From positions 34,149 to 98,148 of the forward strand of contig JBNKTL010000005.1 of the NCBI GenBank assembly GCA_050298055.1: a DNA stretch of 64,000 nucleotides. Direction: 5' to 3'. Under the pieces are notes generated by a model. That model was not told the origin of the DNA. It saw nothing but the letters and a program-made list of their open reading frames with translations, and searched no databases. Source of the stretch: Spirochaetota bacterium. Lineage in GTDB: Bacteria > Spirochaetota > UBA4802 > UBA5550. Shown piece by piece: positions 1 to 64,000 of the stretch. The number at the start of each line of letters is the position of its first letter. Position 1 is the stretch's first letter. The position numbers were made by a program, and so were the translations under genes.

Positions 1-809
1 GTTCCGTGAGCCAGATCAGGAGCGCTGCGGCAAAACTGGCAATCCTTGCAAAGAAACTCGCCGCTCCGGTAATCCTCATAGGGCATATCACCAAAGAGGG
101 GAATATCGCCGGTCCGAAACTCCTTGAGCATATTGTTGATACGGTGATCTATTTCGAGGGTGATTATACAAAGGATTTCAGGATACTCAGGGCGTTTAAA
201 AACAGGTTCGGGTCCGTAAACGAGATCGGGCTTTTCAGAATGACCCCCGGGGGGCTTGAGGAAGTCAAGGAGAAGAACAGGGTCTTTCTCAATCCTTTTC
301 TTTCAAGTTCACCGGGGAATGCCGTATCTGCTGCCATTGAGGGGAGCCGGACCATTCTCTTTGAGGTTCAGTCCCTTGTGACATTTACCGGTTTCCCCAA
401 TCCCCGGAGGATGGCTGACGGTCTTGACCTTAACAGGCTCATCCTTATCACTGCTGTTCTTGAAAAGCACGCGGGACAGAAACTCAACTCCTTTGATGTT
501 TTTTTAAATGTCTCGGGGGGATTCAGGATAAACGATACTGCCGCTGACCTGGCAGTTGCCATGTCCGTGACATCCAGTCTCAGGGAGCAGCCTGTTCCCG
601 ACGGGATAGGGCTCCTGGGCGAGATATCTCTCTCCGGGGAAATACGGCCCGTATCTCAGTGCAACAGGAGGCTCATGGAATTTAAGCATTCCGGTTTCAA
701 TACTGTTTTTATCTCCCACAGCGACATGAAGGACGCGGAAAAATCGGGTTTTAAGGGAAACCTTGTAGGAGTTAAGGATATTGCCGGGGCCATAGACAGG
801 CTTTTTTAA
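1..809 (+). CDS. radA: DNA repair protein RadA/Sms, C-terminal part (5' end lies outside the window)
   Basis: ORF 6..809 translates to the RadA C-terminal region: LIGHITKEGNIAGPKLLEHIVDTVIYFEGD and RILRAFKNRFG motifs plus a Lon-protease-like C-terminal domain. There is no plausible N-terminus in the window. Confidence 0.85.
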   Translation, partial: SVSQIRSAAAKLAILAKKLAAPVILIGHITKEGNIAGPKLLEHIVDTVIYFEGDYTKDFRILRAFKNRFGSVNEIGLFRMTPGGLEEVKEKNRVFLNPFLSSSPGNAVSAAIEGSRTILFEVQSLVTFTGFPNPRRMADGLDLNRLILITAVLEKHAGQKLNSFDVFLNVSGGFRINDTAADLAVAMSVTSSLREQPVPDGIGLLGEISLSGEIRPVSQCNRRLMEFKHSGFNTVFISHSDMKDAEKSGFKGNLVGVKDIAGAIDRLF

Positions 810-882
810 ACCTGGCTAACAGGACCGGTAATTAAGAGATGTGAAGCAAATGTTAAACCTGATTGAAAATGAAAGGAAATAT

Positions 883-1194
883 TTACTCTTTGCAGATCCC
901 GGTCATTTTCATCGTATATCTCTGGAAAATAATAAATTCTCTCATCTCAAGCCGGGAAGTGGTACTTATAATATTTCCGTTGCAGCGTGATTTCAGGATC
1001 TTCAGGGCAGCCTGTTCAAGTTCAAAGCTGTCCGGAGAAGTCAGATGAAGGATACCGCTGGCAGAAGTCTCTGAAGCAACCACTTCACCATCGCCTTTGA
1101 CTGCATTCGTTGAACCTGCACTCTGAATTAAGACACAGCCTGTTAAAAGTATCGGGAGAATCCCCAGAGCAAATAATTGGAAATTTTTTTTCAT
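883..1194 (-). CDS. small putative lipoprotein (hypothetical)
   Basis: 103-aa ORF with a signal peptide and lipobox-like LLTGC. Product recognition is not possible beyond that. Confidence 0.35.
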   Translation of the reverse strand: MKKNFQLFALGILPILLTGCVLIQSAGSTNAVKGDGEVVASETSASGILHLTSPDSFELEQAALKILKSRCNGNIISTTSRLEMREFIIFQRYTMKMTGICKE

Positions 1195-1451
1195 AGAAAA
1201 CCAACCTGATTATATAACGTAATTTTTATGGACTGTTTGTTAATTATTAACAATAAATGATATGAAATGGATGTCAATTTTTTTTTGATGCGAATATTTT
1301 TATTTATTGAGCCAGCCGGATATCATTTAACAGATACTTAAAGAGAAAAAATTCTTGCTATAAATGAATAGGTCATCGATAATGTATATTAATTACATGT
1401 TATGTAACTACTGTAAAGAATAGACATGTTAATAAATAAAATATAATTGAT

Positions 1452-1482
1452 ATGTCCCCTCCGCCTCGGGCGGCGGGGACAT
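1452..1482. repeat. GC-rich intergenic hairpin repeat, family H copy 1 (ATGTCCCCTCCGCC-TCGG-GCGGCGGGGACAT)
   Basis: Near-perfect inverted repeat embedded in AT-rich DNA between divergent genes 883..1194(-) and 1512..2507(+). It is homologous to copies at 10521, 13324 and 15082. Confidence 0.7.
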
Positions 1483-1511
1483 ATTGTTGGTAATATTAGT
1501 ATACTATAAAA

Positions 1512-2507
1512 ATGAAATTTAAAATAAAAGAATATCAGAGCAGGTTCAGTATTAAATTCTCCGAGAGTTACTATGTCTACAGGAAAAAGCTGAGTAAGGC
1601 CTGGGACAGGTTTCTGGAGAAGGGTCATGAGAAAATGACCATAATGTTTATCCCGCACAACGAAAAGAACATATTCAATTTTCAGATATCAAAGTTTATC
1701 ATTTCATTTTTTATCATTCTGTTTTTCGTGGTCATCGCAACATCATCGTACGCGATTATCAAAAACAATGCTGTTAAACGGGAAGAGCAGCGGCTCCTGA
1801 TGACCTACGAGGATATCCGCTCACACCTTCTGAGGTTTGAAAAACTTACAAACAATATTGAAGAACAGATTGATGAACTTAAACCCGATATTGAAGATCT
1901 TTATGAATCTGCGGCAGGAACTGAAATTACCGAAAACCTCTGGACTCTTGCTGACTTTGAGAAAAAGGAACTGAGTGAACTTCTCAAGATGAGGAGCATA
2001 CTCCCCGAGGAGATTTTTACCATAAAGGAGATACAGAAAGACCTCATCTGCTCTACAAACACCATAAAGGCAATCAAGAACTTTATCAACGTAAGGAGTA
2101 AGGTCATCAAAGACACTCCGTCCATTGTCTCGAACCAGGGGCATATTACATCACTGTTCGGATGGCGGAGGTCTCCTTTCGGGCATGGCAGGGATTTTCA
2201 TACGGGCATTGATATTGCGGCGTCTCCGGGTACTCCCATACGGGCCACAGCACCCGGTGTGGTTGTTACCGCGGGCTGGAACGGCGGATACGGTTTCACG
2301 GTAAGGATCAAACACAAATATGGCTTTGAAACGATTTACGGACACTGCAGAAGCATTGATGTACAGATTGATCAGCAGGTCAGGAAGGGCGAGGTGATCG
2401 CGTATGTTGGTCAGACAGGTAACGCTACGGGTAACCACTGTCACTATGAGATCAGGCTTGGTGGAATTCCCATTAATCCCTATCCCTACATGAGCAGAGT
2501 CTGGTAA
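1512..2507 (+). CDS. M23 family metallopeptidase (LytM-like), membrane anchored
   Basis: C-terminal FHTGIDIAA...GYG...HYEIR motifs typical of peptidase M23, plus an N-terminal TM helix. The start could alternatively be the downstream Met at ~1636. Confidence 0.8.
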   Translation: MKFKIKEYQSRFSIKFSESYYVYRKKLSKAWDRFLEKGHEKMTIMFIPHNEKNIFNFQISKFIISFFIILFFVVIATSSYAIIKNNAVKREEQRLLMTYEDIRSHLLRFEKLTNNIEEQIDELKPDIEDLYESAAGTEITENLWTLADFEKKELSELLKMRSILPEEIFTIKEIQKDLICSTNTIKAIKNFINVRSKVIKDTPSIVSNQGHITSLFGWRRSPFGHGRDFHTGIDIAASPGTPIRATAPGVVVTAGWNGGYGFTVRIKHKYGFETIYGHCRSIDVQIDQQVRKGEVIAYVGQTGNATGNHCHYEIRLGGIPINPYPYMSRVW

Positions 2508-2577
2508 TATCCGTCATAAATTAAAATATCATAATATATTATGGCCGCTTATATTCTCATCATTGTGCCGGGTGTAA

Positions 2578-5500
2578 GTGAAAGTTACAGCTTATATAAA
2601 ACTGCTGTTTATCTCAGGATTTGTGTTTACACTGGTTGCCCTCTATTCCGAAGAGAGCGGATTTAAATCAAGCCTCCTTAAATTTATTGAAAAAAACTCT
2701 GTAAAAGATGAGACACTTGCCGGAGACCGGCCTTCTCAAAATGGCGAAAAGAAACCGGGTTCCGGTTTACTGCTTCCCGGTGAGAGTGTTCCCGAGTCTC
2801 TCGATTACAGGGAGAGTGACTGGTCAAATTATGTCATTACTCCCGCATACCGGGTGCAGGGCCTCACGGAAACCCCTCTTATCCTTTATGGGAGCGATGA
2901 TGTAAACGTTCTCACATACGGGTCCATGAAACTGAATCTGACCTACGGAAAGTCGGTATTTACCGATAAAAAGTATAAACAGTTTGACGATGACAAACCG
3001 CATTCAAGGGTCATTGACTCGGGATTTGTTCCCGAACAGGAACTCCAGCTTCATATTGAAGGAAAAACCGGAAGAAGGATGACTCTCTTTATCGATCACG
3101 ACAGCAGAAAAGAAGATAATATCTACAGGATGAATTACCGGGCCCTCAAAGATGATGAGATCATCCGGGACATCAACGCGGGTGAAATAGACATCAAATT
3201 CGACCATTCAAAGTACGCGGTCTATGACAACAACAGCGCCAAAGGGCTTGGATTGGACCTGACGTTGAGAAAGAACAGGCTGCAGGTAAAAACTTTCGGA
3301 AGTATCACTCTGGGAGAAACGGAAGTAGAATACTTCAGGGGAAATTCATCTCCCGGCAGCTTTAAATTGTCCGAATACCAGTATCTGAAGAGATCGTATT
3401 ATCAACTTGAACCATTCAGAAGATATGATAACCTGGGAAGTATACCGACCGGGTCCGCGTCATACACATCTCTGAATGTATTCACCTCGGCGCCCGCGGA
3501 CCCGGCAGGTTACTCTCCCTATTCGGTAAAAATCAATCCTTCCGGCTTTGAGATATACCTGGATGACCAGAACCAGTATAACAACTACAATGCCATCCGG
3601 CTCTCAATTGACAACGGGTACTACACAAAACTTTCATCGGGAGAGGATTACATCATAAACTATACTACTGGTGTCATTACTTTCAAAAACACCCTGCCTG
3701 AGAATTCCCGGGTGCTTGTTGCGTATACTCTGAAAAGCGGGTCAACATCGGACCCGGGTGTTATCGCGCCGGGGGACGCCGCTCATCCCGGGGGAAATTT
3801 TACCGGGAAAAACTGTGTTTTTATCAAGTATGGTTATTCCCTGGATGAAGATTCCGATGAAGACCTTGTTCTCGATGGGGGAGAGGACAGGAATGGTGAC
3901 GGGAAACTGAATCTTGATATCTACGAGATAAGGTCTTTTTACTATCTCGGGGACAAAAATATTCTTCCGGATAATTTTCTGCTGCGGTTTTATAATGAAA
4001 ACCGTGTAATGGAAACGGGTGATGCCGCTCTTCTGGGAAAATACAGCGTGGACTATACTGCGGGTCTCCTGAAGTTTAGATTAAGAGAGCCGTTCAGGCG
4101 GGTCGTGACGTCTCATTATTCCGCGTCCGCCGCGTCAACCATATACTCGGAGAGGCAGACCGGCAGTACGTATCTTGATTCGCACTATTCGGCGCATGTT
4201 GATTACTACCGGGAAGCCAGGAGCTTCAAGTTGAAGCACTCTAATGTTATCCACAACAGCGTAAGTATAAAGATAGACGGGAGCAAAATAAAGGAGTCTC
4301 TCTATTCCGTTGACCAGACTTCTGGCTTCCTTGTCTTTCTCGATCCCAACAACCCTTTGATAACAGGGGAGACTGTCATTGAGGTAAAATATGAGTATCT
4401 TCCCCTGGGATCGGAGAGCCAGTCATTTATCGGGGGTGTGAGGGGAGATTACACGGTAAACAGAAATCTCAACCTGGGAGGAAGTGTCCTCTTTACACGG
4501 TCCGGTTCCAGTGTTACCATTCCGGATATAAACAGCAGCCCCTCACAGACTGTGGTCCTTGAAGGTGATGCCACGCTCCACCTGGGAGAGAAAAAACTTG
4601 CCGACCTGGCCAATATCTTTACGGAGAACAAGAAAAAAAGCGTCCCCCTTGAAATAAATGCGTATGCTGAATACGCCAGGAGTTACAGGAATGTCAATAC
4701 CTTCGGTAAGGGACTTATTGATAACATGGAATCTATTGATGAGATAATCTCTATTTCCCTGTCGGAAAAAGACTGGATCCTCTCCTCAATGCCATCGGGA
4801 TATTCACCGTCTGACAGGGGACTTCTTTATTACTATTTCTACAGGAGACTTTCCAGTCCTGAAAAACTTGAGGGGACTTCATTTTCGGCAACGGCAGTGA
4901 GCTACTCCACAAAGCCGGGCCCTTTTAACGTGGCAACGGGACATGTGGCAAACAGCATTAAAAAGGAAACATCACAGAGGTCCCTGGTCTTTGACTTTGA
5001 CATGTCGGGGGCAGGCAATGTCTCCGTGGCTACGAGGAGGCTCTCAGACACGGCCGTGGATTTTTCTGGTCTTCAGTATGTTGAGATCTGGTACAGGTAC
5101 GAAGGGACAGAGGATATTTCTCTTTCGGTTGATATAGGCAGTATCAACGAAGATTCCGACGGTGACTCGGTCCTCGATACGGAGGATGAAAACGGGAACA
5201 GTTTTCTCGATACCGATCCCGGGGCAGGTTATACGGAGGATACAGGTTACTCTTTCAATGGAAATAATGCAACAATTGTCGGTTCCGGTCCGGGGTTAAA
5301 TTCTGTCACCCGGGGGGATGGGATTCTCAACAGTGAAGACCTGAATGGAAACGGGACCCTTGAGACAGCGGAACAGGTTTACAGTATATCGCCGGTTACC
5401 CTGGCAGGAAACAGCAATGTATGGAAGAAGACAAGGATCTATATTGACCAGACGTCCCTGACCCAGAGTGAGATTGATCTCCTGAAGCAGGTTGAGGCGG

Positions 5501-8268
5501 TAAGGCTGAATATTGCAAACAGTACGGGGGCGTCGGGGAGGGTCTATATTGACAGCATTAAGTTTATCTCGTCGCGGTTCAGGAATGTCCAGATGAACGG
5601 TTCTGCCGCGGGCCCCGCGAATCTGGCCGTGACCCTGGTGAACAGTATAAATGATTCTGACTACAGGGCGGACGCCTTTATCTTTCAGCAGAGTGATGTT
5701 TATACATCCCTCTACGGAGAAAAGAACAGCAGTGAACTCTCCAGGGAGACGGAATCCGCGCTGCAGCTTGAGTATAACATTACATCGGGCACAAATGTAT
5801 CCGTAACCAGGTCTTTCGCGCGTCCCCTGGACCTGAGGCATTACAAGACAATGAATCTCTGGTTTAACTACCGGGAAAGTTCCGGCGGTGAAACAATAGG
5901 AATAATACTGGGCTCGTCTGAGAATGACTATGTGGAATACAGGTTCTCCATGGATTATATGGATGTCTGGAGGGAGGTCAGGCTCCGTCTCAAAGAAGGT
6001 TCGGGAGGGGACGTTAATTCCTCGTCAACAACAGGAGAACCTGATATGAAGAGGATCAGGTATATGAAGGTGGTGATATATGGAAATGCCGGGGACAGCG
6101 GTAAGATATGGCTGAACGACACGTATGTCTCTGAGCCGGAAACATTGAAGAGCAGTGCCCGCTGGTATGAAGGTGAACTGAAAATTAAGAGGCCCCTGTA
6201 TCGGACCGATTCCGGAACACCCATCCTTTCCGATATCAGTATCAAATACATTCACAAAGGGCATGGAGCGCAGTTCAGCACAATCGGAAAGAGCAACACG
6301 GATATTGATGAGAGCCACAACCAGGTTTTCTCATCATTCAGGATACTTCCCAACATGGAGACACGGCTGGACTATACAAGGGAAAAAACAAAAACAGACA
6401 GTTTAAATGAAGACGTCAACGAGGAGAAGAGAGGAGAGTCAATAAAAAACAGCTTTTACTTTATGACGGATTATAAATCATCAACAAGCGGTGTACCCAG
6501 TGTTGTCATATCCTACAAGCATGATAATTACAAGAATGTTATTGAAGAGGATATTACCGGTTATGATATAGACAGAAACAGGGGGAGAGTTGTCCATACG
6601 CCGGTTATTGCTATAACTGAAAATCTCGATAACTTTCTCTTTGGGAAGCTTACCACAAAACTTCTTCTTAACATGATCTTTAAAGAAGAGGATGTGAAGA
6701 GAAGTTCGCAGGATATTGACAGCAGCACGCTGTCCGGTTATGTATCTCTCCGGGAGAAGGAGAAGAGACAGAAATCTGATGCTACACTGTTTGTTACCTA
6801 TACCAGCAGGTATTTTTATATAAAGCCTGAGCTGAACATTAAATCGGAAGAGCTGGTGGATACCGCGGGGAAGGAGAATCTCCCGGACACGGAAATTGTC
6901 AGCGATGTACGGGGAGGATATCATGTTCCCTTTGTTTATAGTGACAGTCTCAGGTTTGTGGAAAGAAACAGGAAAGCTTTATGCGCCATTGGCCTTGTTG
7001 ACGGTTATGTAACCCCTGAATATAAACTCGACCTGAGTTATCTTGAAAACAGGTTCAGGGATTATGATGATTCAGAACTGCAGTCAGCGCAGGAGTACAG
7101 GAGGGCTAAAGACGCGAAGAGCCTTATTATGTCGGAAATATCACTGCCGGTGAACCTGAGAAAAATCAACAGCCTCCAATTTGTTAAGAACCTTAACCTC
7201 TCATATATGCGGAGTATTTACTTTTTTGAAAATGATATACCCTATGAAGGCGAAAGCAAGGGCCCCTTCAATGAAGATTACGGGATAAACAGGTCGCTGT
7301 TCGGTAATCTTGGGACCGGGTTAAACTTATTCAGGTACTATCCCGGATATTTTTTCAGGGGAAGGGATAATTACTCAAAGGGAAGAGACTATGTCTATGG
7401 CAGGGACAACCGGGAGCTTACCTTCCCCTCGGGTGATTCTGTGACTGATTACAACAACCAGCTCCGGCTGATAAACAACTTTTCCCTGAATTTCATGATG
7501 GATTTTAATCTCCTGACATTTGATTCAGGGGCGGGGATCAACCAGGTTAATGAACGGCAGCAGGTGAATGGTATCCCCCAGCAGATCATCACAAGGAACT
7601 TCAATACGGGAATTGACCTGAACCTGATGAAGGTCTTCAGTTTTGGATTTTTCAGGGGCAACAGGCTGGGTATTCCTCACCACTCTGCCAATTTAAAACT
7701 GGGATATACCTACAGCAACAACATGATCATTACATCCAATATTGAAGAGAATACCTATAAGCCGAGTCTCGGTCTGACCTTTAAAAGGGACAGGTCTCTC
7801 ATAGGATTGAAGGCCGGGATTGAAATGAGAAGGAAAAAGAGCAGGGAATTCATATCACCGGACGAGAGTTCCCGGTCAGACAGTGATGATATCTATATTG
7901 ACAATATGCCGGATAATTCCCTGTTAAGCGAGATTGACAACGGTTATAATCTTTCCCTCTTATATGAAACAGATGTGAACTGGCTCTTCAATCTCTTTTC
8001 AGAGATCTACCGGCTTTCTTCTCAGCCGATATTTTCTCTTGAGTATAACCTGGTCCTGAACAGGTATGATTACAGGTCAACCGTTTCCCCTGAACCATAT
8101 GACCTCCATATGATTAAAGGAAAGCTCACACTGGATCTTCATAAAAACATCCAGGGAGGACTCACTTCACGGTGGGCCCTTGAGAGATTCAGGAACAGGG
8201 AAACGGATGGGATAAGCAGGGAGGTTTTTTCCTATGAACTGGGAATGAACTTTACTCTCATTTTTTGA
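2578..8268 (+). CDS. giant (1896 aa) secreted outer-membrane beta-barrel protein with Ca-binding thrombospondin-type-3-like DxDxDG repeats; function unknown
   Basis: GTG start followed by a signal-peptide-like N-terminus. Acidic DSDGDSVLDTEDENGNSFLDTD and DLNGNGTLE repeats lie around nt 5150-5360. The C-terminal ~600 aa has alternating amphipathic strands and ends in ...NFTLIF, the aromatic C-terminus typical of OMP barrels. Confidence 0.65.
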   Translation: MKVTAYIKLLFISGFVFTLVALYSEESGFKSSLLKFIEKNSVKDETLAGDRPSQNGEKKPGSGLLLPGESVPESLDYRESDWSNYVITPAYRVQGLTETPLILYGSDDVNVLTYGSMKLNLTYGKSVFTDKKYKQFDDDKPHSRVIDSGFVPEQELQLHIEGKTGRRMTLFIDHDSRKEDNIYRMNYRALKDDEIIRDINAGEIDIKFDHSKYAVYDNNSAKGLGLDLTLRKNRLQVKTFGSITLGETEVEYFRGNSSPGSFKLSEYQYLKRSYYQLEPFRRYDNLGSIPTGSASYTSLNVFTSAPADPAGYSPYSVKINPSGFEIYLDDQNQYNNYNAIRLSIDNGYYTKLSSGEDYIINYTTGVITFKNTLPENSRVLVAYTLKSGSTSDPGVIAPGDAAHPGGNFTGKNCVFIKYGYSLDEDSDEDLVLDGGEDRNGDGKLNLDIYEIRSFYYLGDKNILPDNFLLRFYNENRVMETGDAALLGKYSVDYTAGLLKFRLREPFRRVVTSHYSASAASTIYSERQTGSTYLDSHYSAHVDYYREARSFKLKHSNVIHNSVSIKIDGSKIKESLYSVDQTSGFLVFLDPNNPLITGETVIEVKYEYLPLGSESQSFIGGVRGDYTVNRNLNLGGSVLFTRSGSSVTIPDINSSPSQTVVLEGDATLHLGEKKLADLANIFTENKKKSVPLEINAYAEYARSYRNVNTFGKGLIDNMESIDEIISISLSEKDWILSSMPSGYSPSDRGLLYYYFYRRLSSPEKLEGTSFSATAVSYSTKPGPFNVATGHVANSIKKETSQRSLVFDFDMSGAGNVSVATRRLSDTAVDFSGLQYVEIWYRYEGTEDISLSVDIGSINEDSDGDSVLDTEDENGNSFLDTDPGAGYTEDTGYSFNGNNATIVGSGPGLNSVTRGDGILNSEDLNGNGTLETAEQVYSISPVTLAGNSNVWKKTRIYIDQTSLTQSEIDLLKQVEAVRLNIANSTGASGRVYIDSIKFISSRFRNVQMNGSAAGPANLAVTLVNSINDSDYRADAFIFQQSDVYTSLYGEKNSSELSRETESALQLEYNITSGTNVSVTRSFARPLDLRHYKTMNLWFNYRESSGGETIGIILGSSENDYVEYRFSMDYMDVWREVRLRLKEGSGGDVNSSSTTGEPDMKRIRYMKVVIYGNAGDSGKIWLNDTYVSEPETLKSSARWYEGELKIKRPLYRTDSGTPILSDISIKYIHKGHGAQFSTIGKSNTDIDESHNQVFSSFRILPNMETRLDYTREKTKTDSLNEDVNEEKRGESIKNSFYFMTDYKSSTSGVPSVVISYKHDNYKNVIEEDITGYDIDRNRGRVVHTPVIAITENLDNFLFGKLTTKLLLNMIFKEEDVKRSSQDIDSSTLSGYVSLREKEKRQKSDATLFVTYTSRYFYIKPELNIKSEELVDTAGKENLPDTEIVSDVRGGYHVPFVYSDSLRFVERNRKALCAIGLVDGYVTPEYKLDLSYLENRFRDYDDSELQSAQEYRRAKDAKSLIMSEISLPVNLRKINSLQFVKNLNLSYMRSIYFFENDIPYEGESKGPFNEDYGINRSLFGNLGTGLNLFRYYPGYFFRGRDNYSKGRDYVYGRDNRELTFPSGDSVTDYNNQLRLINNFSLNFMMDFNLLTFDSGAGINQVNERQQVNGIPQQIITRNFNTGIDLNLMKVFSFGFFRGNRLGIPHHSANLKLGYTYSNNMIITSNIEENTYKPSLGLTFKRDRSLIGLKAGIEMRRKKSREFISPDESSRSDSDDIYIDNMPDNSLLSEIDNGYNLSLLYETDVNWLFNLFSEIYRLSSQPIFSLEYNLVLNRYDYRSTVSPEPYDLHMIKGKLTLDLHKNIQGGLTSRWALERFRNRETDGISREVFSYELGMNFTLIF

Positions 8269-8272
8269 TGTG

Positions 8273-10450
8273 TCATTTTTTAAAAACAGAATTAAGGACT
8301 TCTTCAAGTTCGTCTATCCTGTACGGTTTGGCAATAACTCCCTTAAATCCATGTTCTTTGTAGTTGCCCATAAGTTGATCATTTGAGTATCCGCTGGACA
8401 CAATTGCAGTTACGCCGGGATCATATTTTTTGAGGACCTCGAGGGTCTCCTGTCCGCCCATACCGCCGTGTATTGTCAGGTCCATTATGACCGCGTCGAA
8501 CTTCTTTCCATGTACATCGGCCCTCTTGTACTCAAAAACAGCATCCCTGCCGTCCTTAACGCATTCCACTTCACACCCGAGTTTTTCAAGCATTCGTGAA
8601 CCGACTTTCAGTATCATCTCTTCATCATCCAGGAGAAGTATTCTGCGGTTTATGAGATTAACATCCCCTGTTTCCGGTATCTTTGCGATAATGCCGTCAC
8701 CAACAGCCGGAAGATAGATGGTGAAAACCGTGCCTTCCCCGGCATCTGACTTTACATGGATGAGGCCGTTGTGCTCTTTAATAATTGAGTGTGCAATTGT
8801 AAGTCCAAGTCCCGTACTGTTCTCTTTCTTTGTGAAGTAGGGATCGTATATCCTATCGATAATTTCACTTTTTATTCCCGGTCCGGTGTCGGCTATACTT
8901 ATTTTTACACAGGGTCCTGTAAGTTCCGGCGGAAGCATGCCGGTTTCTGTTTTAAGATTTACCGCTGTTATTGTGAGCACTCCTCTCCGGTCCATAGCCT
9001 GGCATGCGTTGAGGATTATGTTATAAAATGCCCGGTTTATCTGTCCTTCATCGGCAAGCAGAGTATAAATATTATCAGGAATATCAATATTCTTTTCTAT
9101 CATTGTGCCGTTTAATATCAGGTTAACGGATTCATTGATCATTTTCGAAACCGGGATATTTTTTCTTATGGGCTTACCGCCTTTTGAAAACGCAAGAAGC
9201 TGAGTTGTCAGTTCCTTTGCCTTGTTCGATGCGGTCTCCGCTTCGTTGAGGATATCATATATTTCGTGGCTTTTATCAATTCCGGTTATGGCCAGGGAGA
9301 GATTTCCCGTAATGGCTGTGAGAAGGTTGTTAAAGTCGTGGGCAATTCCTCCCGCGAAAACTCCCAGTGCCTCTATCCGGGTCTGCTTAAAGTGTTCCTC
9401 CTCTTTCCTTGCCCGGGTCAGTTCATTCCGTGCTCTTTCCATGGTATTTTCAAGTCTTCCGATGTAGATAAAGAAAAAGAAAAAGACCATGAGTCCCAGT
9501 ACTCCCGAGATTGTAATAAGGAGTAATACGAGGTTCTTTATGGAAGCCATGTCCTCACTGATATCTGCCAGGACAAACAGGTAACCGATGTGACGGTTGC
9601 CCGCATCCATCATGGGAATAAATCCTCCCCGGTAAATCTGCTTTTCATGTTCGATTTCATCCTTGAGAGTGAGAGTCTTCGGTTTTTGAATATTCATTAT
9701 ATGCCGGTAATAGAAATCAAGGTTTTCCGGGATAAAGGTGAGTGTTCTGTCGGTGATTGCGTAATCTTTCAGCAGGTTCCAGCGTCCTTTCCTTCCGGTC
9801 ATGATAAGCCCCTCTTCCCAGAGGTTCTTTTTCAGAAGAGATTTCTTAATGCTGAGTATTGTTTCCACATCCAGGACTTTTTTAATATGGTAAAGAATCT
9901 CTACTATCTCGGCATCCAGTTCAATATATCCTGCAACCTTCCCGCGGAGCAAAAAAGGTTTTACAACCCGCAATGAGTAGGTCCCCAGGGGGCCCAGCTC
10001 TACGCCGTAGCCTGTTTTTTTCAGGATAACGGCATGTTTCAATGTAAACCTGTCAATGATATCACCATGCCTGTTATGGTTGTGGACCCTTAAAAAGCAT
10101 CTTTTGTCGGGATTGATAAAGGAGAGTCCTGTTATTCCAAATTCACTGTTTAATTCCCGGTAGAGGTTTACTGTTTTTTCATACAAAAGCTCCCTCTCTC
10201 CGCTTCTCCACGCGGAAATAATCTCCCTGCTGTTCTCGATTTGCCTGATAAGCCCGTTAAATGAAACAGCCTTCTGGGACAACTTCTCCAGGTAGAGGTT
10301 GTTTGCCTTCTCCAGCAGAGAAGTGATTTTACTATCCAGGTTATCATTTTTTACGTAGTAGAATCCCGCAATGGATGAAATGAGAAGTATCACCAGGGAG
10401 AAAAGAACAGGGAATAATATTTTTGCTTTTATTTTCTGATACCTGTGCAT
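8273..10450 (-). CDS. hybrid sensor histidine kinase / response regulator with periplasmic sensor domain
   Basis: N-terminal TM, periplasmic domain, second TM, HisKA (HDFNNLLTAITGN) and HATPase_c (DTGPGI, GTGLGL) motifs, and a C-terminal receiver domain (LLLDDEE...D...K). The ORF track extends to 10552, but that extension overlaps a hairpin repeat. The internal Met at 10450 (MHRYQKIKAKIL, directly followed by the TM helix) is preferred as start. Confidence 0.8.
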   Translation of the reverse strand: MHRYQKIKAKILFPVLFSLVILLISSIAGFYYVKNDNLDSKITSLLEKANNLYLEKLSQKAVSFNGLIRQIENSREIISAWRSGERELLYEKTVNLYRELNSEFGITGLSFINPDKRCFLRVHNHNRHGDIIDRFTLKHAVILKKTGYGVELGPLGTYSLRVVKPFLLRGKVAGYIELDAEIVEILYHIKKVLDVETILSIKKSLLKKNLWEEGLIMTGRKGRWNLLKDYAITDRTLTFIPENLDFYYRHIMNIQKPKTLTLKDEIEHEKQIYRGGFIPMMDAGNRHIGYLFVLADISEDMASIKNLVLLLITISGVLGLMVFFFFFIYIGRLENTMERARNELTRARKEEEHFKQTRIEALGVFAGGIAHDFNNLLTAITGNLSLAITGIDKSHEIYDILNEAETASNKAKELTTQLLAFSKGGKPIRKNIPVSKMINESVNLILNGTMIEKNIDIPDNIYTLLADEGQINRAFYNIILNACQAMDRRGVLTITAVNLKTETGMLPPELTGPCVKISIADTGPGIKSEIIDRIYDPYFTKKENSTGLGLTIAHSIIKEHNGLIHVKSDAGEGTVFTIYLPAVGDGIIAKIPETGDVNLINRRILLLDDEEMILKVGSRMLEKLGCEVECVKDGRDAVFEYKRADVHGKKFDAVIMDLTIHGGMGGQETLEVLKKYDPGVTAIVSSGYSNDQLMGNYKEHGFKGVIAKPYRIDELEEVLNSVFKK

Positions 10451-10520
10451 ATAAGTATTCTCTTCTTGTTGCTGTTCAGTTATATGATTATAATCAACCT
10501 GTTTACTAAAATACCAAAAA

Positions 10521-10553
10521 TATATCCCTGCCGCCTTGAGTGGCGGTGACATA
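10521..10553. repeat. family H hairpin repeat copy 2 (degenerate: ATATCCCTGCCGCC-TTGAGT-GGCGGTGACATAT)
   Basis: Same GCCGCC/GGCGG core and ATAT..GACATAT flanks as the other copies. It lies in the divergent region upstream of the kinase gene. Confidence 0.5.
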
Positions 10554-10763
10554 TCAGTAATATTTTATTATGAAGATGATTCTTCTTATACTCAGCCTGA
10601 GTAGTTTCCTCTTATGGAATTATTCTGAATTATAGATGCTATTTTCGCAAGTGAATTTTCAGTAAAGAAGTCTGATATTCTCCTTGACATTATCGGGAAA
10701 AGGACTTAGTAAGAAAAATGTGATATTTTCTGATCACCATATCTGAAAGAATGAGGAAAAAAC

Positions 10764-10940
10764 ATGGCAATTAATATGGCAGAATGCGCAGGTCATGAGA
10801 ACCACCTGTGTAACCTTATTGAGAAAAAAACACCTGTTGAGAAAATAAAATCAATGGTAATGACACCAAAATTTATCTGCAGCGGATGCGGCAGGGTTGC
10901 TGAAAGCAAAGACAATCTCTGTTCGCCGGAAGAGCTGTAA
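10764..10940 (+). CDS. small Cys-rich protein (58 aa; putative metal-binding/zinc-ribbon-like), hypothetical
   Basis: Missing from the ORF track because it is under 60 aa. Read by hand: a GAGGAAAAAAC Shine-Dalgarno then ATG; MAINMAECAGHENHLCNL...FICSGCGRVAESKDNLCSPEEL with 5 Cys and 2 His. It is convergent with selB. Confidence 0.4.
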   Translation: MAINMAECAGHENHLCNLIEKKTPVEKIKSMVMTPKFICSGCGRVAESKDNLCSPEEL

Positions 10941-10953
10941 AAAAAGAACTCTC

Positions 10954-12771
10954 TCAGGCTTTGATCCTGAAATCACCCACTCTCTTCAGGAGCCCCTCCC
11001 GCTCTATCCGGTTCAGGAGGGGAAGCATATATTTTCTTGAGATATCAATGGCGTCTCTTGCGTCGGATATGGATATCTTCTCCATGGTGTCAAAAAGGTC
11101 CATGATCTTCTCTTTTGAGCTGTTGTAAACATCCCTGTGGTAAATGATATTTCCATCCAGGCTGATGAGAAAATCCATCCTGATGAGTTCCTTGATTGTT
11201 TTTTTTCGCAGGTCGTCCTTCTCCCTGCTCAGTTCAATCCCTTTTGTGCTGCTTTCCAGTATTTCATCAAGGAGTTTCCTGCTTCCCTCGGGGAGGGTTT
11301 CCTCGGTTATGGAATCTCCCGAAAAGTACCTGCCGTCCTTTTCAATGATTGTATGCTCTTTCATTGCCAGGGGCAGGAGCTCCTTGCAGATTTCGGGGGA
11401 GATACCCGATGAATCGGATACCTCCCTGAGGTTAAGGCCGACTTTTTCCTTTATGGATTCCACAAGTGATTTTATTGAATTTTCATAATAGGCCGAGTTA
11501 AGAAGAAAGTCCTTTATCTTTATTATTTTTTTCTCTTCTTCCAGTTTCTTAATAAGCGCATCCATACTCTTTTCTGAATCTGGAAGCATCTTCATAAGGC
11601 GCTCCCTTGTGAGACAGTTAAATACGGAGAGATTGAATTCCACAATTTCAGGTTTTGTGATGTTTTGTAAAATTGAAAGGTTTTTTCTGACGGCCTTTTT
11701 CAACTTTGAATTATAATCACAGAGGACCACTTTTCCCCCGCCGATGACCCTGTATCCCCCGGGGTTTGTTATGACAAACGGCTGGCTGGTGGTGAAATAC
11801 CATTCCCTGTCGATCTTTATCCTTACGAGGTAGATACTCTTTTCTTCAACCTCTTCTAGTATGATAAGTTTTCCTTTGACATCCGAGGTCCCTACCAGAA
11901 TTTCAATTCCCAGGTTGTTCTTGATCTCTTTGGACCTGTCAAGTATCTGGACCCTTGCCACAAACTCCCTGGACTCTATGAAAAAGTTTTTCTTGAAAAG
12001 GATCCATCCCCTTTTGATCTCGTTTACGGAAACACCGGATAGGTTCAGGGCCGTTCTCTGTGACGGGTTGCCTTCTTCTACTTCATTGAAGTGGGTCTCA
12101 ATCCGCTTTATTCTCGCGTCCTTTTTTATGGGGAGGATATGCACAGTATCGTCTTCGTTGAATATGCCGTTCTTCTGTGTCCCGGTTATAACAGTTCCGT
12201 GGCCCTTTGACGCGAAAACCCTGTCTATAAAGAGATAGGGCTTGTCCGTCTTTGTGATCTTTGAGAGCCGGCGGAGGTTTTCTACGATGAGGTTTTTCAA
12301 ATTCTCAATTCCTTCACCGGTTTTTGTCGATGTGGCGGTAATATCCGATCCCTCATAGAGGGTCCCGGAAAGCTTCTCCTCAACCTCGGCCTTCACGAAT
12401 TCCACCATCTCTTCATCTGCGAGATCAACCTTGTTCAGAACAACAATCATCCTCTCGATTCCCAGGATTTGTAAAACTCTGAAGTGGTCCTCTGTCTGGG
12501 GCATCCAGCCGTCATCTACCGCGATAACAAGAAGTGCAAGATCCACACCCCAGGCCCCCACGACCATGTTCCTGATAAAACGCTCATGGCCCGGAACATC
12601 GATGATACTCACTGTGCCAAACTTCGGATATACGATACTTGCAAAACCGATATCAATGGTCATCTCCCTCTCTTTTTCTTCGGGGAGCCTGTCCGTGTCA
12701 ATCCGGGTAAGTGAATATATCAGAGAGGTTTTGCCATGGTCGATGTGACCGGATGTTCCAACAATATACAT
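10954..12771 (-). CDS. selB: selenocysteine-specific translation elongation factor SelB
   Basis: N-terminal GTPase domain (GTSGHIDHGKTSL...DRLPEEKEREMTIDIGFA) followed by a long C-terminal extension with winged-helix-like domains, giving the 605 aa typical of SelB. Confidence 0.9.
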   Translation of the reverse strand: MYIVGTSGHIDHGKTSLIYSLTRIDTDRLPEEKEREMTIDIGFASIVYPKFGTVSIIDVPGHERFIRNMVVGAWGVDLALLVIAVDDGWMPQTEDHFRVLQILGIERMIVVLNKVDLADEEMVEFVKAEVEEKLSGTLYEGSDITATSTKTGEGIENLKNLIVENLRRLSKITKTDKPYLFIDRVFASKGHGTVITGTQKNGIFNEDDTVHILPIKKDARIKRIETHFNEVEEGNPSQRTALNLSGVSVNEIKRGWILFKKNFFIESREFVARVQILDRSKEIKNNLGIEILVGTSDVKGKLIILEEVEEKSIYLVRIKIDREWYFTTSQPFVITNPGGYRVIGGGKVVLCDYNSKLKKAVRKNLSILQNITKPEIVEFNLSVFNCLTRERLMKMLPDSEKSMDALIKKLEEEKKIIKIKDFLLNSAYYENSIKSLVESIKEKVGLNLREVSDSSGISPEICKELLPLAMKEHTIIEKDGRYFSGDSITEETLPEGSRKLLDEILESSTKGIELSREKDDLRKKTIKELIRMDFLISLDGNIIYHRDVYNSSKEKIMDLFDTMEKISISDARDAIDISRKYMLPLLNRIEREGLLKRVGDFRIKA

Positions 12772-12828
12772 AGAGTCTCCTGAAACAGGTTATTGTCTCC
12801 TCTTGGCGCGGGTGATCGGTTTTCCCTG

Positions 12829-13236
12829 CTACTTGACGCCGCGGCTGATAAAAAAGCTGCTGTATTTTTTATCGGATCCCACAACATGGTCCTGGAGCCA
12901 GTCCACCAGGAAAGCAAGAAGTTCAAACGCATCAACACCTTTTCCTTCATCGAGGTCTTTTTTCAAGGATAAGACTTTTTTACTCAGCTCTTCATGTTCT
13001 TTCTTATGTGAGGCTTTATCAAAATAATGATGTTTTTCAAAAAGCTTCTCTTCATTATCAAAGTGATAATGAGTATAATCCAGCAGCTCCTGGATTATTT
13101 CAGATATCTTATCGGGACTGCCTCCCCCGGTAAGTACAGCATGAGCATTGTTAATAAGCTCGATAATTTTTTTGTGCTGAGCGTCCAGAGTATCAATCTC
13201 AACACGGAAGTTATCTTCCCATTCAAAAAAAGTCAT
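12829..13236 (-). CDS. hemerythrin-like (bacteriohemerythrin) protein
   Basis: WxDxxxV...IDxQHKxxxxLIN...HF..EE...H..F...H..F...WL..HI..D..Y spacing of His/Glu iron ligands characteristic of bacteriohemerythrins. 135 aa. Confidence 0.75.
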   Translation of the reverse strand: MTFFEWEDNFRVEIDTLDAQHKKIIELINNAHAVLTGGGSPDKISEIIQELLDYTHYHFDNEEKLFEKHHYFDKASHKKEHEELSKKVLSLKKDLDEGKGVDAFELLAFLVDWLQDHVVGSDKKYSSFFISRGVK

Positions 13237-13323
13237 ATAGTTACATCCTTTAATTTTTGTTTTTTATATTGTAACTACTCAGTTGTATGGCTGAAAATAA
13301 ACATATTTAATAAAATGCCAATA

Positions 13324-13359
13324 TTATGTCCCCGCCGCCGAAGGCGGTGGGGACATAAT
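13324..13359. repeat. family H hairpin repeat copy 3 (TTATGTCCCCGCCGCC-GAAG-GGCGGTGGGGACATAA)
   Basis: 16-bp stem (one G:T) with a 4-nt loop, between selA and the hemerythrin gene. Confidence 0.7.
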
Positions 13360-13429
13360 GGTTATCTTTTGTTCATTAACATATCTATTTTTATACATAG
13401 CTGAATAGTAACTTTATATTTTATAAAAA

Positions 13430-14815
13430 CTACGTAAACCTCTCGAGAAGTTCGTCAATGACAGATGCAATGTAGGAGATATCATCATCAAAAACAGTCA
13501 TAAAATCAAGAGTATACCTGTCGTTTATAATAGAACCTACAACCGGAAGGTTCAGTGAGATCATCCTGTTGTAGAGGTCATCCGGTTTTACTCCGGGAAG
13601 AAGTAATTCTACACCGGCGCTTTCAACTTCCAGGGTGGGAAGCGTACCGCCCCCGTAAGTGCTCATGGTGCTGACCCTTTTTACCCGGTCCTTTTTCAGG
13701 GGATTTTTGATATTCCTCATGAGTCTTGTTATTTTCCCGGAAAGGGATTTCTTGTCCTGAAAAATTGTGCTCCAGAGGGGAAGGTCCTCATGTTCTCCGT
13801 TATCATACAAAAGGAGTGTTTCCTGGATGATATAGTAGGTGATCTTATCCACCCTGATCATCCGCATGAGGGGATTTTTCCTGAGTCGGACAATCAGCTC
13901 CTTTTTCCCGATAATAATGCCCGCCTGGCATCCTCCCAGAAGTTTGTCTCCGCTGAAACATACCAGGTCCGCGCCCTGGGAAAGTTCCTGACCCACTGTC
14001 TGTTCAAAATTTGCCGGAAGTTCGCTGCCGGTAACGAGGTTACCGCTTCCCAGGTCCCTGACCAGGAGAATATGGTCGGTTTTCAGCTCTGAGAGTTCTT
14101 TTAACGATGGAGACCGGGAAAACCCCTCTATTTTATAATTGGACCGGTGTGCGGAGAATATCATTGATGTGTTCTCTGTTATACTGTTTTTATAATCATC
14201 CAGTTCGGTGATATTTGTTGTTCCCGTTTCAACAAGATGTGCCCCGCTCTGGTTCATGATATCGGGTATCCTGAATCCGCCCCCTATCTGGATCAGTTCA
14301 CCCCGGGAAACCACTGCTTCTCTCCCCCGGGCAAATTCATTGAGGATCAGGAACACCGATGAAGCGTTGTTATTGACGATGAGGGCGTCTTCGGCAGATG
14401 TGAGGTTGCAGATAAGTTCCTCTGCGAACCCGCCTCTTTTGCCCCTTTTCCCAGTTGTGAGCTGGTATTCCAGGTTGCAGTATCCTGAAAGTGCTTCGGC
14501 CGCCCGGGAGAAGATCTCCTTCCCGAGGGGTGACCTTCCGAGATTGGTGTGGATTATGACACCGGTACAGTTTATGACCTTCTGGAGTTTGTGGAGTTTT
14601 TTGATTCTGCAGTTTTTCACTATTGCCGGAACAAGCTTCTCTACCGGTACATCAGCGCCGTCCTGGATTTTTTTCCTGAAAAGGTCAATGACTTTTCGGA
14701 CGATACCGGTTACAAGCGAATGTCCTATTTCAGGAATAAAAGCAGCTATTTCATCATTCTGCAGCAGCTTTTCCACCTGGGGGATGTTGCGTAGGTTGTT
14801 CTGTGTGTCGTTCAT
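13430..14815 (-). CDS. selA: L-seryl-tRNA(Sec) selenium transferase SelA
   Basis: 461 aa. The INCTGVIIHTNLGRSPLG motif around the PLP-lysine region is typical of SelA. It is co-located with selB and tRNA-Sec. Confidence 0.9.
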   Translation of the reverse strand: MNDTQNNLRNIPQVEKLLQNDEIAAFIPEIGHSLVTGIVRKVIDLFRKKIQDGADVPVEKLVPAIVKNCRIKKLHKLQKVINCTGVIIHTNLGRSPLGKEIFSRAAEALSGYCNLEYQLTTGKRGKRGGFAEELICNLTSAEDALIVNNNASSVFLILNEFARGREAVVSRGELIQIGGGFRIPDIMNQSGAHLVETGTTNITELDDYKNSITENTSMIFSAHRSNYKIEGFSRSPSLKELSELKTDHILLVRDLGSGNLVTGSELPANFEQTVGQELSQGADLVCFSGDKLLGGCQAGIIIGKKELIVRLRKNPLMRMIRVDKITYYIIQETLLLYDNGEHEDLPLWSTIFQDKKSLSGKITRLMRNIKNPLKKDRVKRVSTMSTYGGGTLPTLEVESAGVELLLPGVKPDDLYNRMISLNLPVVGSIINDRYTLDFMTVFDDDISYIASVIDELLERFT

Positions 14816-14840
14816 AGAGTTTCCGGTTTATTCGTTGATT

Positions 14841-14930
14841 CGGAAGGGGCAGGAATCGAACCTGCCGCTACAATAAATTACAGCCAACGGTTTTGAAGAC
14901 CGCGGAGACCACCAGATCTCATCCTCTTCC
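14841..14930 (-). tRNA. selC: tRNA-Sec (selC), anticodon UCA
   Basis: Minus-strand sequence GGAAGAGGAT-GAGATCTGGTGGTCTC-CGCGGTCTTCAAAACCGTT-GGCTGTAATTTATTGTAGC-GGCAGGTTCGATTCCTGCC-CCTTCCG. It has a 6-bp D-stem with 4-nt loop, a CUUCAAA anticodon loop (UCA), a long variable arm, a GGTTCGATTCC T-arm and an 8-bp-type acceptor with one A:C mismatch. All of these are tRNA-Sec hallmarks, and the gene sits directly upstream of selA. Confidence 0.75.
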
Positions 14931-15081
14931 CTGATATTGAGTTTCACTTTCGAAGAGAATATGTCAATTATTTATTCTTTATTGAGATTTTTTTACCCCC
15001 TCATTAATTCTCCCTCTATCAGGGGGAGTTAGGGTAAAAAAATTTTAATTATGTAAACATATTTATGAAAAAAATACCTGA

Positions 15082-15114
15082 TATGTCCTCGCCGCCTTCG
15101 GCGGCGAGGACATA
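15082..15114. repeat. family H hairpin repeat copy 4 (TATGTCCTCGCCGCC-TTCG-GCGGCGAGGACATA)
   Basis: Perfect 14-15-bp stem with a UUCG loop. It carries a compensated C>T/G>A change relative to copies 1 and 3. It lies in the divergent region between selC and nuoE. Confidence 0.7.
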
Positions 15115-15237
15115 AAAGTTAATTTTTTAAATACACTTATTTTTAATCATAGCTGAATAGTAATAATAAAATATAAAATATCTTTTTTTGAAGCAGAAGC
15201 ATGAGAGAATTGTCATATCTATTGGACGGGAACAGTA

Positions 15238-15768
15238 ATGGGAAAATGCACGGAATACGATGAAAAGGCGATTTGTGAGGATGTAAAGAGCATGCTCAAG
15301 AAGGTTGAGCAGAGCCGGAGCAGCCTTATCCCCCTTCTTCAGAATATCCAGGAAAAGTACTGCTTCCTCGCGCCGGAAGCCATTGAACTTATTGCGGATA
15401 AGCTCAACCTGAATACCTGCGAAGTATACGGTGTTGCTACCTTCTACAACCAGTTCAGGTTTCACCCTCCCGGGAAACACCAGGTCAAGGTCTGTATGGG
15501 GACCGCATGCCATGTAAAGGGCGGAGATATTATTCTTGAGAACTTTGAAAGGAAACTCGATATAAAGGTCGGCCAGACCACAGAGGACAGGGAGTTCAGC
15601 GTGGACAAGGTTGCCTGTATCGGGTGCTGCGCCCTTGCCCCTGCGGTGGTTATTGATGAGAAGATACATGCCTATATGTCTCCCAGCAAGGTTGAAGGGA
15701 TCTTTCTCGGCTACGAGATTGAGAAAGAGATGCAGGCCCGGAAAGAGAAAAACCGGCAGGACCAGTAG
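15238..15768 (+). CDS. NADH:quinone oxidoreductase subunit E-like [2Fe-2S] thioredoxin-fold protein (NuoE/HoxE/HndA family)
   Basis: 176 aa with the CxxxxC...CxxxC pattern (CMGTACHVKGG ... CIGCCALAP) of the NuoE family. Confidence 0.85.
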   Translation: MGKCTEYDEKAICEDVKSMLKKVEQSRSSLIPLLQNIQEKYCFLAPEAIELIADKLNLNTCEVYGVATFYNQFRFHPPGKHQVKVCMGTACHVKGGDIILENFERKLDIKVGQTTEDREFSVDKVACIGCCALAPAVVIDEKIHAYMSPSKVEGIFLGYEIEKEMQARKEKNRQDQ

Positions 15769-15783
15769 AGAAGGAAAAGAGTA

Positions 15784-17724
15784 TTGGAGCAGAGCAGGAT
15801 AGAGAGTATCGTTTCGGCTTACGATGAATTGAAAAAGAAAGCTGAAAGTTCCCCGGGGGAGAAGGGCAGAGAGGGTATTCCGAAAATTGTCATAGGGATG
15901 GCCACCTGCGGAAGGGCCGCCGGGGCTGACGAGATAGACCTGGTTTTCCGGGAAACACTTGAAGAGAGGAATGTGGAGGCTGATATTATCCATGTGGGAT
16001 GTATCGGCCACTGCTATGCCGAACCTATCGTCATCATAGAGAATCCCGGATTCCCGCCGATATTCTACTATAATGTGACTGCCGGAAAGGCAAAGATCCT
16101 TGTTAAGTCATTCCTTGAAAAAGGCGATCCCCACTTTGAATATGTCCTGGGAGCGATGGAAGAGAATGACCTGATACCGCCGGTGTCAGGGTTTCCCCGG
16201 TTCGGGAAGGAAAAGCGGATTGTCATGGAACTCTGTGGCCGCATCGATCCGGAGAACATCTATGACTATATCCGGCAGGGAGGATACGGCAGTATTCCGG
16301 AGATCTTTCGCAGGGAGCCCGCGGAGATAGTGGAAGAGGTGAAGAAGTCCCGGCTCAGGGGAAGGGGCGGCGCCGGTTTTCCCGCGGGGCTTAAGCTTGA
16401 AATGACCATGGCATCTCACGGAGATGAAAAGTATATCATATGCAATGCCGACGAAGGGGACCCCGGGGCCTATATGGACAGGACCATTATCGAAAGCAAT
16501 CCCCACCAGCTCATTGAGGGGATGCTCATATCCGCCTATGCTGTGGGCGCTTCAAAGGGCATTGTCTATGTCCGGCATGAGTACCCCCTTGCGGTGAGGA
16601 CCCTGGAAAAGGCTCTTGAAAGCGCCGAAGAAATCGGGCTCCTGGGAATGAACATTCTCGGTTCCGGTTTCGACTTTACACTGTCGGTTTTTCAGGGGTC
16701 CGGCGCTTTCGTCTGCGGAGAGGAAACGGCGCTGATCCGGTCCGTTGAAGGGAAAAGGGGGTGTCCCGTGAGCCGTCCCCCTTATCCTTCCGGGAAGGGA
16801 CTTTACGGCAGACCCACACTTATCAATAACGTAAAAACAATTTCAACACTGCCCGCGATTATTAAAAAGGGAAGCGGCTGGTTTTCAGGTACAGGCACGG
16901 AAGGGAGTCCCGGGACCGCAATCTTTTCCATTGTGGGTGATGTTCTTCACGCGGGGCTTGTGGAGATCCCCATGGGTGTCACCATACGCTCCCTTATCTT
17001 CGATATCTGCGGCGGCATCCCCAATCATAAAAAGTTCAAGGCGGTACAGATAGGCGGTCCCTCAGGGGGCTGTCTGCCGGAGGAGTGCCTGGATACACCC
17101 ATAGATTTCGATTCGCTTAAGGAAGCCGGGGCCATGATGGGCTCCGGCGGAATGGTGGTCATGGATGAGGACACATGCATGGTTGATGTGGCCCGGTACT
17201 TCCTTGAGTTTACCCAGAACGAATCGTGCGGCAAGTGTACCTTCTGCCGGATCGGGACAAAGCACCTTCTCTCCATCCTCGAAAGGATAACCCGCGGTGA
17301 AGGAAGGGAGGGGGACATCGAGCTCCTGGAAGAACTCAGCAGGGACATAAAGGAAGGTTCTCTCTGTAACCTGGGGAAGACAGCGCCAAACCCGGTCCTT
17401 ACCACAATTAAGTATTTCCGGGAGGAGTATGAGGCGCATATAAAGGAGAAGAAGTGTCCCTCGTTGAGCTGCCGGTCTCTCACGGCATTCTATATTGACC
17501 TCGATAAGTGCGCCAGGGGATGCGACGCGTGCGTGGGAAGCTGCCCGGTTGACTGCATCTTCACAACAAAGGGCAGGAAGAAGGGGATAGACCAGGAGAC
17601 ATGCGTGAAATGCGGTGAATGCGTCACTGCCTGTCCCGACGAATATGATGCGGTCATAAAGATATCCCCCGCCGGCCTGGTGCCGGTAGTGGAAAGACTT
17701 GAAGACGCGGGACATAAGAAATAG
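15784..17724 (+). CDS. NuoF-like NAD(H)-binding flavoprotein with N-terminal thioredoxin-like domain and C-terminal 2x[4Fe-4S] ferredoxin domain (HydB/HndC-type)
   Basis: GRGGAGFPAGLK and ICNADEGDPGAYMDR (FMN/NADH site), ESCGKCTFCRIG (N3 cluster), and C-terminal CxxCxxCxxxCP x2. Confidence 0.85.
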   Translation: MEQSRIESIVSAYDELKKKAESSPGEKGREGIPKIVIGMATCGRAAGADEIDLVFRETLEERNVEADIIHVGCIGHCYAEPIVIIENPGFPPIFYYNVTAGKAKILVKSFLEKGDPHFEYVLGAMEENDLIPPVSGFPRFGKEKRIVMELCGRIDPENIYDYIRQGGYGSIPEIFRREPAEIVEEVKKSRLRGRGGAGFPAGLKLEMTMASHGDEKYIICNADEGDPGAYMDRTIIESNPHQLIEGMLISAYAVGASKGIVYVRHEYPLAVRTLEKALESAEEIGLLGMNILGSGFDFTLSVFQGSGAFVCGEETALIRSVEGKRGCPVSRPPYPSGKGLYGRPTLINNVKTISTLPAIIKKGSGWFSGTGTEGSPGTAIFSIVGDVLHAGLVEIPMGVTIRSLIFDICGGIPNHKKFKAVQIGGPSGGCLPEECLDTPIDFDSLKEAGAMMGSGGMVVMDEDTCMVDVARYFLEFTQNESCGKCTFCRIGTKHLLSILERITRGEGREGDIELLEELSRDIKEGSLCNLGKTAPNPVLTTIKYFREEYEAHIKEKKCPSLSCRSLTAFYIDLDKCARGCDACVGSCPVDCIFTTKGRKKGIDQETCVKCGECVTACPDEYDAVIKISPAGLVPVVERLEDAGHKK

Positions 17725-17726
17725 TC

Positions 17727-18371
17727 ATGGTAAAGATATTTGTGGACAACAGGGAACTTGAAGCCGAAGCCGGGGCAAATCTGTTGAAGATATGTCTTGA
17801 TCATGACATCTATATCCCGAACCTCTGTTATGTCCAGGGGATGGAGGAGCCACCGGCATCCTGCAGGCTCTGCTTTGTGGATGTTGAAGGTGAAAAGGAA
17901 CCCCTTGCCGCCTGTACCCTGGAGGCCAGGGAAGGTCTCAGGGTGAACACGGACACTCCCCGGGTCAGGAAACTTCAGAAGGCGGCCCTGGAACTGATCA
18001 TGTCGACCCACCGGATCGACTGCGGAAACTGCCCCTCAAGCAAAAACTGTGTCCTGATAAAAATCAGCAAATTACTGAAGATACCCCTGAAACCGAAAAG
18101 GGTCGAAGGGATAAACCGTGAGAGGGAGGCGGAAGAGCATCCATTCCTTGTCTATGACCATACCAAATGTGTTATGTGCAGAAAATGCATCTACAGGTGC
18201 GGCCGGCTTTATGAACATCCCTATCTCACAGTAGGGGGAAGGGGCCTGGAGGCAGGTATCAGCTTTTTCGGTGAAACCGATCCGGAGAAGATCCCATGTA
18301 AAGACTGCCTGGCCTGTGTTGAGGAATGCCCGGTCTCGGCGCTTGTGCCCCGTGACCCCCTGACCTCCTAA
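17727..18371 (+). CDS. NuoG N-terminal-like FeS protein ([2Fe-2S] plus His-ligated and classical [4Fe-4S]; HoxU-like), without a catalytic domain
   Basis: Plant-type 2Fe-2S Cys spacing at the N-terminus, an HxxxCxxC...C motif and a CxxCxxCxxxCP motif. It ends after 214 aa. Confidence 0.7.
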   Translation: MVKIFVDNRELEAEAGANLLKICLDHDIYIPNLCYVQGMEEPPASCRLCFVDVEGEKEPLAACTLEAREGLRVNTDTPRVRKLQKAALELIMSTHRIDCGNCPSSKNCVLIKISKLLKIPLKPKRVEGINREREAEEHPFLVYDHTKCVMCRKCIYRCGRLYEHPYLTVGGRGLEAGISFFGETDPEKIPCKDCLACVEECPVSALVPRDPLTS

Positions 18372-18382
18372 GAGGGCAGTTG

Positions 18383-18454
18383 GCCCCCTAACCCCCGGAG
18401 GGGGCACAAGAGTTCAGGAAAAGAATCTTTCGCCCCCTCAGGGGGATGGGGGGA
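18383..18454. repeat. bipartite GC-rich intergenic repeat, family G copy 1 (GCCCCCTAACCCCCGGAGGGGGCACAAGAG ... GCCCCCTCAGGGGGATGGGGGGA)
   Basis: Two short G5/C5 hairpins separated by ~19 nt, immediately after the stop of 17727..18371. A near-identical copy lies at 56195..56266. Confidence 0.65.
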
Positions 18455-18505
18455 ATGATTAAGGCAGATTCTGTGGCAAATGAGAAAATGAGTTAAGAAT
18501 TAAAT

Positions 18506-19120
18506 ATGAACAAAAAATACATCATAAAAGCAAACTCCCTCTCAAAGAGGTTCGGGAGGCAGCGGCTTTTTAAAGAGATTAACTTCCGGGTTGAAACCGG
18601 GGGTTCTCTGGCTGTGACCGGGCCCAACGGGTCGGGGAAATCCACCCTGGTCCAGATACTGGCGGGGCTGCAGGCCCCCACAAAGGGGAAAGTGGAGTTC
18701 AGGCAGAATGACAGGGTGCTGGAGAAATATTCCCTGAACGCTCACTACGGATTTATCAGCCCCCTTATCAATCCCTACGATGAACTTACGGGAATTGAGA
18801 ATATCCGTTTCTCACTGAAAGGGGCCCCTGATGAGGAGAAGATCAAATCGCTCCTTGAGGACTTTAAACTCTTTGAACAGAGGAACAGGATCGTGCGGCA
18901 CTACTCATCGGGCATGAAACAGAGGCTCAAGTTCATCATATCCGTCATTAACGATCCCCCTGTTCTTTTTCTCGATGAACCGGGGACAAATCTTGACAGG
19001 GAGGGGAAGGAGACAATCTATTCATATATAAAGAACATAAGGAAAGATAAGCTGATTGTTATGGCCACCAACGAGAAGGAAGAGGTCAGGCTCTGCGGCG
19101 GGGAGGTCAGGATTGCTTGA
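18506..19120 (+). CDS. ccmA: heme exporter ATP-binding protein CcmA
   Basis: ABC ATPase (GPNGSGKSTL Walker A, LSGGMKQRL-like signature). Small size and position before ccmBC. Confidence 0.8.
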   Translation: MNKKYIIKANSLSKRFGRQRLFKEINFRVETGGSLAVTGPNGSGKSTLVQILAGLQAPTKGKVEFRQNDRVLEKYSLNAHYGFISPLINPYDELTGIENIRFSLKGAPDEEKIKSLLEDFKLFEQRNRIVRHYSSGMKQRLKFIISVINDPPVLFLDEPGTNLDREGKETIYSYIKNIRKDKLIVMATNEKEEVRLCGGEVRIA

Positions 19121-19775
19121 GGAGATTATCAGGAACCTGAAAAAGGACCTCAGGGTTGAGTTCAGAAACCGCTCGGCCCTGAATATTTCCCTGGCCTTCG
19201 CGGGGATATCGACCCTTGCAATAAGCCTGGCAACCGGCGGCGTCCCCTTTTCAGTGAAGCTCCAGGCGGTTCTCCTCTGGATCATCATGTTCTTCAGCGC
19301 CATGAACGGGCTGGCCCACATTTTCACCCGGGAAGAGGAGGAGAGGACCTCCCTTTTTCTCAGGCTAAATACCTCCCTGGAGTCCATATTCCTCTCAAAG
19401 CTGGTTTTTAACTTCCTTTTTTTTCTGGTTTTACAGATCGTCGTGTGCCCTCTCTATGTCTTTTTCCTGCAGATTGAGGTGAAATCGCCTCTTCTCTTCC
19501 TGCTCGTAGTCTTTTCAGGGGGGATATCCATATCCTCTGCCACCACAATACTGGGGGCCATGGTCTCCCGGGCGGGAGGCAAGGGGTCCCTTTTCACGGT
19601 GATCTCCTTTCCCATTATTCTGCCGGTCCTCTGGATCGCCATCTCCTCCACATCAGAGGCCCTGGAGAAAGGGGACGCGTCCGGGTACGGCACCATCCTT
19701 TTTTTCCTTGCATTTTCAGGTGTAATAATATCTTTATCATTTTTACTGTTCAGGTATATCTGGGTTGAAGAATGA
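19113..19775 (+). CDS. ccmB: heme exporter membrane protein CcmB
   Basis: Polytopic membrane protein directly between ccmA and ccmC. The ORF track begins at 19056, overlapping ccmA by 65 nt. The TTG at 19113 overlapping the ccmA stop is a more likely start, but that is uncertain. Confidence 0.7.
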   Translation: MLEEIIRNLKKDLRVEFRNRSALNISLAFAGISTLAISLATGGVPFSVKLQAVLLWIIMFFSAMNGLAHIFTREEEERTSLFLRLNTSLESIFLSKLVFNFLFFLVLQIVVCPLYVFFLQIEVKSPLLFLLVVFSGGISISSATTILGAMVSRAGGKGSLFTVISFPIILPVLWIAISSTSEALEKGDASGYGTILFFLAFSGVIISLSFLLFRYIWVEE

Positions 19776-20440
19776 AAATATCAAGAATTGCATACCTCCT
19801 GATGCCGGTATCTATCTACATGGCATTCATGTTCGCGCCCCCGGCTGAGATTCTCGGGGACGCAAGCCGGATAATCTATTTTCATGTGCCCCTGGCATGG
19901 GGGTCCGCGCTGGCTTTTATTTATTCGGGGATTGTTTCGATTCTCCACCTGGTTGATAAAGATAAGAAGTACATGCTGCTGGACGAGAAGGCGTATAATT
20001 CCGCCCATGTGGGGATGCTCTATACAATTCTCGCACTGATTACCGGCTCCATCTGGGCCAAGGTCAGCTGGGGGAGCTACTGGAACTGGGACCCCCGTCA
20101 GACCTCCATAACAGCGCTTGTCCTCATATACATCGCCTATTTCAGCCTCTGGTCCGCACTCTCCGGCAACGCGAACAGGGGGAGGATCTGTTCATCCTAC
20201 CTGATCTTTGCCATGGTTACCGTTCCCTTCTTTGTTTTCATTATACCGAGGATGTATCCCACATTGCACCCTGATCCGATTATTAACCCGGAGAAAAAAC
20301 TCAAACTTGACGTATCAATGAGGATAACCCTGCTTACGGCAATGGTTGCGTTTACTCTACTCTATACATATCTTTTGAGTCTCATGAACAGACTGTCACG
20401 GGCAGAGAATACATTTAAGGACAAGTTTGATGAAATATAG
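19772..20440 (+). CDS. ccmC: heme exporter protein CcmC
   Basis: WGSYWNWDPRQT tryptophan-rich WWD motif and flanking conserved His residues. 222 aa. Confidence 0.85.
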   Translation: MKISRIAYLLMPVSIYMAFMFAPPAEILGDASRIIYFHVPLAWGSALAFIYSGIVSILHLVDKDKKYMLLDEKAYNSAHVGMLYTILALITGSIWAKVSWGSYWNWDPRQTSITALVLIYIAYFSLWSALSGNANRGRICSSYLIFAMVTVPFFVFIIPRMYPTLHPDPIINPEKKLKLDVSMRITLLTAMVAFTLLYTYLLSLMNRLSRAENTFKDKFDEI

Positions 20441-20759
20441 AAGCGCAATAATTATTTTTTTCGTAACAATACACTTTCTTGCCTTCCCAATTAAGTTTCA
20501 AAAGCCCGGAGAGAAGCTGTCTCATACCGGTAAATGGGAAAATATCTGTGCCGGAACCGCATTTTCGAAGCTTTACGCGGATGAAAAAAAGAGTTCCGCT
20601 CAACCGGAAACAGCTGTAAAAGAAGAAGAGAGCCCGGAGAAGGGAAAGCTCTTCAAGGTCATGGTTGTTGTTATGGCCATATGGCTGGGACTGGCATTCT
20701 ACCTCTTCAGGCTCGACAAAAAAATTACCCGATTGGAGAAAGACGTTAATGAACTTTAA
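20427..20759 (+). CDS. CcmD-like small membrane protein (true start possibly internal, near 20661)
   Basis: The C-terminal 33 aa (MVVVMAIWLGLAFYLFRLDKKITRLEKDVNEL) resembles CcmD: one TM helix then a basic/acidic tail. The stop overlaps the ccmE start. Confidence 0.4.
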   Translation: MMKYRSAIIIFFVTIHFLAFPIKFQKPGEKLSHTGKWENICAGTAFSKLYADEKKSSAQPETAVKEEESPEKGKLFKVMVVVMAIWLGLAFYLFRLDKKITRLEKDVNEL

Positions 20760-21144
20760 GAGAATGGGAATTTTCCTGGGGGCAATGATTCTCCTCATCG
20801 TTGCCATATTGTCCCTGAGTGATGATGTAATGACCCCCTATGTTACGGTGGCCGAGGCAAAAGAGGCTTCCGGTAAACTGGTGCAGGTTATCGGCAAGCT
20901 TGATAAATCCGTACCCCGGAAGCATACGGAGAAGGAGCTCTTCTATACAATTATCGATGATAAAAAAGTAACCATGGACGTGGTCTATACAGGGATAAAA
21001 CCGCAGAACTTTGAGAGGGCCGACCAGATCGTTTCCCGGGGAAAGTATGATACCGGGAAAAATATCTTCGTGGCAGACAGGATCCTTGTAAAATGTCCGT
21101 CCAAGTATAAAGAAGAGCACCCGGAAAGGGTAAAGGGGAATTAA
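20749..21144 (+). CDS. ccmE: cytochrome c-type biogenesis heme chaperone CcmE, CxxxY variant
   Basis: N-terminal membrane anchor and OB-fold body. The C-terminal ILVKCPSKYKEEHPE aligns to the canonical VLAKHDENYTPPE heme-binding region with Cys (codon 21094..21096) in place of His. The ORF track starts at 20665; the ATG at 20749 overlapping the ccmD stop is preferred. Confidence 0.8.
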   Translation: MNFKRMGIFLGAMILLIVAILSLSDDVMTPYVTVAEAKEASGKLVQVIGKLDKSVPRKHTEKELFYTIIDDKKVTMDVVYTGIKPQNFERADQIVSRGKYDTGKNIFVADRILVKCPSKYKEEHPERVKGN

Positions 21145-21150
21145 ACGAAC

Positions 21151-23334
21151 ATGAATTTGGGAAATCTATTACTCTACGCGTCTCTTGCTGCATCCATGGC
21201 TGCGGTTTTCTTCTATTTACGGAATACCGGCGGCAGTGAGCCGGGCATCAATCTCTCAAGAAAGCTCTTTTACACGACAAGTCTCCTCATAGGAGCTGCT
21301 GTTATCCTGCTCCTTTTTTATTTTTTAAATAATGATTTCAGGTTCTCCTATGTGTATGCCTATTCCAACAGGGAACTTGAGTGGTACTACCTGGTGTCCG
21401 CCTTCTGGGCGGGCCAGCCCGGGAGTTTCCTCCTCTGGCTTTTTATCCTGAACATCTTCGGTATCTTTGTTATCAGGAAACATGATGAAGAAGAAAATAT
21501 TCTGATGACGGTAATGATACTGGTCCAGGTCGCAATAATTGTTCTGCTGGTTGTGGACAGTCCCTTTAAATATATCTGGGACCAGTACACGAACCTCAGG
21601 CCGGGAGAGTTTCCCCCGGACGGTTCGGGATTAAATCCCCTCCTTATTGACCCGTGGATGATTGTCCATCCGCCGGTCCTCTTTGTGGGTTATGCGTCCG
21701 CCACAGTCCCCTTCGCCTATACCATTGACGGTCTTATAAGAAAGGACTATACCTCGTGGATAAACAGGTCTTATAACTGGGTGATGTTCAGCTTTGTCTC
21801 CCTGGGAATCGGAATATTCCTGGGAGGATACTGGTCATACAAGGTCCTCGGATGGGGCGGTTACTGGGGATGGGACCCGGTGGAGAATTCCTCCCTTGTC
21901 CCCTGGCTTGTGGGCCTCATCCTCTTTCACAGCATGCTCCTTTACAGAAGAAAGAAAGTCCTGGTAAGAACAACCGTTCTCGCATCACTGTTGTACATTA
22001 TCTTTGTCTTCTACGGGACCTATCTTACCCGAAGCGGTATTCTCAAGGACTTTTCGGTCCATTCCTTCGGTGATTCGGTTATCGGGGTTTTCCTGGGTGT
22101 TTTTATTCTCCTCCTTATTGCCGTGAGCGGTTTTCTTTATGTTAAGCGGTTCAGGGACATGAAGCCCCTTTCACAGCCGGTTGACCAGAACCTCTTCAGC
22201 TGGGACACTCTCCTGGCCTATGGTCTTATCACGCTGGGGGTCTATACGTTCCTTATCCTGATTGGAACCTCCTGGCCCATCATTACCGGGATAATTTTAC
22301 CAAAGGCAATTGTTGTTACTGAGAAGTTCTATAACAGCATCTCCATACCCTTCGGGATACTCCTGCTGTTCCTTATGGTGTTTTCAACCCTGGCAGTTTC
22401 TTCAAAGAAACTCCTGGACATCAAGGATTTTGTTGCCATGGGCGGGGCAGTTGTCATTGCGGTTTTTTTCAACCTTATGTTTACCGATAAGATTGCGGCA
22501 TATGCTTTAACCGCTGTGTCCCTGTTTGTAGTCCTTGAATTTCTCTACGATTTTTCAAAGCTGAAACCTTCGGCGATTCTGGCATCCCGGCTCTCCCACA
22601 TTGGTCTTGGACTGATGGTTGTCGGTGTTATTACTTCAGGTTTTCATTCAACAACCGACCAGAAAAAGTTATTTCTCAACAGGCCTGAAACAGTTGGTGG
22701 TGTTAACCTGACCTTTAACGGCTTTACAAGGGAGAAGGAAGCATCAATGATCTTTACGCTGAGGGACGGTGATACTTCCCGGCGCATTGCCATGAAATAT
22801 TACATGTCAGAGAAGATGAAGTCCCTCTACAGGGAACCATATATAGATTACGGTTTTCTCGGAGATACCTACATTATCCCCGAGGATTACACACCGTCGT
22901 CAATTGCCGACAATAACGTGGTCCTGGCAAAGGGGCAGCAGCAGAATATCGGCGGTGTGGATGTTAAATTTCTTAAATTTGACGCACGGCAGATGAGGGC
23001 GGCGGAACCGGTCATCTACGCGGAACTTCTTGTAAACGGGAAACGGGTCAAACCCGGAATAAAGATTGATAAGCGAAAGGCAAACAGGATCGACGCGAAG
23101 GTCCCCGGGACAGACCGGGTCATTTCCCTTCTCAGAATCAATCCCAGCGATGAGCTGATAGATATATTTGTCAGTCCCGGTAAGGATGTTAAAGTGGTCC
23201 CCGACAGTGTCATCGTGAAAGTCTCGCATAAAAGGCTTATCTGGATTGTCTGGCTGGGGACAGTGTTAATAACAATTGGCGGCTGCTATGCGATTTACAG
23301 ACACAGGCCCGCGTCTGCCGCGAAAAATGCCTGA
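21151..23334 (+). CDS. ccmF: cytochrome c-type biogenesis protein CcmF (heme lyase component)
   Basis: 727 aa polytopic membrane protein with a WGGYWGWDPVEN WWD domain and a C-terminal periplasmic domain. Confidence 0.85.
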   Translation: MNLGNLLLYASLAASMAAVFFYLRNTGGSEPGINLSRKLFYTTSLLIGAAVILLLFYFLNNDFRFSYVYAYSNRELEWYYLVSAFWAGQPGSFLLWLFILNIFGIFVIRKHDEEENILMTVMILVQVAIIVLLVVDSPFKYIWDQYTNLRPGEFPPDGSGLNPLLIDPWMIVHPPVLFVGYASATVPFAYTIDGLIRKDYTSWINRSYNWVMFSFVSLGIGIFLGGYWSYKVLGWGGYWGWDPVENSSLVPWLVGLILFHSMLLYRRKKVLVRTTVLASLLYIIFVFYGTYLTRSGILKDFSVHSFGDSVIGVFLGVFILLLIAVSGFLYVKRFRDMKPLSQPVDQNLFSWDTLLAYGLITLGVYTFLILIGTSWPIITGIILPKAIVVTEKFYNSISIPFGILLLFLMVFSTLAVSSKKLLDIKDFVAMGGAVVIAVFFNLMFTDKIAAYALTAVSLFVVLEFLYDFSKLKPSAILASRLSHIGLGLMVVGVITSGFHSTTDQKKLFLNRPETVGGVNLTFNGFTREKEASMIFTLRDGDTSRRIAMKYYMSEKMKSLYREPYIDYGFLGDTYIIPEDYTPSSIADNNVVLAKGQQQNIGGVDVKFLKFDARQMRAAEPVIYAELLVNGKRVKPGIKIDKRKANRIDAKVPGTDRVISLLRINPSDELIDIFVSPGKDVKVVPDSVIVKVSHKRLIWIVWLGTVLITIGGCYAIYRHRPASAAKNA

Positions 23335-23390
23335 CCTGTTAAGGTGAGAACAGCCGGGCTGAGAGGGAATAAAGAGGGACGGGACACAGG

Positions 23391-24245
23391 ATGTTTAGTA
23401 TTTTATTTGCAATAACAATTATACTGTTTTCCACTACATCAGTATTGTGCATGATGGCGATTTACTCGGTCAATGAGAGATACCAGTGGATTATCCGGAT
23501 GCTCATTCCCGCTTCGGTCGTTTCATTTCTTTTCCTCGGATTTATGAGGGTCTATTATTCGGAGATAAACACCTTTTTCTATCTCGCATCGGCAATCTGG
23601 AGTTATTTCTACCTCTTTTCCCTGGTGCTTCTGCTGGTCCTTGTCTACCTCTTTTTCTCAAAGTGGAAAACATACTGGAAACCCTTTGTGGCATTGATGT
23701 TTCCCTTTGTTACGATCATTTTGCTCATATCAACACCCTTTATCAATTCAACGAGAAGGGTCTCAATCGATATAACCGGGAGTATTTTTGCCAACCACCT
23801 TCTTCCGGTCCATATATTTTTCACAATTGTGGGAGAGTTGTTTTTCTTTTTAAGTTTTGTGGGGTCAGTTCTCTACCTGGTCATGGAGTGGCAGTTGAGG
23901 CGAAAGGCTTCCATGAGGCTTATCTATAAGCTTCCCACTCTTGAAACAATTGAAAAGTTCAACATGTGGGCAATCATACGGTCATTTCTTCTTCTTACTA
24001 TCGGGCTTTACTTTGGGCTTACCATGGCTTTTACAAATTTCCACACACCGTTTATGGGTACGGCCAAGGAAATGCATATTTATTTTTCCTGGATCGTTAT
24101 CCTGGGGATTTTCTTTCTGAGGAGAATGAAAAAGCTTGTTTCCCACAAGGTGAACCTGATAAACGCGGTGCTTTTTCTCATTATTATGTTTCTCTTTATG
24201 TTCACGAATATATATATTACCAAGGGTTTTCACAGCTTCCAATAG
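23391..24245 (+). CDS. HemX-like membrane protein of the cytochrome c assembly (CcsA/ResC) family
   Basis: 284 aa, about 8 TM helices, Trp/aromatic-rich loops. It sits immediately upstream of and overlapping hemA, as in hemAX-type operons. Confidence 0.5.
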   Translation: MFSILFAITIILFSTTSVLCMMAIYSVNERYQWIIRMLIPASVVSFLFLGFMRVYYSEINTFFYLASAIWSYFYLFSLVLLLVLVYLFFSKWKTYWKPFVALMFPFVTIILLISTPFINSTRRVSIDITGSIFANHLLPVHIFFTIVGELFFFLSFVGSVLYLVMEWQLRRKASMRLIYKLPTLETIEKFNMWAIIRSFLLLTIGLYFGLTMAFTNFHTPFMGTAKEMHIYFSWIVILGIFFLRRMKKLVSHKVNLINAVLFLIIMFLFMFTNIYITKGFHSFQ

Positions 24246-24247
24246 AG

Positions 24248-25564
24248 ATGAATAAGGATACAAATAAATCAGAAACTCCGGAAGTGGGTCTTATCGGCAT
24301 GAGTCATAAAACTGCGCCGGTTGATCTCCGGGAGCAGTTTGCGTTTACTGACGAAGAGATATCAAAATACATGGACCTCCTGCATGACCAAGGGATTGAA
24401 GAGACCGTATGTGTGTCAACATGCAACAGGGTGGAGATCTATTTTGCTTCCAGCAATGTCCGGGAAGCAGCGGAGCATATCATGAAGCTCCTGGAGGAGA
24501 AATCACAGACCAGCAGGAAGAAATTCGAAAAGATCCTCTATAAAAAGTATTCAAAAGATGCCATTAACCATGCAATGATGGTCTCCGCTTCACTGGATTC
24601 CCTGGTTGTGGGAGAGGATGAGATCCTGGGACAGATGAAGGACGCGTACAGGAAGTCAGCGGGAGAGAAGAGAACCGGGCAGGTCCTCAACAGGCTTTTT
24701 CACACTGCTTTTAAAACAGCAAAAAAGATACGGACTGAGACCGAGATAGCCCGCAACCCCCTTTCCGTGGCGTATATTGCAACCGAACTGGCAATGAAGG
24801 TGTTCGAGGATATCTCCAAGAGGAAGGCCCTGCTCATTGGCGCAGGTGAGATGGGTGAACTTATTCTCAAGTATCTTACAAAGTACAATATCAGCGAGAT
24901 ATTCCTGGCAAACAGGTCGTTCCACAACGCGGAAAAAATCGCGCAGGAGATCAACAGGGACGCCCACATAATACCCCTGGAGGACATTACCGATGTGGCC
25001 GGCAAGGTTGATATTATCGTCTCATCTGTTTCTGTTCCGGAGTATATATTCAATACCGAAATGGGCAGGGAGGTTACCCGGGAAAGGGGGGACCAGCCCC
25101 TCTTTATGATAGACATATCCATACCCAGAAGTCTCGACCCGGGCCTTTCCGGAATGGACAATATATTTCTCTACAATGTTGATGACCTTCAGACAATTGC
25201 GGACGAAAATTTAAAGAACAGGCTGAAAGAAGTTGACCTTGCCCGGCAGCTTATCGAATCTGATGTGGATGAATTCTTTGCCTGGTATGAGGGACTGGTT
25301 GTGGTACCGGCAATTGTCTGTATACAGGAGAAGTTTGATGAGATAAGGTGCCGGGAACTGGGAAAGTACCGGAAGAGAAAACTGAAACACCTCTCTGACG
25401 AAGATTTCAAGCTCATAGAGGACCTGACGAACCAGATCATGACCAAGACATTGCATAATCCCATCATGTTTTTGAGAAGCTTTAATGCCGCGGACGATGA
25501 TGAAAAAAAGGCCATAAAAGAGAACGTGAAGATCATTGAAGACCTCTTCCGGATGAGGGCATAA
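24248..25564 (+). CDS. hemA: glutamyl-tRNA reductase HemA
   Basis: VGLIGMSHKTAPVDLREQFAF and CNRVEIY (catalytic Cys) motifs, and a GAGEMG NADPH-binding site. The ORF track starts at 23966, but the ATG at 24248 gives the canonical N-terminus. Confidence 0.9.
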   Translation: MNKDTNKSETPEVGLIGMSHKTAPVDLREQFAFTDEEISKYMDLLHDQGIEETVCVSTCNRVEIYFASSNVREAAEHIMKLLEEKSQTSRKKFEKILYKKYSKDAINHAMMVSASLDSLVVGEDEILGQMKDAYRKSAGEKRTGQVLNRLFHTAFKTAKKIRTETEIARNPLSVAYIATELAMKVFEDISKRKALLIGAGEMGELILKYLTKYNISEIFLANRSFHNAEKIAQEINRDAHIIPLEDITDVAGKVDIIVSSVSVPEYIFNTEMGREVTRERGDQPLFMIDISIPRSLDPGLSGMDNIFLYNVDDLQTIADENLKNRLKEVDLARQLIESDVDEFFAWYEGLVVVPAIVCIQEKFDEIRCRELGKYRKRKLKHLSDEDFKLIEDLTNQIMTKTLHNPIMFLRSFNAADDDEKKAIKENVKIIEDLFRMRA

Positions 25565-25655
25565 ATTTTCCATTACATCACTTCGTTCCACATGATGACA
25601 GGGTCTTCAGCTTGAAACTCGAAACTTGGAACTAAACTTATAACGGATAGATTTT

Positions 25656-26558
25656 ATGAAAATACGAATTGGAACCAGGGGAAGCCAGCTGGCCCTCTGG
25701 CAGGCGGAACATGTAGCGGGCCTTCTCGGAAGAGAGAAAACGGAAATTGTTATTATCAAGACTAAGGGTGACCGGATACTCAATGTCTCCTTTGACAAGA
25801 TGGAGGGGAAGGGCTTCTTTACAAAGGAGATCGAGGCGGCACTTCTGGAGAACAGGGTTGACCTTGCCGTTCATTCTCTCAAGGACCTTCCCACCGAGAG
25901 CGTACCGGAACTGACCGTTGCCGCCATACCTCCCCGGGAAGAGCCGTGGGATGTCCTCCTTATAAGAAAGGAAGCGCATGAAGAGACAGGTGACTTCCCG
26001 GTGAAAAAGGGGGCCGTGGTGGGAACAAGTTCCCTGAGAAGACTGGCACAGCTGAAGTATAAACGAAACGACCTCACTGTCAAAGCCCTCAGGGGCAACG
26101 TGAATACCCGGCTGCGAAAACTTAACGAAGGAGAGTACGATGCCATTGTACTGGCCTATGCGGGGATGAAGAGGGTGGACCTTGATACAACCGGCCTGGA
26201 AGTTTTTACCATACCCCCGGATATTTTTCTCCCCGCCCCGGCACAGGGCGCCCTGGGCCTCCAGACGAGGAGGGAGGACCTGCGAACCATCAAGGCTGTA
26301 GAGCACCTGAACCATGGTGACACCGTTCGCGCGGTGACCGCGGAAAGGGCCTTCCTTCACCACTTTGGCGGAGGCTGTCACATCCCCCTGGGATCACTTG
26401 CCCTTATTGAGGATGACGAGATATCCATGCAGGGGATCGTGGCATCAACCGACGGCAGGACCGCTTTGAAGGACACGGTCCGCGGGAAAGACCCCGGGAG
26501 AGCGGGACTTGAACTGGCAAAAAAACTAAAAGAGAAAGGGGCCGATAAGCTCCTCTGA
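25656..26558 (+). CDS. hemC: hydroxymethylbilane synthase (porphobilinogen deaminase) HemC
   Basis: MKIRIGTRGSQLALWQAEHV N-terminus and the cofactor-binding C-terminal domain with conserved Cys (GGGCHIPLG). Confidence 0.9.
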   Translation: MKIRIGTRGSQLALWQAEHVAGLLGREKTEIVIIKTKGDRILNVSFDKMEGKGFFTKEIEAALLENRVDLAVHSLKDLPTESVPELTVAAIPPREEPWDVLLIRKEAHEETGDFPVKKGAVVGTSSLRRLAQLKYKRNDLTVKALRGNVNTRLRKLNEGEYDAIVLAYAGMKRVDLDTTGLEVFTIPPDIFLPAPAQGALGLQTRREDLRTIKAVEHLNHGDTVRAVTAERAFLHHFGGGCHIPLGSLALIEDDEISMQGIVASTDGRTALKDTVRGKDPGRAGLELAKKLKEKGADKLL

Positions 26559-26586
26559 TACGAACAGGGAGAGAGAAGACAGCAGG

Positions 26587-27354
26587 ATGGATAAAAAGCC
26601 TCTCTACGGGAAAAAGATAGCCGTAACCAGGAACAGGGAGCAGGCGGGGTTCCTTGTTGAGATGCTTGCGTCCCGTGGCGCGGATGTCATTGAATTTCCT
26701 ACCATTGAGGTAAAGCCCCTTGATGACCTTTCCGGCCTTGAAAAAGCCATAAGCGAGATCGAGAGTTTTCACTGGATCTTTCTAACGTCCCGGAACGCGG
26801 TCACGGTTTTTTTTGATAAACTGAAAGAGATGGGTCTTCCCAGGGAAAGTCTTACCGGTACCGGTTTTGCTGCTGTGGGGCCCGCAACAGCAAGGTGCCT
26901 TGAAAGTTACGGGATAAAGCCGGAACTTGTTCCCGATGAATTTGTCGCCGAAGGACTGGTTGAAGCATCGGCCAGGACCGGTGTCAGCGGGAAGAAGATC
27001 CTCCTGCCGTCGGCTGCGGGGGCCCGGGATGTTCTTGCAGGGGGCCTCAGGGATCTCGGGGCGGACGTGGTGCGGATAAACACGTACCATTCGGTAAAAC
27101 CGGAATCGGCCCCCGCGAAGAGGGTCAGGGCCGTAAAGGAGGCGGATGTCATTACCCTTACCAGCTCCTCAACGGCGGAAAACCTCTTCTCCCTTGTCCC
27201 GGATATATCGAGTATCTACGCGTGCATCGGTCCCGCCACGGCGGATACCGTGAGAAAACTTGGCCGCGAGCCGCATATTATTGCCGGGGAGTATACACTG
27301 GCGGGACTTGTGGATGCCATTGTTGACTACTATTCGGGTATAATTGAATTGTGA
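26587..27354 (+). CDS. hemD: uroporphyrinogen-III synthase HemD
   Basis: 255 aa HEM4-family two-domain protein (VTRNREQAGFLVEMLASRGADVIEFPTIE) placed between hemC and hemB. Confidence 0.75.
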   Translation: MDKKPLYGKKIAVTRNREQAGFLVEMLASRGADVIEFPTIEVKPLDDLSGLEKAISEIESFHWIFLTSRNAVTVFFDKLKEMGLPRESLTGTGFAAVGPATARCLESYGIKPELVPDEFVAEGLVEASARTGVSGKKILLPSAAGARDVLAGGLRDLGADVVRINTYHSVKPESAPAKRVRAVKEADVITLTSSSTAENLFSLVPDISSIYACIGPATADTVRKLGREPHIIAGEYTLAGLVDAIVDYYSGIIEL

Positions 27355-27421
27355 TTGAAAATTATTAACTCACTTGCAATTATGAATGCCTTTTCAAAAT
27401 ATTTTAAATGGAGGAAACCAG

Positions 27422-28393
27422 ATGGACCTTGTCAACAGACCCCGGCGATTGAGGAAAAACAGTATTATCAGAGACCTGACCGCGGAGACCATTCTGGATA
27501 CCCGGAAACTGATATTCCCCTACTTTGTCACCGAAGGAAGCAGGATAAGAACACCTATCGAATCCATGCCGGGGATAGACAGGGTCTCCGTGGACAATCT
27601 CCTGAAAGACCTGGAGGGCGACCATAAGCGGGGAATTAATACCATCCTCCTCTTCGGAATTCCCCACAAAAAGGATGAAACGGGGACCGGGGCGTATTCT
27701 GACAGCGGGATCGTCCAGAAAGCGGTGAGGGAGATAAAGAAGAACTTTCCCGGTGTCTATGTGATTACCGACGTCTGTCTCTGTGAATTTACCGATCACG
27801 GGCACTGCGGAATTGTCAGAGACGGGGACGTTTTAAACGATCCCACACTGGAGCTTCTCAGCAGGACCGCGGTCTCCCAGGCCATGGCGGGGGCCGATAT
27901 GGTTGCGCCCTCTGACATGATGGACGGACGGGTGGGAGCAATACGGGAGGCCCTGGACGCCAAAGGGCTGACAGATGTGCCCATAATGTCCTATGCCGCC
28001 AAGTACAGCTCCGCCTTTTACGGCCCCTTCAGGGACGCCGCGGGGAGCGCCCCGCAGTTCGGGGACCGGAGAAGCTACCAGATGGATTTCAGGAACGGGA
28101 TAGAGGCGGAAAAGGAGGTCCTCATGGATATCGATGAGGGGGCCGATATTGTCATGGTGAAGCCGGCACTCTCCTACCTTGATATAATCTCCCGGGTCAA
28201 AGACATCGTGGACCTGCCGGTCTGCGCCTATAATGTCAGCGGCGAATACTCCATGGTAAAGGCCGCGGCGAAGCTGGGCATGGGTGACGAGGAGAGACTC
28301 ACCGTTGAGATCCTGGGATCGATTTTCCGGGCGGGTGCTGACATGATCATAACATACCATGCCCGGGATGTACTGAAGAATGGCTGGTTTTAA
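27422..28393 (+). CDS. hemB: porphobilinogen synthase (delta-aminolevulinate dehydratase) HemB
   Basis: RPRRLRK N-terminus, ITDVCLCEFTDHGHCG (Zn-Cys site), active-site Lys regions. The ATG at 27422 follows a GGAGG Shine-Dalgarno; the ORF track starts at 27386. Confidence 0.9.
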   Translation: MDLVNRPRRLRKNSIIRDLTAETILDTRKLIFPYFVTEGSRIRTPIESMPGIDRVSVDNLLKDLEGDHKRGINTILLFGIPHKKDETGTGAYSDSGIVQKAVREIKKNFPGVYVITDVCLCEFTDHGHCGIVRDGDVLNDPTLELLSRTAVSQAMAGADMVAPSDMMDGRVGAIREALDAKGLTDVPIMSYAAKYSSAFYGPFRDAAGSAPQFGDRRSYQMDFRNGIEAEKEVLMDIDEGADIVMVKPALSYLDIISRVKDIVDLPVCAYNVSGEYSMVKAAAKLGMGDEERLTVEILGSIFRAGADMIITYHARDVLKNGWF

Positions 28394-28410
28394 GAGAGGA
28401 AGAAATTAAA

Positions 28411-28558
28411 CATGAAGTGCACGAAGCAAGAGTTTTATAATGTTAAGTTTTAAATTTTGAATGTTAAATTAAAGAAATCGTTTTTGATTAGATAATTCAA
28501 AATTAAAAATTTAACATTCAACATTATCCGAAACTTCATGTACTTCGTGTACTTCGTG
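28411..28558. repeat. long imperfect palindrome / structured AT-rich element between hemB and hemL
   Basis: CATGAAGTGCACGAAG...AATGTTAAGTTTTAAATTTTGAATGTTAAATT is mirrored by AATTAAAAATTTAACATTCAACATT...CTTCATGTACTTCGTGTACTTCGTG. The second half includes a 2x TACTTCGTG direct repeat. Confidence 0.55.
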
Positions 28559-28614
28559 GTGAAAAAATCTTAAAAAGAAATTTTTTATATGAAAAAAAAC
28601 AACCGGAGCAATAA

Positions 28615-29904
28615 ATGAATAGGGAAAAATCAGAAAGGTTATACACTGAAGCACTGAATTACATGCCGGCGGGTGTTAACTCCCCTGTCAGGGCTTTCCG
28701 GTCCGTGGGGGGCACACCGGTTTTCATGAAGAGCGGCAGCGGATCACATCTTGTTGATGAAGACGGCAATGAGTATATTGACTACTGCATGTCGTGGGGA
28801 CCCATGATCCTGGGGCACGCGGACAGGGACATTATTGAAGCGGTCAGGGAAGCGGCCCTGAAGGGGACCAGCTTTGGTACACCTAACAGGTATGAGGTTG
28901 AACTGTCAAAAGGGGTAACAGGGGCCTTCCCTTCCATGGAGAAGGTCCGGTTTGTCAATTCGGGAACAGAGGCGACCATGTCGGCCATAAGGCTTGCCCG
29001 GGGTTACACCGGCAGGGACAGGATCGTAAAGTTTGACGGCTGTTATCACGGCCATGCTGATTTTCTCCTCGTTGCCGCAGGTTCGGGACTTGCGACCTTC
29101 GGGGCCCCCGATTCAGCCGGTGTTACCGCGGACAATGCAAAGGACACACTTGTGGTCCCCTATAACGATATTGAAGGCCTGGAAAAACTTCTTGAACAAG
29201 AGGGAAAGAATACCGCGGCCATAATCCTTGAGCCTGTTCCCTGTAACTATGGTCTCATCCTTCCCAACAGAGGTTACCTGGAAAAACTGAGGGAACTCTG
29301 TGACAGATATGGGATCGTTCTGATATTCGATGAGGTCATAAACGGTTTCCGGCTCGCTTTGGGAGGTGCCCAGGAATACTATGGTGTAAAGGCTGACCTG
29401 ACGACCCTGGGGAAGATAATCGGTGGCGGCCTTCCCGTTGGCGCCTACGGGGGAAAAAAGGAGATCATGGACAAAATTGCCCCTGACGGTCCCGTGTACC
29501 AGGCAGGAACACTCTCGGGAAATCCTCTTGCAATGACGGCGGGAATTGTCACACTGAAAAAACTTGGCGGCGGAAATATTTATCCTGAACTGAAGAAGAA
29601 GGGTGAGTCTCTGAAGAAAAAGCTGGAACCTGTTTTGGACCGGTACAGGGGGAAGGTGCTCTACCAGGAGCTGGAATCAATATTTTCGCTCTATTTTACT
29701 GACCGGGAGGTCATTACCTCCGTGGACCAGGTGAGAGGGTGTGATATGAAGAAGTTCGGTGAGTTCCATTCCCGGATGCTTTCCCGGGGGATCTATCTCT
29801 CACCTTCAGGATATGAAGTGGGCTTTCTCTCAACTGTGCATACCGAGGAAGATCTTGACAGGACAGCAGTTGCAGTTGAGGAATCGTTAAAGGCTATTTT
29901 CTGA
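28615..29904 (+). CDS. hemL: glutamate-1-semialdehyde 2,1-aminomutase HemL
   Basis: Class-III aminotransferase with LIFDEVINGFRLALGGAQEYYGV and the PLP-lysine region GKIIGGGLPVGAYGG. 429 aa. Confidence 0.9.
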   Translation: MNREKSERLYTEALNYMPAGVNSPVRAFRSVGGTPVFMKSGSGSHLVDEDGNEYIDYCMSWGPMILGHADRDIIEAVREAALKGTSFGTPNRYEVELSKGVTGAFPSMEKVRFVNSGTEATMSAIRLARGYTGRDRIVKFDGCYHGHADFLLVAAGSGLATFGAPDSAGVTADNAKDTLVVPYNDIEGLEKLLEQEGKNTAAIILEPVPCNYGLILPNRGYLEKLRELCDRYGIVLIFDEVINGFRLALGGAQEYYGVKADLTTLGKIIGGGLPVGAYGGKKEIMDKIAPDGPVYQAGTLSGNPLAMTAGIVTLKKLGGGNIYPELKKKGESLKKKLEPVLDRYRGKVLYQELESIFSLYFTDREVITSVDQVRGCDMKKFGEFHSRMLSRGIYLSPSGYEVGFLSTVHTEEDLDRTAVAVEESLKAIF

Positions 29905-29976
29905 TTTTTATTTATGGTTTTTAACTTAATTCAATGTAAAAGATATTTTAAACATTTTAATAAAAGGAGTTTCAAT

Positions 29977-30465
29977 GTGAAAATAAGAAGTTGTATAATA
30001 GCAGTGATGGCAGTGACCTCGATGGCAGTTTTCGGATGCAAGGATAAAGCTCCGGACGGCAACCAGGGACTTCCCAAGGGTCATCCTGCTCTTGATATGC
30101 AGTCGCATCCCAAAATTGATACAAAATCAGAAATAAAAATTGCTCCGGGATCAATAGAGAAGGCCTCCGGAGGATACACTGTTTCGGAAATCTTTGGGAA
30201 AAAAGCCGCTCTGAACGGCAAGAGCGTAAAGGTCAGGGGGACGGTCACTAAATTCAATGCTAATATTATGAGCAGAAACTGGCTGCATCTGCAGGATGGA
30301 ACCGGTGGTCCCGGTGAAAACGACCTGACGGTCACAACAATCAGCAAGGCCGCAGTAGGCCAGAGAGTCCTCATTGAAGGAAAGCTTACTCTTGATAAGG
30401 ACTTTGGTGCCGGCTATAAGTATCCCGTTATCGTGGAAGGAGCTACCGTCACAGTAGAAAAGTAG
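29977..30465 (+). CDS. putative OB-fold lipoprotein (YgiW/BOF-like), hypothetical
   Basis: GTG start after an AAAGGAG Shine-Dalgarno (ATG-TGA directly precedes it), signal peptide with lipobox AVFGC. The C-terminal domain has the GKSVKVRGTVTKF...WLHLQDGTG...RVLIEGKL pattern reminiscent of BOF/YgiW OB-folds. Confidence 0.4.
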   Translation: MKIRSCIIAVMAVTSMAVFGCKDKAPDGNQGLPKGHPALDMQSHPKIDTKSEIKIAPGSIEKASGGYTVSEIFGKKAALNGKSVKVRGTVTKFNANIMSRNWLHLQDGTGGPGENDLTVTTISKAAVGQRVLIEGKLTLDKDFGAGYKYPVIVEGATVTVEK

Positions 30466-30491
30466 ATGGATATTATGGAACCTGTTTTGGA

Positions 30492-30525
30492 AGGGGAAGG
30501 TTGTTCAGCCTCTCCCCTTTTTTTA
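30492..30525 (+). terminator. Rho-independent terminator
   Basis: AAGGGGAAGG-TTGTTCAGC-CTCTCCCCTT hairpin followed by TTTTTTT, 25 nt after the stop of 29977..30465. Confidence 0.7.
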
Positions 30526-30626
30526 TGAGAGGCTTTCTAAAAGTCATATGAGATATTATTTTGTTTGACTTTTAAATAATATATCATATTCTATACAAAC
30601 TCAGGATTTCATTATTCAATTACGAG

Positions 30627-31073
30627 ATGAAACTTAAACTTAAAAATTTATCAATAGGTAAAATTAACGGAGTCTTAATTACTGCAGTTCTTTCGATCCT
30701 CGTTGTCTGGTCCATTCAGAAAGGAGTCCTGAGTTCAGCAAGCAGTGCGGAAGTGAAGAAACATGCATCGGTTTATTTTCCCGTTAAGTCCCACGATTTT
30801 GGAAAGGTTACCGGCGCTAAAACAGTCAGTCATAAATTTATTTTTTATAACAGGGGAGGAGATATTCTTCTGATAAAGAAGATCACCGCGGGATGAGGAT
30901 GCACTGCTGCTCTTTTAACAGAAAAGAGCATACCTGCCGGGGGCAGAGGAGAACTTAAGATAAGCCTGAATACAAAAGGGCACAGGGGCAGGATTTCAAG
31001 GACTATAAAAGTCTATACCAATGATCCGGAGAAACCTGTGATACGTATCAGTATATCGGCCCTGTCGGGATAA
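30627..31073 (+). CDS. DUF1573-family secreted protein with in-frame UGA at 30894..30896: candidate selenoprotein (Sec at residue 90)
   Basis: Signal peptide, then HDFGKV..G..V.H.F.F.N.G...L.I..I (the conserved DUF1573 N-terminal half). TGA falls where the first Cys of the family's SCGCT motif lies (here AG-U-GCT). The same reading frame continues for 58 more codons with conserved downstream family positions (P.G..GEL.I..NT.G..G.....I.VYTNDP). A 9-bp-stem hairpin (TGCTCTTTT-AACAG-AAAAGAGCA) begins 12 nt after the UGA, which is SECIS-like. selA, selB and selC are in the same window. Confidence 0.55.
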
Positions 31074-31125
31074 TCCAACAAACTGAATTTTAAAATTTCC
31101 CTTGTTATTTATAGGATCAAAGAGA

Positions 31126-31998
31126 ATGGATATACAACTGAAGGGTCCAAAACTCTCCAGGTTTAAAATAAAAACCCTTATCTATTTCAAAGCGCTGGCT
31201 GTCTTTTTGTTGACATTTCTCATTCTTTTTCTGCTCATAAAAGGGATTCGAAGCTTCTCAGAGTATCGAGAGTGGAAACACGCAGTTAAAACTATCCCAG
31301 AAAAAGAGATCAGAAAACTTGAAATGGTAAAGAAACAGTTCAGCTATGAACAGGTGATCCAGACATGGTATGTCCCCCCGTATAAGGAATGGTTGAAACC
31401 GATTAACTGGCTGATCTATTCGGAAAACTGCATATTATGTGGAAAACTCAATGTCATGAAGTTTGTGGGAATGATCCCGGGGGAGTGGACAGTTAAGGAT
31501 TTCAAAAAAAAACTGGAAGGATTTGATTTTGCAAATGAATGGGCACTTCACACGGGAAAGTATCCCATAACTGACAGGATTTTGTCTGATGTAAGCAGAA
31601 GGCTAACCGGGAACAGGTCCATTAAGTACAGGTGGTATTCCATTAAAAACCTGGATGAACTCATTTACCTGGCAAGGAGAGGGCACCATGTCTTTATCTA
31701 TACGCAGGTCTGGCTGGGGCCGTCAAAGAAATACCCGAAAGCAGTAAAGTATCTTGGAAAGAACTATTCACATGCGTGCACAATTACCGGAATTAAATCC
31801 TATGATCCCGTGGAGGATATCATCGAGTTTTCCGTAAATGAGACCCTGCCCGCCACGGAATTCACATACACACCGGTATACAGTAAGCTTAAAAAAAAGG
31901 ATGGATGTAATCTCTTTGACAGACAGAGTGTTCCCTATATAATTCCCTCGGGAGATTTAGCACGATCAGGATATGTTATCAGGGTTGAGGATGAGTAA
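31126..31998 (+). CDS. hypothetical membrane-anchored protein, possibly papain-like (C39-like) peptidase fold
   Basis: N-terminal TM helix. The Cys (ENCILCGKLNVMKFVG)...His (RRGHHVFIYTQVW)...Asp (YDPVEDII) order and spacing resemble C39-like peptidases, but this is weak hand alignment only. The start could be the TTG at 31102. Confidence 0.3.
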   Translation: MDIQLKGPKLSRFKIKTLIYFKALAVFLLTFLILFLLIKGIRSFSEYREWKHAVKTIPEKEIRKLEMVKKQFSYEQVIQTWYVPPYKEWLKPINWLIYSENCILCGKLNVMKFVGMIPGEWTVKDFKKKLEGFDFANEWALHTGKYPITDRILSDVSRRLTGNRSIKYRWYSIKNLDELIYLARRGHHVFIYTQVWLGPSKKYPKAVKYLGKNYSHACTITGIKSYDPVEDIIEFSVNETLPATEFTYTPVYSKLKKKDGCNLFDRQSVPYIIPSGDLARSGYVIRVEDE

Positions 31999-32018
31999 AG
32001 ACCCATAAAGGAGAAGTA

Positions 32019-33569
32019 ATGAGAAATCTGTTAATTATATTTACCGGTGTTATACTCTGTCTTGCTGCCTGCAAGAAAGGAGGAACAACTGCCGGGACTG
32101 CCGATTATAAAGATGCCACAGAAGCGGATCTGCCGCTGACACTAATTACCGAGACAAAGGTCATAAAGGGATATAATGAGAAGTCAACCCCCGATAAATA
32201 TGACAGGGTCGGATATAACAGGTATTATCTCAAGGGCCAGTCCAACAGCAGGATGCCCATACTGATCATCGTATCAGGTTATGTTGTGGATACCACATGG
32301 TTTAACAGGATGGCCAGGGACCTTGTTGCGCGAAAGAATGTTGAGGTCTGGACCATTAACAGGAGGGAGTCCCTCGTAGAGAACAGGGCGGCCCTTGATA
32401 AGGATATTAACGACTTCATGGCACATCCGGGAAAGAGGAAACAGCTTATCAGAAAGATGAACAGAACATCCAACTACCTCAAGGGGAAGGATGAGTATAT
32501 CAGGAACTGGGGCTTCACTGTCTTTATGAATGATATTAAGGCTGTTGTTAACGAAGCAAAAAAACTGAGCCGCAACATATTCCTGGGAGGATGGTCTGAC
32601 GGTGTGGAATACTGCATGATATATGCAAACTACAGGTTCACAAGCGGTTTCGGTTCCGGGGACCTCAGGGGACTGGTTTTCCTGGATGAAAATCCCGAGT
32701 GGGGAAATCTCTCGGGGAAGGAAGAGGAACTTAAGAAAAAGATAGAGAGGCAGATAAAACTAATGGAGGGAGGACATCTCTACATGAACTACTATCCCTC
32801 CCTTGCCGTGCATACCCTTGCCATGGAACTTGCTTCCAGGGCCCCCGGCGGGAAAAGTCCCCTGGCAGAGTATTTTAAACTCCCTGAAGCTGTAATGAAA
32901 TCCGGGATAACCAACCGGGGACTCATCGGATGGCTCTATGATAAGGATGTTACAAATTACGGTAAGAACGTCAGGGGGGGCTTTGCGTATCTTTTAAGAT
33001 CGGGTGACCTTGAGGTTCCTGAAATGCAGGACAATAACGGCCATGAAGAAAAGAGTGAAGAGAAAACTGACGGACCTGATAAAAATGAAAAAAACCCCGG
33101 AAAAGAGAAGAGTGAAAATACCGGCGGTCTCTGCAGGTGGAAATCGTTCAAAGAAACGGGGGAAGTTACGGATATTAACCTGATGATCAGCAGGTACAGG
33201 TCTACGGGAAATTACTGGGAATATTTTTATCCGCGAAAAGTACTCCTGGATTATTTCCAGATGGGCCTGTGTGACTTTGAGTGTCCCGGTTTCAATGTTT
33301 TTGCCAATAAGGAGAACAGTCTGCCTGTTTACTATATTTTAACCGGAACGAACAATGTGGGTAAAGGTATCCCTTCGGGACTGAAATGGTATTTGGAAAA
33401 AAGCAGTATCAAGATTGAACAGGTTGTTTTTAACAGGCTTTATGATTACGCCCATGGGGATATCTATTTCGCAGAGAATGCTCCGGCAAAGATTTACCGG
33501 CCTCTCTATGAGTGGCTGCTAAAAACTTCCGGTCTAAAGAATCCGGATAAAAAAGAGAGGAATAAATAA
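32019..33569 (+). CDS. lipoprotein, putative alpha/beta-hydrolase with low-complexity acidic/Lys-rich insert
   Basis: Lipobox LAAC at the signal peptide. A GGWSDG (GxSxG) nucleophile-elbow-like motif. A KSEEKTDGPDKNEKNPGKEKSEN low-complexity region. Confidence 0.45.
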   Translation: MRNLLIIFTGVILCLAACKKGGTTAGTADYKDATEADLPLTLITETKVIKGYNEKSTPDKYDRVGYNRYYLKGQSNSRMPILIIVSGYVVDTTWFNRMARDLVARKNVEVWTINRRESLVENRAALDKDINDFMAHPGKRKQLIRKMNRTSNYLKGKDEYIRNWGFTVFMNDIKAVVNEAKKLSRNIFLGGWSDGVEYCMIYANYRFTSGFGSGDLRGLVFLDENPEWGNLSGKEEELKKKIERQIKLMEGGHLYMNYYPSLAVHTLAMELASRAPGGKSPLAEYFKLPEAVMKSGITNRGLIGWLYDKDVTNYGKNVRGGFAYLLRSGDLEVPEMQDNNGHEEKSEEKTDGPDKNEKNPGKEKSENTGGLCRWKSFKETGEVTDINLMISRYRSTGNYWEYFYPRKVLLDYFQMGLCDFECPGFNVFANKENSLPVYYILTGTNNVGKGIPSGLKWYLEKSSIKIEQVVFNRLYDYAHGDIYFAENAPAKIYRPLYEWLLKTSGLKNPDKKERNK

Positions 33570-34435
33570 TGACACCTCCTGATCATCTCGTCATTGGATT
33601 TTCCCTGGCCAATGTTTTTTACAGTATACTGATCATACTGAGGAAGCGATGGTTTGGATATTTTTTTCTCCTGCTCCTTTTCGGTATTGTATCGGTCTCC
33701 CCTGATATCGATTCCTTCTTTGGTAACTATACGTCAATAGATCCATGGATCGGACACAGGGGTGTAACGCACTCGCTTATTGGCGTGTTTGTTCTCGGTC
33801 TCGGGCTTACTCTTGTTTTTTCATTTCTTGCCCTGGTTGTCAGGTTGATAGGGGGTTACTGGAGATATCTCGTTCACTTCTTTACAAACAGGACGCCCGG
33901 TGAAAGAAGCGGCTTTATTCTGTGGAAATATCTTCTCGAGCCGTTTTGTTTCAAAAGGCTCCTTCTCCTCTTTGCCGGCACATTTGTTGTGGGATATTCC
34001 CATCTCCTGGTAGATATGGTACAGCCGCCCAGTGTATGGAAGGGTGTCCCCCTCTTTTTCCCTGTAAAGGTTAATGGGGAGTATCTGAGAAGCGGCGGAT
34101 GGAACCTGATTGGCTGGTACGATCTCAAAATATCTCTGGTTCTTATCGCATCTTTTGTGGGCACCATACCGGTTGTATTCCTCGGGAAACTGTTCGACTT
34201 TGCCCGGCTGAAGTATGTGGCCGCACCTCTCCTTGTCCTGGTGATTCTCTTTAACACAGGTGTTTATATCTGGATAGGGAGCTATATATCCTCCAATAAT
34301 TATTCGGGGAATGCCGACTGGTACAGGTATCAGATGAAAATTGTCGATACCTTCCCGTCACCAATAAAAGAAACAACACTGAAAGGGAAAACTATTTTTC
34401 TTACTCTTTTCAGGCAGATGAGGAAAAAGAAGTAA
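33569..34435 (+). CDS. membrane-bound metal-dependent hydrolase (YdjM/DUF457-like)
   Basis: Multi-TM protein with a conserved GHRGVTHSL motif and later His/Asp residues typical of the LexA-regulated YdjM family. The start overlaps the preceding stop. Confidence 0.45.
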   Translation: MTPPDHLVIGFSLANVFYSILIILRKRWFGYFFLLLLFGIVSVSPDIDSFFGNYTSIDPWIGHRGVTHSLIGVFVLGLGLTLVFSFLALVVRLIGGYWRYLVHFFTNRTPGERSGFILWKYLLEPFCFKRLLLLFAGTFVVGYSHLLVDMVQPPSVWKGVPLFFPVKVNGEYLRSGGWNLIGWYDLKISLVLIASFVGTIPVVFLGKLFDFARLKYVAAPLLVLVILFNTGVYIWIGSYISSNNYSGNADWYRYQMKIVDTFPSPIKETTLKGKTIFLTLFRQMRKKK

Positions 34436-35218
34436 TCAGAACCTCAGTTTTACCCCTGTATTAATTATCCCTTTGTTTTCACTTCCCTCTATTCCGACAT
34501 TTTTACCAGCTTCGAGGATATCATTGATTCTGCTTTTATTCTTCAAGTAGCTGTATCCGTAATATCCGGCCGCAGGATAACCGATTGCTGCTGATACGAT
34601 GCATAAAATAACGATAACAGTACTTATCAATCCAAACTGGAGGACCGCATAAAAAAGATATCCGATACCCAGGGAGATTGTGCTGCTTGCAGAGTAAAAC
34701 ATGAAGTTATACCTGTTAGAGAGGATGTTCTCCTTTTCAAAGTATTTATATTTTATGAGGTATTCCGGGGGAAGAAAGTCAACATCTTCTTTTGTTCCGG
34801 TATCGAGCTGGAAACTTCCGGTAATGGGATAGTTCATATAACTGAAATATCGTGAATTAACCGGTTTGTTGTTAAACATTCTCTCAATTGTATAGGTATA
34901 ACCGCTGTTTTCAAGAGTCTGAGGAAGCCGGACGGAATAAAATTCCCCGTAATAGAGTTTCGGTGCTATGATGAATTTCTGGGGAGATGCCTGCCTATTC
35001 TCCTTTTTCTTCAGGGTGATTCTGTATTTTGTCTCTTTCCCATCTTTATATCCGTAAATATCTTTCCATATAAAGGATGGGCGATTGTTGCTAATACTGT
35101 CACAGGGATAAAGCAACGGTTTAACGGGGCTCCTCGATTCTGCATAAATAGAGGAATAGATGAAGATACATGAAACCGTTATAGATGTGTATATTCGATA
35201 TCTTATCATCTGGATCAA
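34436..35218 (-). CDS. hypothetical protein with N-terminal signal and C-terminal TM helices
   Basis: 260-aa ORF; no recognisable family. Confidence 0.35.
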   Translation of the reverse strand: MIQMIRYRIYTSITVSCIFIYSSIYAESRSPVKPLLYPCDSISNNRPSFIWKDIYGYKDGKETKYRITLKKKENRQASPQKFIIAPKLYYGEFYSVRLPQTLENSGYTYTIERMFNNKPVNSRYFSYMNYPITGSFQLDTGTKEDVDFLPPEYLIKYKYFEKENILSNRYNFMFYSASSTISLGIGYLFYAVLQFGLISTVIVILCIVSAAIGYPAAGYYGYSYLKNKSRINDILEAGKNVGIEGSENKGIINTGVKLRF

Positions 35219-35300
35219 ATAAAAGTCGAGCTGGAGTTAGTCTGTTTTAATGAGAGCGATTGTCAAGAGAGTTTTCCGGTTTGGGCCCAGTTATTTGAAA

Positions 35301-35458
35301 GGGTCAGAGCATATAGGAAAAAAGCAGATGCAATTATGTCATCTGGATATATAATTTATCAGAAAAATGCATTATTTTACAATAGATGCTGCTCTGTCCC
35401 CTATATTTTTGTTCTAGAGGGTCAGAGCATAGTTTATTTCACAATTGCTCCTGACCCA
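35301..35458. repeat. cluster of REP-like GGGTCAGAGCA motifs in inverted pairs (35301-35311 / 35390-35400 and 35419-35429 / 35446-35458)
   Basis: Direct reading shows GGGTCAGAGCA forward twice and TGCTCTGTCCC / TGCTCCTGACCCA inverted partners, in the AT-rich divergent region upstream of the radical SAM gene. Confidence 0.6.
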
Positions 35459-35643
35459 TAAATATGATTTATACTAACTTGACAAATTGTGGTATGTATA
35501 AATTTATTGAACAATCCTTATAATCATTTAAAGAAACAACAGAGTAACATTTAGCAAAAGTTAAAGACAGATTGTTTAAGTCTTTTAAAAACAATTGTTG
35601 AAAACAGAATTAATTTTGTTTAACCTTCAAAGGAGTATAGATT

Positions 35644-36705
35644 ATGAAAATGCCGAATATTCCCCGGTTAATTTTCTGGGAACTGACAAAGAGATGCAAC
35701 CTTTCCTGTATACACTGCCGTGCTGAAGCTGAGGATAACGAGTTCTACGGAGAACTTGAATTTGAACAGATAAAAAAAGTCATTGATGATATCTCCGAAG
35801 TTTCCAAACCGATACTTGTTCTCACAGGTGGCGAACCCCTTTATAGAAATGATATATTCGATATTGCTCGCTATGCATCAAGTCGTGATTTTCGTGTTGC
35901 CCTGGCAACTAATGGAACACTTGTAAACGAAGAAACTGCTAAAAAAATTAAGGATGCGGGTATTCTCAGGGCCAGTATCTCCCTGGATGGCTGGGATGCG
36001 GAATCTCATGATAGTTTCAGAGCAGTGGAGGGGAGTTTTGAAAATGCTTTGAAGGGAACTCATTATTTAAAAGATGCCGGTGTTGAATTTCAATTCAATA
36101 CAACTATCACAAAAAGAAATGTAGACCGAATGGAAGATATACTGAAGCTTGCTGAAAAAGAAGGTGCAGCGGCACTACACCTTTTCATGCTTGTGCCTGT
36201 AGGTTGCGGTGTAGAAATTGCCGAAACAGATATGATCTCCAGTGAAAAATATGAGGAGGCACTCAACTGGTTATATAATAAATCGAAAGAAGTTAAGATG
36301 GAATTCAAAGCAACATGCGCGCCTCATTATTACAGAATTATCAGGCAAAGAGCAAAGGGAGAGGGGAGAAAACTCAACTTCGAAGAGGATGGAATGGCTG
36401 CCATGACAAGGGGATGTCTTGCAGGTAGCGGTGTTTGTTTTATCTCTCATAGTGGTGATGTCCAACCATGCGGATATCTCCCAATATCAGCAGGGAATGT
36501 GCTGGAAACGCCATTCGAGAAGATCTGGGAAGAATCGGAGCTTTTCCAGTCACTGAGAGATGTTCACCAGCTTAAGGGTAAATGTGGTGACTGTGAGTAC
36601 AGAATGGCCTGTGGGGGCTGCCGGGCAAGGGCATACTATTCGGAAAAAGATTATCTGGGGGAGGAACCTTACTGTATGTATGAGCCCAGGAAAAGAACCG
36701 ATTAA
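35644..36705 (+). CDS. radical SAM/SPASM-domain protein, NirJ/AhbC/AhbD-like (candidate alternative heme biosynthesis enzyme)
   Basis: PRLIFWELTKRCNLSCIHC (CxxxCxxC with the PRLxxWExT lead typical of NirJ-family proteins), HLFMLVPVGCG, and a C-terminal Cys-rich SPASM region (CGDCEYRMACGGCRARAY). Confidence 0.55.
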   Translation: MKMPNIPRLIFWELTKRCNLSCIHCRAEAEDNEFYGELEFEQIKKVIDDISEVSKPILVLTGGEPLYRNDIFDIARYASSRDFRVALATNGTLVNEETAKKIKDAGILRASISLDGWDAESHDSFRAVEGSFENALKGTHYLKDAGVEFQFNTTITKRNVDRMEDILKLAEKEGAAALHLFMLVPVGCGVEIAETDMISSEKYEEALNWLYNKSKEVKMEFKATCAPHYYRIIRQRAKGEGRKLNFEEDGMAAMTRGCLAGSGVCFISHSGDVQPCGYLPISAGNVLETPFEKIWEESELFQSLRDVHQLKGKCGDCEYRMACGGCRARAYYSEKDYLGEEPYCMYEPRKRTD

Positions 36706-36807
36706 TACGTTATAAAAAAAATCAAAAACAAATGACAAGCTAATAATAGTAATTTAGTGAAAATTATTTATGAGAAGTTTTTATTGTTATCATTACTTTT
36801 CATCATG

Positions 36808-37398
36808 TTAATAAATTATTGATAATCTCTTTCTATAGGCTTCTTCATAATAAAGAAACCTGTTAATTCTTTCTTTAAATGTTGATCCAAGTTGTAGAAA
36901 AAAATCATGTTGTGTTATTTTCAGTGGAGATTTATACGTTTCGTTAAGGTATGAATTTATACTGCCATACCTGTAATTTCTCGGATCTTTAACTATTTTT
37001 TCCCTTACTGCGTCAAAGCCGAGATACCATAAGAACCAAAGAAAGTATATTGCAGGATTTTTTAGAAGTTCAATAACAAGACTTTTGAATCTTTCACTCC
37101 AGAATGCACCTTCTCTATTATTCAATCTATTGTATCTTTCAGCAAATCGTGATTTAATATACTGCATTATTCTGGAAATTGTTTCACCGTCATGAAGAGT
37201 TTTAATAATAAAATGAAAATGGTTGTCGAGTATTTCATATGTAATGAGTTGAAATTTATATTTTTTTAAAGCTTTGTCTATGATAGAAATCATTAGATCT
37301 TTATAAAAGTCACTTTCCATCATATTTCTGCTCTCAATACACCGTGATGTAACATGATAAGTCATGCCTGGTTCACAAATTCTTAAAGGTCTTGGCAT
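36808..37398 (-). CDS. HUH (Y1) transposase-like protein, IS200-like / REP-associated tyrosine transposase (RAYT)-like; possibly catalytically degenerate
   Basis: RPLRI.EPGMTYHVTSRCIESR N-terminal block, DNHFHFII HuH motif, and ISRIMQYIKSRFAERYN...AFWSERF block. In my hand alignment the WxRNYYEH tyrosine position reads F (FWSERFKS). GGGTCAGAGCA REP-like inverted pair immediately 5' of the gene. Confidence 0.5.
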   Translation of the reverse strand: MPRPLRICEPGMTYHVTSRCIESRNMMESDFYKDLMISIIDKALKKYKFQLITYEILDNHFHFIIKTLHDGETISRIMQYIKSRFAERYNRLNNREGAFWSERFKSLVIELLKNPAIYFLWFLWYLGFDAVREKIVKDPRNYRYGSINSYLNETYKSPLKITQHDFFLQLGSTFKERINRFLYYEEAYRKRLSIIY

Positions 37399-37465
37399 GG
37401 GATTCTCCTTTGTTGTTGTTTATATTAATACGATTGAAGTTGTGATTATTTAAAAAAAATTTTTC

Positions 37466-37566
37466 GAAATAAGAAAAAAATAGGGTCAGAGCAATAATTT
37501 ATTCTTCAAAATAGTGGTTCTGCCCCTTGGTTTCCCAAAAATAATGCTCTGACCCTATTTCTTATG
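37466..37566. repeat. REP-like inverted pair (ATAAGAAA...TAGGGTCAGAGCA ... TGCTCTGACCCTATTTCTTAT), REPIN-like
   Basis: About 21-bp arms (37466-37493 and 37545-37566) separated by ~50 bp, directly upstream of the HUH transposase-like gene. Confidence 0.65.
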
Positions 37567-37595
37567 GATTATAAAAAATTAGTTTAATATACTTG

Positions 37596-37625
37596 TTGAC
37601 AATTAAAAAAAAATGTTAATATAAT
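37596..37625 (+). promoter_or_regulatory. sigma70-like promoter TTGACA-N18-TATAAT
   Basis: TTGACA at 37596..37601 and TATAAT at 37620..37625. The RBS AGGAG lies 8 nt before the ATG at 37676. Confidence 0.5.
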
Positions 37626-37675
37626 TAGATAGCAATATACCTTCTTATGCGGACTGCAATATACAGGAGCTGCTT

Positions 37676-39178
37676 ATGAAAGAGAACCTCGCGTCTGGAA
37701 AGTGGCACTATTTCACTGCTATAACTCTGTTGTTGATATTTATAATTGTCCTTTTTATTAAAAAAGGGGTCAGAGCAATGGATTATGGCGGAAGAATTGA
37801 TACCCAATATCAGTACAGAACCGGTGATGATGAAGCTGACCAGGATGTCTACCAGTTCCATGCTTTTGAACTTAGCTTTTCGAAAGATCTCAGCTTTGAA
37901 TGGAACGGCGGTTTGAGATACGATATTGACGGTAAAAACACTTCCGCATCGGGTCTTGATGATGCGTCTGATGTTGCCTTAAGGGGACTCCCGGATGCGG
38001 TTAATGAGGAGATGAATTTGGAGTACAGAATATACTCCGCGTTTGTTAAATATAAAACCGCTTTGTTTAGCACCCAAATCGGCAGATCATTTCTCTGGGA
38101 TTATGAGTTTTCCCACTTTGACGGTGCAATGATCTGGTTGAAGCCTCTTGACTGGATTACTATTGAAGGTTTTGTGGGAAAGCCATGGCATTACGCTTAC
38201 TATAATGATTACTCAAAGTACTGGGACGAGTCAGAATCTATCGGAGGTGGCGGAGTGATCTTTAAATTTCGCAAACAGAAACTTGATTTTGCACTCAGGT
38301 ATCTGAACCTCCGGGAACTTACCGAGAAAACAACAGAAACAGGTGAGGCTTCAGATACCTTTCTGTCAAATGACAACCTGACCCGTGCCGCCCTTTCTTA
38401 TACGCCGTTGCGGATTATAAGGGCCGATATATCCGCCTCCTTCATTGACAATGAGGGAAGAAATATCGATGCCGGTTTAAGCGGGTACAGCAGCGAATAT
38501 TTATTCACCTACAGGGTGAATTACTACAGGCAATTCATGGATATAGAATATTACGGAAGCAGATTGTCTCAATATTCCTCCTTTCTTACTGCTAACCATC
38601 CCTATCATAAAGCTTCGGTATATATCACAAAAAGCCTGGCAGATATATTCGGATTTATTGGGCCTGTCTCCGATATGGAGATCGAGGCAGGATATGAATA
38701 CAGGGGGCCTGTTGATCTGGATGAGCGGGATTCCTTTAATCCCGAGTATCAACTTATAAGGGGAGGTCTCATTGCTGCGATAAATGAAAAATATTATCTC
38801 AATATTTTCTCTGAGACCATTATTACAACAGGTGACCGTAACGATACACGGACTTTTGGCGGTGAAATATCCAGAAAATGGAAGACATTGATTATAAAAC
38901 TTGGCTCTGCTTATTTTGTCCATAAATACGAACAGAACTATTCGGATACCCTGATAAAGGACAGCTTCTATGCCAGGGAATACTATTTCAATGTGAAGTG
39001 GATGCCGATAAAATCGCTGGATGTTTCCCTCAAGGCCACTTATGAACAGGCCGAGCTTTCATCCCTGACAGATACTTCGAAGCAGAACCAGGATGTCGTT
39101 TCGGAGCCAATAACAGAGATCATAACCGAGCCCAGGGATTACATGAAGGTTAAACTCAAAGTCGGTTATATGTTTTAA
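37676..39178 (+). CDS. putative outer-membrane beta-barrel (porin-like) protein
   Basis: Signal-peptide-like N-terminus (hydrophobic stretch then VRA). It is Tyr/Gly/Asp-rich with alternating amphipathic strands and a C-terminal ...LKVGYMF aromatic terminus. A GGGTCAGAGCA motif is embedded at 37767..37777 within the signal-peptide coding region. Confidence 0.5.
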   Translation: MKENLASGKWHYFTAITLLLIFIIVLFIKKGVRAMDYGGRIDTQYQYRTGDDEADQDVYQFHAFELSFSKDLSFEWNGGLRYDIDGKNTSASGLDDASDVALRGLPDAVNEEMNLEYRIYSAFVKYKTALFSTQIGRSFLWDYEFSHFDGAMIWLKPLDWITIEGFVGKPWHYAYYNDYSKYWDESESIGGGGVIFKFRKQKLDFALRYLNLRELTEKTTETGEASDTFLSNDNLTRAALSYTPLRIIRADISASFIDNEGRNIDAGLSGYSSEYLFTYRVNYYRQFMDIEYYGSRLSQYSSFLTANHPYHKASVYITKSLADIFGFIGPVSDMEIEAGYEYRGPVDLDERDSFNPEYQLIRGGLIAAINEKYYLNIFSETIITTGDRNDTRTFGGEISRKWKTLIIKLGSAYFVHKYEQNYSDTLIKDSFYAREYYFNVKWMPIKSLDVSLKATYEQAELSSLTDTSKQNQDVVSEPITEIITEPRDYMKVKLKVGYMF

Positions 39179-39189
39179 AGGAGGGTCTT

Positions 39190-40278
39190 ATGAAAATTTT
39201 CAATAACATTAAAATAAATGGAAGAATGAAATCAGGACAGGTGCTGATACTCTCGGCAATAATGATACTGACAGGCTCAGTTTATCTCTGGGGTCTGCTT
39301 CAGAAGAAATCCAGCGGCCTGAAAATGGACCATAAAATCCATGCTGAAAATAATGTGGTGTGCTCTACATGCCACTCTATGAATTCTAATACACGGTTTA
39401 TGACCTTTAAGGGCCACGATGCATGTTCTGAGTGTCATGAGCAGGTCAAGAGTACAAATAAAGAGGATTGTAAAATATGTCACACTAACAGCGAAGGTAA
39501 AACAGCTCTCAGAAAGAATATAAACCTCAGCCCGCTGGTCAACTTTGACCATAAAATCCATGCTGAGGGAGGAGTTAAATGTATCCAGTGTCATACGCGT
39601 GCAGATAAGGAGAAATCTGTTTCCGGCAATAATATGATCCCTCAGATGGAAACCTGTGTGGATTGTCATAAGGACCGGAAGATTGCCGATACGGATGATT
39701 GTTCTACCTGTCACGTAGAGGGATATGAGAGGATAAGGCCTGCGGACCACACACCCTTCTGGTTTCGAAACCACGGTCGGGGGCTGGACAGCAGCACAAG
39801 AGAAAAGAGCTGCAATATCTGCCATACAAAGAAGCTTGGTAATGACTGTCTCAGCTGCCACAGGCGGGAAAAACCGAAAAACCACACAATAGGCTGGAGG
39901 GTGAGAAGCCATGCGCAGTATGCGCAGATTAACCGTGAAAGTTGTGTTACCTGCCATACACAGGGTGAGTGTATTGCATGTCATACAACAACTGAGCCCT
40001 TTTCACATACCGGGTTTTGGGGTGCTCCCTACAACAGACACTGTATTAATTGTCATGTCACAGGCGGGGATTTCAGCGGTGCTTCCGGTGTAGGGAACAA
40101 CTGCACTTTCTGTCACAGGCAGGGGACAATAGTAAGCCGGCATACAACATTGCCGAGGCCGTCAGGTCACGCAACAACAGGATGTTCCAATAACGGTGCA
40201 TCCTGTCACAATGGAAGCCTGGGGCTCAGGCACCCGTATCCCACATCAACTTTCAGCTGCAGGAGCTGTCACCAGTAG
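39190..40278 (+). CDS. multiheme cytochrome c (13 CxxCH motifs), membrane-anchored/periplasmic
   Basis: Thirteen CxxCH motifs counted by eye (CSTCH, CSECH, CKICH, CIQCH, CVDCH, CSTCH, CNICH, CLSCH, CVTCH, CIACH, CINCH, CTFCH, CRSCH). N-terminal TM/signal anchor. It starts 12 nt after the beta-barrel gene. Confidence 0.85.
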   Translation: MKIFNNIKINGRMKSGQVLILSAIMILTGSVYLWGLLQKKSSGLKMDHKIHAENNVVCSTCHSMNSNTRFMTFKGHDACSECHEQVKSTNKEDCKICHTNSEGKTALRKNINLSPLVNFDHKIHAEGGVKCIQCHTRADKEKSVSGNNMIPQMETCVDCHKDRKIADTDDCSTCHVEGYERIRPADHTPFWFRNHGRGLDSSTREKSCNICHTKKLGNDCLSCHRREKPKNHTIGWRVRSHAQYAQINRESCVTCHTQGECIACHTTTEPFSHTGFWGAPYNRHCINCHVTGGDFSGASGVGNNCTFCHRQGTIVSRHTTLPRPSGHATTGCSNNGASCHNGSLGLRHPYPTSTFSCRSCHQ

Positions 40279-40291
40279 CTTATCTCCTTAA

Positions 40292-40345
40292 TGCTCTGAC
40301 CCTCTCTCTTTTTTATTTGGCAGAAAAAGAGAGAGGGTCAGAGCA
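40292..40345. repeat. 22-bp perfect-stem hairpin built from the REP-like motif (TGCTCTGACCCTCTCTCTTTTT / AAAAAGAGAGAGGGTCAGAGCA)
   Basis: Immediately follows the cytochrome stop codon. Possible terminator or REPIN. Confidence 0.7.
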
Positions 40346-40425
40346 GTAATTCAGGGGTCAGAGCAGTAATTCAGGGGTCAGAGCAGTAATTCAGGGGTCA
40401 GAGCAGTAATTCAGGGGTCAGAGCA
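40335..40425. repeat. tandem direct repeat, 4.5 copies of a 20-bp unit GGGTCAGAGCAGTAATTCAG
   Basis: Perfectly identical units at 40335, 40355, 40375 and 40395, plus a partial unit at 40415. There are no spacers, so it is not CRISPR. Confidence 0.85.
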
Positions 40426-40522
40426 TTTTATCACGGGAAAATCCAAAAAAACAGGATACTCCACCCGGAATACCCTGTTTAAGTTCCAACCTGAATTATG
40501 CCTGATAATAATACAGATATTC

Positions 40523-41815
40523 TTATGGCCTGGTTCCGCCATTTGGATAAGTCACAATGCTGGCACCGGCATTTAACTGCAGGTTCTCTATGGCATCCCA
40601 GAGGAGCTGTGCGACATAAGTTGCATTATGGATGCCCCCGCTCCTGTCCTCAAGTGCGAGCCTGAAGTTCCAGAATGACGCTGCCTGTGCCTGTGTAAAG
40701 GTTGCCGTCTGTATTTCCCAGTCAAGTCCCCATTCACCTGTAGTCTGGTCACTTCCTGTCAAACCGACAATAGGCCCGGTTCCATCACCGCTGAAGTTGT
40801 TAGTGCCGTCACCGAAATATTTTACCAGTGTTGCCATCATTCCGGAAATCTCATTGATCATACCTTCCGTTGATCCAGTTCCATCCCAGTTCGATGGTGC
40901 AGTGTGGTTGGTCTCACCGGCAAATGTCGCTCCGAATGCGGGCCATCCGCTTGGATGGCATCCAGTCGCCTGGCATGAAGCCACAAGATCATAAGAGTTC
41001 CCGTGAACCTCGCCCTTCAGATAGAAACCGTGTCCGCCCAGGGCAAGGCTGTCATTGCTTCCGGCTTCCGAATACATGTGGCACTGTACGCAGCTGTCTG
41101 TTATTGCTCCCTCATGGTCACCTGAAGCCAGGTAAGCGGCACCCCCTGTGGGATCTTGATAATTACCGACACCTATATCAAGTTCAATACTTGCTATAGC
41201 GGTAGCATTTGACCAGGGAAAGGCGTTTGCTCCCACAAGAACATCGGCCTGCGGTCCGTGGTGCGGCCCCCTGTAACTTGCCAGTGACGCTGTTGCCGTT
41301 GAAAAGACAAAGTTGTCAGTGGCCACAGAGTTTGCCCTGTGGCACGCAACACAGAGATTACCCTTTCCGATGTTAAAGCCTGTGCCATCCTTCAGGGTCA
41401 CCGCGTCAGTAGTTCTTAAGGTGAAATCACCGGATGTATGAGGCGAATGGCATGTGAAACATCCCGGTGGCGCAGAGTATGAACCTGTGCTTGTTTCTCC
41501 CGAAAGCGAAGTAACAAACGCCTCATGGTTGTGACATGATTCGGCACAATAGGACGCGTTGCTTCCGTGGTGAATGTAGGTATGCCCCGTTGTCAAATAA
41601 TTGGGGTCCAGGGTCCTCGGTCCAAGCCAGTGCCCGGAATTATCATATCCTGCCTGCGCAAAGAGGAGTGCCATGCCGATTGTTGATGTTTCGCTATGAC
41701 ATCCCATGCAGCCTGCGGTATCACTGCTTGAACTGCTGTCATCACCGCATCCGATAGCGAACAGAGCGGATACGGTTATTATCATCAGCACATAGAGGAA
41801 AAATTTCAAACGCAT
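40523..41815 (-). CDS. lipoprotein multiheme cytochrome c (5-6 heme motifs including CxxxCH/CxxxxCH variants)
   Basis: Start at 41815 after a GGAGG Shine-Dalgarno; the ORF track gives 41866. Signal peptide with lipobox AIGC. Heme motifs CMGCH, CAESCH, CFTCH, CVACH, CVQCH, CQATGCH. Gly/Thr/Ser-rich. Confidence 0.75.
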   Translation of the reverse strand: MRLKFFLYVLMIITVSALFAIGCGDDSSSSSDTAGCMGCHSETSTIGMALLFAQAGYDNSGHWLGPRTLDPNYLTTGHTYIHHGSNASYCAESCHNHEAFVTSLSGETSTGSYSAPPGCFTCHSPHTSGDFTLRTTDAVTLKDGTGFNIGKGNLCVACHRANSVATDNFVFSTATASLASYRGPHHGPQADVLVGANAFPWSNATAIASIELDIGVGNYQDPTGGAAYLASGDHEGAITDSCVQCHMYSEAGSNDSLALGGHGFYLKGEVHGNSYDLVASCQATGCHPSGWPAFGATFAGETNHTAPSNWDGTGSTEGMINEISGMMATLVKYFGDGTNNFSGDGTGPIVGLTGSDQTTGEWGLDWEIQTATFTQAQAASFWNFRLALEDRSGGIHNATYVAQLLWDAIENLQLNAGASIVTYPNGGTRP

Positions 41816-42673
41816 TATGAAAACCTCCGTTTGATTAAATTTATATAAACATCGGAGATTTTGCACATCCTGCAGCTGGAATCGGATCGCCGTGTAATCT
41901 CTTCTGTTAATATCGCAGTATTAATCCAACTAAGTCGTCTTCAGCTGATATTTTCCTCATTTGTAGAAAAAATTTTTCGTGAACCTGAACCGGGTAAGAT
42001 TTCTGTTTTTATGGAAGACAAGAAAGAAAAAGAAGAGTTTCTGAATAACATTAGTAACATCCTTATCCTTACTATTAATTATAATATACTTAATTTTAAG
42101 GTTAGTCAATAATATTGTCAGATTTTAAAAATTTATGGTTTTATTGCTCTATTACGTTTTTTTATATCCAGCACTATACATAGCCCTTAAACGTCTGTTA
42201 GATGATATGCTTTGAGGAGTAAAATGGGTTTTTATGGAATTTTACAGGAAACATGAAGATCTTCTTTCATAAATATGTAACAATTACAAATCTGTATTGA
42301 CAAAAAATTATAGAATATTGTTGGAATTTTAGTAAATAAATGTATCTTTATTAATATCGCTGAGTAATTAAGGAGAAATCACACAAACAGTACGATGTCA
42401 TGTAAAATACCTTTTTTGTAATGCTGAAAAAATATGATAAAATTAAGAAATTATATACTTTTTAAAAAAATAAGTTGATTAAAAAAGATGGTGTCTGTCT
42501 ATTGTATTTCACTCAATATTATTAAATAAAGAGAAATAATGGGAATATAAAGTCAGAATTGATTAATATAGATGCTGTTTAAAATGGCATATTCCCGTTT
42601 AAAAATTTATTTTTTTATTGTGCATTTTGCCAGGGATTAACCTGTATAAATAATAATTTTTAGGAGGGAAAGA

Positions 42674-44446
42674 ATGAGCTTGCCAAAACTTGATCCTACC
42701 AAGTTGGCTGACTGGCAGATAGCCGAAGAAGCTGAAAAGCATATGAAAAAGGTCTATCAGCTCGCAGATGAACTGGGAATCAAAAATGAAGAATTAATTC
42801 CTTACGGACACTATTTCGGAAAAGTTGACTATGAAGTTGCATACGAAAGATTAAAGGACAAACCTGACGGCAAATATATTGATGTAACGGCTATTACTCC
42901 CACACCTCTTGGTGAAGGGAAAAGTACTTCAACAATGGGCCTTGTTCAGGGTCTGGGGAAAAGAGGTAAAAACGTAACAGGCGCCATCAGGCAGCCGTCC
43001 GGCGGACCGACCATGAATGTGAAGGGAAGCGCAGCGGGAGGCGGACTTTCGCAGTGTATTCCCCTAACGCCCTTTTCACTTGGACTTACCGGTGACATCA
43101 ATGCAATTATGAATGCCCATAACCTCGCTATGGTTGCAATCACTTCCCGGATGCAGCATGAGTTTAATTATAACGATGAGATACTCAAATCAAAGAATCT
43201 CAAGAGGCTCGATATTGATCCCCATAATGTTGAGTTCAGGTGGATTATCGACTTCTGTGCGCAGTCTCTGAGAGAAATTATTATCGGCCTCGGAGGTCCC
43301 AAAAACGGTTTCACTATGAGATCGAGTTTTGGTATTGCAGTAAGTTCCGAGCTTATGGCTATTCTCGCGGTTGCAACAAGCCTCAAAGATATGAGAGAGA
43401 GGATGGGTAAGATCGTTGTTGCCTACAGCAAATGGGGCGACCCGGTCACAACAGCCGATCTCGAAGTTGACGGGGCTATGACGGCATGGATGATGGAGGC
43501 CATCAATCCCACACTTATGCAGACAATTGAAGGCCAGCCTGTATTTGTTCACGCAGGTCCTTTTGCCAACATTGCTATCGGCCAGTCTTCAATCGTTGCC
43601 GACAAGCTGGGCCTCAAGCTGGGAGACTACCATGTTACCGAGAGCGGTTTCGGTGCTGATATCGGGTTTGAGAAGTTCTGGAACCTCAAATGCAGGTTCA
43701 GCGGACTTACACCGGACTGTGCTGTTATTGTTGCCACAGTCAGGGCCCTCAAGAGTCATGGCGGCGGTCCTCCTGTTCCTCCCGGAAAGAAACTCGACCC
43801 GGTCTATACATCTGAAAATGTTGAGCTTGTTGACAAGGGATGTGTCAACCTCGTTAAGCATATCGAAAACGTCAAGAAGGCGGGGATTTCTCCTGTTGTC
43901 TGTATCAACTCCTTCTACACCGATACAAAAGATGAAATTGCTGCTATCAGGAAACATGCCGAAGCGGCAGGTGCCAGGGTGGCGGTATCCAATCACTGGC
44001 TCGAAGGCGGTGATGGGGCCCTTGAGTTAACTGATGCGGTGATCGAAGCATCTGAGGAAAAGACAGACTTCAAATTCCTCTACGAGCTCGATGCGTCCCT
44101 CAGCGAGAGGATCGATAAGATCGCCAGAGAGGTTTACGGTGCGGATGGCGTTAGCTACACTCCTGAAGCAAAGGCAAAGCTTGAAAGAATGGAGAAGGAC
44201 CCTGATATATCATCGCTGGGAACATGTATGGTTAAAACACACCTGAGCCTTTCACATGATCCTACGCGGAAGGGGGCCCCCACAGGCTGGACTCTGCCCG
44301 TAAGGGACATCCTCACATACAAAGGCGCCGGCTTTGTGGTTCCCGTTGCGGGTACTATCAGCCTGATGCCGGGTACGGCTTCTGATCCTGCATACAGAAG
44401 GGTCGATGTTGATACCAAGAGAAGGAAAATCACCGGAGTATTCTAA
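42674..44446 (+). CDS. fhs: formate--tetrahydrofolate ligase (formyl-THF synthetase)
   Basis: 590 aa; [13 protein letters not shown]-loop region and overall FTHFS family similarity. Confidence 0.9.
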
Positions 44447-44967
44447 TACCGGGTGATCTGAAATATAACGGATACCGGTACCGGACTTTCCGGTGCCGGT
44501 GTTCATAAAAAAACATTTGAAAGTTATCTTTAATTTTGATATTATTTCAATAGTTATACATGAGCCAGATGTCACTTAAAGATAAGTCAGAGTCAGCCTG
44601 AGAAGCTGGCTTGAGTAGAGGTTATAAAAAGATTGATTGTTACATCCGGGGTGAAATGTTCACCCGGTAAAATAGATAGAGGCTTATTAAATGCATTGAT
44701 GCTGCCTGTATGCCTGTCAGACATCTCTCTATTCGCTTATTCAGATATCAGTATTGACCTGGGATCTTTTAAAGAACTATAGTATCAATTTTTAATTGTT
44801 ATTACAATTAAAACAGCAATTATTGATTTTTAAAGGAATAGCCTGTTAAGTATTTTAAAAGATCCTAAAAAAATATTGAATTAATTAAGAATAATTTTTA
44901 AATGGAGCAATGGACACAAAAATGGGATTTTACTAAGGAGTTTGTCTGAATTGGAAGAGGAAGTTTT

Positions 44968-45723
44968 ATGAGTTATGTAATCGCCGTAGCAGGCAAGGGG
45001 GGGACCGGAAAATCTACCGTTTCGTCATTAATTGTTCGTTCATTATTGAAAAAGGGGGAGACTCCTGTTCTTGCTATTGATGCGGACCCGAATTCCAATC
45101 TCGCAGAATCCATTGGGATCAATGTAAATGATACAATCGGTACTGTTCTCTCCGATTACATGAGACAGAGACTGGACCTCCCCCAGGGGATGACCAAGCA
45201 GGCTTTCCTGGAGATGAAACTTCACCAGATCATCAAAGAGGATGATAAAATTGATATGCTGGTCATGGGCTGTCCCGAAGGCTCCGGTTGTTACTGCGGC
45301 GCCAACGCGATTCTTAAAAGTTATTTTGAAGACCTTAAAAAGAACTACAAATTCATTGTTGTAGACAACGAGGCGGGGATGGAGCACTTCAGCAGAAAGA
45401 CAGCGGCTGATATCGATCTTCTCCTTTTTGTTTCAAATTATTCCAAAAAAGGAATTGTAACCGTAGAGAGACTCTCAAAGATGGTTGATGACCTTAAACT
45501 TTCGGTCAAAAACCGTTATCTTTTAATAAACCAGACCCCTGAAGAGCTGGATCCTGATTTTGTCAAAGATGTAGAAAATATCGGAATACCCTATTTCGGT
45601 AACCTGGTTTCCGATAAAGTGATAGAAGAATATGATGTTAAAGGTAAGCCGTTAACAGACCTTCCGGACGATTCTCTTACCGTACAGAACTTTGAAGAAA
45701 TGCTCTGGGAGAGAATAGATTAA
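44968..45723 (+). CDS. cooC: CO dehydrogenase nickel-insertion accessory ATPase CooC/AcsF
   Basis: IAVAGKGGTGKSTVSSL deviant Walker A of the MinD/CooC family. 251 aa. Sits inside the ACS cluster. Confidence 0.85.
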   Translation: MSYVIAVAGKGGTGKSTVSSLIVRSLLKKGETPVLAIDADPNSNLAESIGINVNDTIGTVLSDYMRQRLDLPQGMTKQAFLEMKLHQIIKEDDKIDMLVMGCPEGSGCYCGANAILKSYFEDLKKNYKFIVVDNEAGMEHFSRKTAADIDLLLFVSNYSKKGIVTVERLSKMVDDLKLSVKNRYLLINQTPEELDPDFVKDVENIGIPYFGNLVSDKVIEEYDVKGKPLTDLPDDSLTVQNFEEMLWERID

Positions 45724-45744
45724 AGAAATTTTATGGAGGAAAAA

Positions 45745-46638
45745 ATGTCAGCAAAGATCATAAGCGGAACAGAAATTGCCAAAGAGATCAGGGCGGAACT
45801 GAAAAGTGAAGTTGAAGAACTGGTCAGTAAACATAATGTTCAACCGGGACTTGTTACCATTCTTGTGGGAGAAAATCCCGCATCGGTAAGCTATGTTACG
45901 GCAAAAGGGAAAACAGCCAAGGAACTGGGATTCAACTCAATACAGGATGACCAGCCCGAGGATATCACGGAGGAAGATCTTCTGAAGTTGATTGATAAAT
46001 ACAATAATGACCCGAAGATCCATGGAATTCTTGTTCAGCTTCCCCTGCCAAAACACATTGACGAGAATAAGGTTCTCTATGCCATCGATCCGGATAAGGA
46101 TGTTGACGGATTTCATCCGGTAAATGTGGGAAGACTCGTCATTGGCGAGGCAAAGTTCTATCCCTGCACACCATACGGGATTCAGGAGATGCTCATCCGT
46201 TCAGGAGCAATCCATGACGGGGCAGAAGTTGTGGTCGTGGGGAGAAGTAATATTGTGGGTAAACCAATATCCATGATGCTGGTTCAGAAGGCCAAGGGCG
46301 CCAACGCCACCGTAACCATGTGTCACACACGGACAAAGGACATGAAGGCCCACACTCTGCGTGCTGATATTCTTATTGTGGCGGCGGGTGTTCCCAAGGC
46401 GGTAACGGCGGATATGGTCAAGCCGGGCGCGGTGGTCATAGATGTGGGGGTCAACCGGGTGGGAAAGACACCGGAAGGAAAGGCGATCCTTGAGGGAGAT
46501 GTGGACTTTGAGCCTGTGAAGGAGATCGCGTCCGCCATAACTCCGGTACCCGGCGGTGTGGGCCCCATGACCATTACAATGCTTATGAAGAACACGGTGA
46601 GAGCCGCAAAGATAGCGGCAGGTCTTTCACTGGATTAA
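45745..46638 (+). CDS. folD: bifunctional methylenetetrahydrofolate dehydrogenase/methenyl-THF cyclohydrolase FolD
   Basis: THF_DHG_CYH family motifs (SYVTAKGK, VQLPLP, GRSNIVGKP). The ATG at 45745 follows a GGAGG; the upstream ATG at 45733 is part of the Shine-Dalgarno. Confidence 0.9.
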   Translation: MSAKIISGTEIAKEIRAELKSEVEELVSKHNVQPGLVTILVGENPASVSYVTAKGKTAKELGFNSIQDDQPEDITEEDLLKLIDKYNNDPKIHGILVQLPLPKHIDENKVLYAIDPDKDVDGFHPVNVGRLVIGEAKFYPCTPYGIQEMLIRSGAIHDGAEVVVVGRSNIVGKPISMMLVQKAKGANATVTMCHTRTKDMKAHTLRADILIVAAGVPKAVTADMVKPGAVVIDVGVNRVGKTPEGKAILEGDVDFEPVKEIASAITPVPGGVGPMTITMLMKNTVRAAKIAAGLSLD

Positions 46639-46716
46639 ATATGTCTGTAAACGGAGGATAGAATTATTTTCCGATTAAGTTATATATTTTGAAAAAAGAC
46701 CTCAGGAGGTAAATAT

Positions 46717-46932
46717 ATGTCTGAGAAAATAGTCGAGAAGAAGGATTTTTCCGGAAAAACCGTAAAGGTCCTTGATGAAACATATGAGCCGGGTAATCCG
46801 TCTGCTGATAAAGATCAGATAGATAAGTGGCGAAACAAGATAAGAAACAGAGATCAGAACATGAAATTCTTACAGAGTTCTCAGAGGTACTGGTACAGTA
46901 ATGACTGGTATGGAAGCGAAAAGAGAAAATAA
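46717..46932 (+). CDS. small hypothetical protein (71 aa) within the acetyl-CoA pathway cluster
   Basis: ORF with an AGGAGG Shine-Dalgarno. Lys/Asp-rich, Trp/Tyr-rich C-terminus. No family recognised. Confidence 0.3.
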   Translation: MSEKIVEKKDFSGKTVKVLDETYEPGNPSADKDQIDKWRNKIRNRDQNMKFLQSSQRYWYSNDWYGSEKRK

Positions 46933-46960
46933 TTGTCAGGAAACAGGAAGGAGGAACTAA

Positions 46961-47902
46961 ATGGCTTTTGAAATCCCAAAAATTGATTATTCTGGTAAAA
47001 TCAGAGAGATAACATTAGGTACAGGCGACAAGGCTGTTACTGTTGGCGGGGAGACCTGCTATCCGTTCTATACTTTTGAAGGTGAAATGCCCCATCTTCC
47101 GAAGGTCTCAATGGAAGTATGGGACTTTCAACCGGATGACTGGGCGGAGGCAGCAGTTGAGCCTTTTAATGATGTTCTCGGAGACCCGGTGGCATGGGCA
47201 AAGAAGTGCGTAGATGAATACGGAGCTGAGCTCATTACCCTTCAACTCCGAAGTATAGATCCCAATGGCATGAACAGGCCCGCGGAAGAAGCTGCTGATG
47301 TGGCCGCAAAGGTTATCGAAGCGGTTGATGTACCTGTTATTTTATGGGGTGTTGCCTCTCATGAAAAAGATACCGAAGTATTAAGGCTGATTGCTGAAAA
47401 GTGCGAAGGGAAAAACGTATCCCTGGGACCTGTTGAGGAAGGTGATTACAAGCAGATAGGTGCGGGCGCCATAGCGTACAAGCACGTTGTGGTTGCTTCT
47501 TCTCCCATTGACATCAACCTTGCAAAGCAGCTGAACATACTTCTCGGCAACCTGGGAGTTGGAGATGACAAGATCATTGTTGATCCCACCACCGGCGCCC
47601 TGGGCTATGGACTGGAATATTCTTATTCCGTAATGGAGAGGGACAGAATGGCGGCCCTTACACAGGAAGATGAAAAGCTCCAGTATCCGATTATCTGTAA
47701 TGTGGGACTGGAAACATGGAAGGTCAAGGAGTCAAAGATCTCCGAATCCGAAGAGCCCACACTGGGAGACGCAAAAAAGAGAGGAATAATGATAGAGTGC
47801 GTAACGGCAATGTCTGCTCTGCTTGCCGGTGCGGATATCCTTGTCATGCGTCATCCTGAATCTATCAAACTTATTAAGAAGATGATCGACGATCTTGCTT
47901 AG
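46961..47902 (+). CDS. acsD: corrinoid iron-sulfur protein small subunit AcsD
   Basis: Clear collinear similarity to Moorella AcsD: ...AWAKKCVDEYGAELI..., SPIDINLAKQLNIL, DPTTGALGYGLEYSYSVMER, LLAGADILVMRHPE. Confidence 0.85.
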   Translation: MAFEIPKIDYSGKIREITLGTGDKAVTVGGETCYPFYTFEGEMPHLPKVSMEVWDFQPDDWAEAAVEPFNDVLGDPVAWAKKCVDEYGAELITLQLRSIDPNGMNRPAEEAADVAAKVIEAVDVPVILWGVASHEKDTEVLRLIAEKCEGKNVSLGPVEEGDYKQIGAGAIAYKHVVVASSPIDINLAKQLNILLGNLGVGDDKIIVDPTTGALGYGLEYSYSVMERDRMAALTQEDEKLQYPIICNVGLETWKVKESKISESEEPTLGDAKKRGIMIECVTAMSALLAGADILVMRHPESIKLIKKMIDDLA

Positions 47903-47939
47903 TAGAAAATCTATGAGTATTCGTTAGGAGGACAATAAT

Positions 47940-49880
47940 ATGGCTGAAGCGAAAGTCAGAAGTGTTGACAGCGCTACTGTTAAAATGCTGGAAAAGGCCG
48001 AGAAAGACGGTTGCAATACCGCCTTTGATCGGGCAGAAGATATGAAACCCTGTCCTATCGGAGCAGTGGGAAGTTGCTGTAAGAACTGCGCCATGGGGCC
48101 CTGCCGTGTACCTTATAAAGAAGGTAAGGAGCAGAAAGTCGGTATTTGCGGTGCTACTCCCGCGACAATAGCTGCAAGAAATTTTGCAAGAATGATAGCT
48201 GCGGGATCGGCATCGCACTCAGACCACAGCAGGGACGTTGTTGAGGTCTTTATCCTTGCGGCTAAGGGAGAGATTCCCGGGTATGAGATAAAAGACGAGC
48301 ATAAACTTATTGCCATGGCAATGGACTATGAGATTGAAGTTGAAGGAAGAGAAATCAACGAGATAGCAATAGATCTCGGGGAGAAATGCCTTTCCCAGTT
48401 CGGCCAGCAGCATGGCGAACTACTGGGCTGTAATAAGGCCCCGGAAAAGAGAAAGGAAATATGGAGAGAAAAGGGTGTCTGGCCCCGGGGGATCGACCGC
48501 GAGGTTGTTGAGGTCATGCACAGGACCCATATCGGTGTTGACCAGGACTACAGGACCCTTATTCAGCAGGGAACGCGGACGGCTCTTGCTGACGGGTGGG
48601 GCGGTTCAATGATATCCACCGATCTCCAGGACATCATGTTCGGTGTTCCCACTCCGGTTTACAGTGAAATCAACCTGGGAGTCATCGAAGAGAAGAATGT
48701 GAACATAATCGTTAACGGCCACGAGCCCCTTATTTCCGAGATGATCATTGTTGCGTCACAGGACCCTGAAATGCTCGAACTGGCCAAGTCCAAGGGCGCT
48801 GAAGGGATCACGGTATCGGGAATGTGCTGTACGGGAAACGAGATCCTGCTCAGGCACGGTATTCCCCTGGCAGGGAACTTCCTGCAGCAGGAACTTGCCA
48901 TCGTTACCGGGGCTGTTGAAGCAATGATCGTTGATGTTCAGTGTATCATGCAGTCTCTTGCCAGTGTTTCAAAGTGTTACCACACCAAGCTGATAACAGT
49001 TTCTCCCAAGGGGAATATCGAAGGCGCGGAGAAGATCCTCTTCGATGATCATGATGCCCTCAATTCGGCAAAAAAGCTCATTACAGCGGCAATTGAGAAT
49101 TTCCCCAACAGGAAGAGCGAGGTGCTTATCCCCGATGAAAGGGCGCCTATGATTGCGGGTTTCAGTCATGAAACCATAGACTACCTTCTCGGCGGAATGT
49201 TCAGGGCATCATACAAACCTCTCAATGATAATATTATCAACGGGAGGATCCGGGGTATAGCCGGTGTTGTTGGGTGCAACAACGCGCGGTCGGTTCACGA
49301 TGACAAACACCTGAAGCTTATCAAGGAGCTCATCAAGAACGATGTGATCGTACTGACTACAGGATGCAGCGCCGCCGCGTGCGGTAAAGCAGGTCTTCTT
49401 ACCCCTGAAGCGGCACAGGAGTATGCCGGAGCAGGGCTTGCGGAGGTCTGTGAGACGGTGGGTATCCCCCCTGTGCTTCATATGGGTGCGTGTGTTGATA
49501 ACAGCCGGATACTCATAGCGGCAACAGCCGTTGTGAAGGAAGGCGGACTGGGTGATGATATCTGTGACCTTCCCGCAGCGGGAGCAGCTCCCGAGTGGAT
49601 GAGTGAAAAAGCTATCGCTATTGGCCAATACTTCGTGGGGTCGGGTGTTTACACGGTCTTCGGAACGGCATTCCCCACAACGGGGAGTAAAGAATTTACC
49701 GATTACCTTTTCAATGGTATTGAGAAAGATTTCGGTGGTAAATGGGATTTCGTGGAAGATCCTATTGAAATGGCGCAGAAGATGATAGCTCATATCGATA
49801 AGAAGCGAAAGGAACTTGGCATCGACAAGGCAAGGGAAAGGGTACTTATGGATATGGCAGACAGACGAGAACTGGCATAA
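47940..49880 (+). CDS. cooS: carbon monoxide dehydrogenase catalytic subunit (CooS/AcsA)
   Basis: Ni-CODH Cys-rich N-terminus (CPIGAVGSCCKNCAMGPC, ICGATPATIAARN), C-cluster ligands (HSDHS, GCNNARS, TTGCSA) and 646 aa length. Confidence 0.9.
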   Translation: MAEAKVRSVDSATVKMLEKAEKDGCNTAFDRAEDMKPCPIGAVGSCCKNCAMGPCRVPYKEGKEQKVGICGATPATIAARNFARMIAAGSASHSDHSRDVVEVFILAAKGEIPGYEIKDEHKLIAMAMDYEIEVEGREINEIAIDLGEKCLSQFGQQHGELLGCNKAPEKRKEIWREKGVWPRGIDREVVEVMHRTHIGVDQDYRTLIQQGTRTALADGWGGSMISTDLQDIMFGVPTPVYSEINLGVIEEKNVNIIVNGHEPLISEMIIVASQDPEMLELAKSKGAEGITVSGMCCTGNEILLRHGIPLAGNFLQQELAIVTGAVEAMIVDVQCIMQSLASVSKCYHTKLITVSPKGNIEGAEKILFDDHDALNSAKKLITAAIENFPNRKSEVLIPDERAPMIAGFSHETIDYLLGGMFRASYKPLNDNIINGRIRGIAGVVGCNNARSVHDDKHLKLIKELIKNDVIVLTTGCSAAACGKAGLLTPEAAQEYAGAGLAEVCETVGIPPVLHMGACVDNSRILIAATAVVKEGGLGDDICDLPAAGAAPEWMSEKAIAIGQYFVGSGVYTVFGTAFPTTGSKEFTDYLFNGIEKDFGGKWDFVEDPIEMAQKMIAHIDKKRKELGIDKARERVLMDMADRRELA

Positions 49881-49913
49881 GCCGGTTAAAAATACTAGAG
49901 AGGAGGCTAAAAA

Positions 49914-52118
49914 GTGTCTAAGATAATAGCTTCAGCAGCCATTAGAGGCGCACATAAGATAGTCGGCAGAGTCGATGACAAGATAAAAGAGGCCATAGAT
50001 AAATTCGGCCCAAACCAGGAAGTGGCGTTTCCCAATACAGGTTACTATCTTCCTATCATATACGGCATGACAGGGGAAAAGGTGGAGAAGCTCAGTGATA
50101 TGGAGAAGATCATCGGTATCACCAAAGATCTTCTTCCCGCCCCGGTAAGGGAGAAAACACATCTTCCCTACCTGGGACCTGTTCTCGATGCGGGTATGGC
50201 AACGTTCTTCGCGGAAGAAATGGAAGAAGCCATCAGGTATATTGAGGACCCGAAATGCTATGTCCCGGGTGAGGACCCTACGGATGAAAATATCTGGCTC
50301 GGTGCGGCGGATGACGTTATCATGAGGAAGAGGGGAGTTGAGTTCGTTGACGGAACAGCTCCCGGGTTTGCCGCCATTCTCGGCGGACCGGAAGATCCCG
50401 AAGTTGCGGAAAAGATCGCGTTAGAGCTCCAGGAGAAGAACCTCTATGTCTTCATGAGTGCTGATTCCGAGGGAAAAAAGATGTCGGAGCAGCTGGTTGA
50501 GAGGGGTGTCCAGATAGGATGGCCCACGCGGCTGGTATCCTTCGGACCCAATGTGGGTTCCGCGGTATTCTCTATCGGTTTCGCCACCCGTGCGGCCATG
50601 TCCTTCGGTGGAATTGATCCCGGTGATTACAGAAAGATCCTCATTTACAACAAGGACAGGGTTTACGCTTTTGCCATGACTTTCGGGTTTGTCAATGACG
50701 AGTGGTACGCCAACGGCGCCGGTTGTATCAACTGGGGATTTCCCGTTATTACGGACACGCCCACACCAGAGATCAATCCTACCGGTGTCTGTACATATGA
50801 ACATGTTGTGGCGAATATTCCTCACGAAGACATCGTACAGAAGTCCATCGAGGTCAGGGGACTGAAAGTTTCCATCACCAAGGTCCCCGTTCCTGTTTCT
50901 TACGGGCCTGCCTTTGAGGGTGAAAGGGTCCGGGGGGACGATATCTTCCTTGAAGCCGGCGGCGGAAGGACAACTGCCGTAGAACTTGTAACGTCCGCCG
51001 AGATGGACCAGGTGACAGACGGAGAGGTAAAGGTTGTGGGGCAGGATATTGGCGATCTCGAGGCCGGCGCGAAGATCCCCCTGGCGATCCTTGTTGAGAT
51101 CGCGGGAAGGCAGATGCAGCCTGACTTTGAGCCGATCCTTGAAAGACAGATCCACCACCTTATCAACTACGCCCAGGGAGTCATGCATATCGGGCAGAGG
51201 GACATTACGTGGATCAGGCTGAGCAAGAACGCCGTGGAGAAGGGATTTACCCTGAGACACCTGGGTGATATCCTTCATGCCAAGCTCCACCAGGACTTCG
51301 GCAATATCTTTGATAAGGCCCAGGTAACGATCTTTACCGATGAAGCGGAGGTCCAGAAGATCCTTGAAAAGGCCAGGGGGATATACAGGGTAAGGGACGA
51401 CAGGGTCGGAAGCATGACAGACGAGGACACGGATCCTTTCTATTCATGTACGCTCTGCCAGTCATTTGCTCCCAACCACGTATGTGTTGTTACCCCTGAA
51501 AGAACAGGGCTCTGCGGCGCGTACAACTGGCTCGACTGTAAAGCGTCATACGAGATAAATCCCACAGGGCCCAACCAGCCCATTCTCAAGGGTGAAACGC
51601 TTGACGCGGAGTACGGGAAGTGGTCAGGGACCGATGAGTTTGTACTCAAGGCATCAAGGGGAAATGTCCCCACCGTTGATGCGTACAGTATCATGAGAAA
51701 TCCCATGACCTCATGCGGGTGCTTCGAATGTATAGCGGCTGTTCTGCCCACATGCAACGGCATTATGACTGTTGACAGGGACACATCGGCTATGACCCCG
51801 TCGGGTATGAAGTTTACAACTCTTGCGGGAACTGTAGGGGGCGGTAACGTGACACCGGGATTCCTGGGACACAGTAAGCTCTATATTACAAGTAAGAAGT
51901 TTCTCAAGGCGGAGGGAGGACTTCAGCGGCTTGTCTGGATGCCAAAATCTCTTAAGGAGGAGATCCGGGAGAGGTTTGAGGTCCGCGCAAAGGAGATCGG
52001 GATCCCCGACCTTCTTGACAGGATCGCGGACGAGACCGTGGCATCAACCGAGGAAGAAGTCTACGCTTATATCAGCGAGAAAAAACATCCCGCTCTTGAG
52101 ATGGATTCACTCTTCTAG
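49914..52118 (+). CDS. acsB: acetyl-CoA synthase catalytic subunit AcsB
   Basis: 734 aa; A-cluster region SCGCFEC and overall AcsB/CdhC similarity. It follows cooS. Confidence 0.9.
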   Translation: MSKIIASAAIRGAHKIVGRVDDKIKEAIDKFGPNQEVAFPNTGYYLPIIYGMTGEKVEKLSDMEKIIGITKDLLPAPVREKTHLPYLGPVLDAGMATFFAEEMEEAIRYIEDPKCYVPGEDPTDENIWLGAADDVIMRKRGVEFVDGTAPGFAAILGGPEDPEVAEKIALELQEKNLYVFMSADSEGKKMSEQLVERGVQIGWPTRLVSFGPNVGSAVFSIGFATRAAMSFGGIDPGDYRKILIYNKDRVYAFAMTFGFVNDEWYANGAGCINWGFPVITDTPTPEINPTGVCTYEHVVANIPHEDIVQKSIEVRGLKVSITKVPVPVSYGPAFEGERVRGDDIFLEAGGGRTTAVELVTSAEMDQVTDGEVKVVGQDIGDLEAGAKIPLAILVEIAGRQMQPDFEPILERQIHHLINYAQGVMHIGQRDITWIRLSKNAVEKGFTLRHLGDILHAKLHQDFGNIFDKAQVTIFTDEAEVQKILEKARGIYRVRDDRVGSMTDEDTDPFYSCTLCQSFAPNHVCVVTPERTGLCGAYNWLDCKASYEINPTGPNQPILKGETLDAEYGKWSGTDEFVLKASRGNVPTVDAYSIMRNPMTSCGCFECIAAVLPTCNGIMTVDRDTSAMTPSGMKFTTLAGTVGGGNVTPGFLGHSKLYITSKKFLKAEGGLQRLVWMPKSLKEEIRERFEVRAKEIGIPDLLDRIADETVASTEEEVYAYISEKKHPALEMDSLF

Positions 52119-52237
52119 ATAATCAGGCAGTACCGGGGATGCCGGAAATTAAGGTATCCCCGGTATTGATAAAACCGTAGAGCGGTTATAATGAGAAAAA
52201 ATAGAAATAAAAGAGAAAAAAAGGAAGGAGATATTAA

Positions 52238-53587
52238 ATGGCACTTACAGGTATAGAAATCTTCAAGCTTTTACCCAAGACAAACTGCGGTGATTGCGGT
52301 GTTCCCACATGTCTCGCGTTTGCAATGAAACTCGCGGCCGGGCAGGCGGAACTTGCGTCATGCCCCCATGTTTCCGAAGAGTCAAAGGCCAAGCTTGATT
52401 CTGCGTCCGCTCCTCCCGTGTTGCCGGTGACAATCGGTACGGGTGACGGGGCATTCAAGACCGGTGGTGAAACGGTCATGTTCAGGCATGAAAAGACCTT
52501 TGTTAATCCCACGGGTATAGCTGTTCTTATAACGGATAAAATGAGCGATGCTGATGTGGAGAAGAGGTTAAAGAATTTTGTTGATCTCCAGTATGACCGC
52601 GTGGGCATGCTTCTGAAAGCCGATCTCATCGCCGTGAAGTCCGAAACCGGTGATGCGGGCGCTTTCGAGGCCCTTATTAATAAGGCCAAAGGGACGGCAA
52701 ATTGCGGACTTATCCTTATGAGCGATAATGCCGATGTCCTGGAGGCAGGGGTTAAGGCATGTGCTGAAACAAAGCCGCTTATTTATGCTGCCACAAAAGA
52801 TAATGTTGAGAAAGTCGGAAACATTGCAAAGGAGAACAAGTGTTCCGTTGCGGTGAAAGGCGCAAATCTTGACGAAGTTATCGAACTGACGGAAAAGCTG
52901 GCAGGCATGGGCCTTAAGGAGATCGTCATAGACTCCGGGGCACGTGAGAAGAAGCAGGCTTTCCGGGACCAGGTAGTCATAAGAAGGGCCGCAATAAAGA
53001 ACACCTTCAGGGCGCTGGGATATCCCACAATCACATTTCCCTGTGAAATGTCAGATGACTTAATGGAAGAAACACTTATCGCTTCCACCTTTATCGCCAA
53101 GTATGGGGGAATATGCGTCATGTCCGACCTTGAAGGTCACAGCCTCTTCCCGCTTCTGGTTGAGAGGATGAACATATTTACCGATCCTCAGAGACCCATG
53201 GCCACGGAAGAAGGAATTTATCCCATTAACAATCCCGATGAAAACTCACCGGTTCTTATCACCACAAATTTCTCTCTTACCTACTTTATTGTTTCCGGTG
53301 AGATTGAAGGAAGCAGGATGCCCTGCTGGCTTCTCATCATGGAAAACGAGGGGCTCTCGGTCCTCACGGCCTGGGCGGCAGGCAAGTTCGTAGCCGATGC
53401 CATTGCTCCCTTTGTGAAAAAGAGCGGAATTGCGGATAAGATCAAACATAAATCACTGGTGATACCGGGATACGCGGCGACAATCAGCGGGGAACTTGAA
53501 GAAGAACTCTCAGACTGGAAAATCGTGATCGGTCCCAGGGAAGCCGCTCATATTCCCGCGTTCCTTAAGGAATTCAAGCCGGAATAG
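52238..53587 (+). CDS. acsC: corrinoid iron-sulfur protein large subunit AcsC
   Basis: N-terminal CGDCGVPTCLAFAMKL [4Fe-4S] motif, TIM-barrel and B12-binding domains. 449 aa. Confidence 0.9.
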   Translation: MALTGIEIFKLLPKTNCGDCGVPTCLAFAMKLAAGQAELASCPHVSEESKAKLDSASAPPVLPVTIGTGDGAFKTGGETVMFRHEKTFVNPTGIAVLITDKMSDADVEKRLKNFVDLQYDRVGMLLKADLIAVKSETGDAGAFEALINKAKGTANCGLILMSDNADVLEAGVKACAETKPLIYAATKDNVEKVGNIAKENKCSVAVKGANLDEVIELTEKLAGMGLKEIVIDSGAREKKQAFRDQVVIRRAAIKNTFRALGYPTITFPCEMSDDLMEETLIASTFIAKYGGICVMSDLEGHSLFPLLVERMNIFTDPQRPMATEEGIYPINNPDENSPVLITTNFSLTYFIVSGEIEGSRMPCWLLIMENEGLSVLTAWAAGKFVADAIAPFVKKSGIADKIKHKSLVIPGYAATISGELEEELSDWKIVIGPREAAHIPAFLKEFKPE

Positions 53588-53615
53588 TCTATTAGAGTAT
53601 TACAGAAGGAGGAAA

Positions 53616-54506
53616 TTGATGTCAAAATTTATTCGTATTGGTGAAAACTTAAACGTCATGTCCAAGGTTCTCGGGCCGGCTATGAAAGAGAGAAATCCCG
53701 GCCCTATCCAGGAGATGGTTAAAAAAGAAGCTGAAAAGGGTGTGGATTATATCGATCTGAATATCGGCCCCGCGCGGAAAGAGGGTGATAAGCTCATGGA
53801 CTGGGTGGTCAATACTGTCCAGGAAGTTACGGATATTCCCCTTTCGCTGGATACAACAAGCCTTGTTGCCATGGAAGCGGGTCTGAAAGCGGCAAAGAAC
53901 AAACCGCTTATCAACTCTGTGACCATGCAGTCTGACAGGCTTGTTCCCGGGCTGGAACTTGCGGCGAAGTACAATGCCGATGTTGTTGCCGTGCTCTGGA
54001 GCGACCAGGGAATGCCCCGGGACACCAACGAGCGCGCAATGCACGTGGTTGATTTCTCTACAAAGGCGGCGGAACTGGGGGTCCCCCTGGAAAATATATG
54101 GTTTGATCCCATTGTCTCGCCAATCAGTGTTGAGGTAAACCAGGTCAAGGCATGTGTTGAGTGTATGGGAATGCTTGCCGATATTGCTCCCGGCTCAAAA
54201 TCAACCGTGGGCCTTTCAAACGTATCCAACGGTGTTCCCGAGGAGCTTCGGCCATGGCTGAATATTACCTATTTGATCATGTTGATGAAAAACGGTCTCT
54301 ATTCTGCCATCGTTGACGCTTTTGATGATGAAATGACTGCATTTGTATCAGGAGAGAAACAGAACATTGTGGATCTCGTGAACAGAATGACAGATGGTGA
54401 AAAAGTTGATATAAATTCACTGAGCGATGTAGAGAAGAAATTTGCCAAGACAGTGAAGGTGCTCACAGGTGAGACTCTCTTCTCTGATTCATGGCTTGAG
54501 GTTTAA
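53616..54506 (+). CDS. acsE: methyltetrahydrofolate:corrinoid iron-sulfur protein methyltransferase AcsE
   Basis: Pterin-binding fold with IGENLNVMSK, LDLNIGP-like, LINSVT and GLSNVS motifs, collinear with Moorella AcsE. Confidence 0.85.
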   Translation: MMSKFIRIGENLNVMSKVLGPAMKERNPGPIQEMVKKEAEKGVDYIDLNIGPARKEGDKLMDWVVNTVQEVTDIPLSLDTTSLVAMEAGLKAAKNKPLINSVTMQSDRLVPGLELAAKYNADVVAVLWSDQGMPRDTNERAMHVVDFSTKAAELGVPLENIWFDPIVSPISVEVNQVKACVECMGMLADIAPGSKSTVGLSNVSNGVPEELRPWLNITYLIMLMKNGLYSAIVDAFDDEMTAFVSGEKQNIVDLVNRMTDGEKVDINSLSDVEKKFAKTVKVLTGETLFSDSWLEV

Positions 54507-54658
54507 TGAACCTGTAGTGTTAAAGATAACGCCTCCGGCCCATCCGTGCCGGGGGCGTATGATATAACTGTTATTATACATAAAAAAGATTTCTGTTATA
54601 ATTTATTTTTCCCTCAAAAAAATAATACTCTCAGTAAATTAGTAGGAGAGGATTCACT

Positions 54659-55315
54659 ATGACGACAATAACCGAAGAGATTAAAAAGGAAGAAAAAGCC
54701 GAAGGTGCCGTTAAACCGGATACGGCGGAGAGGCCCCGGGCAAAATATACCTACAGGCTGAATGAGTACAGATCCTTTGCCGGTGAGATTGCCGGTGCCA
54801 GCGGTGAGCCCATAAACAGCTGCTACCAGTGTAAGAAGTGTTCCAACGGCTGTCCCGTTACCTATGCCATGGACTACCAGCCGCACCAGGTAATAAAGAT
54901 GATGCAGCTGGGACTTGAGGAAAAGGTCCTTTCATCAAAGACCCTGTGGCTCTGTGCCGCCTGTGAAACATGCGGGACGCGGTGTCCCAATGAGATAAAG
55001 CTCGCGGAGATGTTCGATGTCCTCAAACAAAAGGCGGAAAAGTCCGGGTACCGGGTAGGGCATAAAGAAGCTTCCGTATTACACAAAGTCTTTCTCTCTT
55101 CGGTTAAGAAATACGGGCGGGTCCATGAAGTGGGAATGATGAGGCAGTTCATGCTGAAATCAGGAGGGCTCATGGGGAAGTTGTTCAGCGGGGCCCTTTT
55201 CAAAGACGCGATCCTGGGCCTGAAATTTTTCAAGAGGGGCAAACTCTCCCTGTCTGCCCACAGGATCAAGGGTGTGGATGAAGTAAAAAAAATCTTAAAA
55301 GGGGTAGGGAAATAG
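54659..55315 (+). CDS. hdrC: heterodisulfide reductase subunit C-like protein
   Basis: Two CxxCxxC(G)xxP ferredoxin-like motifs (CYQCKKCSNGCP, CAACETCGTRCP) in a 218-aa protein followed by hdrB. Confidence 0.8.
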   Translation: MTTITEEIKKEEKAEGAVKPDTAERPRAKYTYRLNEYRSFAGEIAGASGEPINSCYQCKKCSNGCPVTYAMDYQPHQVIKMMQLGLEEKVLSSKTLWLCAACETCGTRCPNEIKLAEMFDVLKQKAEKSGYRVGHKEASVLHKVFLSSVKKYGRVHEVGMMRQFMLKSGGLMGKLFSGALFKDAILGLKFFKRGKLSLSAHRIKGVDEVKKILKGVGK

Positions 55316-55316
55316 T

Positions 55317-56171
55317 ATGAAAGCTTCTTATTATCCCGGCTGTTCCCTGCACGGAACGGGACTGGAATATGGCGAATCAACAGAGACAGTGTTTAAAGCT
55401 CTCGGAGCGGATCTTGTTGAAATAGATGACTGGAACTGCTGCGGCGCGTCATCGGGCCACAGTGCCGGTAAGAAAATTGCCGTTGAACTGGCGGGAAGAA
55501 ATCTTATGCAGGCTGAAAAGAACGGCTTAAAGGACATGGTGGTCCCCTGTTCCGCGTGCTACCAGAGAACAAAGGTGGCCGAGAATGAAATTGAGAAAGA
55601 CCCGGAATCTTTCCCCGAAGTGAAATATAACGGTGAACTGAAGGTATGGGACATTCTCTCATTCCTCAAAGAAGAAGTGGGATTCGATGCCATAAAATCA
55701 AGGGTACAGAAAAAACTGGAAGGCCTCAGGGCTGTCTGTTACTACGGCTGCCTTACCATGAGGCACCCGGAAATTACGGGAGCAAAGGAATATGAAAATC
55801 CAACGAATATGGAGAAGCTCCTCTCTGTTCTCGGTGTGGAGGTGATAGAGTGGTCCTACAAGACAGACTGCTGCGGGGGCGGACTGGTGCTTTCGAGCCC
55901 GGATGTTGTTTTTGACCTCACCGGGAAGCTTTTTACAAAGGCCCGGGAAGCGGGTGCCCAGTGCCTTGTGACAATATGCCCTCTCTGCCAGGGAAACCTT
56001 GACCAGAGACAGGGCGACGCGGGAGCAAAGCTTAAAACAAAGTTTGATCTTCCGGTGTTCTATATTACCGAGTTGATCGGTCTCGCCCTGGGAGAGAAGG
56101 AGACGGAAAAGTGGCTTAAAAGGCACTTTGTTGACCCTGTAAGACTTCTAAAGTCAAAGGGTCTTTTGTGA
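55317..56171 (+). CDS. hdrB: heterodisulfide reductase subunit B-like protein (two CCG domains)
   Basis: CxxCCGxxxxxxxxxxC...CxxC patterns twice (NCCGASSGH..., DCCGGGLV...). 284 aa. Confidence 0.85.
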   Translation: MKASYYPGCSLHGTGLEYGESTETVFKALGADLVEIDDWNCCGASSGHSAGKKIAVELAGRNLMQAEKNGLKDMVVPCSACYQRTKVAENEIEKDPESFPEVKYNGELKVWDILSFLKEEVGFDAIKSRVQKKLEGLRAVCYYGCLTMRHPEITGAKEYENPTNMEKLLSVLGVEVIEWSYKTDCCGGGLVLSSPDVVFDLTGKLFTKAREAGAQCLVTICPLCQGNLDQRQGDAGAKLKTKFDLPVFYITELIGLALGEKETEKWLKRHFVDPVRLLKSKGLL

Positions 56172-56194
56172 AGGAATAATGAGCTATTTATGAA

Positions 56195-56266
56195 GCCCCT
56201 AACCCCCGGAGGGGGCATAAGAGAGTGTTTGAAAATATCTTGCGCCCCCTGAGGGGGCTGGGGGGA
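56195..56266. repeat. bipartite GC-rich intergenic repeat, family G copy 2
   Basis: GCCCCTAACCCCCGGAGGGGGCATAAGAGAG ... GCCCCCTGAGGGGGCTGGGGGGA. This is near-identical to 18383..18454, except the second hairpin loop is inverted (TGA vs TCA). Confidence 0.65.
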
Positions 56267-56313
56267 TATGCAGCAGTGTATTTGCATAAATAATTTTAAT
56301 CAGGACAATAACT

Positions 56314-59300
56314 ATGACTGAAAAAGATAATGTTGTTCAACTGAATGAGAAGACAGGACCGGGGTCCGGTGTAGGGGCTGTTATGGTGGTCGGCAGCGGT
56401 ATTGCGGGGATGCAGGCAGCCCTTGATCTTGCTAACAGCGGTTTTAAGGTCTACCTCATTGAGAGGGACACGGCAATAGGGGGAAAGATGTCGCAGCTTG
56501 ACAAAACATTCCCAACAAACGACTGCGCAATGTGTGTTATCTCTCCCAAGTTGATTGAAGTTGATAAGAACATTAATATAGATATTATCACAAACTCCGA
56601 GGTCATGGCTGTCGAGGGAAGTGTGGGAGAATTCGAAATTACCGTGAGGGAACACGCGCGGTATGTAGACCTTGACAAGTGTACATCATGCGGCGACTGT
56701 CTTAAGGTCTGTCCCATATCCCTGCCCAACGACTACAACCTCAACCTCAATGAGAAAAACGCCATATACAAAAGATACCCCCAGGGCATCCCCAATGGCT
56801 ATGCCATTGAAAAGGCGGACAGGGCCCCCTGCGGTCTCACCTGTCCCACGGGGATAAACGTGCAGGGGTATGTTGCCCTTGTGGGAGACGGGAAGTTCCG
56901 GGAGGCGTATGATCTCATTACCGAAAGGAACCCTTTCCCCTCTGTATGCGGGCGTGTCTGCCACCATCCCTGTGAGGGAGAGTGTAACAGGGGGGATATT
57001 GACGAACCTGTTGCCATCAACAACCTCAAGAGGTTTACCTCTGACTGGGTAAGAAAGAAGAGGAAAGAGGAAGGATACCAGGTTGAGAAACCGGAAATTG
57101 ATTCCGGTAAGAAGAAGGTCGCCATCGTGGGCGGCGGGCCGGCAGGTCTTACCGCGGCCAGGGACCTTGTTCTCGCGGGATACCCGGTTACTGTTTTTGA
57201 GGCCCGGGAGAAACTGGGCGGCGCAATGAGATACAGTATTCCCCGGTACAGGCTTCCCGAAGAGATGCTCGACTGGGACATTAAAAATATCATCGAACTG
57301 GGGATCGAGGTTAAAACGGAAACGGCACTGGGAAAGGACTTTACCGTTGAGAGCCTCATGCAGGGAGAATTTGGGGCCGTATTTCTCGGTATAGGAGCGC
57401 GGCTGGGAAGCTCATCACGGGCGAAGGGTGAAGAACTGGAAGGCGTCATGCAGGGGATCGATTTTCTCCTGGATGTAAGCCGGGGAAAGGACGTGGATGT
57501 GAAGGGCGGTGATGTCTTTGTTATCGGCGGAGGTAACACGGCCATCGATGCTTCCCGGACAGCACTCCGGCTGGGGGCCAAAAGCGTCACCATCGTCTAC
57601 AGGAGGACCGAGGCTGAGATGCCCGCCCAGGACGAGGAGATCGAGGACGCGAAGGAAGAGGGGATCAGGATCGAGGTTCTCAATGCCCCTGTTGAATATA
57701 TCGGCGAAAACGGCAGGCTGAAGAAGGTCAGGCTCCAGAAGATGGAGCTGGGAGAACCGGACGAGAGCGGCCGGAGAAGACCGGTGCCCGTTGAAGGAAG
57801 TGAATATGAAGTTGATGTTGATTATGTTATTGCCGCCATCGGGCAAAATGTTGATACGGACTGCCTCGACGGCGTGAATACCTCCCGGTGGGGGACCATA
57901 GAAGCGGATGAACTGCTTTTGACCACTAACAGGGAGGGAGTGTTTGCCGGCGGAGACGCCGTTACGGGACCTGCGTCTGTTGTTGAAGCCATCAACCAGG
58001 GACATGAGGCAGCCGAGAGCATCATGAGATTTCTTGAAGGCAGGGACATTGCCCGGGGCCGGGAAAAGCCGGAACAGGAAATGGCCAAAGTCCCGGAGAA
58101 CAGGCCTTACTACAGCAGGGAGAGGTATGAGGCCGGGAAGATCCCCGTTGAAGAGAGAAGGGGGAACTACAATGAAGTGGAACAGACATTTACCGAGGAG
58201 ATGGCGGTGGATGAGGCCAAACGATGTGTTGCCTGCGGCATCTGCTGCGAGTGTTTCCAGTGTGTTATTGCCTGCCTTCCCGGGGCGGTGAACCACGACC
58301 AGGAGACCGTTGACGTAAAATACAAGGTGGGGTCCCTTGTCCTTGCACCCGGATTTGATCTCTTTGACGCTTATAAGAAGCCGGAATACGGATACGGAAG
58401 GTACCGGAACGTCATTACCTCCATGGAGATGGAGAGGACATTCAGCGCGTCCGGGCCGTACCAGGGGCATGTGAAACGGCCCTCTGACAAGACCCTGCCG
58501 CCGAGAATTGCCTGGCTGCAGTGTGTGGGATCAAGAGACGCGTCCATCGGCCGGGAATACTGTTCATCGGTCTGCTGTACCTATGCCACAAAGCAGGCCA
58601 CTCTTGCCAGGGACCACTACAGGGAGAAGGTCAGTGCCACGATTTTTCTCAACGATTTAAGAACATTCGGAAAGGGTTTCGAGCGCTACTACAACAACGC
58701 CGTGGAGAAGTATGGTGTGAGATATGTAAAGAGCTTTATCTCCACCATTAAGGAAGTCCCTGAAACGAAGAACCTTTTGATAACGTATATAAATGAAGAG
58801 GGTAAGCTCACCGAGGAGGAGTTTGACCTTGTTGTCCTCTCCATGGGGCTTGTTCCCTCGAAGACATCCCGGGATCTCGCGGAGAGACTGGAGATCGGGC
58901 TGAACAAGTACGGATTTGTTGAACCGCAGCCCATGAAGCCGGGAGAAACATCCCGGGAGGGGATATTCGTGGCAGGGGCCTTTGAGGCGCCCAAGGACAT
59001 CCCGGAATCGGTCATGAGCGCCAGCAGTGCCGCGGCACTTTCAACGGAGTTTCTCTCAAAGTCCCGGGGTTCCATGGTAACCGGTAAGGAGTACCCCCCG
59101 GAGAAGAAGATAGGCCCTGAAGACGAACCGAGGATAGGGGTGTTTGTCTGTCACTGCGGAGTGAACATAGCGGGTGTTGTTGATGTCCCCAATGTAGTGG
59201 ATTATGCCAAAACAATACCCAATGTGGTGCATGTTGAGAACAACCTCTTCACCTGCTCAAGCGATACCCAGGAGCATCTGAAAGAGGTCATTGAAGAACA

Positions 59301-60792
59301 TAAGCTCAACAGGGTGGTGGTTGCCTCCTGTTCGCCCAGGACCCATGAACCCCTTTTCCAGGAGACAATAAGGGACGCCGGTCTCAACAAGTATCTATTC
59401 GAGATGGCAAATATCCGGGACCAGTGCTCATGGGTCCACGCCACCGAACCGGACCACGCCACCGACAAGGCCAGGGACCTGGTAAGAATGGCCGTATCAC
59501 GATCAAAAACCCTGGAGTCCCTCTACGAGATGCCCTTTAAAGTGAAACAGAACGCCCTGATAATCGGGGGGGGTGTTTCCGGTATGACAGCCGCGGTGGG
59601 CCTTGCAAAGCAGGGTTTTAAATCAGACCTTGTTGAGATATCGGACAGCCTGGGAGGCAACGCGCACCATGTTCATTATACACTTGAAGGTGTGGAGCCG
59701 GGAGCATATCTCCGGGGACTTATTGATGAAGTCAATTCAAATGACCTGATCAATGTCCGCCTGAACACGAGTGTTAAGAGGTACACCGGGCACGTTGGAA
59801 ACTTTACAACGGTTGTGGAAAGCGACGGGAACCAGTTTGAGATTGAACACGGCGCGTATATTGTCGCCACGGGAGGTGTTGAATATCGGCCCCGCGAATA
59901 CATGTACGGGGAAAACGAAAATGTTGTAACGCAGGTGGAACTTGAAGAGAGGATCACCGGCAGCCCCGAAGTGTTCAAGAGCGTACAAACAATTGTTATG
60001 ATACAGTGCGTGGGGTCCCGGGACAGCGAACACCCCTACTGCAGCAGGTACTGCTGTTCCGCCGCGGTGAAAAACGCGCTGAAGCTCAGGGAAATCAACC
60101 CGGAGATGAATATCCATGTCCTTTACCGGGACATCCGTACCTACGGATTTAAGGAACTCTACTATAAAGAGGCACGGGAGAAGGGGATAAACTTCATTAC
60201 CTATGACAAAGATATTAAACCGGAAATAAGCAAAGGGACCGGTTCCCCTCTCTCCGCGGTTGTTTATAATAAGGAGCTTGATGCCGATCTTGAGATCGAT
60301 GCGGATCTCGTTGTACTCAGCGCCGCAATAAGGCCCCATCCGGAGAGCCACAGGATCGTTGAGGCCCTGAAACTCTCAAACGATCCGGACAACTTTTTCC
60401 TTGAGGCCCACATGAAGCTGCGGCCCCTGGATTTTGCCAATATCGGCGTCTTCCTCTGCGGTCTCGCCCATTCGCCAAAGCTCATTGAGGAGAGCATTTC
60501 CCAGGCCAAAGGGGCGGTATCCCGGGCCTGCACGGTCCTCTCCCGGGAGGAGATGATGGTAGGGGGGATCGTCTCACATGTGGATGCGGACAGGTGCGTG
60601 GCCTGTCTTACCTGCATCAGGGTGTGTCCCTATGATGTTCCGGTAATCAACGCGGAGGGTGTTGCCGAGATATCCGAGGCATCGTGCCAGGGCTGCGGAA
60701 ACTGCGCGGCAGCCTGTCCCCGGAAGGCCATTGAGGTCTATCACTATAAAGACAGACAGATAATCAGCAAATGTGAGGTGCTCTTCGCATAG
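56314..60792 (+). CDS. large HdrA-like flavoprotein fusion (HdrA domain - GltD/NfnB-like NAD(P)H-binding domain - second HdrA domain); HdrL-like
   Basis: 1492 aa. N-terminal VVGSGIAGMQAALDLANSGFKVYLIERD FAD site plus a Cys cluster. The middle carries KKVAIVGGGPAGLTAARDL...VIGGGNTAIDASRTALRLGA (glutamate-synthase-small-subunit-like). The C-terminal part repeats the HdrA fold (ALIIGGGVSGMTAAVGLAKQGF, multiple 4Fe-4S CxxCxxCxxxCP). No internal stop. Confidence 0.8.
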   Translation: MTEKDNVVQLNEKTGPGSGVGAVMVVGSGIAGMQAALDLANSGFKVYLIERDTAIGGKMSQLDKTFPTNDCAMCVISPKLIEVDKNINIDIITNSEVMAVEGSVGEFEITVREHARYVDLDKCTSCGDCLKVCPISLPNDYNLNLNEKNAIYKRYPQGIPNGYAIEKADRAPCGLTCPTGINVQGYVALVGDGKFREAYDLITERNPFPSVCGRVCHHPCEGECNRGDIDEPVAINNLKRFTSDWVRKKRKEEGYQVEKPEIDSGKKKVAIVGGGPAGLTAARDLVLAGYPVTVFEAREKLGGAMRYSIPRYRLPEEMLDWDIKNIIELGIEVKTETALGKDFTVESLMQGEFGAVFLGIGARLGSSSRAKGEELEGVMQGIDFLLDVSRGKDVDVKGGDVFVIGGGNTAIDASRTALRLGAKSVTIVYRRTEAEMPAQDEEIEDAKEEGIRIEVLNAPVEYIGENGRLKKVRLQKMELGEPDESGRRRPVPVEGSEYEVDVDYVIAAIGQNVDTDCLDGVNTSRWGTIEADELLLTTNREGVFAGGDAVTGPASVVEAINQGHEAAESIMRFLEGRDIARGREKPEQEMAKVPENRPYYSRERYEAGKIPVEERRGNYNEVEQTFTEEMAVDEAKRCVACGICCECFQCVIACLPGAVNHDQETVDVKYKVGSLVLAPGFDLFDAYKKPEYGYGRYRNVITSMEMERTFSASGPYQGHVKRPSDKTLPPRIAWLQCVGSRDASIGREYCSSVCCTYATKQATLARDHYREKVSATIFLNDLRTFGKGFERYYNNAVEKYGVRYVKSFISTIKEVPETKNLLITYINEEGKLTEEEFDLVVLSMGLVPSKTSRDLAERLEIGLNKYGFVEPQPMKPGETSREGIFVAGAFEAPKDIPESVMSASSAAALSTEFLSKSRGSMVTGKEYPPEKKIGPEDEPRIGVFVCHCGVNIAGVVDVPNVVDYAKTIPNVVHVENNLFTCSSDTQEHLKEVIEEHKLNRVVVASCSPRTHEPLFQETIRDAGLNKYLFEMANIRDQCSWVHATEPDHATDKARDLVRMAVSRSKTLESLYEMPFKVKQNALIIGGGVSGMTAAVGLAKQGFKSDLVEISDSLGGNAHHVHYTLEGVEPGAYLRGLIDEVNSNDLINVRLNTSVKRYTGHVGNFTTVVESDGNQFEIEHGAYIVATGGVEYRPREYMYGENENVVTQVELEERITGSPEVFKSVQTIVMIQCVGSRDSEHPYCSRYCCSAAVKNALKLREINPEMNIHVLYRDIRTYGFKELYYKEAREKGINFITYDKDIKPEISKGTGSPLSAVVYNKELDADLEIDADLVVLSAAIRPHPESHRIVEALKLSNDPDNFFLEAHMKLRPLDFANIGVFLCGLAHSPKLIEESISQAKGAVSRACTVLSREEMMVGGIVSHVDADRCVACLTCIRVCPYDVPVINAEGVAEISEASCQGCGNCAAACPRKAIEVYHYKDRQIISKCEVLFA

Positions 60793-60834
60793 GATGGTGC
60801 TGAAATGGATGATAACTTTAATGTTAAAAAGATT

Positions 60835-60945
60835 GGCCACAGAGGTACATTAAGTTCCAAGTTACGAGTTGAAGACACTGAAAATAAACAAAGAACTTGG
60901 AACCTGGAACCTGGAACTCAAAACTCTATTCATAACCTCTGTGGC
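60835..60945. repeat. nested inverted repeats in the hdrL-mvhD intergenic region
   Basis: Outer arms GGCCACAGAGGT / ACCTCTGTGGC, inner arms GTTCCAAGTT / AACTTGGAAC, plus a TGGAACC TGGAACC TGGAACT triple direct repeat. Confidence 0.55.
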
Positions 60946-61005
60946 AGATTTATAATTTAGATAATAAATACTGATTATGTTTAATAATTTAAGGAGAATG
61001 AGTGA

Positions 61006-61455
61006 ATGAGCACAGATTTTGAACCGAAAATAGCGGCATTTGCCTGTCACTACTGTTCCTATACGGCGGCGGACCTGGCGGGCTCCATGAGGCTTGACTA
61101 TCCCTCTACGGTGCGGATCATCAAGCTTCTCTGCACCGGCCGTGTGGATACTATCCACCTGCTCAAGGCATTCGAAGAAGGCGCTGATGCTGTCTTCGTT
61201 GCCGGATGAGAAGAGGGCGACTGCAATTTCCTGGAAGGAAATTATCGAGCGAAAAACCGCGTTAAATATACAAAGAAGTTACTTGATGAAATAGGGATTG
61301 GCGGAGACCGGCTGGAGATGTACAACATTGGCGCTTCCGAGGGGCCCATGTTTGCCCAGGCGGTAAAGGAGATGACCGAGAAGGCCAGGGAACTGGGCCC
61401 GAGCCCTATTACCAGGAAAAAACACCACGAAGGAGACCAGGGGGACAGAAGATGA
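61006..61455 (+). CDS. mvhD: MvhD-like (methyl-viologen-reducing hydrogenase delta subunit family) protein with in-frame UGA at 61207..61209: candidate selenoprotein
   Basis: ORF 61006..61209 (KIAAFACHYCSYTAADLAG...VFVAG) stops at a TGA exactly where the conserved Cys of the VxGC..GDCH(F/Y) motif lies. The same frame continues as EEGDCNFLEGNYRAKNRV...GIGGDRLEMYNIGASEG to a TGA at 61453..61455. A hairpin (CGA...AATTTCC-TGGAA-GGAAATT...TCG) begins 8-15 nt after the UGA. The sel genes are in this window. Confidence 0.65.
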
Positions 61456-62120
61456 TCGTAGCAAATCGAAAACCCATAGAAGAGATAAAAGAGATGCTCT
61501 CTCCATACAAAAAGATATTACTTGCCGGGTGCGGGACCTGTGTCAGTGTTTGTATGGCCGGGGGTGAAAAAGAGGTGGAGATCCTTGCCAGTGAACTGAG
61601 GATGATATCCGAAATGGAAAACAAAGGCTGGGAGATCACCGAAAAGACCCTGCAGCGCCAGTGCGACAGGGAGTACATTGAACCGTTTAAGGATGATTTT
61701 GACGGAGCGGATATCGTCATGTCCATGGCCTGCGGCGTGGGTGTTCAGTATTCGGCGGAAGTGTTCCCGAAGTCTGTTGTCGTCCCGGCGCTGAATACCA
61801 CATTCTACGGTACCAACCTGGGTGAGGGTGAGTGGTCCGAACGCTGCGCGGGATGCGGAGACTGTGTCCTTGACCAGACACTGGGGATCTGCCCCGTTGC
61901 CCGGTGCTCCAAGGGGCTCTACAACGGGCCCTGCGGCGGGACCGACAAGGGGAAATGCGAGGTGAGCCAGGAGCTTGACTGCGCGTGGTACCTTATCCAT
62001 GAAAGGATGAAGGAACTGGACAGGCTTGACATGATGGGTAAAATCATCGAGCCCAGAAGCTGGAGCTCCAGCCTCAACGGGGGACCCAGAACGAGAATCA
62101 GGGAGGACTTAAAGAAATGA
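61452..62120 (+). CDS. metV: methylenetetrahydrofolate reductase-associated Cys-rich (zinc-ribbon) subunit MetV-like
   Basis: Cys clusters (AGCGTCVSVCMAGG, CAGCGDCVLDQTLGICPVARCSKGLYNGPCGG) typical of the MTHFR C-terminal-like protein encoded upstream of metF in acetogens and deltaproteobacteria. Confidence 0.65.
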   Translation: MIVANRKPIEEIKEMLSPYKKILLAGCGTCVSVCMAGGEKEVEILASELRMISEMENKGWEITEKTLQRQCDREYIEPFKDDFDGADIVMSMACGVGVQYSAEVFPKSVVVPALNTTFYGTNLGEGEWSERCAGCGDCVLDQTLGICPVARCSKGLYNGPCGGTDKGKCEVSQELDCAWYLIHERMKELDRLDMMGKIIEPRSWSSSLNGGPRTRIREDLKK

Positions 62121-63049
62121 AATCAGGCAGTAATTTAGAAAAAGTCTTTGCAAAGGGAGAATTTGCCATAACCGGCGAGCTCGGCCCTCCCAAGGGGAGC
62201 GATGTTGAGGAAGTGAAAAAGAAGGCCGGTATGCTCAAGGGGTTCGTTGACGCGGTCAATATTACTGATAACCAGACTGCGGTGGTGAGGATGTCCAGTA
62301 TCGCCGCTTCAACCATCTGCCTGCAGGAGGGCCTTGAGCCTGTGATGCAGATGGTCTGCCGTGACAGGAACAGGATCGCGATGCAGAGTGACATCCTGGG
62401 CGCTGCCGCCTTTGGTCTCAGAAATATTCTCTGTCTCAGCGGTGACCACCAGTCATTCGGGAACCAGGCCGCCGGCAAAAACGTTTTTGATATAGACTCC
62501 ATACAGCTCATCAGCACGGTAAAGAGGATGCGGGATGAGAAAAAGCTCCTGAACAACGATGATGAACTCATGGGGGGTGCTCCCTTTTTTATCGGGGCGG
62601 CGGCGAATCCCTTCGCGGAGCCCTTTGATTACAGGCCCTACAGGCTCAAAAAGAAGGTCGAGGCGGGCGTGGACTTTATCCAGACGCAGTGCATATACGA
62701 CATGGATATGTTCAGGGAGTATATGAAAAAGGTCGTTGATATGGGACTTCATGAAAAATGCAGGATAATGGCGGGTATTACACCCCTGAAGTCCGCGGGT
62801 ATGACAAAGTATATGGCCAACAGGGTCCCGGGTATCATCATCCCCCAGTCGTATATCGACCGGATGAGCGGTGTCCCCAAGGAAGAGGCCGCCGAAGAAG
62901 GGATCAAGATCTGTATCGAGCAGATGCACCAGATGAAGGAGATCGAGGGTGTGGCCGGTATCCACCTCATGGCCATCGAATGGGAGCACCGTTCCGGTGA
63001 GATCATCGAGAGGGCGGGTTTCCTCCCGCGGCCGGTTTTTGAGAGTTAG
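62117..63049 (+). CDS. metF: 5,10-methylenetetrahydrofolate reductase MetF
   Basis: MTHFR TIM-barrel family (ITGELGPPKG, DFIQTQ...). 310 aa, last gene of the cluster. Confidence 0.85.
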   Translation: MKSGSNLEKVFAKGEFAITGELGPPKGSDVEEVKKKAGMLKGFVDAVNITDNQTAVVRMSSIAASTICLQEGLEPVMQMVCRDRNRIAMQSDILGAAAFGLRNILCLSGDHQSFGNQAAGKNVFDIDSIQLISTVKRMRDEKKLLNNDDELMGGAPFFIGAAANPFAEPFDYRPYRLKKKVEAGVDFIQTQCIYDMDMFREYMKKVVDMGLHEKCRIMAGITPLKSAGMTKYMANRVPGIIIPQSYIDRMSGVPKEEAAEEGIKICIEQMHQMKEIEGVAGIHLMAIEWEHRSGEIIERAGFLPRPVFES

Positions 63050-63083
63050 AGAGGATGTTAAAACAATTTTAATAATATTACGG

Positions 63084-63115
63084 AAGGCGCGGTTTTAAGA
63101 CCGCGCCTTTTTTTA
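63084..63115 (+). terminator. Rho-independent terminator after metF
   Basis: AAGGCGCGGT-TTTAA-GACCGCGCCTT hairpin followed by TTTTTTT. Confidence 0.8.
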
Positions 63116-63491
63116 TAAAAAAGTATTAGTATTTAGGAGGAATTTTTCTGTTTTCCTGTGCTTTTTTGTCAGCTGAAAGTCTCTGAATAAGAAAAAAATT
63201 AGTATTAATCTTGACGTTAGTAGTTTTTTTTACTAATTTTATATTTAATAATGATGTGATGTGATAGTTTTAGTCGGGAATATATAATTAATCTCTAATA
63301 CAAACAAAGCAAATTATAATTTCTCGTATATTCTTACTAAGCATTTGTACGTCCTGTTTAATTTTTGGACACATATGAAAGGACTTTTTTGTATGAAAAG
63401 GTCCTAGTTGTGGATACCGGCTTTTTCTTTTTTAAGGCTTTTTGTATTTTAAACGGGCCTTTGGGTGGAGAAATTTCCTGGGAAAAAATAC

Positions 63492-64000
63492 ATGAAGCTA
63501 AATACAAAAATATTTCTCTTTTTGAAAATTTTATTGCATATTTCCTTCCTGACCACTGGTACTCTATCGGTTGCAGCAGAAATAAAAGTTAACGATAAAG
63601 CACCATACATTACTCTGCGCGATATCAATAACCGGCTGATATTCGGTAAAAATATACTTAAAGAAAAACCTATAATAGCCGGGTTCTTTTTTACTGATTG
63701 CCTGCCCTGTAAAAAAGAAATTCCTGAACTTGAACTCCTGAATAAAAAATACAGCCAAAAAATAAAGATGTTCCTTATTGCGACCGACAAGGAAGGCGCA
63801 GATGCGGTTGTTCCCTACATGAAAATGATGAATATTACGATCGACGTACTAATTGATAAGTACTCCGATGTAGCGCGGGATTATGGTGTTACAAAATATC
63901 CCTCGCTGTTCATAATCGGAAGAAACGGAAAAGTGTTGTATTCATGCTATGGATACAAAAAAGACAATATCCGGAATATAGAAAAAATCATCAAAGGCTT
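63492..64000 (+). CDS. TlpA/ResA-like thiol:disulfide oxidoreductase (thioredoxin fold, CLPC active site), 3' end outside the window
   Basis: Read by hand (no stop before the window end, so absent from the track): signal peptide MKLNTKIFLFLKILLHISFLTTGTLSVAA, then FFFTDCLPCKKEIPELELL with a CxxC, and a thioredoxin-like remainder. Confidence 0.55.
   Translation, partial: MKLNTKIFLFLKILLHISFLTTGTLSVAAEIKVNDKAPYITLRDINNRLIFGKNILKEKPIIAGFFFTDCLPCKKEIPELELLNKKYSQKIKMFLIATDKEGADAVVPYMKMMNITIDVLIDKYSDVARDYGVTKYPSLFIIGRNGKVLYSCYGYKKDNIRNIEKIIKG

What the first reader, a model, noticed from the sequence alone, without database searches (positions are those of the whole stretch)
54659..63049. hdrC-hdrB-[GC repeat]-HdrL (HdrA-GltD-HdrA fusion)-mvhD(Sec)-metV-metF appended to the acs cluster
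The 1492-aa ORF fuses two HdrA-like flavin/FeS modules around a glutamate-synthase-small-subunit-like NAD(P)H domain. Together with HdrBC, MvhD and MetVF this is the layout proposed for an NADH-dependent, possibly electron-bifurcating methylene-THF reductase complex in Wood-Ljungdahl organisms. Its direct juxtaposition to fhs-cooC-folD-acsDABCE gives a near-complete pathway in one 21-kb stretch. A nested inverted-repeat element (60835..60945) separates hdrL from mvhD.
Basis: partly seen in the sequence, partly recalled or inferred. Interest (0 to 1): 0.5.

Follow-up and report, generated by a model that had tools for sequence, protein, structure and literature searches.

The report
Hdr-type methylene-THF reductase gene cluster
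This is a correctly read but already known kind of gene cluster, the "type IV" heterodisulfide-reductase-linked methylene-tetrahydrofolate reductase first studied in Moorella thermoacetica, sitting next to the acetyl-CoA synthase genes in an uncultured bacterium and carrying a selenocysteine in its MvhD subunit.

Summary
The genes hdrC, hdrB, a 1492-aa hdrA/"hdrL", mvhD with an in-frame TGA, metV and metF lie on the + strand at 54659-63049, directly after fhs-cooC-folD-acsDABCE.

The giant ORF is real. Identical copies occur in three MAG assemblies. Thousands of homologues of 1450-1550 aa exist across more than ten phyla.

Its anatomy is:
- an HdrA module without the N-terminal domain, whose inserted-ferredoxin domain is split by an NfnB/GltD-like FeS-FAD-NAD(P)H module;
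- a second HdrA module with the N-terminal domain but no inserted ferredoxin domain.

Published descriptions of the Moorella thermoacetica HdrA (Moth_1194) of the MetFV-HdrABC-MvhD "type IV" reductase give the same architecture. The cluster is therefore a new member of a known, biochemically unresolved enzyme class.

The mvhD TGA is a selenocysteine codon. Homologues carry Cys or TGA at that position, a conserved SECIS hairpin follows it, and selA, selB and tRNA-Sec are in the window.

Both intergenic hairpin elements are lineage-specific insertions. The GC element is a dispersed REP-like repeat.

One new detail: the NAD(P)H-binding subdomain is a swapped cassette of NADPH type ("YRR"), whereas the closest relatives carry an NADH-like "SLE" cassette.

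The parts
54575..54602 (+). sigma-70-like promoter candidate upstream of hdrC (TATACA-16-TATAAT with TG)
   Evidence: It is a consensus match only, and site counts in the region are not significantly above shuffles. This is an inferred feature.
54659..55315 (+). hdrC-like gene, 218 aa, two [4Fe-4S] motifs (Cys55/58/61/65 and Cys99/102/105/109)
55317..56171 (+). hdrB-like gene, 284 aa, two CCG domains. All ten Cys of the two non-cubane cluster motifs are present: C9-x31-CC-x35-CxxC and C145-x39-CC-x34-CxxC.
   Evidence: It aligns full-length to methanogen HdrB (9sfi_C, 5odc_B).
56196..56264 (.). GC-rich palindromic REP-like element (two CCCCCnGAGGGGG hairpins)
   Evidence: A second copy lies at about 18380-18446. 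It is absent from the 81%-identical relative L083, where the hdrB-hdrL gap is 23 nt.
56314..60792 (+). hdrA/hdrL gene, 1492 aa
56314..56838 (+). HdrA module 1, first part (aa 1-175). It holds the FAD Rossmann fold, the DKTFPTNDCAMC motif (Cys71, Cys74 = HdrA Cys197) and the first half of the inserted ferredoxin domain (Cys123/126/129/133). There is no N-terminal HdrA domain.
   Evidence: aa 24-175 align to 5odc_A residues 147-298. Invariant columns.
56821..58269 (+). NfnB/GltD-like insert (aa about 170-652): Fer4_20 FeS domain, FAD site GGGPAG, NAD(P)H site GGGNTAID...IVYRRTEAEMPA
57316..57933 (+). NAD(P)H-binding subdomain cassette (aa about 335-540). It is mosaic: 41% identical to the closest relative P0002, against 87-88% in the flanks.
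58240..59073 (+). HdrA module 1, second part (aa 643 to about 920): second half of the inserted ferredoxin domain, rest of the TrxR-like fold, CVGSRD...CSSVCC cluster, E707/K760
59122..60789 (+). HdrA module 2 (aa 937-1492). It holds the N-terminal FeS domain (Cys946/948/981/1006/1038), a TrxR-like FAD domain without the DKTFPTNDC motif and without an inserted ferredoxin domain, E1211/K1253, and a C-terminal 2x[4Fe-4S] ferredoxin domain.
60836..60945 (.). nested inverted repeat (long hairpin) between hdrL and mvhD, followed by an A/U-rich tract. A promoter-like site at 60929-60956 overlaps its 3' arm.
   Evidence: It is absent in L083, L084 and L085 (gaps of 55, 136 and 76 nt). It is identical in L001 and L002.
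61006..61455 (+). mvhD gene, 149 aa, selenoprotein
61207..61209 (+). TGA selenocysteine codon (residue 68, VFVAG-U-EEGDC)
   Evidence: Homologues carry Cys (73) or TGA (21) at this position. The residue is X in the solved VhuD chain 9sfi_K at the aligned position.
61225..61243 (+). SECIS-like hairpin AAUUUCCU-GGA-AGGAAAUU, starting 15 nt after the UGA
61452..62120 (+). metV gene, 222 aa; its start overlaps the mvhD stop (ATGA)
62117..63049 (+). metF gene, 310 aa; its start overlaps the metV stop (ATGA)
63082..63118 (+). intrinsic terminator (13-bp GC-rich stem, then U7) that closes the cluster
   Evidence: -21.2 kcal/mol, z = -4.89.
42674..54506 (+). upstream Wood-Ljungdahl genes: fhs, cooC, folD, a 71-aa ORF, acsD, acsA, acsB, acsC, acsE
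   Evidence: The same order occurs in relatives L083 and L084.
10954..14930 (-). selenocysteine machinery: selB (10954-12771), selA (13430-14815), tRNA-Sec (14842-14930)

Best explanation
The region encodes an Hdr-type ('type IV') methylene-tetrahydrofolate reductase. This is the MetF-MetV catalytic core wired through MvhD, a 1492-aa three-flavin HdrA ('HdrL') and HdrCB. The Moorella thermoacetica MetFV-HdrABC-MvhD enzyme is the studied example.

Proposed mechanism (inferred):
1. NAD(P)H, here probably NADPH, reduces the FAD of the NfnB/GltD-like insert.
2. Electrons pass through that insert's two [4Fe-4S] clusters and the split inserted-ferredoxin domain to the FAD of HdrA module 1.
3. The two HdrA modules of the single chain pack like the HdrA homodimer of methanogens. 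Cys74 of module 1 completes the FeS cluster of the N-terminal domain of module 2.
4. From the HdrA flavin(s), which carry the E/K signature of bifurcating flavins, one branch runs through the MvhD [2Fe-2S] cluster (one ligand position is selenocysteine) and the MetV FeS clusters to the MetF flavin. There methylene-THF is reduced, or methyl-THF is oxidised when the pathway runs in reverse.
5. The other branch runs to HdrC/HdrB, or to the C-terminal ferredoxin domain, and reaches a second, still unidentified partner. Candidates are ferredoxin, menaquinone or a disulfide.

What is shown here: gene content, order, cofactor motifs, the Sec codon, and family-wide conservation. What is inferred: complex formation, which follows Moorella co-enrichment and Sporomusa pull-downs, and all electron paths and the physiological direction.
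For: Domain assignments.

Anatomy against solved HdrA (5odc_A) and NfnB-like chains.

Match to the published description of Moorella HdrA: 162.8 kDa, about 1487 aa, an extra ferredoxin plus TrxR-like domain interrupted by GltD, aa 922-1487 forming an HdrA without the inserted ferredoxin domain, E696/K750 and E1204/K1246 (PMC9430772). The window protein has 1492 aa, module 2 from aa 937, and E707/K760 and E1211/K1253.

Complementary loss of Cys197 and of the N-terminal domain in fused HdrAs, including Moorella's, is described in PMC9012536. The window shows the same complementarity.

Synteny over 50 loci with adequate flanks: mvhD adjacent in 48, metVF within 4 kb in 25, hdrC in 24, hdrB in 21, all five partners in 10.

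Identical order folD-acsDABCE-hdrCB-hdrL-mvhD-metVF in relatives of 81% and 70% identity.

ATGA start/stop overlaps mvhD/metV and metV/metF.

One terminator after metF.

All ten HdrB Cys of the non-cubane cluster motifs are present.

Sec evidence.
Against: No member of this family, Moorella included, has been shown to couple NAD(P)H oxidation to methylene-THF reduction. The second substrate has been unknown since 2014.

Half of the HdrL-MvhD pairs in other genomes lack metVF nearby, so HdrL is not exclusive to this reductase.

I could not fetch the Moorella sequence, so orthology rests on the published description rather than on an alignment made here.

A 213-nt spacer with a strong hairpin and a promoter-like site separates hdrL from mvhD-metVF in this lineage. 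That would allow separate transcription.
Confidence: 0.8

Rival explanations
1. HdrCB-HdrL-MvhD is an independent NAD(P)H-dependent (con)furcating disulfide or ferredoxin oxidoreductase, for example acting on a DsrC-like thiol/disulfide carrier. It would merely be encoded beside a ferredoxin-dependent type II MetVF, without a physical or electron-transfer link.
For: HdrL-MvhD occurs without metVF in about half of the loci with adequate flanks, and with hdrCB only in 10 of 50. In Syntrophobacter fumaroxidans an HdrABC/HdrL complex is abundant under sulfate-reducing conditions and is discussed as a DsrC reductant. HdrB retains both complete CCG motifs. A hairpin and a promoter-like site separate hdrL from mvhD-metVF.
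Against: mvhD is translationally overlapped with metV, and metV with metF. The HdrL partner MvhD is therefore tied to MetVF rather than to hdrL. The hdrL-mvhD-metVF order recurs across Thermodesulfobacteriota, Chloroflexota, Planctomycetota, Bacteroidota, Bacillota and Spirochaetota. The Moorella subunits co-enrich, and the Sporomusa subunits pull each other down. In close relatives the hdrL-mvhD gap is only 55-136 nt.
Confidence: 0.15
2. The 1492-aa ORF is an artefact: two or three genes joined by a frameshift or a chimeric assembly.
For: The identity profile against the closest relative drops sharply in aa 335-540. Taken alone, this could suggest a chimera.
Against: The identical protein is encoded on contigs of independent assemblies GCA_050292195.1 and GCA_050291225.1 as well as on the 141-kb contig. 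The top 120 homologues are all 1456-1551 aa and cover 97-100% of the query. 599 genome loci encode full-length relatives. Cultured Desulfotomaculum-group genomes encode it as well. The mosaic segment stays in frame and keeps every cofactor motif.
Confidence: 0.01
3. The TGA in mvhD is a true stop. mvhD would then be a pseudogene, or a 67-aa truncated product as annotated in the public MAG records.
For: Gene callers split the gene into 67-aa and 45-aa ORFs.
Against: The frame stays open, and the full 149-aa product matches FlpD end to end at E 1e-47. The aligned residue is Cys in 73 homologues and TGA in 21. The solved VhuD chain 9sfi_K has a non-standard residue (X) at that position. A hairpin in fixed register follows the TGA: at least 7 bp in 16 of 22 TGA genes against 3 of 74 Cys genes. 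A TTC-to-TAC change is compensated by a synonymous GGA-to-GGT change. selA, selB and tRNA-Sec are in the same window.
Confidence: 0.03

Closest known systems
Moorella thermoacetica MetFV-HdrABC-MvhD (type IV / Hdr-type methylene-THF reductase; Mock et al. 2014, as described in PMC9430772, PMC8760232, PMC5861303)
   Same: The six gene products are the same. The large HdrA has the same architecture as published: about 1490 aa, a TrxR-like module interrupted by GltD, then an HdrA lacking the inserted ferredoxin domain. The E/K signature is present in both TrxR-like domains. [quoted passage not shown]
   Different: MvhD carries selenocysteine here. The nucleotide motif here is the NADPH type, whereas the Moorella protein was reported to oxidise NADH. 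Two lineage-specific hairpin elements sit in the intergenic regions. The host is an uncultured non-Bacillota MAG.
Sporomusa ovata HdrCBA-MvhD-MetVF (PMC9430772)
   Same: [quoted passage not shown]
   Different: The S. ovata HdrA is 101 kDa and has no GltD/NAD(P)H module. Only one of its flavin sites carries the E/K signature. It is partly membrane-associated.
HdrL1-3 / MvhD of Desulfobacterium autotrophicum HRM2 (PMC2702500)
   Same: It is defined as a large HdrA-glutamate-synthase fusion followed by mvhD. Sec occurs in HdrL1, HdrL3 and four MvhD paralogues. The organism uses the Wood-Ljungdahl pathway.
   Different: There the proteins were discussed as NADH-to-sulfite/DsrC electron routes, not as part of MetF. 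The 2009 claim that HdrL is unique to that organism no longer holds. The window HdrL has Cys, not Sec.
Methanogen HdrABC-MvhAGD / Vhu (PDB 5odc, 8rvu, 9sfi, 7bkb)
   Same: The HdrA, HdrB, HdrC and MvhD folds and cluster motifs are shared. Sec in VhuD lies at the same aligned position (9sfi_K).
   Different: There is no hydrogenase or formate dehydrogenase module here. The HdrA homodimer is replaced by one chain with two complementary modules. The ferredoxin-binding inserted domain is interrupted by an NfnB-like module.
NfnB / StnC / GltD-type NADPH-FAD-FeS modules (PDB 4ylf_B, 5jca_L, 8oh5_C, 9n5u_A, 9bov_A)
   Same: The middle 480 aa match. The FeS, FAD and NADPH motifs are the same, including IVYRRTxxEMPA.
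   Different: Here the module is an insertion in HdrA, not a free subunit or a fusion to a formate dehydrogenase. No NfnA-like partner is present.
ANME-1 HdrA9-11 with NfnB insertion, and fused HdrA3/4 (PMC9012536)
   Same: A 500-aa NfnB-like insertion in the inserted ferredoxin domain, and tandem HdrA fusion with complementary Cys197 and N-terminal domain.
   Different: The window protein combines both features in one chain. Its module order is reversed relative to ANME HdrA3/4: the Cys197-bearing module comes first.

Membership tests
Type IV (Hdr-type) methylene-THF reductase gene cluster | metF and metV adjacent and co-oriented | tested here: met
   Pfam MTHFR (E 1e-40) and MTHFR_C/DUF5981 (E 3e-34). 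ATGA overlap.
Type IV (Hdr-type) methylene-THF reductase gene cluster | hdrC, hdrB, hdrA and mvhD in the same cluster as metVF | tested here: met
   All six genes lie on the + strand between a promoter-like site and a single terminator.
Type IV (Hdr-type) methylene-THF reductase gene cluster | Moorella-type large HdrA: an extra TrxR-like module interrupted by GltD, plus an HdrA lacking the inserted ferredoxin domain | tested here: met
   Anatomy, compared with the published description. There is no direct alignment to Moth_1194, because that sequence could not be fetched.
Type IV (Hdr-type) methylene-THF reductase gene cluster | E/K signature of bifurcating flavin (M. thermolithotrophicus E356/K409) in the TrxR-like domains | tested here: met
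   E707 and K760 are invariant. E1211 is invariant, and K1253 is present in 12 of 14 aligned homologues.
Type IV (Hdr-type) methylene-THF reductase gene cluster | physical complex, NAD(P)H:viologen activity and viologen:methylene-THF activity | not testable with these tools
   These are biochemical properties, known only for Moorella and Sporomusa.
Canonical methanogen HdrA | a single chain with N-terminal domain, TrxR-FAD domain with Cys197, an intact inserted ferredoxin domain and a C-terminal ferredoxin domain | tested here: not met
   The features are split over two modules. Module 1 has Cys74 (= Cys197) but no N-terminal or C-terminal ferredoxin domain, and its inserted domain is interrupted. 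Module 2 has the N-terminal and C-terminal domains but neither Cys197 nor the inserted domain.
NfnB/GltD-like NADPH flavoprotein module | Fer4_20 FeS domain, a FAD GxGxxG site, and a second Rossmann fold GGGNxAxD followed by YRR(S/T)xxEMPA | tested here: met
   The motif is identical in type to 4ylf_B, 5jca_L, 8oh5_C, 9n5u_A and 9bov_A.
NfnB/GltD-like NADPH flavoprotein module | actual NADPH (as opposed to NADH) specificity | not testable with these tools
   This is a motif-based inference only. The only tested relative (Moorella) was reported to oxidise NADH.
MvhD/VhuD selenoprotein | full-length FlpD domain with an in-frame UGA at a position that is Cys in homologues | tested here: met
MvhD/VhuD selenoprotein | SECIS hairpin downstream of the UGA, and Sec machinery in the genome | tested here: met
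   Hairpin at 61225-61243. At least 7 bp in 16 of 22 TGA genes against 3 of 74 Cys genes. A compensatory change is seen. selA, selB and tRNA-Sec are present.
MvhD/VhuD selenoprotein | selenium actually incorporated | not testable with these tools
   This needs 75Se labelling or mass spectrometry.
HdrB (CCG-domain disulfide reductase subunit) | two CX31-39CCX35-36CXXC motifs for non-cubane [4Fe-4S] clusters | tested here: met
   C9/41/42/78/81 and C145/185/186/221/224. The second spacer is 34 rather than 35-36 residues.
HdrL of Desulfobacterium autotrophicum | a large HdrA / glutamate-synthase-small-subunit fusion with an NAD(P)H site, followed by mvhD | tested here: met
   Met by definition. 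The D. autotrophicum sequences themselves were not aligned.

The most novel reading that the evidence does not exclude
The nucleotide specificity of the Hdr-type methylene-THF reductase may be a swappable cassette. The window's HdrL is 87-88% identical to its nearest relative outside aa 335-540 but only 41% identical inside that segment. The window carries the NADPH-type 'YRR' motif, whereas its five closest relatives carry an NADH-like 'SLE' motif. On this reading the organism runs its methylene-THF step on NADPH, and lineages toggle between NADH and NADPH by recombinational replacement of a subdomain of about 200 aa. If so, the choice of pyridine nucleotide, and hence the thermodynamics of the unresolved bifurcation, varies between otherwise near-identical enzymes.
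Probability: 0.4. Interest if true: 0.45.

Novelty: new member of a known kind. Interest (0 to 1): 0.3.

Why it matters
The type IV methylene-THF reductase is the least understood step of the Wood-Ljungdahl pathway. Its second electron partner has been unknown since 2014 and was still debated in 2026. This window does not resolve that question.

It does show three things:
- The Moorella-type 1490-aa three-flavin HdrA is not a curiosity. It is a very widespread protein, poorly annotated as 'glutamate synthase', 'YgfK' or 'FAD-dependent oxidoreductase'. It is found in more than ten phyla and is nearly always paired with MvhD.
- Sec/Cys alternation occurs at two FeS-ligand positions, one in MvhD and one at HdrA Cys197.
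- NADPH-type and NADH-type nucleotide cassettes alternate even among close relatives. Anyone choosing a homologue for biochemistry or cryo-EM should take this into account.

It also flags a recurrent annotation error: mvhD is split at the Sec codon in the public MAG records.

Tried and rejected
1. Frameshift or misassembly of the 1492-aa ORF: rejected.

2. TGA as a true stop: rejected.

3. Known RNA families in the intergenic elements. Rfam at gathering threshold found only tRNA-Sec elsewhere in the window. An E-value scan of 54400-64000 found only two sub-threshold sRNA matches lying over the metF terminator. No known riboswitch or RNA family explains the hairpins.

4. Is the 60836-60945 hairpin a widespread mobile element? 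A metagenome scan for its 11-nt arms with a 75-100 nt gap gave 62 loci. These belong to a different family with arms built of tandem CACAGAG 9-mers. They share only the terminal 11-mer, and inner identity to the window element is 50-66%, about chance level. No relatives of the window element were found, and it is absent from the closest relatives.

5. The promoter and terminator consensus scan was not significantly enriched. It also missed the obvious terminator after metF, which I confirmed by reading and folding.

6. Attempt to fetch the Moorella HdrA. A second protein search seeded with the Desulfotruncus arcticus homologue returned many cultured Desulfotomaculum-group proteins but not Moorella among the best 120. 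The Mock et al. 2014 paper is not held.

7. Taxonomy of the source. Cluster look-ups gave no organism names. The only hint is that the nearest named HdrL relatives are Spirochaetes/Spirochaetota (66%, 55%) and Leptospirales (58%) MAGs.

8. No solved structure exists for MetV or for any MetFV-Hdr complex. Structure prediction of the whole HdrL was not attempted, because it exceeds the 1200-aa limit.

Full report
OBSERVATION

The Pfam and NCBIfam assignments are as follows.

- 54659-55315 is an HdrC-like 2x[4Fe-4S] protein.
- 55317-56171 is an HdrB-like protein with two CCG domains.
- 56314-60792 is a 1492-aa protein. It hits HdrA models (NF040770, 944 bits; NF041778, 721 bits) and GltD/NfnB-type models (PRK12771, PRK12814, gltA).
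- 61452-62120 is MetV (MTHFR_C/DUF5981).
- 62117-63049 is MetF.
- The mvhD frame 61006-61455 contains one in-frame TGA at 61207-61209. With Cys substituted it matches FlpD end to end (E 1e-47).

Upstream lie fhs, cooC, folD, a conserved 71-aa ORF, acsD, acsA, acsB, acsC and acsE. The stretch 42674-63049 therefore holds the Wood-Ljungdahl pathway apart from formate dehydrogenase.

Both intergenic repeats exist. They fold much better than shuffled sequence, with z = -4.06 and -3.08.

IS THE 1492-aa ORF REAL?

Yes, on four grounds.

- The identical protein is on record from NCBI on four contigs; those read include GCA_050292195.1 and GCA_050291225.1, and the longest is 141 kb.
- A protein search returned 7996 hits at E < 1e-20. 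The best 120 were all 1456-1551 aa and covered 97-100% of the query at 54-81% identity.
They come from Thermodesulfobacteriota, Chloroflexota, Bacillota, Planctomycetota, Acidobacteriota, Spirochaetota, Bacteroidota, Armatimonadota, Gemmatimonadota, Nitrospinota-like and even archaeal MAGs.
- Cultured Desulfotomaculum-group species encode it as well, often twice per genome. There it is annotated as 'glutamate synthase beta chain', 'YgfK' or 'FAD-dependent oxidoreductase'.

ANATOMY OF THE GIANT PROTEIN

I mapped the protein against the solved M. thermolithotrophicus HdrA, chain 5odc_A, 654 aa.

- aa 24-175 align to HdrA 147-298. This is the start of the FAD fold, the DKTFPTNDCxxC motif and the first ferredoxin motif of the inserted domain.
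- aa 643-857 align to HdrA 292-506.
- aa 937-1091 align to HdrA 2-156, the N-terminal FeS domain.
- aa 1348-1491 align to HdrA 504-650, the C-terminal ferredoxin domain.
- aa 170-652 match NfnB-like modules. The E-values are 1e-128 to 1e-90 for 9bov_A, 9n5u_A, 8oh5_C, 4ylf_B and 5jca_L.

The chain therefore has three parts:

- HdrA module 1. It has no N-terminal domain. Its inserted ferredoxin domain is split open by a complete NfnB/GltD-type FeS-FAD-NAD(P)H unit.
- A short linker.
- HdrA module 2. It has the N-terminal and C-terminal ferredoxin domains. It lacks the inserted ferredoxin domain and the DKTFPTNDC motif.

Conservation across homologues supports this reading. Cys74 aligns with HdrA Cys197, and the N-terminal-domain cysteines 946, 948, 981 and 1006 are invariant in 14 diverse homologues. 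The E/K pair used in the literature to mark bifurcating HdrA flavins is present in both modules. E707 and K760 are invariant. E1211 is invariant, and K1253 is present in 12 of 14.

COMPARISON WITH WHAT IS KNOWN

Kremp et al. 2022 (PMC9430772) describe the M. thermoacetica HdrA of the MetFV-HdrABC-MvhD enzyme. It is 162.8 kDa. Its N terminus holds an extra ferredoxin domain and an extra TrxR-like domain interrupted by a GltD domain with FeS, FAD and NAD(P)H sites. Its residues 922-1487 form an HdrA without the inserted ferredoxin domain. It has three FAD sites, and the E/K residues lie at 696/750 and 1204/1246.

The window protein matches this description point for point, with offsets of 5-15 residues.

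Chadwick et al. 2022 (PMC9012536) had already described two related features. One is the complementary loss of Cys197 and of the N-terminal domain in fused HdrAs, including Moorella's. The other is a 500-aa NfnB-like insertion in the inserted ferredoxin domain of ANME-1 HdrAs.

'HdrL' was coined in 2009 for HdrA-glutamate-synthase fusions followed by mvhD in Desulfobacterium autotrophicum. Some of those proteins contain Sec (PMC2702500).

Oppinger et al. classify the MetVF+HdrCBA+MvhD arrangement as type IV MTHFR (PMC8760232).

The class remains mechanistically open. In Moorella, HdrA oxidises NADH and MetF reduces methylene-THF with viologens. The coupled reaction was never observed. The second partner is still unknown, and ferredoxin, quinone and confurcation with menaquinol have all been proposed. 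No structure of MetV or of any such complex is in the PDB copy searched.

GENOMIC CONTEXT ELSEWHERE

I surveyed 50 fetched loci that had enough flanking DNA.

- mvhD lies next to hdrL in 48.
- metVF lies within 4 kb in 25.
- hdrC lies nearby in 24 and hdrB in 21.
- All five partners are present in 10.
- hdrCB is present without metVF in 10.

The two closest relatives (81% and 70% identity) have the window's exact order: folD, small ORF, acsDABCE, hdrCB, hdrL, mvhD, metVF. A Planctomycetaceae MAG has fhs-folD-hdrCB-hdrL-mvhD-metVF.

HdrL-MvhD is therefore the conserved core. MetVF is its commonest partner but not its only one. This keeps alive a rival reading in which HdrCB-HdrL-MvhD is an independent oxidoreductase.

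Three points argue against that rival here. The mvhD stop overlaps the metV start, and the metV stop overlaps the metF start, each as ATGA. One strong terminator follows metF, at -21.2 kcal/mol and z = -4.89. Published co-enrichment and pull-down data link the subunits.

SELENOCYSTEINE

The evidence that mvhD is a selenoprotein gene is as follows.

- The aligned residue is Cys in 73 MvhD homologues and TGA in 21 across the fetched loci.
- The best PDB match, the VhuD chain 9sfi_K, has a non-standard residue (X) at that aligned position.
- A hairpin, AAUUUCCU-GGA-AGGAAAUU, starts 15 nt after the UGA.
- In the same register, 16 of 22 distinct TGA-bearing genes have at least 7 contiguous pairs, against 3 of 74 Cys-encoding genes.
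- Where Phe (UUC) becomes Tyr (UAC) in the 5' arm, the Gly codon in the 3' arm changes synonymously from GGA to GGU. This keeps the pair.
- selB, selA and tRNA-Sec lie at 10954-14930 on the minus strand.

The public MAG annotation splits mvhD into 67-aa and 45-aa ORFs. That annotation is wrong.

About 20 fetched copies, mostly from Desulfobacterales-type MAGs, have TGA at the position of Cys74, in the motif FPTNDCAM-U. An almost invariant sequence, AAACUGGUCGAGGUCGGCCGGCA, follows the TGA in these copies. The window's HdrL has Cys at that position.

After the second Rossmann motif GGGNTAID, the window protein reads VTIVYRRTEAEMPA. All solved NfnB-like relatives have the same motif. They bind NADPH, which is established knowledge for NfnB and GltD. 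In this flavoprotein superfamily, paired arginines at the end of this strand bind the 2'-phosphate.

The five closest relatives (70-81% overall identity) instead read IVSLECREEMPA. They have a glutamate at that place, which is the classical NADH-type signature.

Sliding-window identity to the nearest relative is 85-97% over most of the protein. It falls to 32-52% in aa 331-540. By BLASTP this segment is 41% identical, against 87-88% for the flanks. It is no closer than 54% to any of the 120 best homologues.

Across 91 copies in the fetched loci, 59 are YRR type, 26 are [C/S]LE type and 6 are other types. Both main types occur next to metVF.

I infer that the NAD(P)H-binding subdomain has been exchanged by recombination, and that this copy probably prefers NADPH. 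Specificity was not and cannot be tested here. The only assayed relative (Moorella) was reported to use NADH.

INTERGENIC ELEMENTS

The GC repeat at 56196-56264 is a palindromic element of about 70 nt. A second, closely similar copy sits at about 18380-18446, in an unrelated intergenic region between a NuoG-N-like ORF and an ABC ATPase. I interpret it as a dispersed REP-like repeat.

The relative L083 has only 23 nt between hdrB and hdrL and 55 nt between hdrL and mvhD. Both elements are therefore insertions specific to the window's lineage. They are identical in the two other assemblies of that lineage.

The 60836-60945 hairpin is followed by an A/U-rich tract, and a promoter-like site overlaps it. 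It could attenuate or partition transcription between hdrL and mvhD-metVF. That is conjecture.

No Rfam family matches either element. A metagenome scan found no true relatives of the hairpin.

MECHANISM (inferred)

1. NAD(P)H reduces the FAD of the NfnB-like module.
2. Electrons pass through that module's two [4Fe-4S] clusters and the split inserted-ferredoxin domain to the FAD of HdrA module 1.
3. The two HdrA modules form an intramolecular pseudo-dimer, bridged by Cys74 and the N-terminal-domain cluster of module 2.
4. One branch goes through the MvhD [2Fe-2S] cluster, which has a Sec at one cluster-motif position, then through the MetV clusters to the MetF flavin and methylene-THF.
5. The other branch goes to HdrC/HdrB, whose two non-cubane cluster motifs are complete, or to the C-terminal ferredoxin domain. 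From there it reaches a second partner that remains unidentified.

The in vivo direction, reductive or oxidative, cannot be told from the window.

VERDICT

The feature is a new member of a known kind, the type IV / Moorella-type Hdr-linked methylene-THF reductase cluster attached to the acs cluster.

Points of modest added value:
- the precise domain topology;
- the very wide distribution and poor annotation of the family;
- the Sec/Cys alternation at two sites;
- the mis-annotated mvhD;
- the NADPH-type cofactor cassette, which appears to have been swapped relative to the closest relatives.

Noticed in passing
window 57316-57933 (HdrL aa 335-540): The NAD(P)H-binding subdomain is mosaic. It is 41% identical to the nearest relative, against 87-88% in the flanks. 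The window has the NADPH-type 'YRR' motif, whereas the five closest relatives have 'SLE'. This points to replacement of a cofactor cassette by recombination.
   Followed up: partly
window 10954-14930 (- strand): selB (10954-12771), selA (13430-14815) and tRNA-Sec (14842-14930, Rfam 73 bits) are clustered about 46 kb upstream of the Sec-containing mvhD.
   Followed up: yes
window 18380-18446: A second copy of the GC-rich palindromic element found between hdrB and hdrL. It lies in the intergenic region between a NuoG-N-terminal-like ORF (17727-18371) and an ABC ATPase ORF (18506-19120). I interpret both copies as a dispersed REP-like repeat.
   Followed up: partly
L001 5745-6194 and L002 5720-6169 (public MAG records of the same region): The deposited gene calls split mvhD into a 67-aa ORF and a 45-aa ORF at the Sec codon. 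L083 and L084 show the same 67-aa truncation.
   Followed up: yes
L017, L019, L024, L028, L030, L032, L033, L038, L039, L044, L046, L058, L067, L068, L074, L075, L077 (HdrL position 74): HdrL homologues, mostly from Desulfobacterales-type MAGs, have TGA in place of Cys74 (HdrA Cys197 equivalent). A nearly invariant AAACTGGTCGAGGTCGGCCGGCA follows the TGA and is a likely SECIS.
   Followed up: partly
L085 14556-14969: The Spirochaetes-MAG MvhD encodes Cys (TGC) but keeps a 7-bp hairpin in the SECIS register. This may be a recent Sec-to-Cys conversion.
   Followed up: no
window 46717-46932: A 71-aa ORF between folD and acsD has no Pfam match. It is conserved (69% identity) at the same position in relative L084 and is present in L083. 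It looks like an uncharacterised small protein of the acs cluster.
   Followed up: partly
window 2578-8268: A 1896-aa ORF with no Pfam match at E <= 1e-5.
   Followed up: no
window 15784-18371: A NuoF-like ORF (FMN and FeS domains plus a C-terminal ferredoxin motif) and a short NuoG-N-terminal-like ORF (2Fe-2S) lie adjacent. They may form the NAD(P)H module of a bifurcating hydrogenase or formate dehydrogenase. Relatives L083 and L084 have NuoE/F-like genes and an NfnB-fused molybdopterin oxidoreductase downstream of metF.
   Followed up: no
L086-L147 (metagenome contigs): A widespread family of inverted repeats of about 100-120 nt. Their arms are tandem 9-mers ending in CACAGAG (GCCACAGAG GTCACAGAG AACACAGAG ... 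mirrored). Several copies occur per assembly, for example in the LNFM01 contigs. The family is unrelated to the window element apart from the terminal 11-mer.
   Followed up: no
window 63082-63118 and 63050-64000: A strong intrinsic terminator follows metF. After it comes a stretch of about 900 nt at 32-36% GC with no ORF of 100 aa or more.
   Followed up: partly

What the first reader, a model, noticed from the sequence alone, without database searches (positions are those of the whole stretch)
61006..61455. MvhD-like gene with UGA replacing the conserved cysteine: candidate selenocysteine MvhD in the hdr/metF cluster
The 67-aa ORF ends at TGA 61207..61209 directly after VFVAG. Continuing in frame gives U-EEGDCNFLEGNY..., i.e. 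the VxG-C-xxGDC(H/N)(F/Y) motif of MvhD with Sec in place of the first Cys. The reading frame then runs another 81 codons with MvhD-like content (GIGGDRLEMYNIGASEG) to a TGA overlapping the metV start. A hairpin with an AATTTCC/GGAAATT stem lies just 3' of the UGA. Sec-containing MvhD/HdrA are known in methanogens and some sulfate reducers, so this is plausible biology that a standard ORF caller truncates.
Basis: partly seen in the sequence, partly recalled or inferred. Interest (0 to 1): 0.55.

Follow-up and report, generated by a model that had tools for sequence, protein, structure and literature searches.

The report
Selenocysteine-encoding mvhD gene, split by callers
The apparent stop codon inside this small iron-sulfur protein gene is almost certainly read as selenocysteine, giving one 149-residue MvhD subunit of a Wood-Ljungdahl electron-bifurcating enzyme; this is a correct call but a further example of a selenoprotein family known for decades.

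Summary
ORF 61006..61209 ends at TGA 61207..61209. The frame runs 81 more codons to TGA 61453..61455, which overlaps the metV ATG.

Read with Cys or Sec at the TGA, the 149-aa product matches Pfam PF02662 (MvhD/FlpD) end to end, E = 1e-47.

Evidence that the codon encodes Sec:
- Most homologs have Cys at this position.
- The solved Methanococcus maripaludis VhuD has a non-standard residue (X, read as Sec) at the aligned position.
- The window itself carries tRNA-Sec, selA and selB.
- 141 distinct homologs from several phyla carry TGA at this codon, and every one has a hairpin 16-19 nt downstream.
- In the TGA genes the codons forming that hairpin are locked and show a compensatory A-U/U-A swap. 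In 66 Cys-type homologs the same codons are free. All six core pairs form in 133/141 versus 3/66 (p = 4e-40).
- A covariance model built without this window hits only 61207..61252 (46.6 bits).

The gene sits in an acs - hdrCBA - mvhD - metVF cluster, so it is the MvhD subunit of a Moorella-type methylene-THF reductase complex.

Sec-containing MvhD/FrhD is a long-known bacterial selenoprotein family. This is a new member of a known kind: an annotation repair, of low novelty.

The parts
61006..61455 (+). Full mvhD coding sequence: 149 codons with Sec at codon 68, plus the stop
   Evidence: Translation. Pfam PF02662 covered 1-123/123, E = 1e-47. NCBIfam VhuD model NF045873: 176 bits, below its 215-bit cut-off.
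60991..60996 (+). Shine-Dalgarno-like AAGGAG, 9 nt upstream of the ATG
   Evidence: Read directly from the sequence.
61207..61209 (+). In-frame UGA, read as selenocysteine (residue 68)
   Evidence: Cys in most homologs. TGA at this codon in 141 distinct homologs. X at the aligned position of PDB chain 9sfi_K.
61225..61243 (+). SECIS hairpin: 5' arm 61225-61231 AAUUUCC, loop 61232-61236 UGGAA, 3' arm 61237-61243 GGAAAUU. It lies within codons N74-Y80.
   Evidence: Fold. Conserved register and compensatory pair. Codon lock in Sec-type versus Cys-type genes. Covariance model hit 61207..61252 at 46.6 bits. The longest stretch with no substitution against L001 is 61219-61259.
61453..61455 (+). True stop codon TGA, overlapping the metV ATG (61452-61454); back-up in-frame TAG at 61459-61461
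14841..14930 (-). tRNA-Sec (anticodon UCA), selC
   Evidence: ARAGORN. Rfam RF01852, 73 bits against a gathering score of 47.
13430..14815 (-). selA, L-seryl-tRNA(Sec) selenium transferase
   Evidence: TIGR00474, 505.5 bits against a cut-off of 267.9.
10954..12771 (-). selB, Sec-specific elongation factor that binds the SECIS
   Evidence: TIGR00475, 313.3 bits against a cut-off of 242.25.
54659..56171 (+). hdrC-like (54659..55315) and hdrB-like (55317..56171) genes
   Evidence: TIGR03290 and TIGR03288 matches, both below the equivalog cut-offs.
56314..60792 (+). 1492-aa HdrA-like protein fused to a GltD-like NAD(P)-binding module; partner of MvhD
   Evidence: NF040770 at 944 bits; PRK12771 at 557 bits over residues 166-672.
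61452..63049 (+). metV-like (61452..62120) and metF (62117..63049), with start and stop codons overlapping
   Evidence: PF12225 E = 3.1e-34; PF02219 E = 1.2e-40.

Best explanation
The region 61006..61455 is one gene, mvhD, whose codon 68 (UGA, 61207-61209) is decoded as selenocysteine.

How the recoding works (established bacterial mechanism, inferred here):
1. SelA converts Ser-tRNA(Sec) to Sec-tRNA(Sec).
2. SelB-GTP carries that tRNA and binds the mRNA hairpin at 61225-61243, whose apical loop holds the guanosines.
3. The hairpin sits 15 nt behind the UGA, so when the UGA is in the ribosomal A site the tethered SelB delivers Sec in competition with release factor 2.
4. Translation runs on to the real stop at 61453-61455, which is coupled to the metV start.

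The product is a 149-residue [2Fe-2S] protein of the MvhD/VhuD/FrhD family. Together with the adjacent HdrA-like flavoprotein, HdrB, HdrC, MetV and MetF it should form a Moorella-type MetFV-HdrABC-MvhD methylene-tetrahydrofolate reductase complex. That complex serves the Wood-Ljungdahl genes immediately upstream. MvhD relays single electrons between iron-sulfur clusters of HdrA and its bifurcating FAD.

What is shown: the reading frame, family membership, the Cys/Sec pairing, the conserved SECIS, the Sec machinery and the synteny.

What is inferred: actual Sec insertion, complex formation, and the chemical role of Sec68. By elimination Sec68 is probably one of the four [2Fe-2S] ligands. The protein has only C14, C17, C43, U68 and C73, and the equivalent of C17 is described as an additional non-ligand Cys in Methanothermobacter marburgensis MvhD (PMC13580544).
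For: 1. One Pfam domain spans the UGA: halves match profile positions 1-59 and 62-123, and the joined protein matches 1-123 with E = 1e-47.

2. The position is Cys in the large majority of roughly 1,900 homologs, and the downstream sequence is conserved.

3. PDB 9sfi_K (M. maripaludis VhuD) has X at the aligned residue (VFVAGX). The literature states that archaeal members carry two Sec and bacterial members one of the two (PMC1976440).

4. tRNA-Sec, selA and selB are in the window.

About 110 of these are true mvhD genes with the in-frame TGA, from Desulfobacterota, Chloroflexota, Cloacimonadota, Firmicutes and others.

6. All 141 distinct TGA-type genes have a hairpin in fixed register. 133 form all six core pairs, against 3 of 66 Cys-type genes (Fisher p = 4e-40).

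7. The codons forming the hairpin are locked in TGA-type genes and free in Cys-type genes:
- His: CAT 127 and CAC 7, versus CAC 30 and CAT 29.
- Asn: AAT 140/141, versus AAC 36 and AAT 29.
- The Gly third base tracks the Tyr/Phe second base: A-U 98, U-A 36.

8. A covariance model trained without this window finds a single strong hit, at 61207..61252 (46.6 bits, E about 3e-16).

9. A metagenome copy with 83% DNA identity keeps the TGA. 56 of its 75 substitutions are at third positions on both sides of the TGA, and none falls in 61219-61259.

10. TGA is an ordinary stop for 12 of 42 long ORFs, and no other real gene in the window has an internal TGA.

11. At least 85 TGA-type loci share the hdrA-mvhD-metV(-metF) order. 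The window carries acsD, cooS, acsB, acsC and acsE immediately upstream, and fhs further upstream at 42674..44446.
Against: - There is no experimental evidence of Se incorporation for this gene or organism.
- selD (selenophosphate synthetase) was not seen in the window and the rest of the genome was not available.
- The hairpin is short (7-8 bp, about -9 kcal/mol) and no more stable than shuffled controls.
- No Rfam family matches it.
- Its covariance-model score (46.6 bits) is at the low end of the Sec-type range (median 61.7) and only just above the best Cys-type gene (45.0), because the model is dominated by primary sequence.
- His74, nearly invariant in the family, is Asn here.
- Two homologs keep the hairpin but carry AGA or GGG at the codon, so the residue may not be indispensable in every lineage, or those contigs carry errors.
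Confidence: 0.93

Rival explanations
1. Pseudogene or sequencing error: a Cys codon (TGC/TGT) mutated or was misread to TGA, so the gene is broken.
For: A single base separates TGA from TGC or TGT. The window comes from a metagenome-type assembly. Two homologs have other codons (AGA, GGG) at this site.
Against: - The same sequence occurs in an independent assembly.
- An 83%-identical copy keeps the TGA, with mostly third-position changes on both sides.
- 141 distinct homologs share the TGA at the same codon, together with a hairpin that Cys-type genes lack.
- The Sec machinery is encoded 46 kb away in the same window.
Confidence: 0.02
2. Real termination: the cell makes a 67-aa N-terminal fragment, and possibly a separate C-terminal peptide from ATG 61318, as gene callers annotate it.
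For: Gene callers give 67-aa and 45-aa products. Sec insertion in bacteria competes with release factor 2, so some truncated product is expected, especially when selenium is scarce.
Against: - Codons 69-104 (61210-61317) lie outside both called ORFs, yet they are conserved at protein level and match Pfam positions 62 onward.
- The called fragments would split the Cys/Sec set of a single [2Fe-2S] site.
- There is no ribosome-binding site or conserved start for a second ORF.
- Cys-type orthologs in the same synteny are single proteins.
Confidence: 0.03
3. UGA is read through as another amino acid (Trp, Gly or Cys), either by a reassigned genetic code or by near-cognate suppression, not as Sec.
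For: One database entry translates the homolog with W at this site (P0001). Codes 4 and 25 exist in bacteria.
Against: - TGA ends 12 of 42 long ORFs in the window, including mvhD itself.
- No other real gene has an internal TGA.
- The W in P0001 results from TGA being read as Trp; the same translation also runs through the real stop.
- tRNA-Sec, selA and selB are present, and a UGA-linked hairpin is conserved.
Confidence: 0.02

Closest known systems
Bacterial Sec-containing MvhD/FrhD (COG1908, PF02662): for example mvhD1/2/3/5 of Desulfobacterium autotrophicum HRM2, mvhD of Desulfococcus multivorans, and 12 copies in Olavius symbiont deltaproteobacteria
   Same: - Same family, with a single Sec replacing a conserved Cys.
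- Encoded next to hdrA-type genes in anaerobes that carry selA, selB and selC (PMC2702500, PMC5109826, PMC1976440).
- A Desulforapulum MAG locus (L056) has the TGA at the same codon with the same hairpin.
   Different: - Only about 60-68% identical to the nearest genome-derived copies.
- Asn instead of His after the second Cys. The outermost hairpin pair is A-U here; 39 of 108 aligned Sec-type genes have C-G there and most of the rest have no pair.
- This copy belongs to the metVF cluster rather than to a hydrogenase, dsr or fdh cluster.
VhuD of Methanococcus maripaludis / M. jannaschii (archaeal selenoprotein; PDB 9SFI)
   Same: - Same fold family: phmmer E = 2e-43 over residues 6-135.
- A non-standard residue (X) at exactly the aligned position, VFVAGX.
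- It acts as the [2Fe-2S] adaptor that feeds the HdrA FAD (PMC13518236, PMC6019823).
   Different: - VhuD has a second Sec in the N-terminal CxxU motif, where this protein keeps Cys17.
- Archaeal SECIS elements lie in untranslated regions, whereas here the hairpin is inside the coding sequence.
- VhuD partners a [NiFeSe] hydrogenase or formate dehydrogenase, not MetFV.
BamF of Geobacter metallireducens class II benzoyl-CoA reductase
   Same: An MvhD-homologous selenoprotein adaptor with a [2Fe-2S] cluster next to an HdrA-like bifurcating subunit (bioRxiv 10.64898/2026.04.10.717634).
   Different: - BamF's Sec19 is at the other Sec position, the CxxU site near the cluster.
- BamF is more than 100 residues longer.
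MetFV-HdrABC-MvhD methylene-THF reductase of Moorella thermoacetica (Moth_1191-1196)
   Same: Same gene set and order (hdrC, hdrB, hdrA, mvhD, metV, metF) beside acsE and the CODH/ACS genes (PMC5736913, PMC5861303).
   Different: - Whether the Moorella MvhD has Cys at this codon was not tested here. Cys-type orthologs in the same gene order are common.
- HdrA here is a 1492-aa fusion with a GltD-like NAD(P)-binding module.
Escherichia coli fdhF SECIS (the bacterial SECIS paradigm)
   Same: A coding-region hairpin directly 3' of the UGA, with G in the apical loop, read by SelB. This comparison rests on established knowledge; the definition is in PMC12013277 and PMC1976440.
   Different: - No sequence similarity.
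- The stem is shorter and A/U-rich.
- The loop is UGGAA. No bulged U was identified.

Membership tests
MvhD/VhuD/FrhD (Pfam PF02662 FlpD) | Full-length match to the family profile, continuous across the UGA | tested here: met
   PF02662 covered 1-123/123, 161.6 bits against a cut-off of 22.3. The halves match positions 1-59 and 62-123.
MvhD/VhuD/FrhD (Pfam PF02662 FlpD) | Conserved Cys set (CxxC near the N-terminus, the Cys of the CTG motif, G-C/U-xxGxC) | tested here: met
   C14, C17, C43 and C73 are invariant in alignment A1. Position 68 is Cys in 20 of the 23 aligned homologs; the other three have W, R and G.
MvhD/VhuD/FrhD (Pfam PF02662 FlpD) | Binds a [2Fe-2S] cluster and docks on HdrA | not testable with these tools
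   Inferred from solved homologs (5ODC, 7BKB, 9SW2, 9SFI) and from the adjacent hdrA.
NCBIfam NF045873 (VhuD, archaeal selenoprotein exception model) | Score above the curated cut-off | tested here: not met
   176.3 bits against a cut-off of 215. The protein is related to archaeal VhuD proper but is not a member of that group.
Selenoprotein (Sec/Cys pair criterion) | In-frame UGA aligned with Cys in homologs, and with UGA in several independent homologs | tested here: met
   145 tblastn matches with TGA (141 distinct sequences) and 69 with Cys (66 distinct) at the codon. PDB 9sfi_K has X at the aligned site.
Bacterial SECIS element | Stem-loop immediately downstream of the UGA with guanosine in the apical loop | tested here: met
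   A 7-8 bp stem at 61225-61243 with loop UGGAA, starting 15 nt after the UGA.
Bacterial SECIS element | Structure conserved with compensatory change, and specific to UGA-containing genes | tested here: met
   Pair 29-39 is A-U in 73 and U-A in 29 sequences. All six core pairs form in 133/141 TGA genes against 3/66 Cys genes, p = 4e-40. Firmicutes and Cloacimonadota carry variant hairpins. Covariance model hit of 46.6 bits.
Bacterial SECIS element | Binds SelB and directs Sec insertion | not testable with these tools
   Needs a binding assay or a reporter assay.
Bacterial Sec-decoding trait | tRNA-Sec, SelA and SelB are encoded | tested here: met
   all above the curated cut-offs.
Bacterial Sec-decoding trait | SelD (selenophosphate synthetase) is encoded | not tested
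   Not seen among the window ORFs that were scanned. The rest of the genome is not available.
MetFV-HdrABC-MvhD methylene-THF reductase (Moorella type) | Clustered hdrC, hdrB, hdrA, mvhD, metV and metF next to Wood-Ljungdahl genes | tested here: met
   The same order occurs in at least 85 TGA-type and about 48 Cys-type loci.
MetFV-HdrABC-MvhD methylene-THF reductase (Moorella type) | The six subunits form a complex with NADH-dependent methylene-THF reductase activity | not testable with these tools
   A biochemical property (Mock et al. 2014, as cited in PMC5861303).

The most novel reading that the evidence does not exclude
Sec68 may be a direct ligand of the MvhD [2Fe-2S] cluster, making this a selenium-ligated iron-sulfur centre at the entry to the bifurcating FAD of a bacterial methylene-THF reductase.

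The Sec form, together with its SECIS embedded in the C-H-[F/Y]-L-E-G-N coding motif, may have arisen once and spread by horizontal transfer across Desulfobacterota, Chloroflexota, Cloacimonadota and Firmicutes. In these groups it alternates with Cys forms in the same operon.

If both are true, the Cys/Sec switch at a cluster ligand would be a natural experiment on how ligand chemistry tunes flavin-based electron bifurcation.
Probability: 0.3. Interest if true: 0.4.

Novelty: new member of a known kind. Interest (0 to 1): 0.2.

Why it matters
Practical value:
- The gene is mis-annotated by standard callers as 67-aa and 45-aa fragments, or is translated under the wrong genetic code.
- As a result, the methylene-THF reductase complex of this Wood-Ljungdahl organism looks incomplete in automated metabolic reconstructions.
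- Repairing the gene shows that the organism is a selenium user whose central C1 pathway depends on Sec decoding.

Comparative by-product:
- About 140 TGA-type mvhD genes from several phyla share one SECIS that overlaps a conserved peptide motif.
- Its codons are locked and one base pair shows a compensatory swap.
- This gives a compact signature that could be used to annotate the family automatically.

Limit: none of this changes current understanding. The family, its Sec positions and its occurrence in sulfate reducers and methanogens are already documented.

Tried and rejected
- **Single-sequence folding as evidence for a SECIS.** The hairpin is no more stable than dinucleotide shuffles (z = -0.13 and -0.41), so folding energy was dropped as an argument.
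- **Rfam.** There is no SECIS-type match at gathering thresholds over the window, nor at E up to 10 over 61100-61400. Only chance hits to serC leader and DLEU2_6 appeared.
- **A lower helix (alignment columns 16-19 with 48-51).** Only 68% of cells pair and most change is one-sided. It is not claimed as part of the element.
- **Other selenoprotein genes in the window.** I suspected the adjacent ORFs 20665..21144 and 21151..23334 were a split formate dehydrogenase. They are ccmE and ccmF. A systematic scan for TGA-joined reading frames found no other credible case.
- **Genetic code reassignment.** Rejected on stop-codon usage.
- **Identifying the organism.** Exact-sequence look-ups gave only an unnamed 141-kb NCBI contig and a Logan contig. 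The nearest named relative in the genome scan is an uncultured Thermodesulfobacteriota MAG at 68% MvhD identity. Taxonomy therefore remains tentative.
- **The ligand set of the MvhD [2Fe-2S] cluster.** The primary structure paper (Wagner et al. 2017) is not held, and the open papers I read do not list the ligands. The ligand role of Sec68 therefore rests on elimination only.

Full report
**Observation.**
- An ATG at 61006 lies 9 nt after AAGGAG. It opens a 67-codon frame that ends ...AVFVAG-TGA at 61207-61209.
- The same frame continues EEGDCNFLEGNYRAKNRVKYTKKLLDEIGIGGDRLEMYNIGASEG... for 81 codons to TGA 61453-61455.
- That TGA overlaps the ATG (61452) of the next gene and is backed by an in-frame TAG two codons later.
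- The hairpin AAUUUCC / UGGAA / GGAAAUU occupies 61225-61243, beginning 15 nt after the UGA.

**What the protein is.**
- With Cys written at the TGA, the 149-aa product matches Pfam PF02662 (FlpD, the methyl-viologen-reducing hydrogenase delta subunit) over the whole profile: 1-123/123, E = 1e-47.
- The two halves separately match profile positions 1-59 and 62-123, so one domain spans the stop codon.
- NCBIfam's archaeal VhuD model scores 176 bits, below its 215-bit cut-off. The protein is a relative of VhuD, not an archaeal VhuD proper.
- A search of the large protein collection gave about 1,980 homologs at E <= 1e-10. In an alignment of the 23 best, C14, C17, C43 and C73 are invariant. Position 68 is Cys in 20; the other three have W, R and G.
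- The best hit (87% identical) shows W at position 68. Its DNA (L001) carries TGA there, and the translation also runs through the real stop. That entry therefore results from TGA being read as Trp.

**Is the UGA a Sec codon?** Five independent lines say yes.

1. *The decoding machinery is in the window.*
   - tRNA-Sec at 14841..14930 (-): ARAGORN; Rfam 73 bits against a gathering score of 47.
   - selA at 13430..14815 (-): TIGR00474, 505 bits.
   - selB at 10954..12771 (-): TIGR00475, 313 bits.

2. *The position is an established Sec site.* The solved M. maripaludis VhuD chain (9sfi_K) has X at VFVAGX, aligned to residue 68. It has a second X in the N-terminal CxxX motif. Zhang and Gladyshev reported that archaeal members have two Sec and bacterial members one of the two (PMC1976440).

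About 110 are true mvhD genes, from Desulfobacterota, Chloroflexota, Cloacimonadota, Firmicutes, Aminicenantes and others. A protein-based metagenome scan added 24 more TGA-type and many Cys-type genes.

4. *A hairpin is tied to the TGA.*
   - In 141 distinct TGA-type genes, the six core pairs (window 61226-61231 with 61237-61242) all form in 133.
   - The other eight have a hairpin shifted by three bases (Firmicutes, GCCACUA-UGU-UAGUGGC) or a single mismatch.
   - In 66 Cys-type genes all six pairs form in only 3 (Fisher p = 4e-40).
   - The cause is visible in the codons, and the pattern used for the scan did not constrain these synonymous sites.

   | Codon | TGA-type genes | Cys-type genes |
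   |---|---|---|
   | His | CAT 127, CAC 7 | CAC 30, CAT 29 |
   | Phe | TTC only | TTT 28, TTC 15 |
   | Leu | CTG only | several codons |
   | Asn | AAT 140 of 141 | AAC 36, AAT 29 |
   | Gly | GGT with Tyr UAC; GGA with Phe UUC | GGC 33, GGG 13, GGA 10, GGT 10 |

   - The Gly-Tyr/Phe link is a compensatory A-U to U-A exchange: 98 and 36 cases, and no A/A or U/U combination (73 and 29 in the 108-sequence alignment).
   - In the window the outermost pair is A-U (Asn74 AAU with Tyr80 UAU). In 39 of the 108 aligned Sec-type genes it is C-G, and most of the rest have no pair there.
   - A covariance model built from 67 such sequences, without the window or its close relative, finds one strong match in all 64 kb: 61207..61252, 46.6 bits, E about 3e-16, all seven pairs formed.
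   - Independent TGA-type loci mostly score 50-68 bits (median 61.7; the lowest, L130, 30.1) and Cys-type loci at most 45. The separation by score is imperfect. The codon analysis is the stronger test.

5. *Both sides of the UGA are under purifying selection.* Against L001 there are 75 differences in 450 nt, 56 of them at third positions. The longest stretch without any change (61219-61259, 41 nt) is the hairpin region.

**Alternatives.**
- A reassigned code is excluded. TGA terminates 12 of 42 long ORFs, and no other real gene has an internal TGA.
- A pseudogene or sequencing error is excluded by the conservation above and by an independent assembly of the same sequence.
- A genuinely split gene is implausible. 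Codons 69-104 fall outside both called ORFs, yet they are conserved and match the profile.
- Some termination at the UGA is expected as a by-product, because Sec insertion competes with release.

**Context and function.**
- Upstream lie formate-THF ligase (42674..44446), then acsD, cooS, acsB, acsC and acsE (46961..54506).
- These are followed by hdrC and hdrB (54659..56171) and a 1492-aa HdrA-like protein fused to a GltD-like NAD(P)-binding module (56314..60792).
- Downstream lie metV and metF.
- This is the gene set and order of the Moorella thermoacetica MetFV-HdrABC-MvhD methylene-THF reductase (PMC5736913, PMC5861303).
- At least 85 TGA-type loci and about 48 Cys-type loci share the hdrA-mvhD-metV(-metF) order. 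Sec and Cys forms therefore alternate within one orthologous operon.
- Residue 68 corresponds to Cys67 of M. marburgensis MvhD. It directly precedes His68 and lies near Asp71, both of which approach the ligand bound by the HdrA Cys202/Cys205 pair (PMC13580544).
- The same paper calls Cys16 (window C17) an additional Cys between the cluster and the FAD. The window protein has only five Cys/Sec residues, so Sec68 is by elimination a likely cluster ligand. This is an inference I could not check on coordinates.

**Comparison with what is known.**
- Sec-containing MvhD (also named FrhD, COG1908) is a documented selenoprotein family.
- D. autotrophicum HRM2 has four copies (PMC2702500).
- Desulfococcus multivorans has one, beside hdrA2BC (PMC5109826).
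- Olavius symbionts have twelve (PMC1976440).
- BamF of Geobacter has Sec at the other position (bioRxiv 10.64898/2026.04.10.717634).
- Recent reviews list the family (PMC13188914, PMC9312934).
- The present gene is therefore a new member of a known kind.

**Verdict.**
Interest is low (0.2). The result is a sound annotation repair, plus a tidy comparative description of the family's SECIS. It is not a new kind of biology.

Noticed in passing
window 10954..14930 (-): A compact selenocysteine locus: selB (10954..12771), selA (13430..14815) and tRNA-Sec (14841..14930), all on the minus strand. No selD was seen among the ORFs scanned.
   Followed up: partly
L203:1072-1488 and L204:465-887: Two mvhD homologs keep the exact SECIS hairpin codons (CAT TTC CTG GAA GGA AAT) but have GGG (within a run of G) or AGA instead of TGA at the Sec codon. 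These are either assembly errors or recent loss of the Sec codon with the hairpin not yet decayed.
   Followed up: partly
L001:231-725 (protein P0001); L202:887-1336: Public gene calls mishandle this gene in two ways. One entry reads TGA as Trp and runs through both the Sec codon and the real stop. Another splits the gene into 67-aa and 45-aa products.
   Followed up: yes
window 56314..60792 (+): The HdrA-like gene encodes a 1492-aa fusion containing a GltD-like NAD(P)-binding module (residues 166-672) and HdrA-like segments that match the HdrA models in four stretches. It resembles the 'HdrL' type described in D. autotrophicum. It has no in-frame TGA, so this HdrA is not a selenoprotein.
   Followed up: partly
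window 2578..8268 (+): A 1896-aa ORF with no Pfam match at E <= 1e-5. ORFs at 31102..31998, 32019..33569, 37676..39178 and 40523..41866 (-) also lack Pfam matches.
   Followed up: no
window 18506..30000 and 39190..40278 (+): Cytochrome c maturation genes (an ABC ATPase, two Cytochrom_C_asm proteins, CcmE; the 727-aa one is CcmF-like), heme synthesis genes (hemA, hemC, hemB, hemL-like) and a multiheme c7/c3-type cytochrome sit between the sel locus and the Wood-Ljungdahl cluster. This fits a Desulfobacterota-like anaerobe, but the taxonomy was not established.
   Followed up: partly
L005, L082, L093, L103, L105, L117, L071; L037, L066, L118: Lineage-specific SECIS variants occupy the same place. 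Firmicutes-type genes (C-H-Y-V-S-G-N) use GCCACUA-UGU-UAGUGGC, shifted by 3 nt. Cloacimonadota genes (C-H-Y-Q-V-G-N) use AUUACC-AGGU-UGGUAAU. The hairpin is kept although the peptide and the loop differ.
   Followed up: partly
window 15784..18371 (+): A NuoF-like flavoprotein (646 aa, below the equivalog cut-off) followed by a 2Fe-2S / NuoG-N-terminal-like protein lies next to the sel locus. This may be the NADH-input module of a bifurcating enzyme.
   Followed up: no
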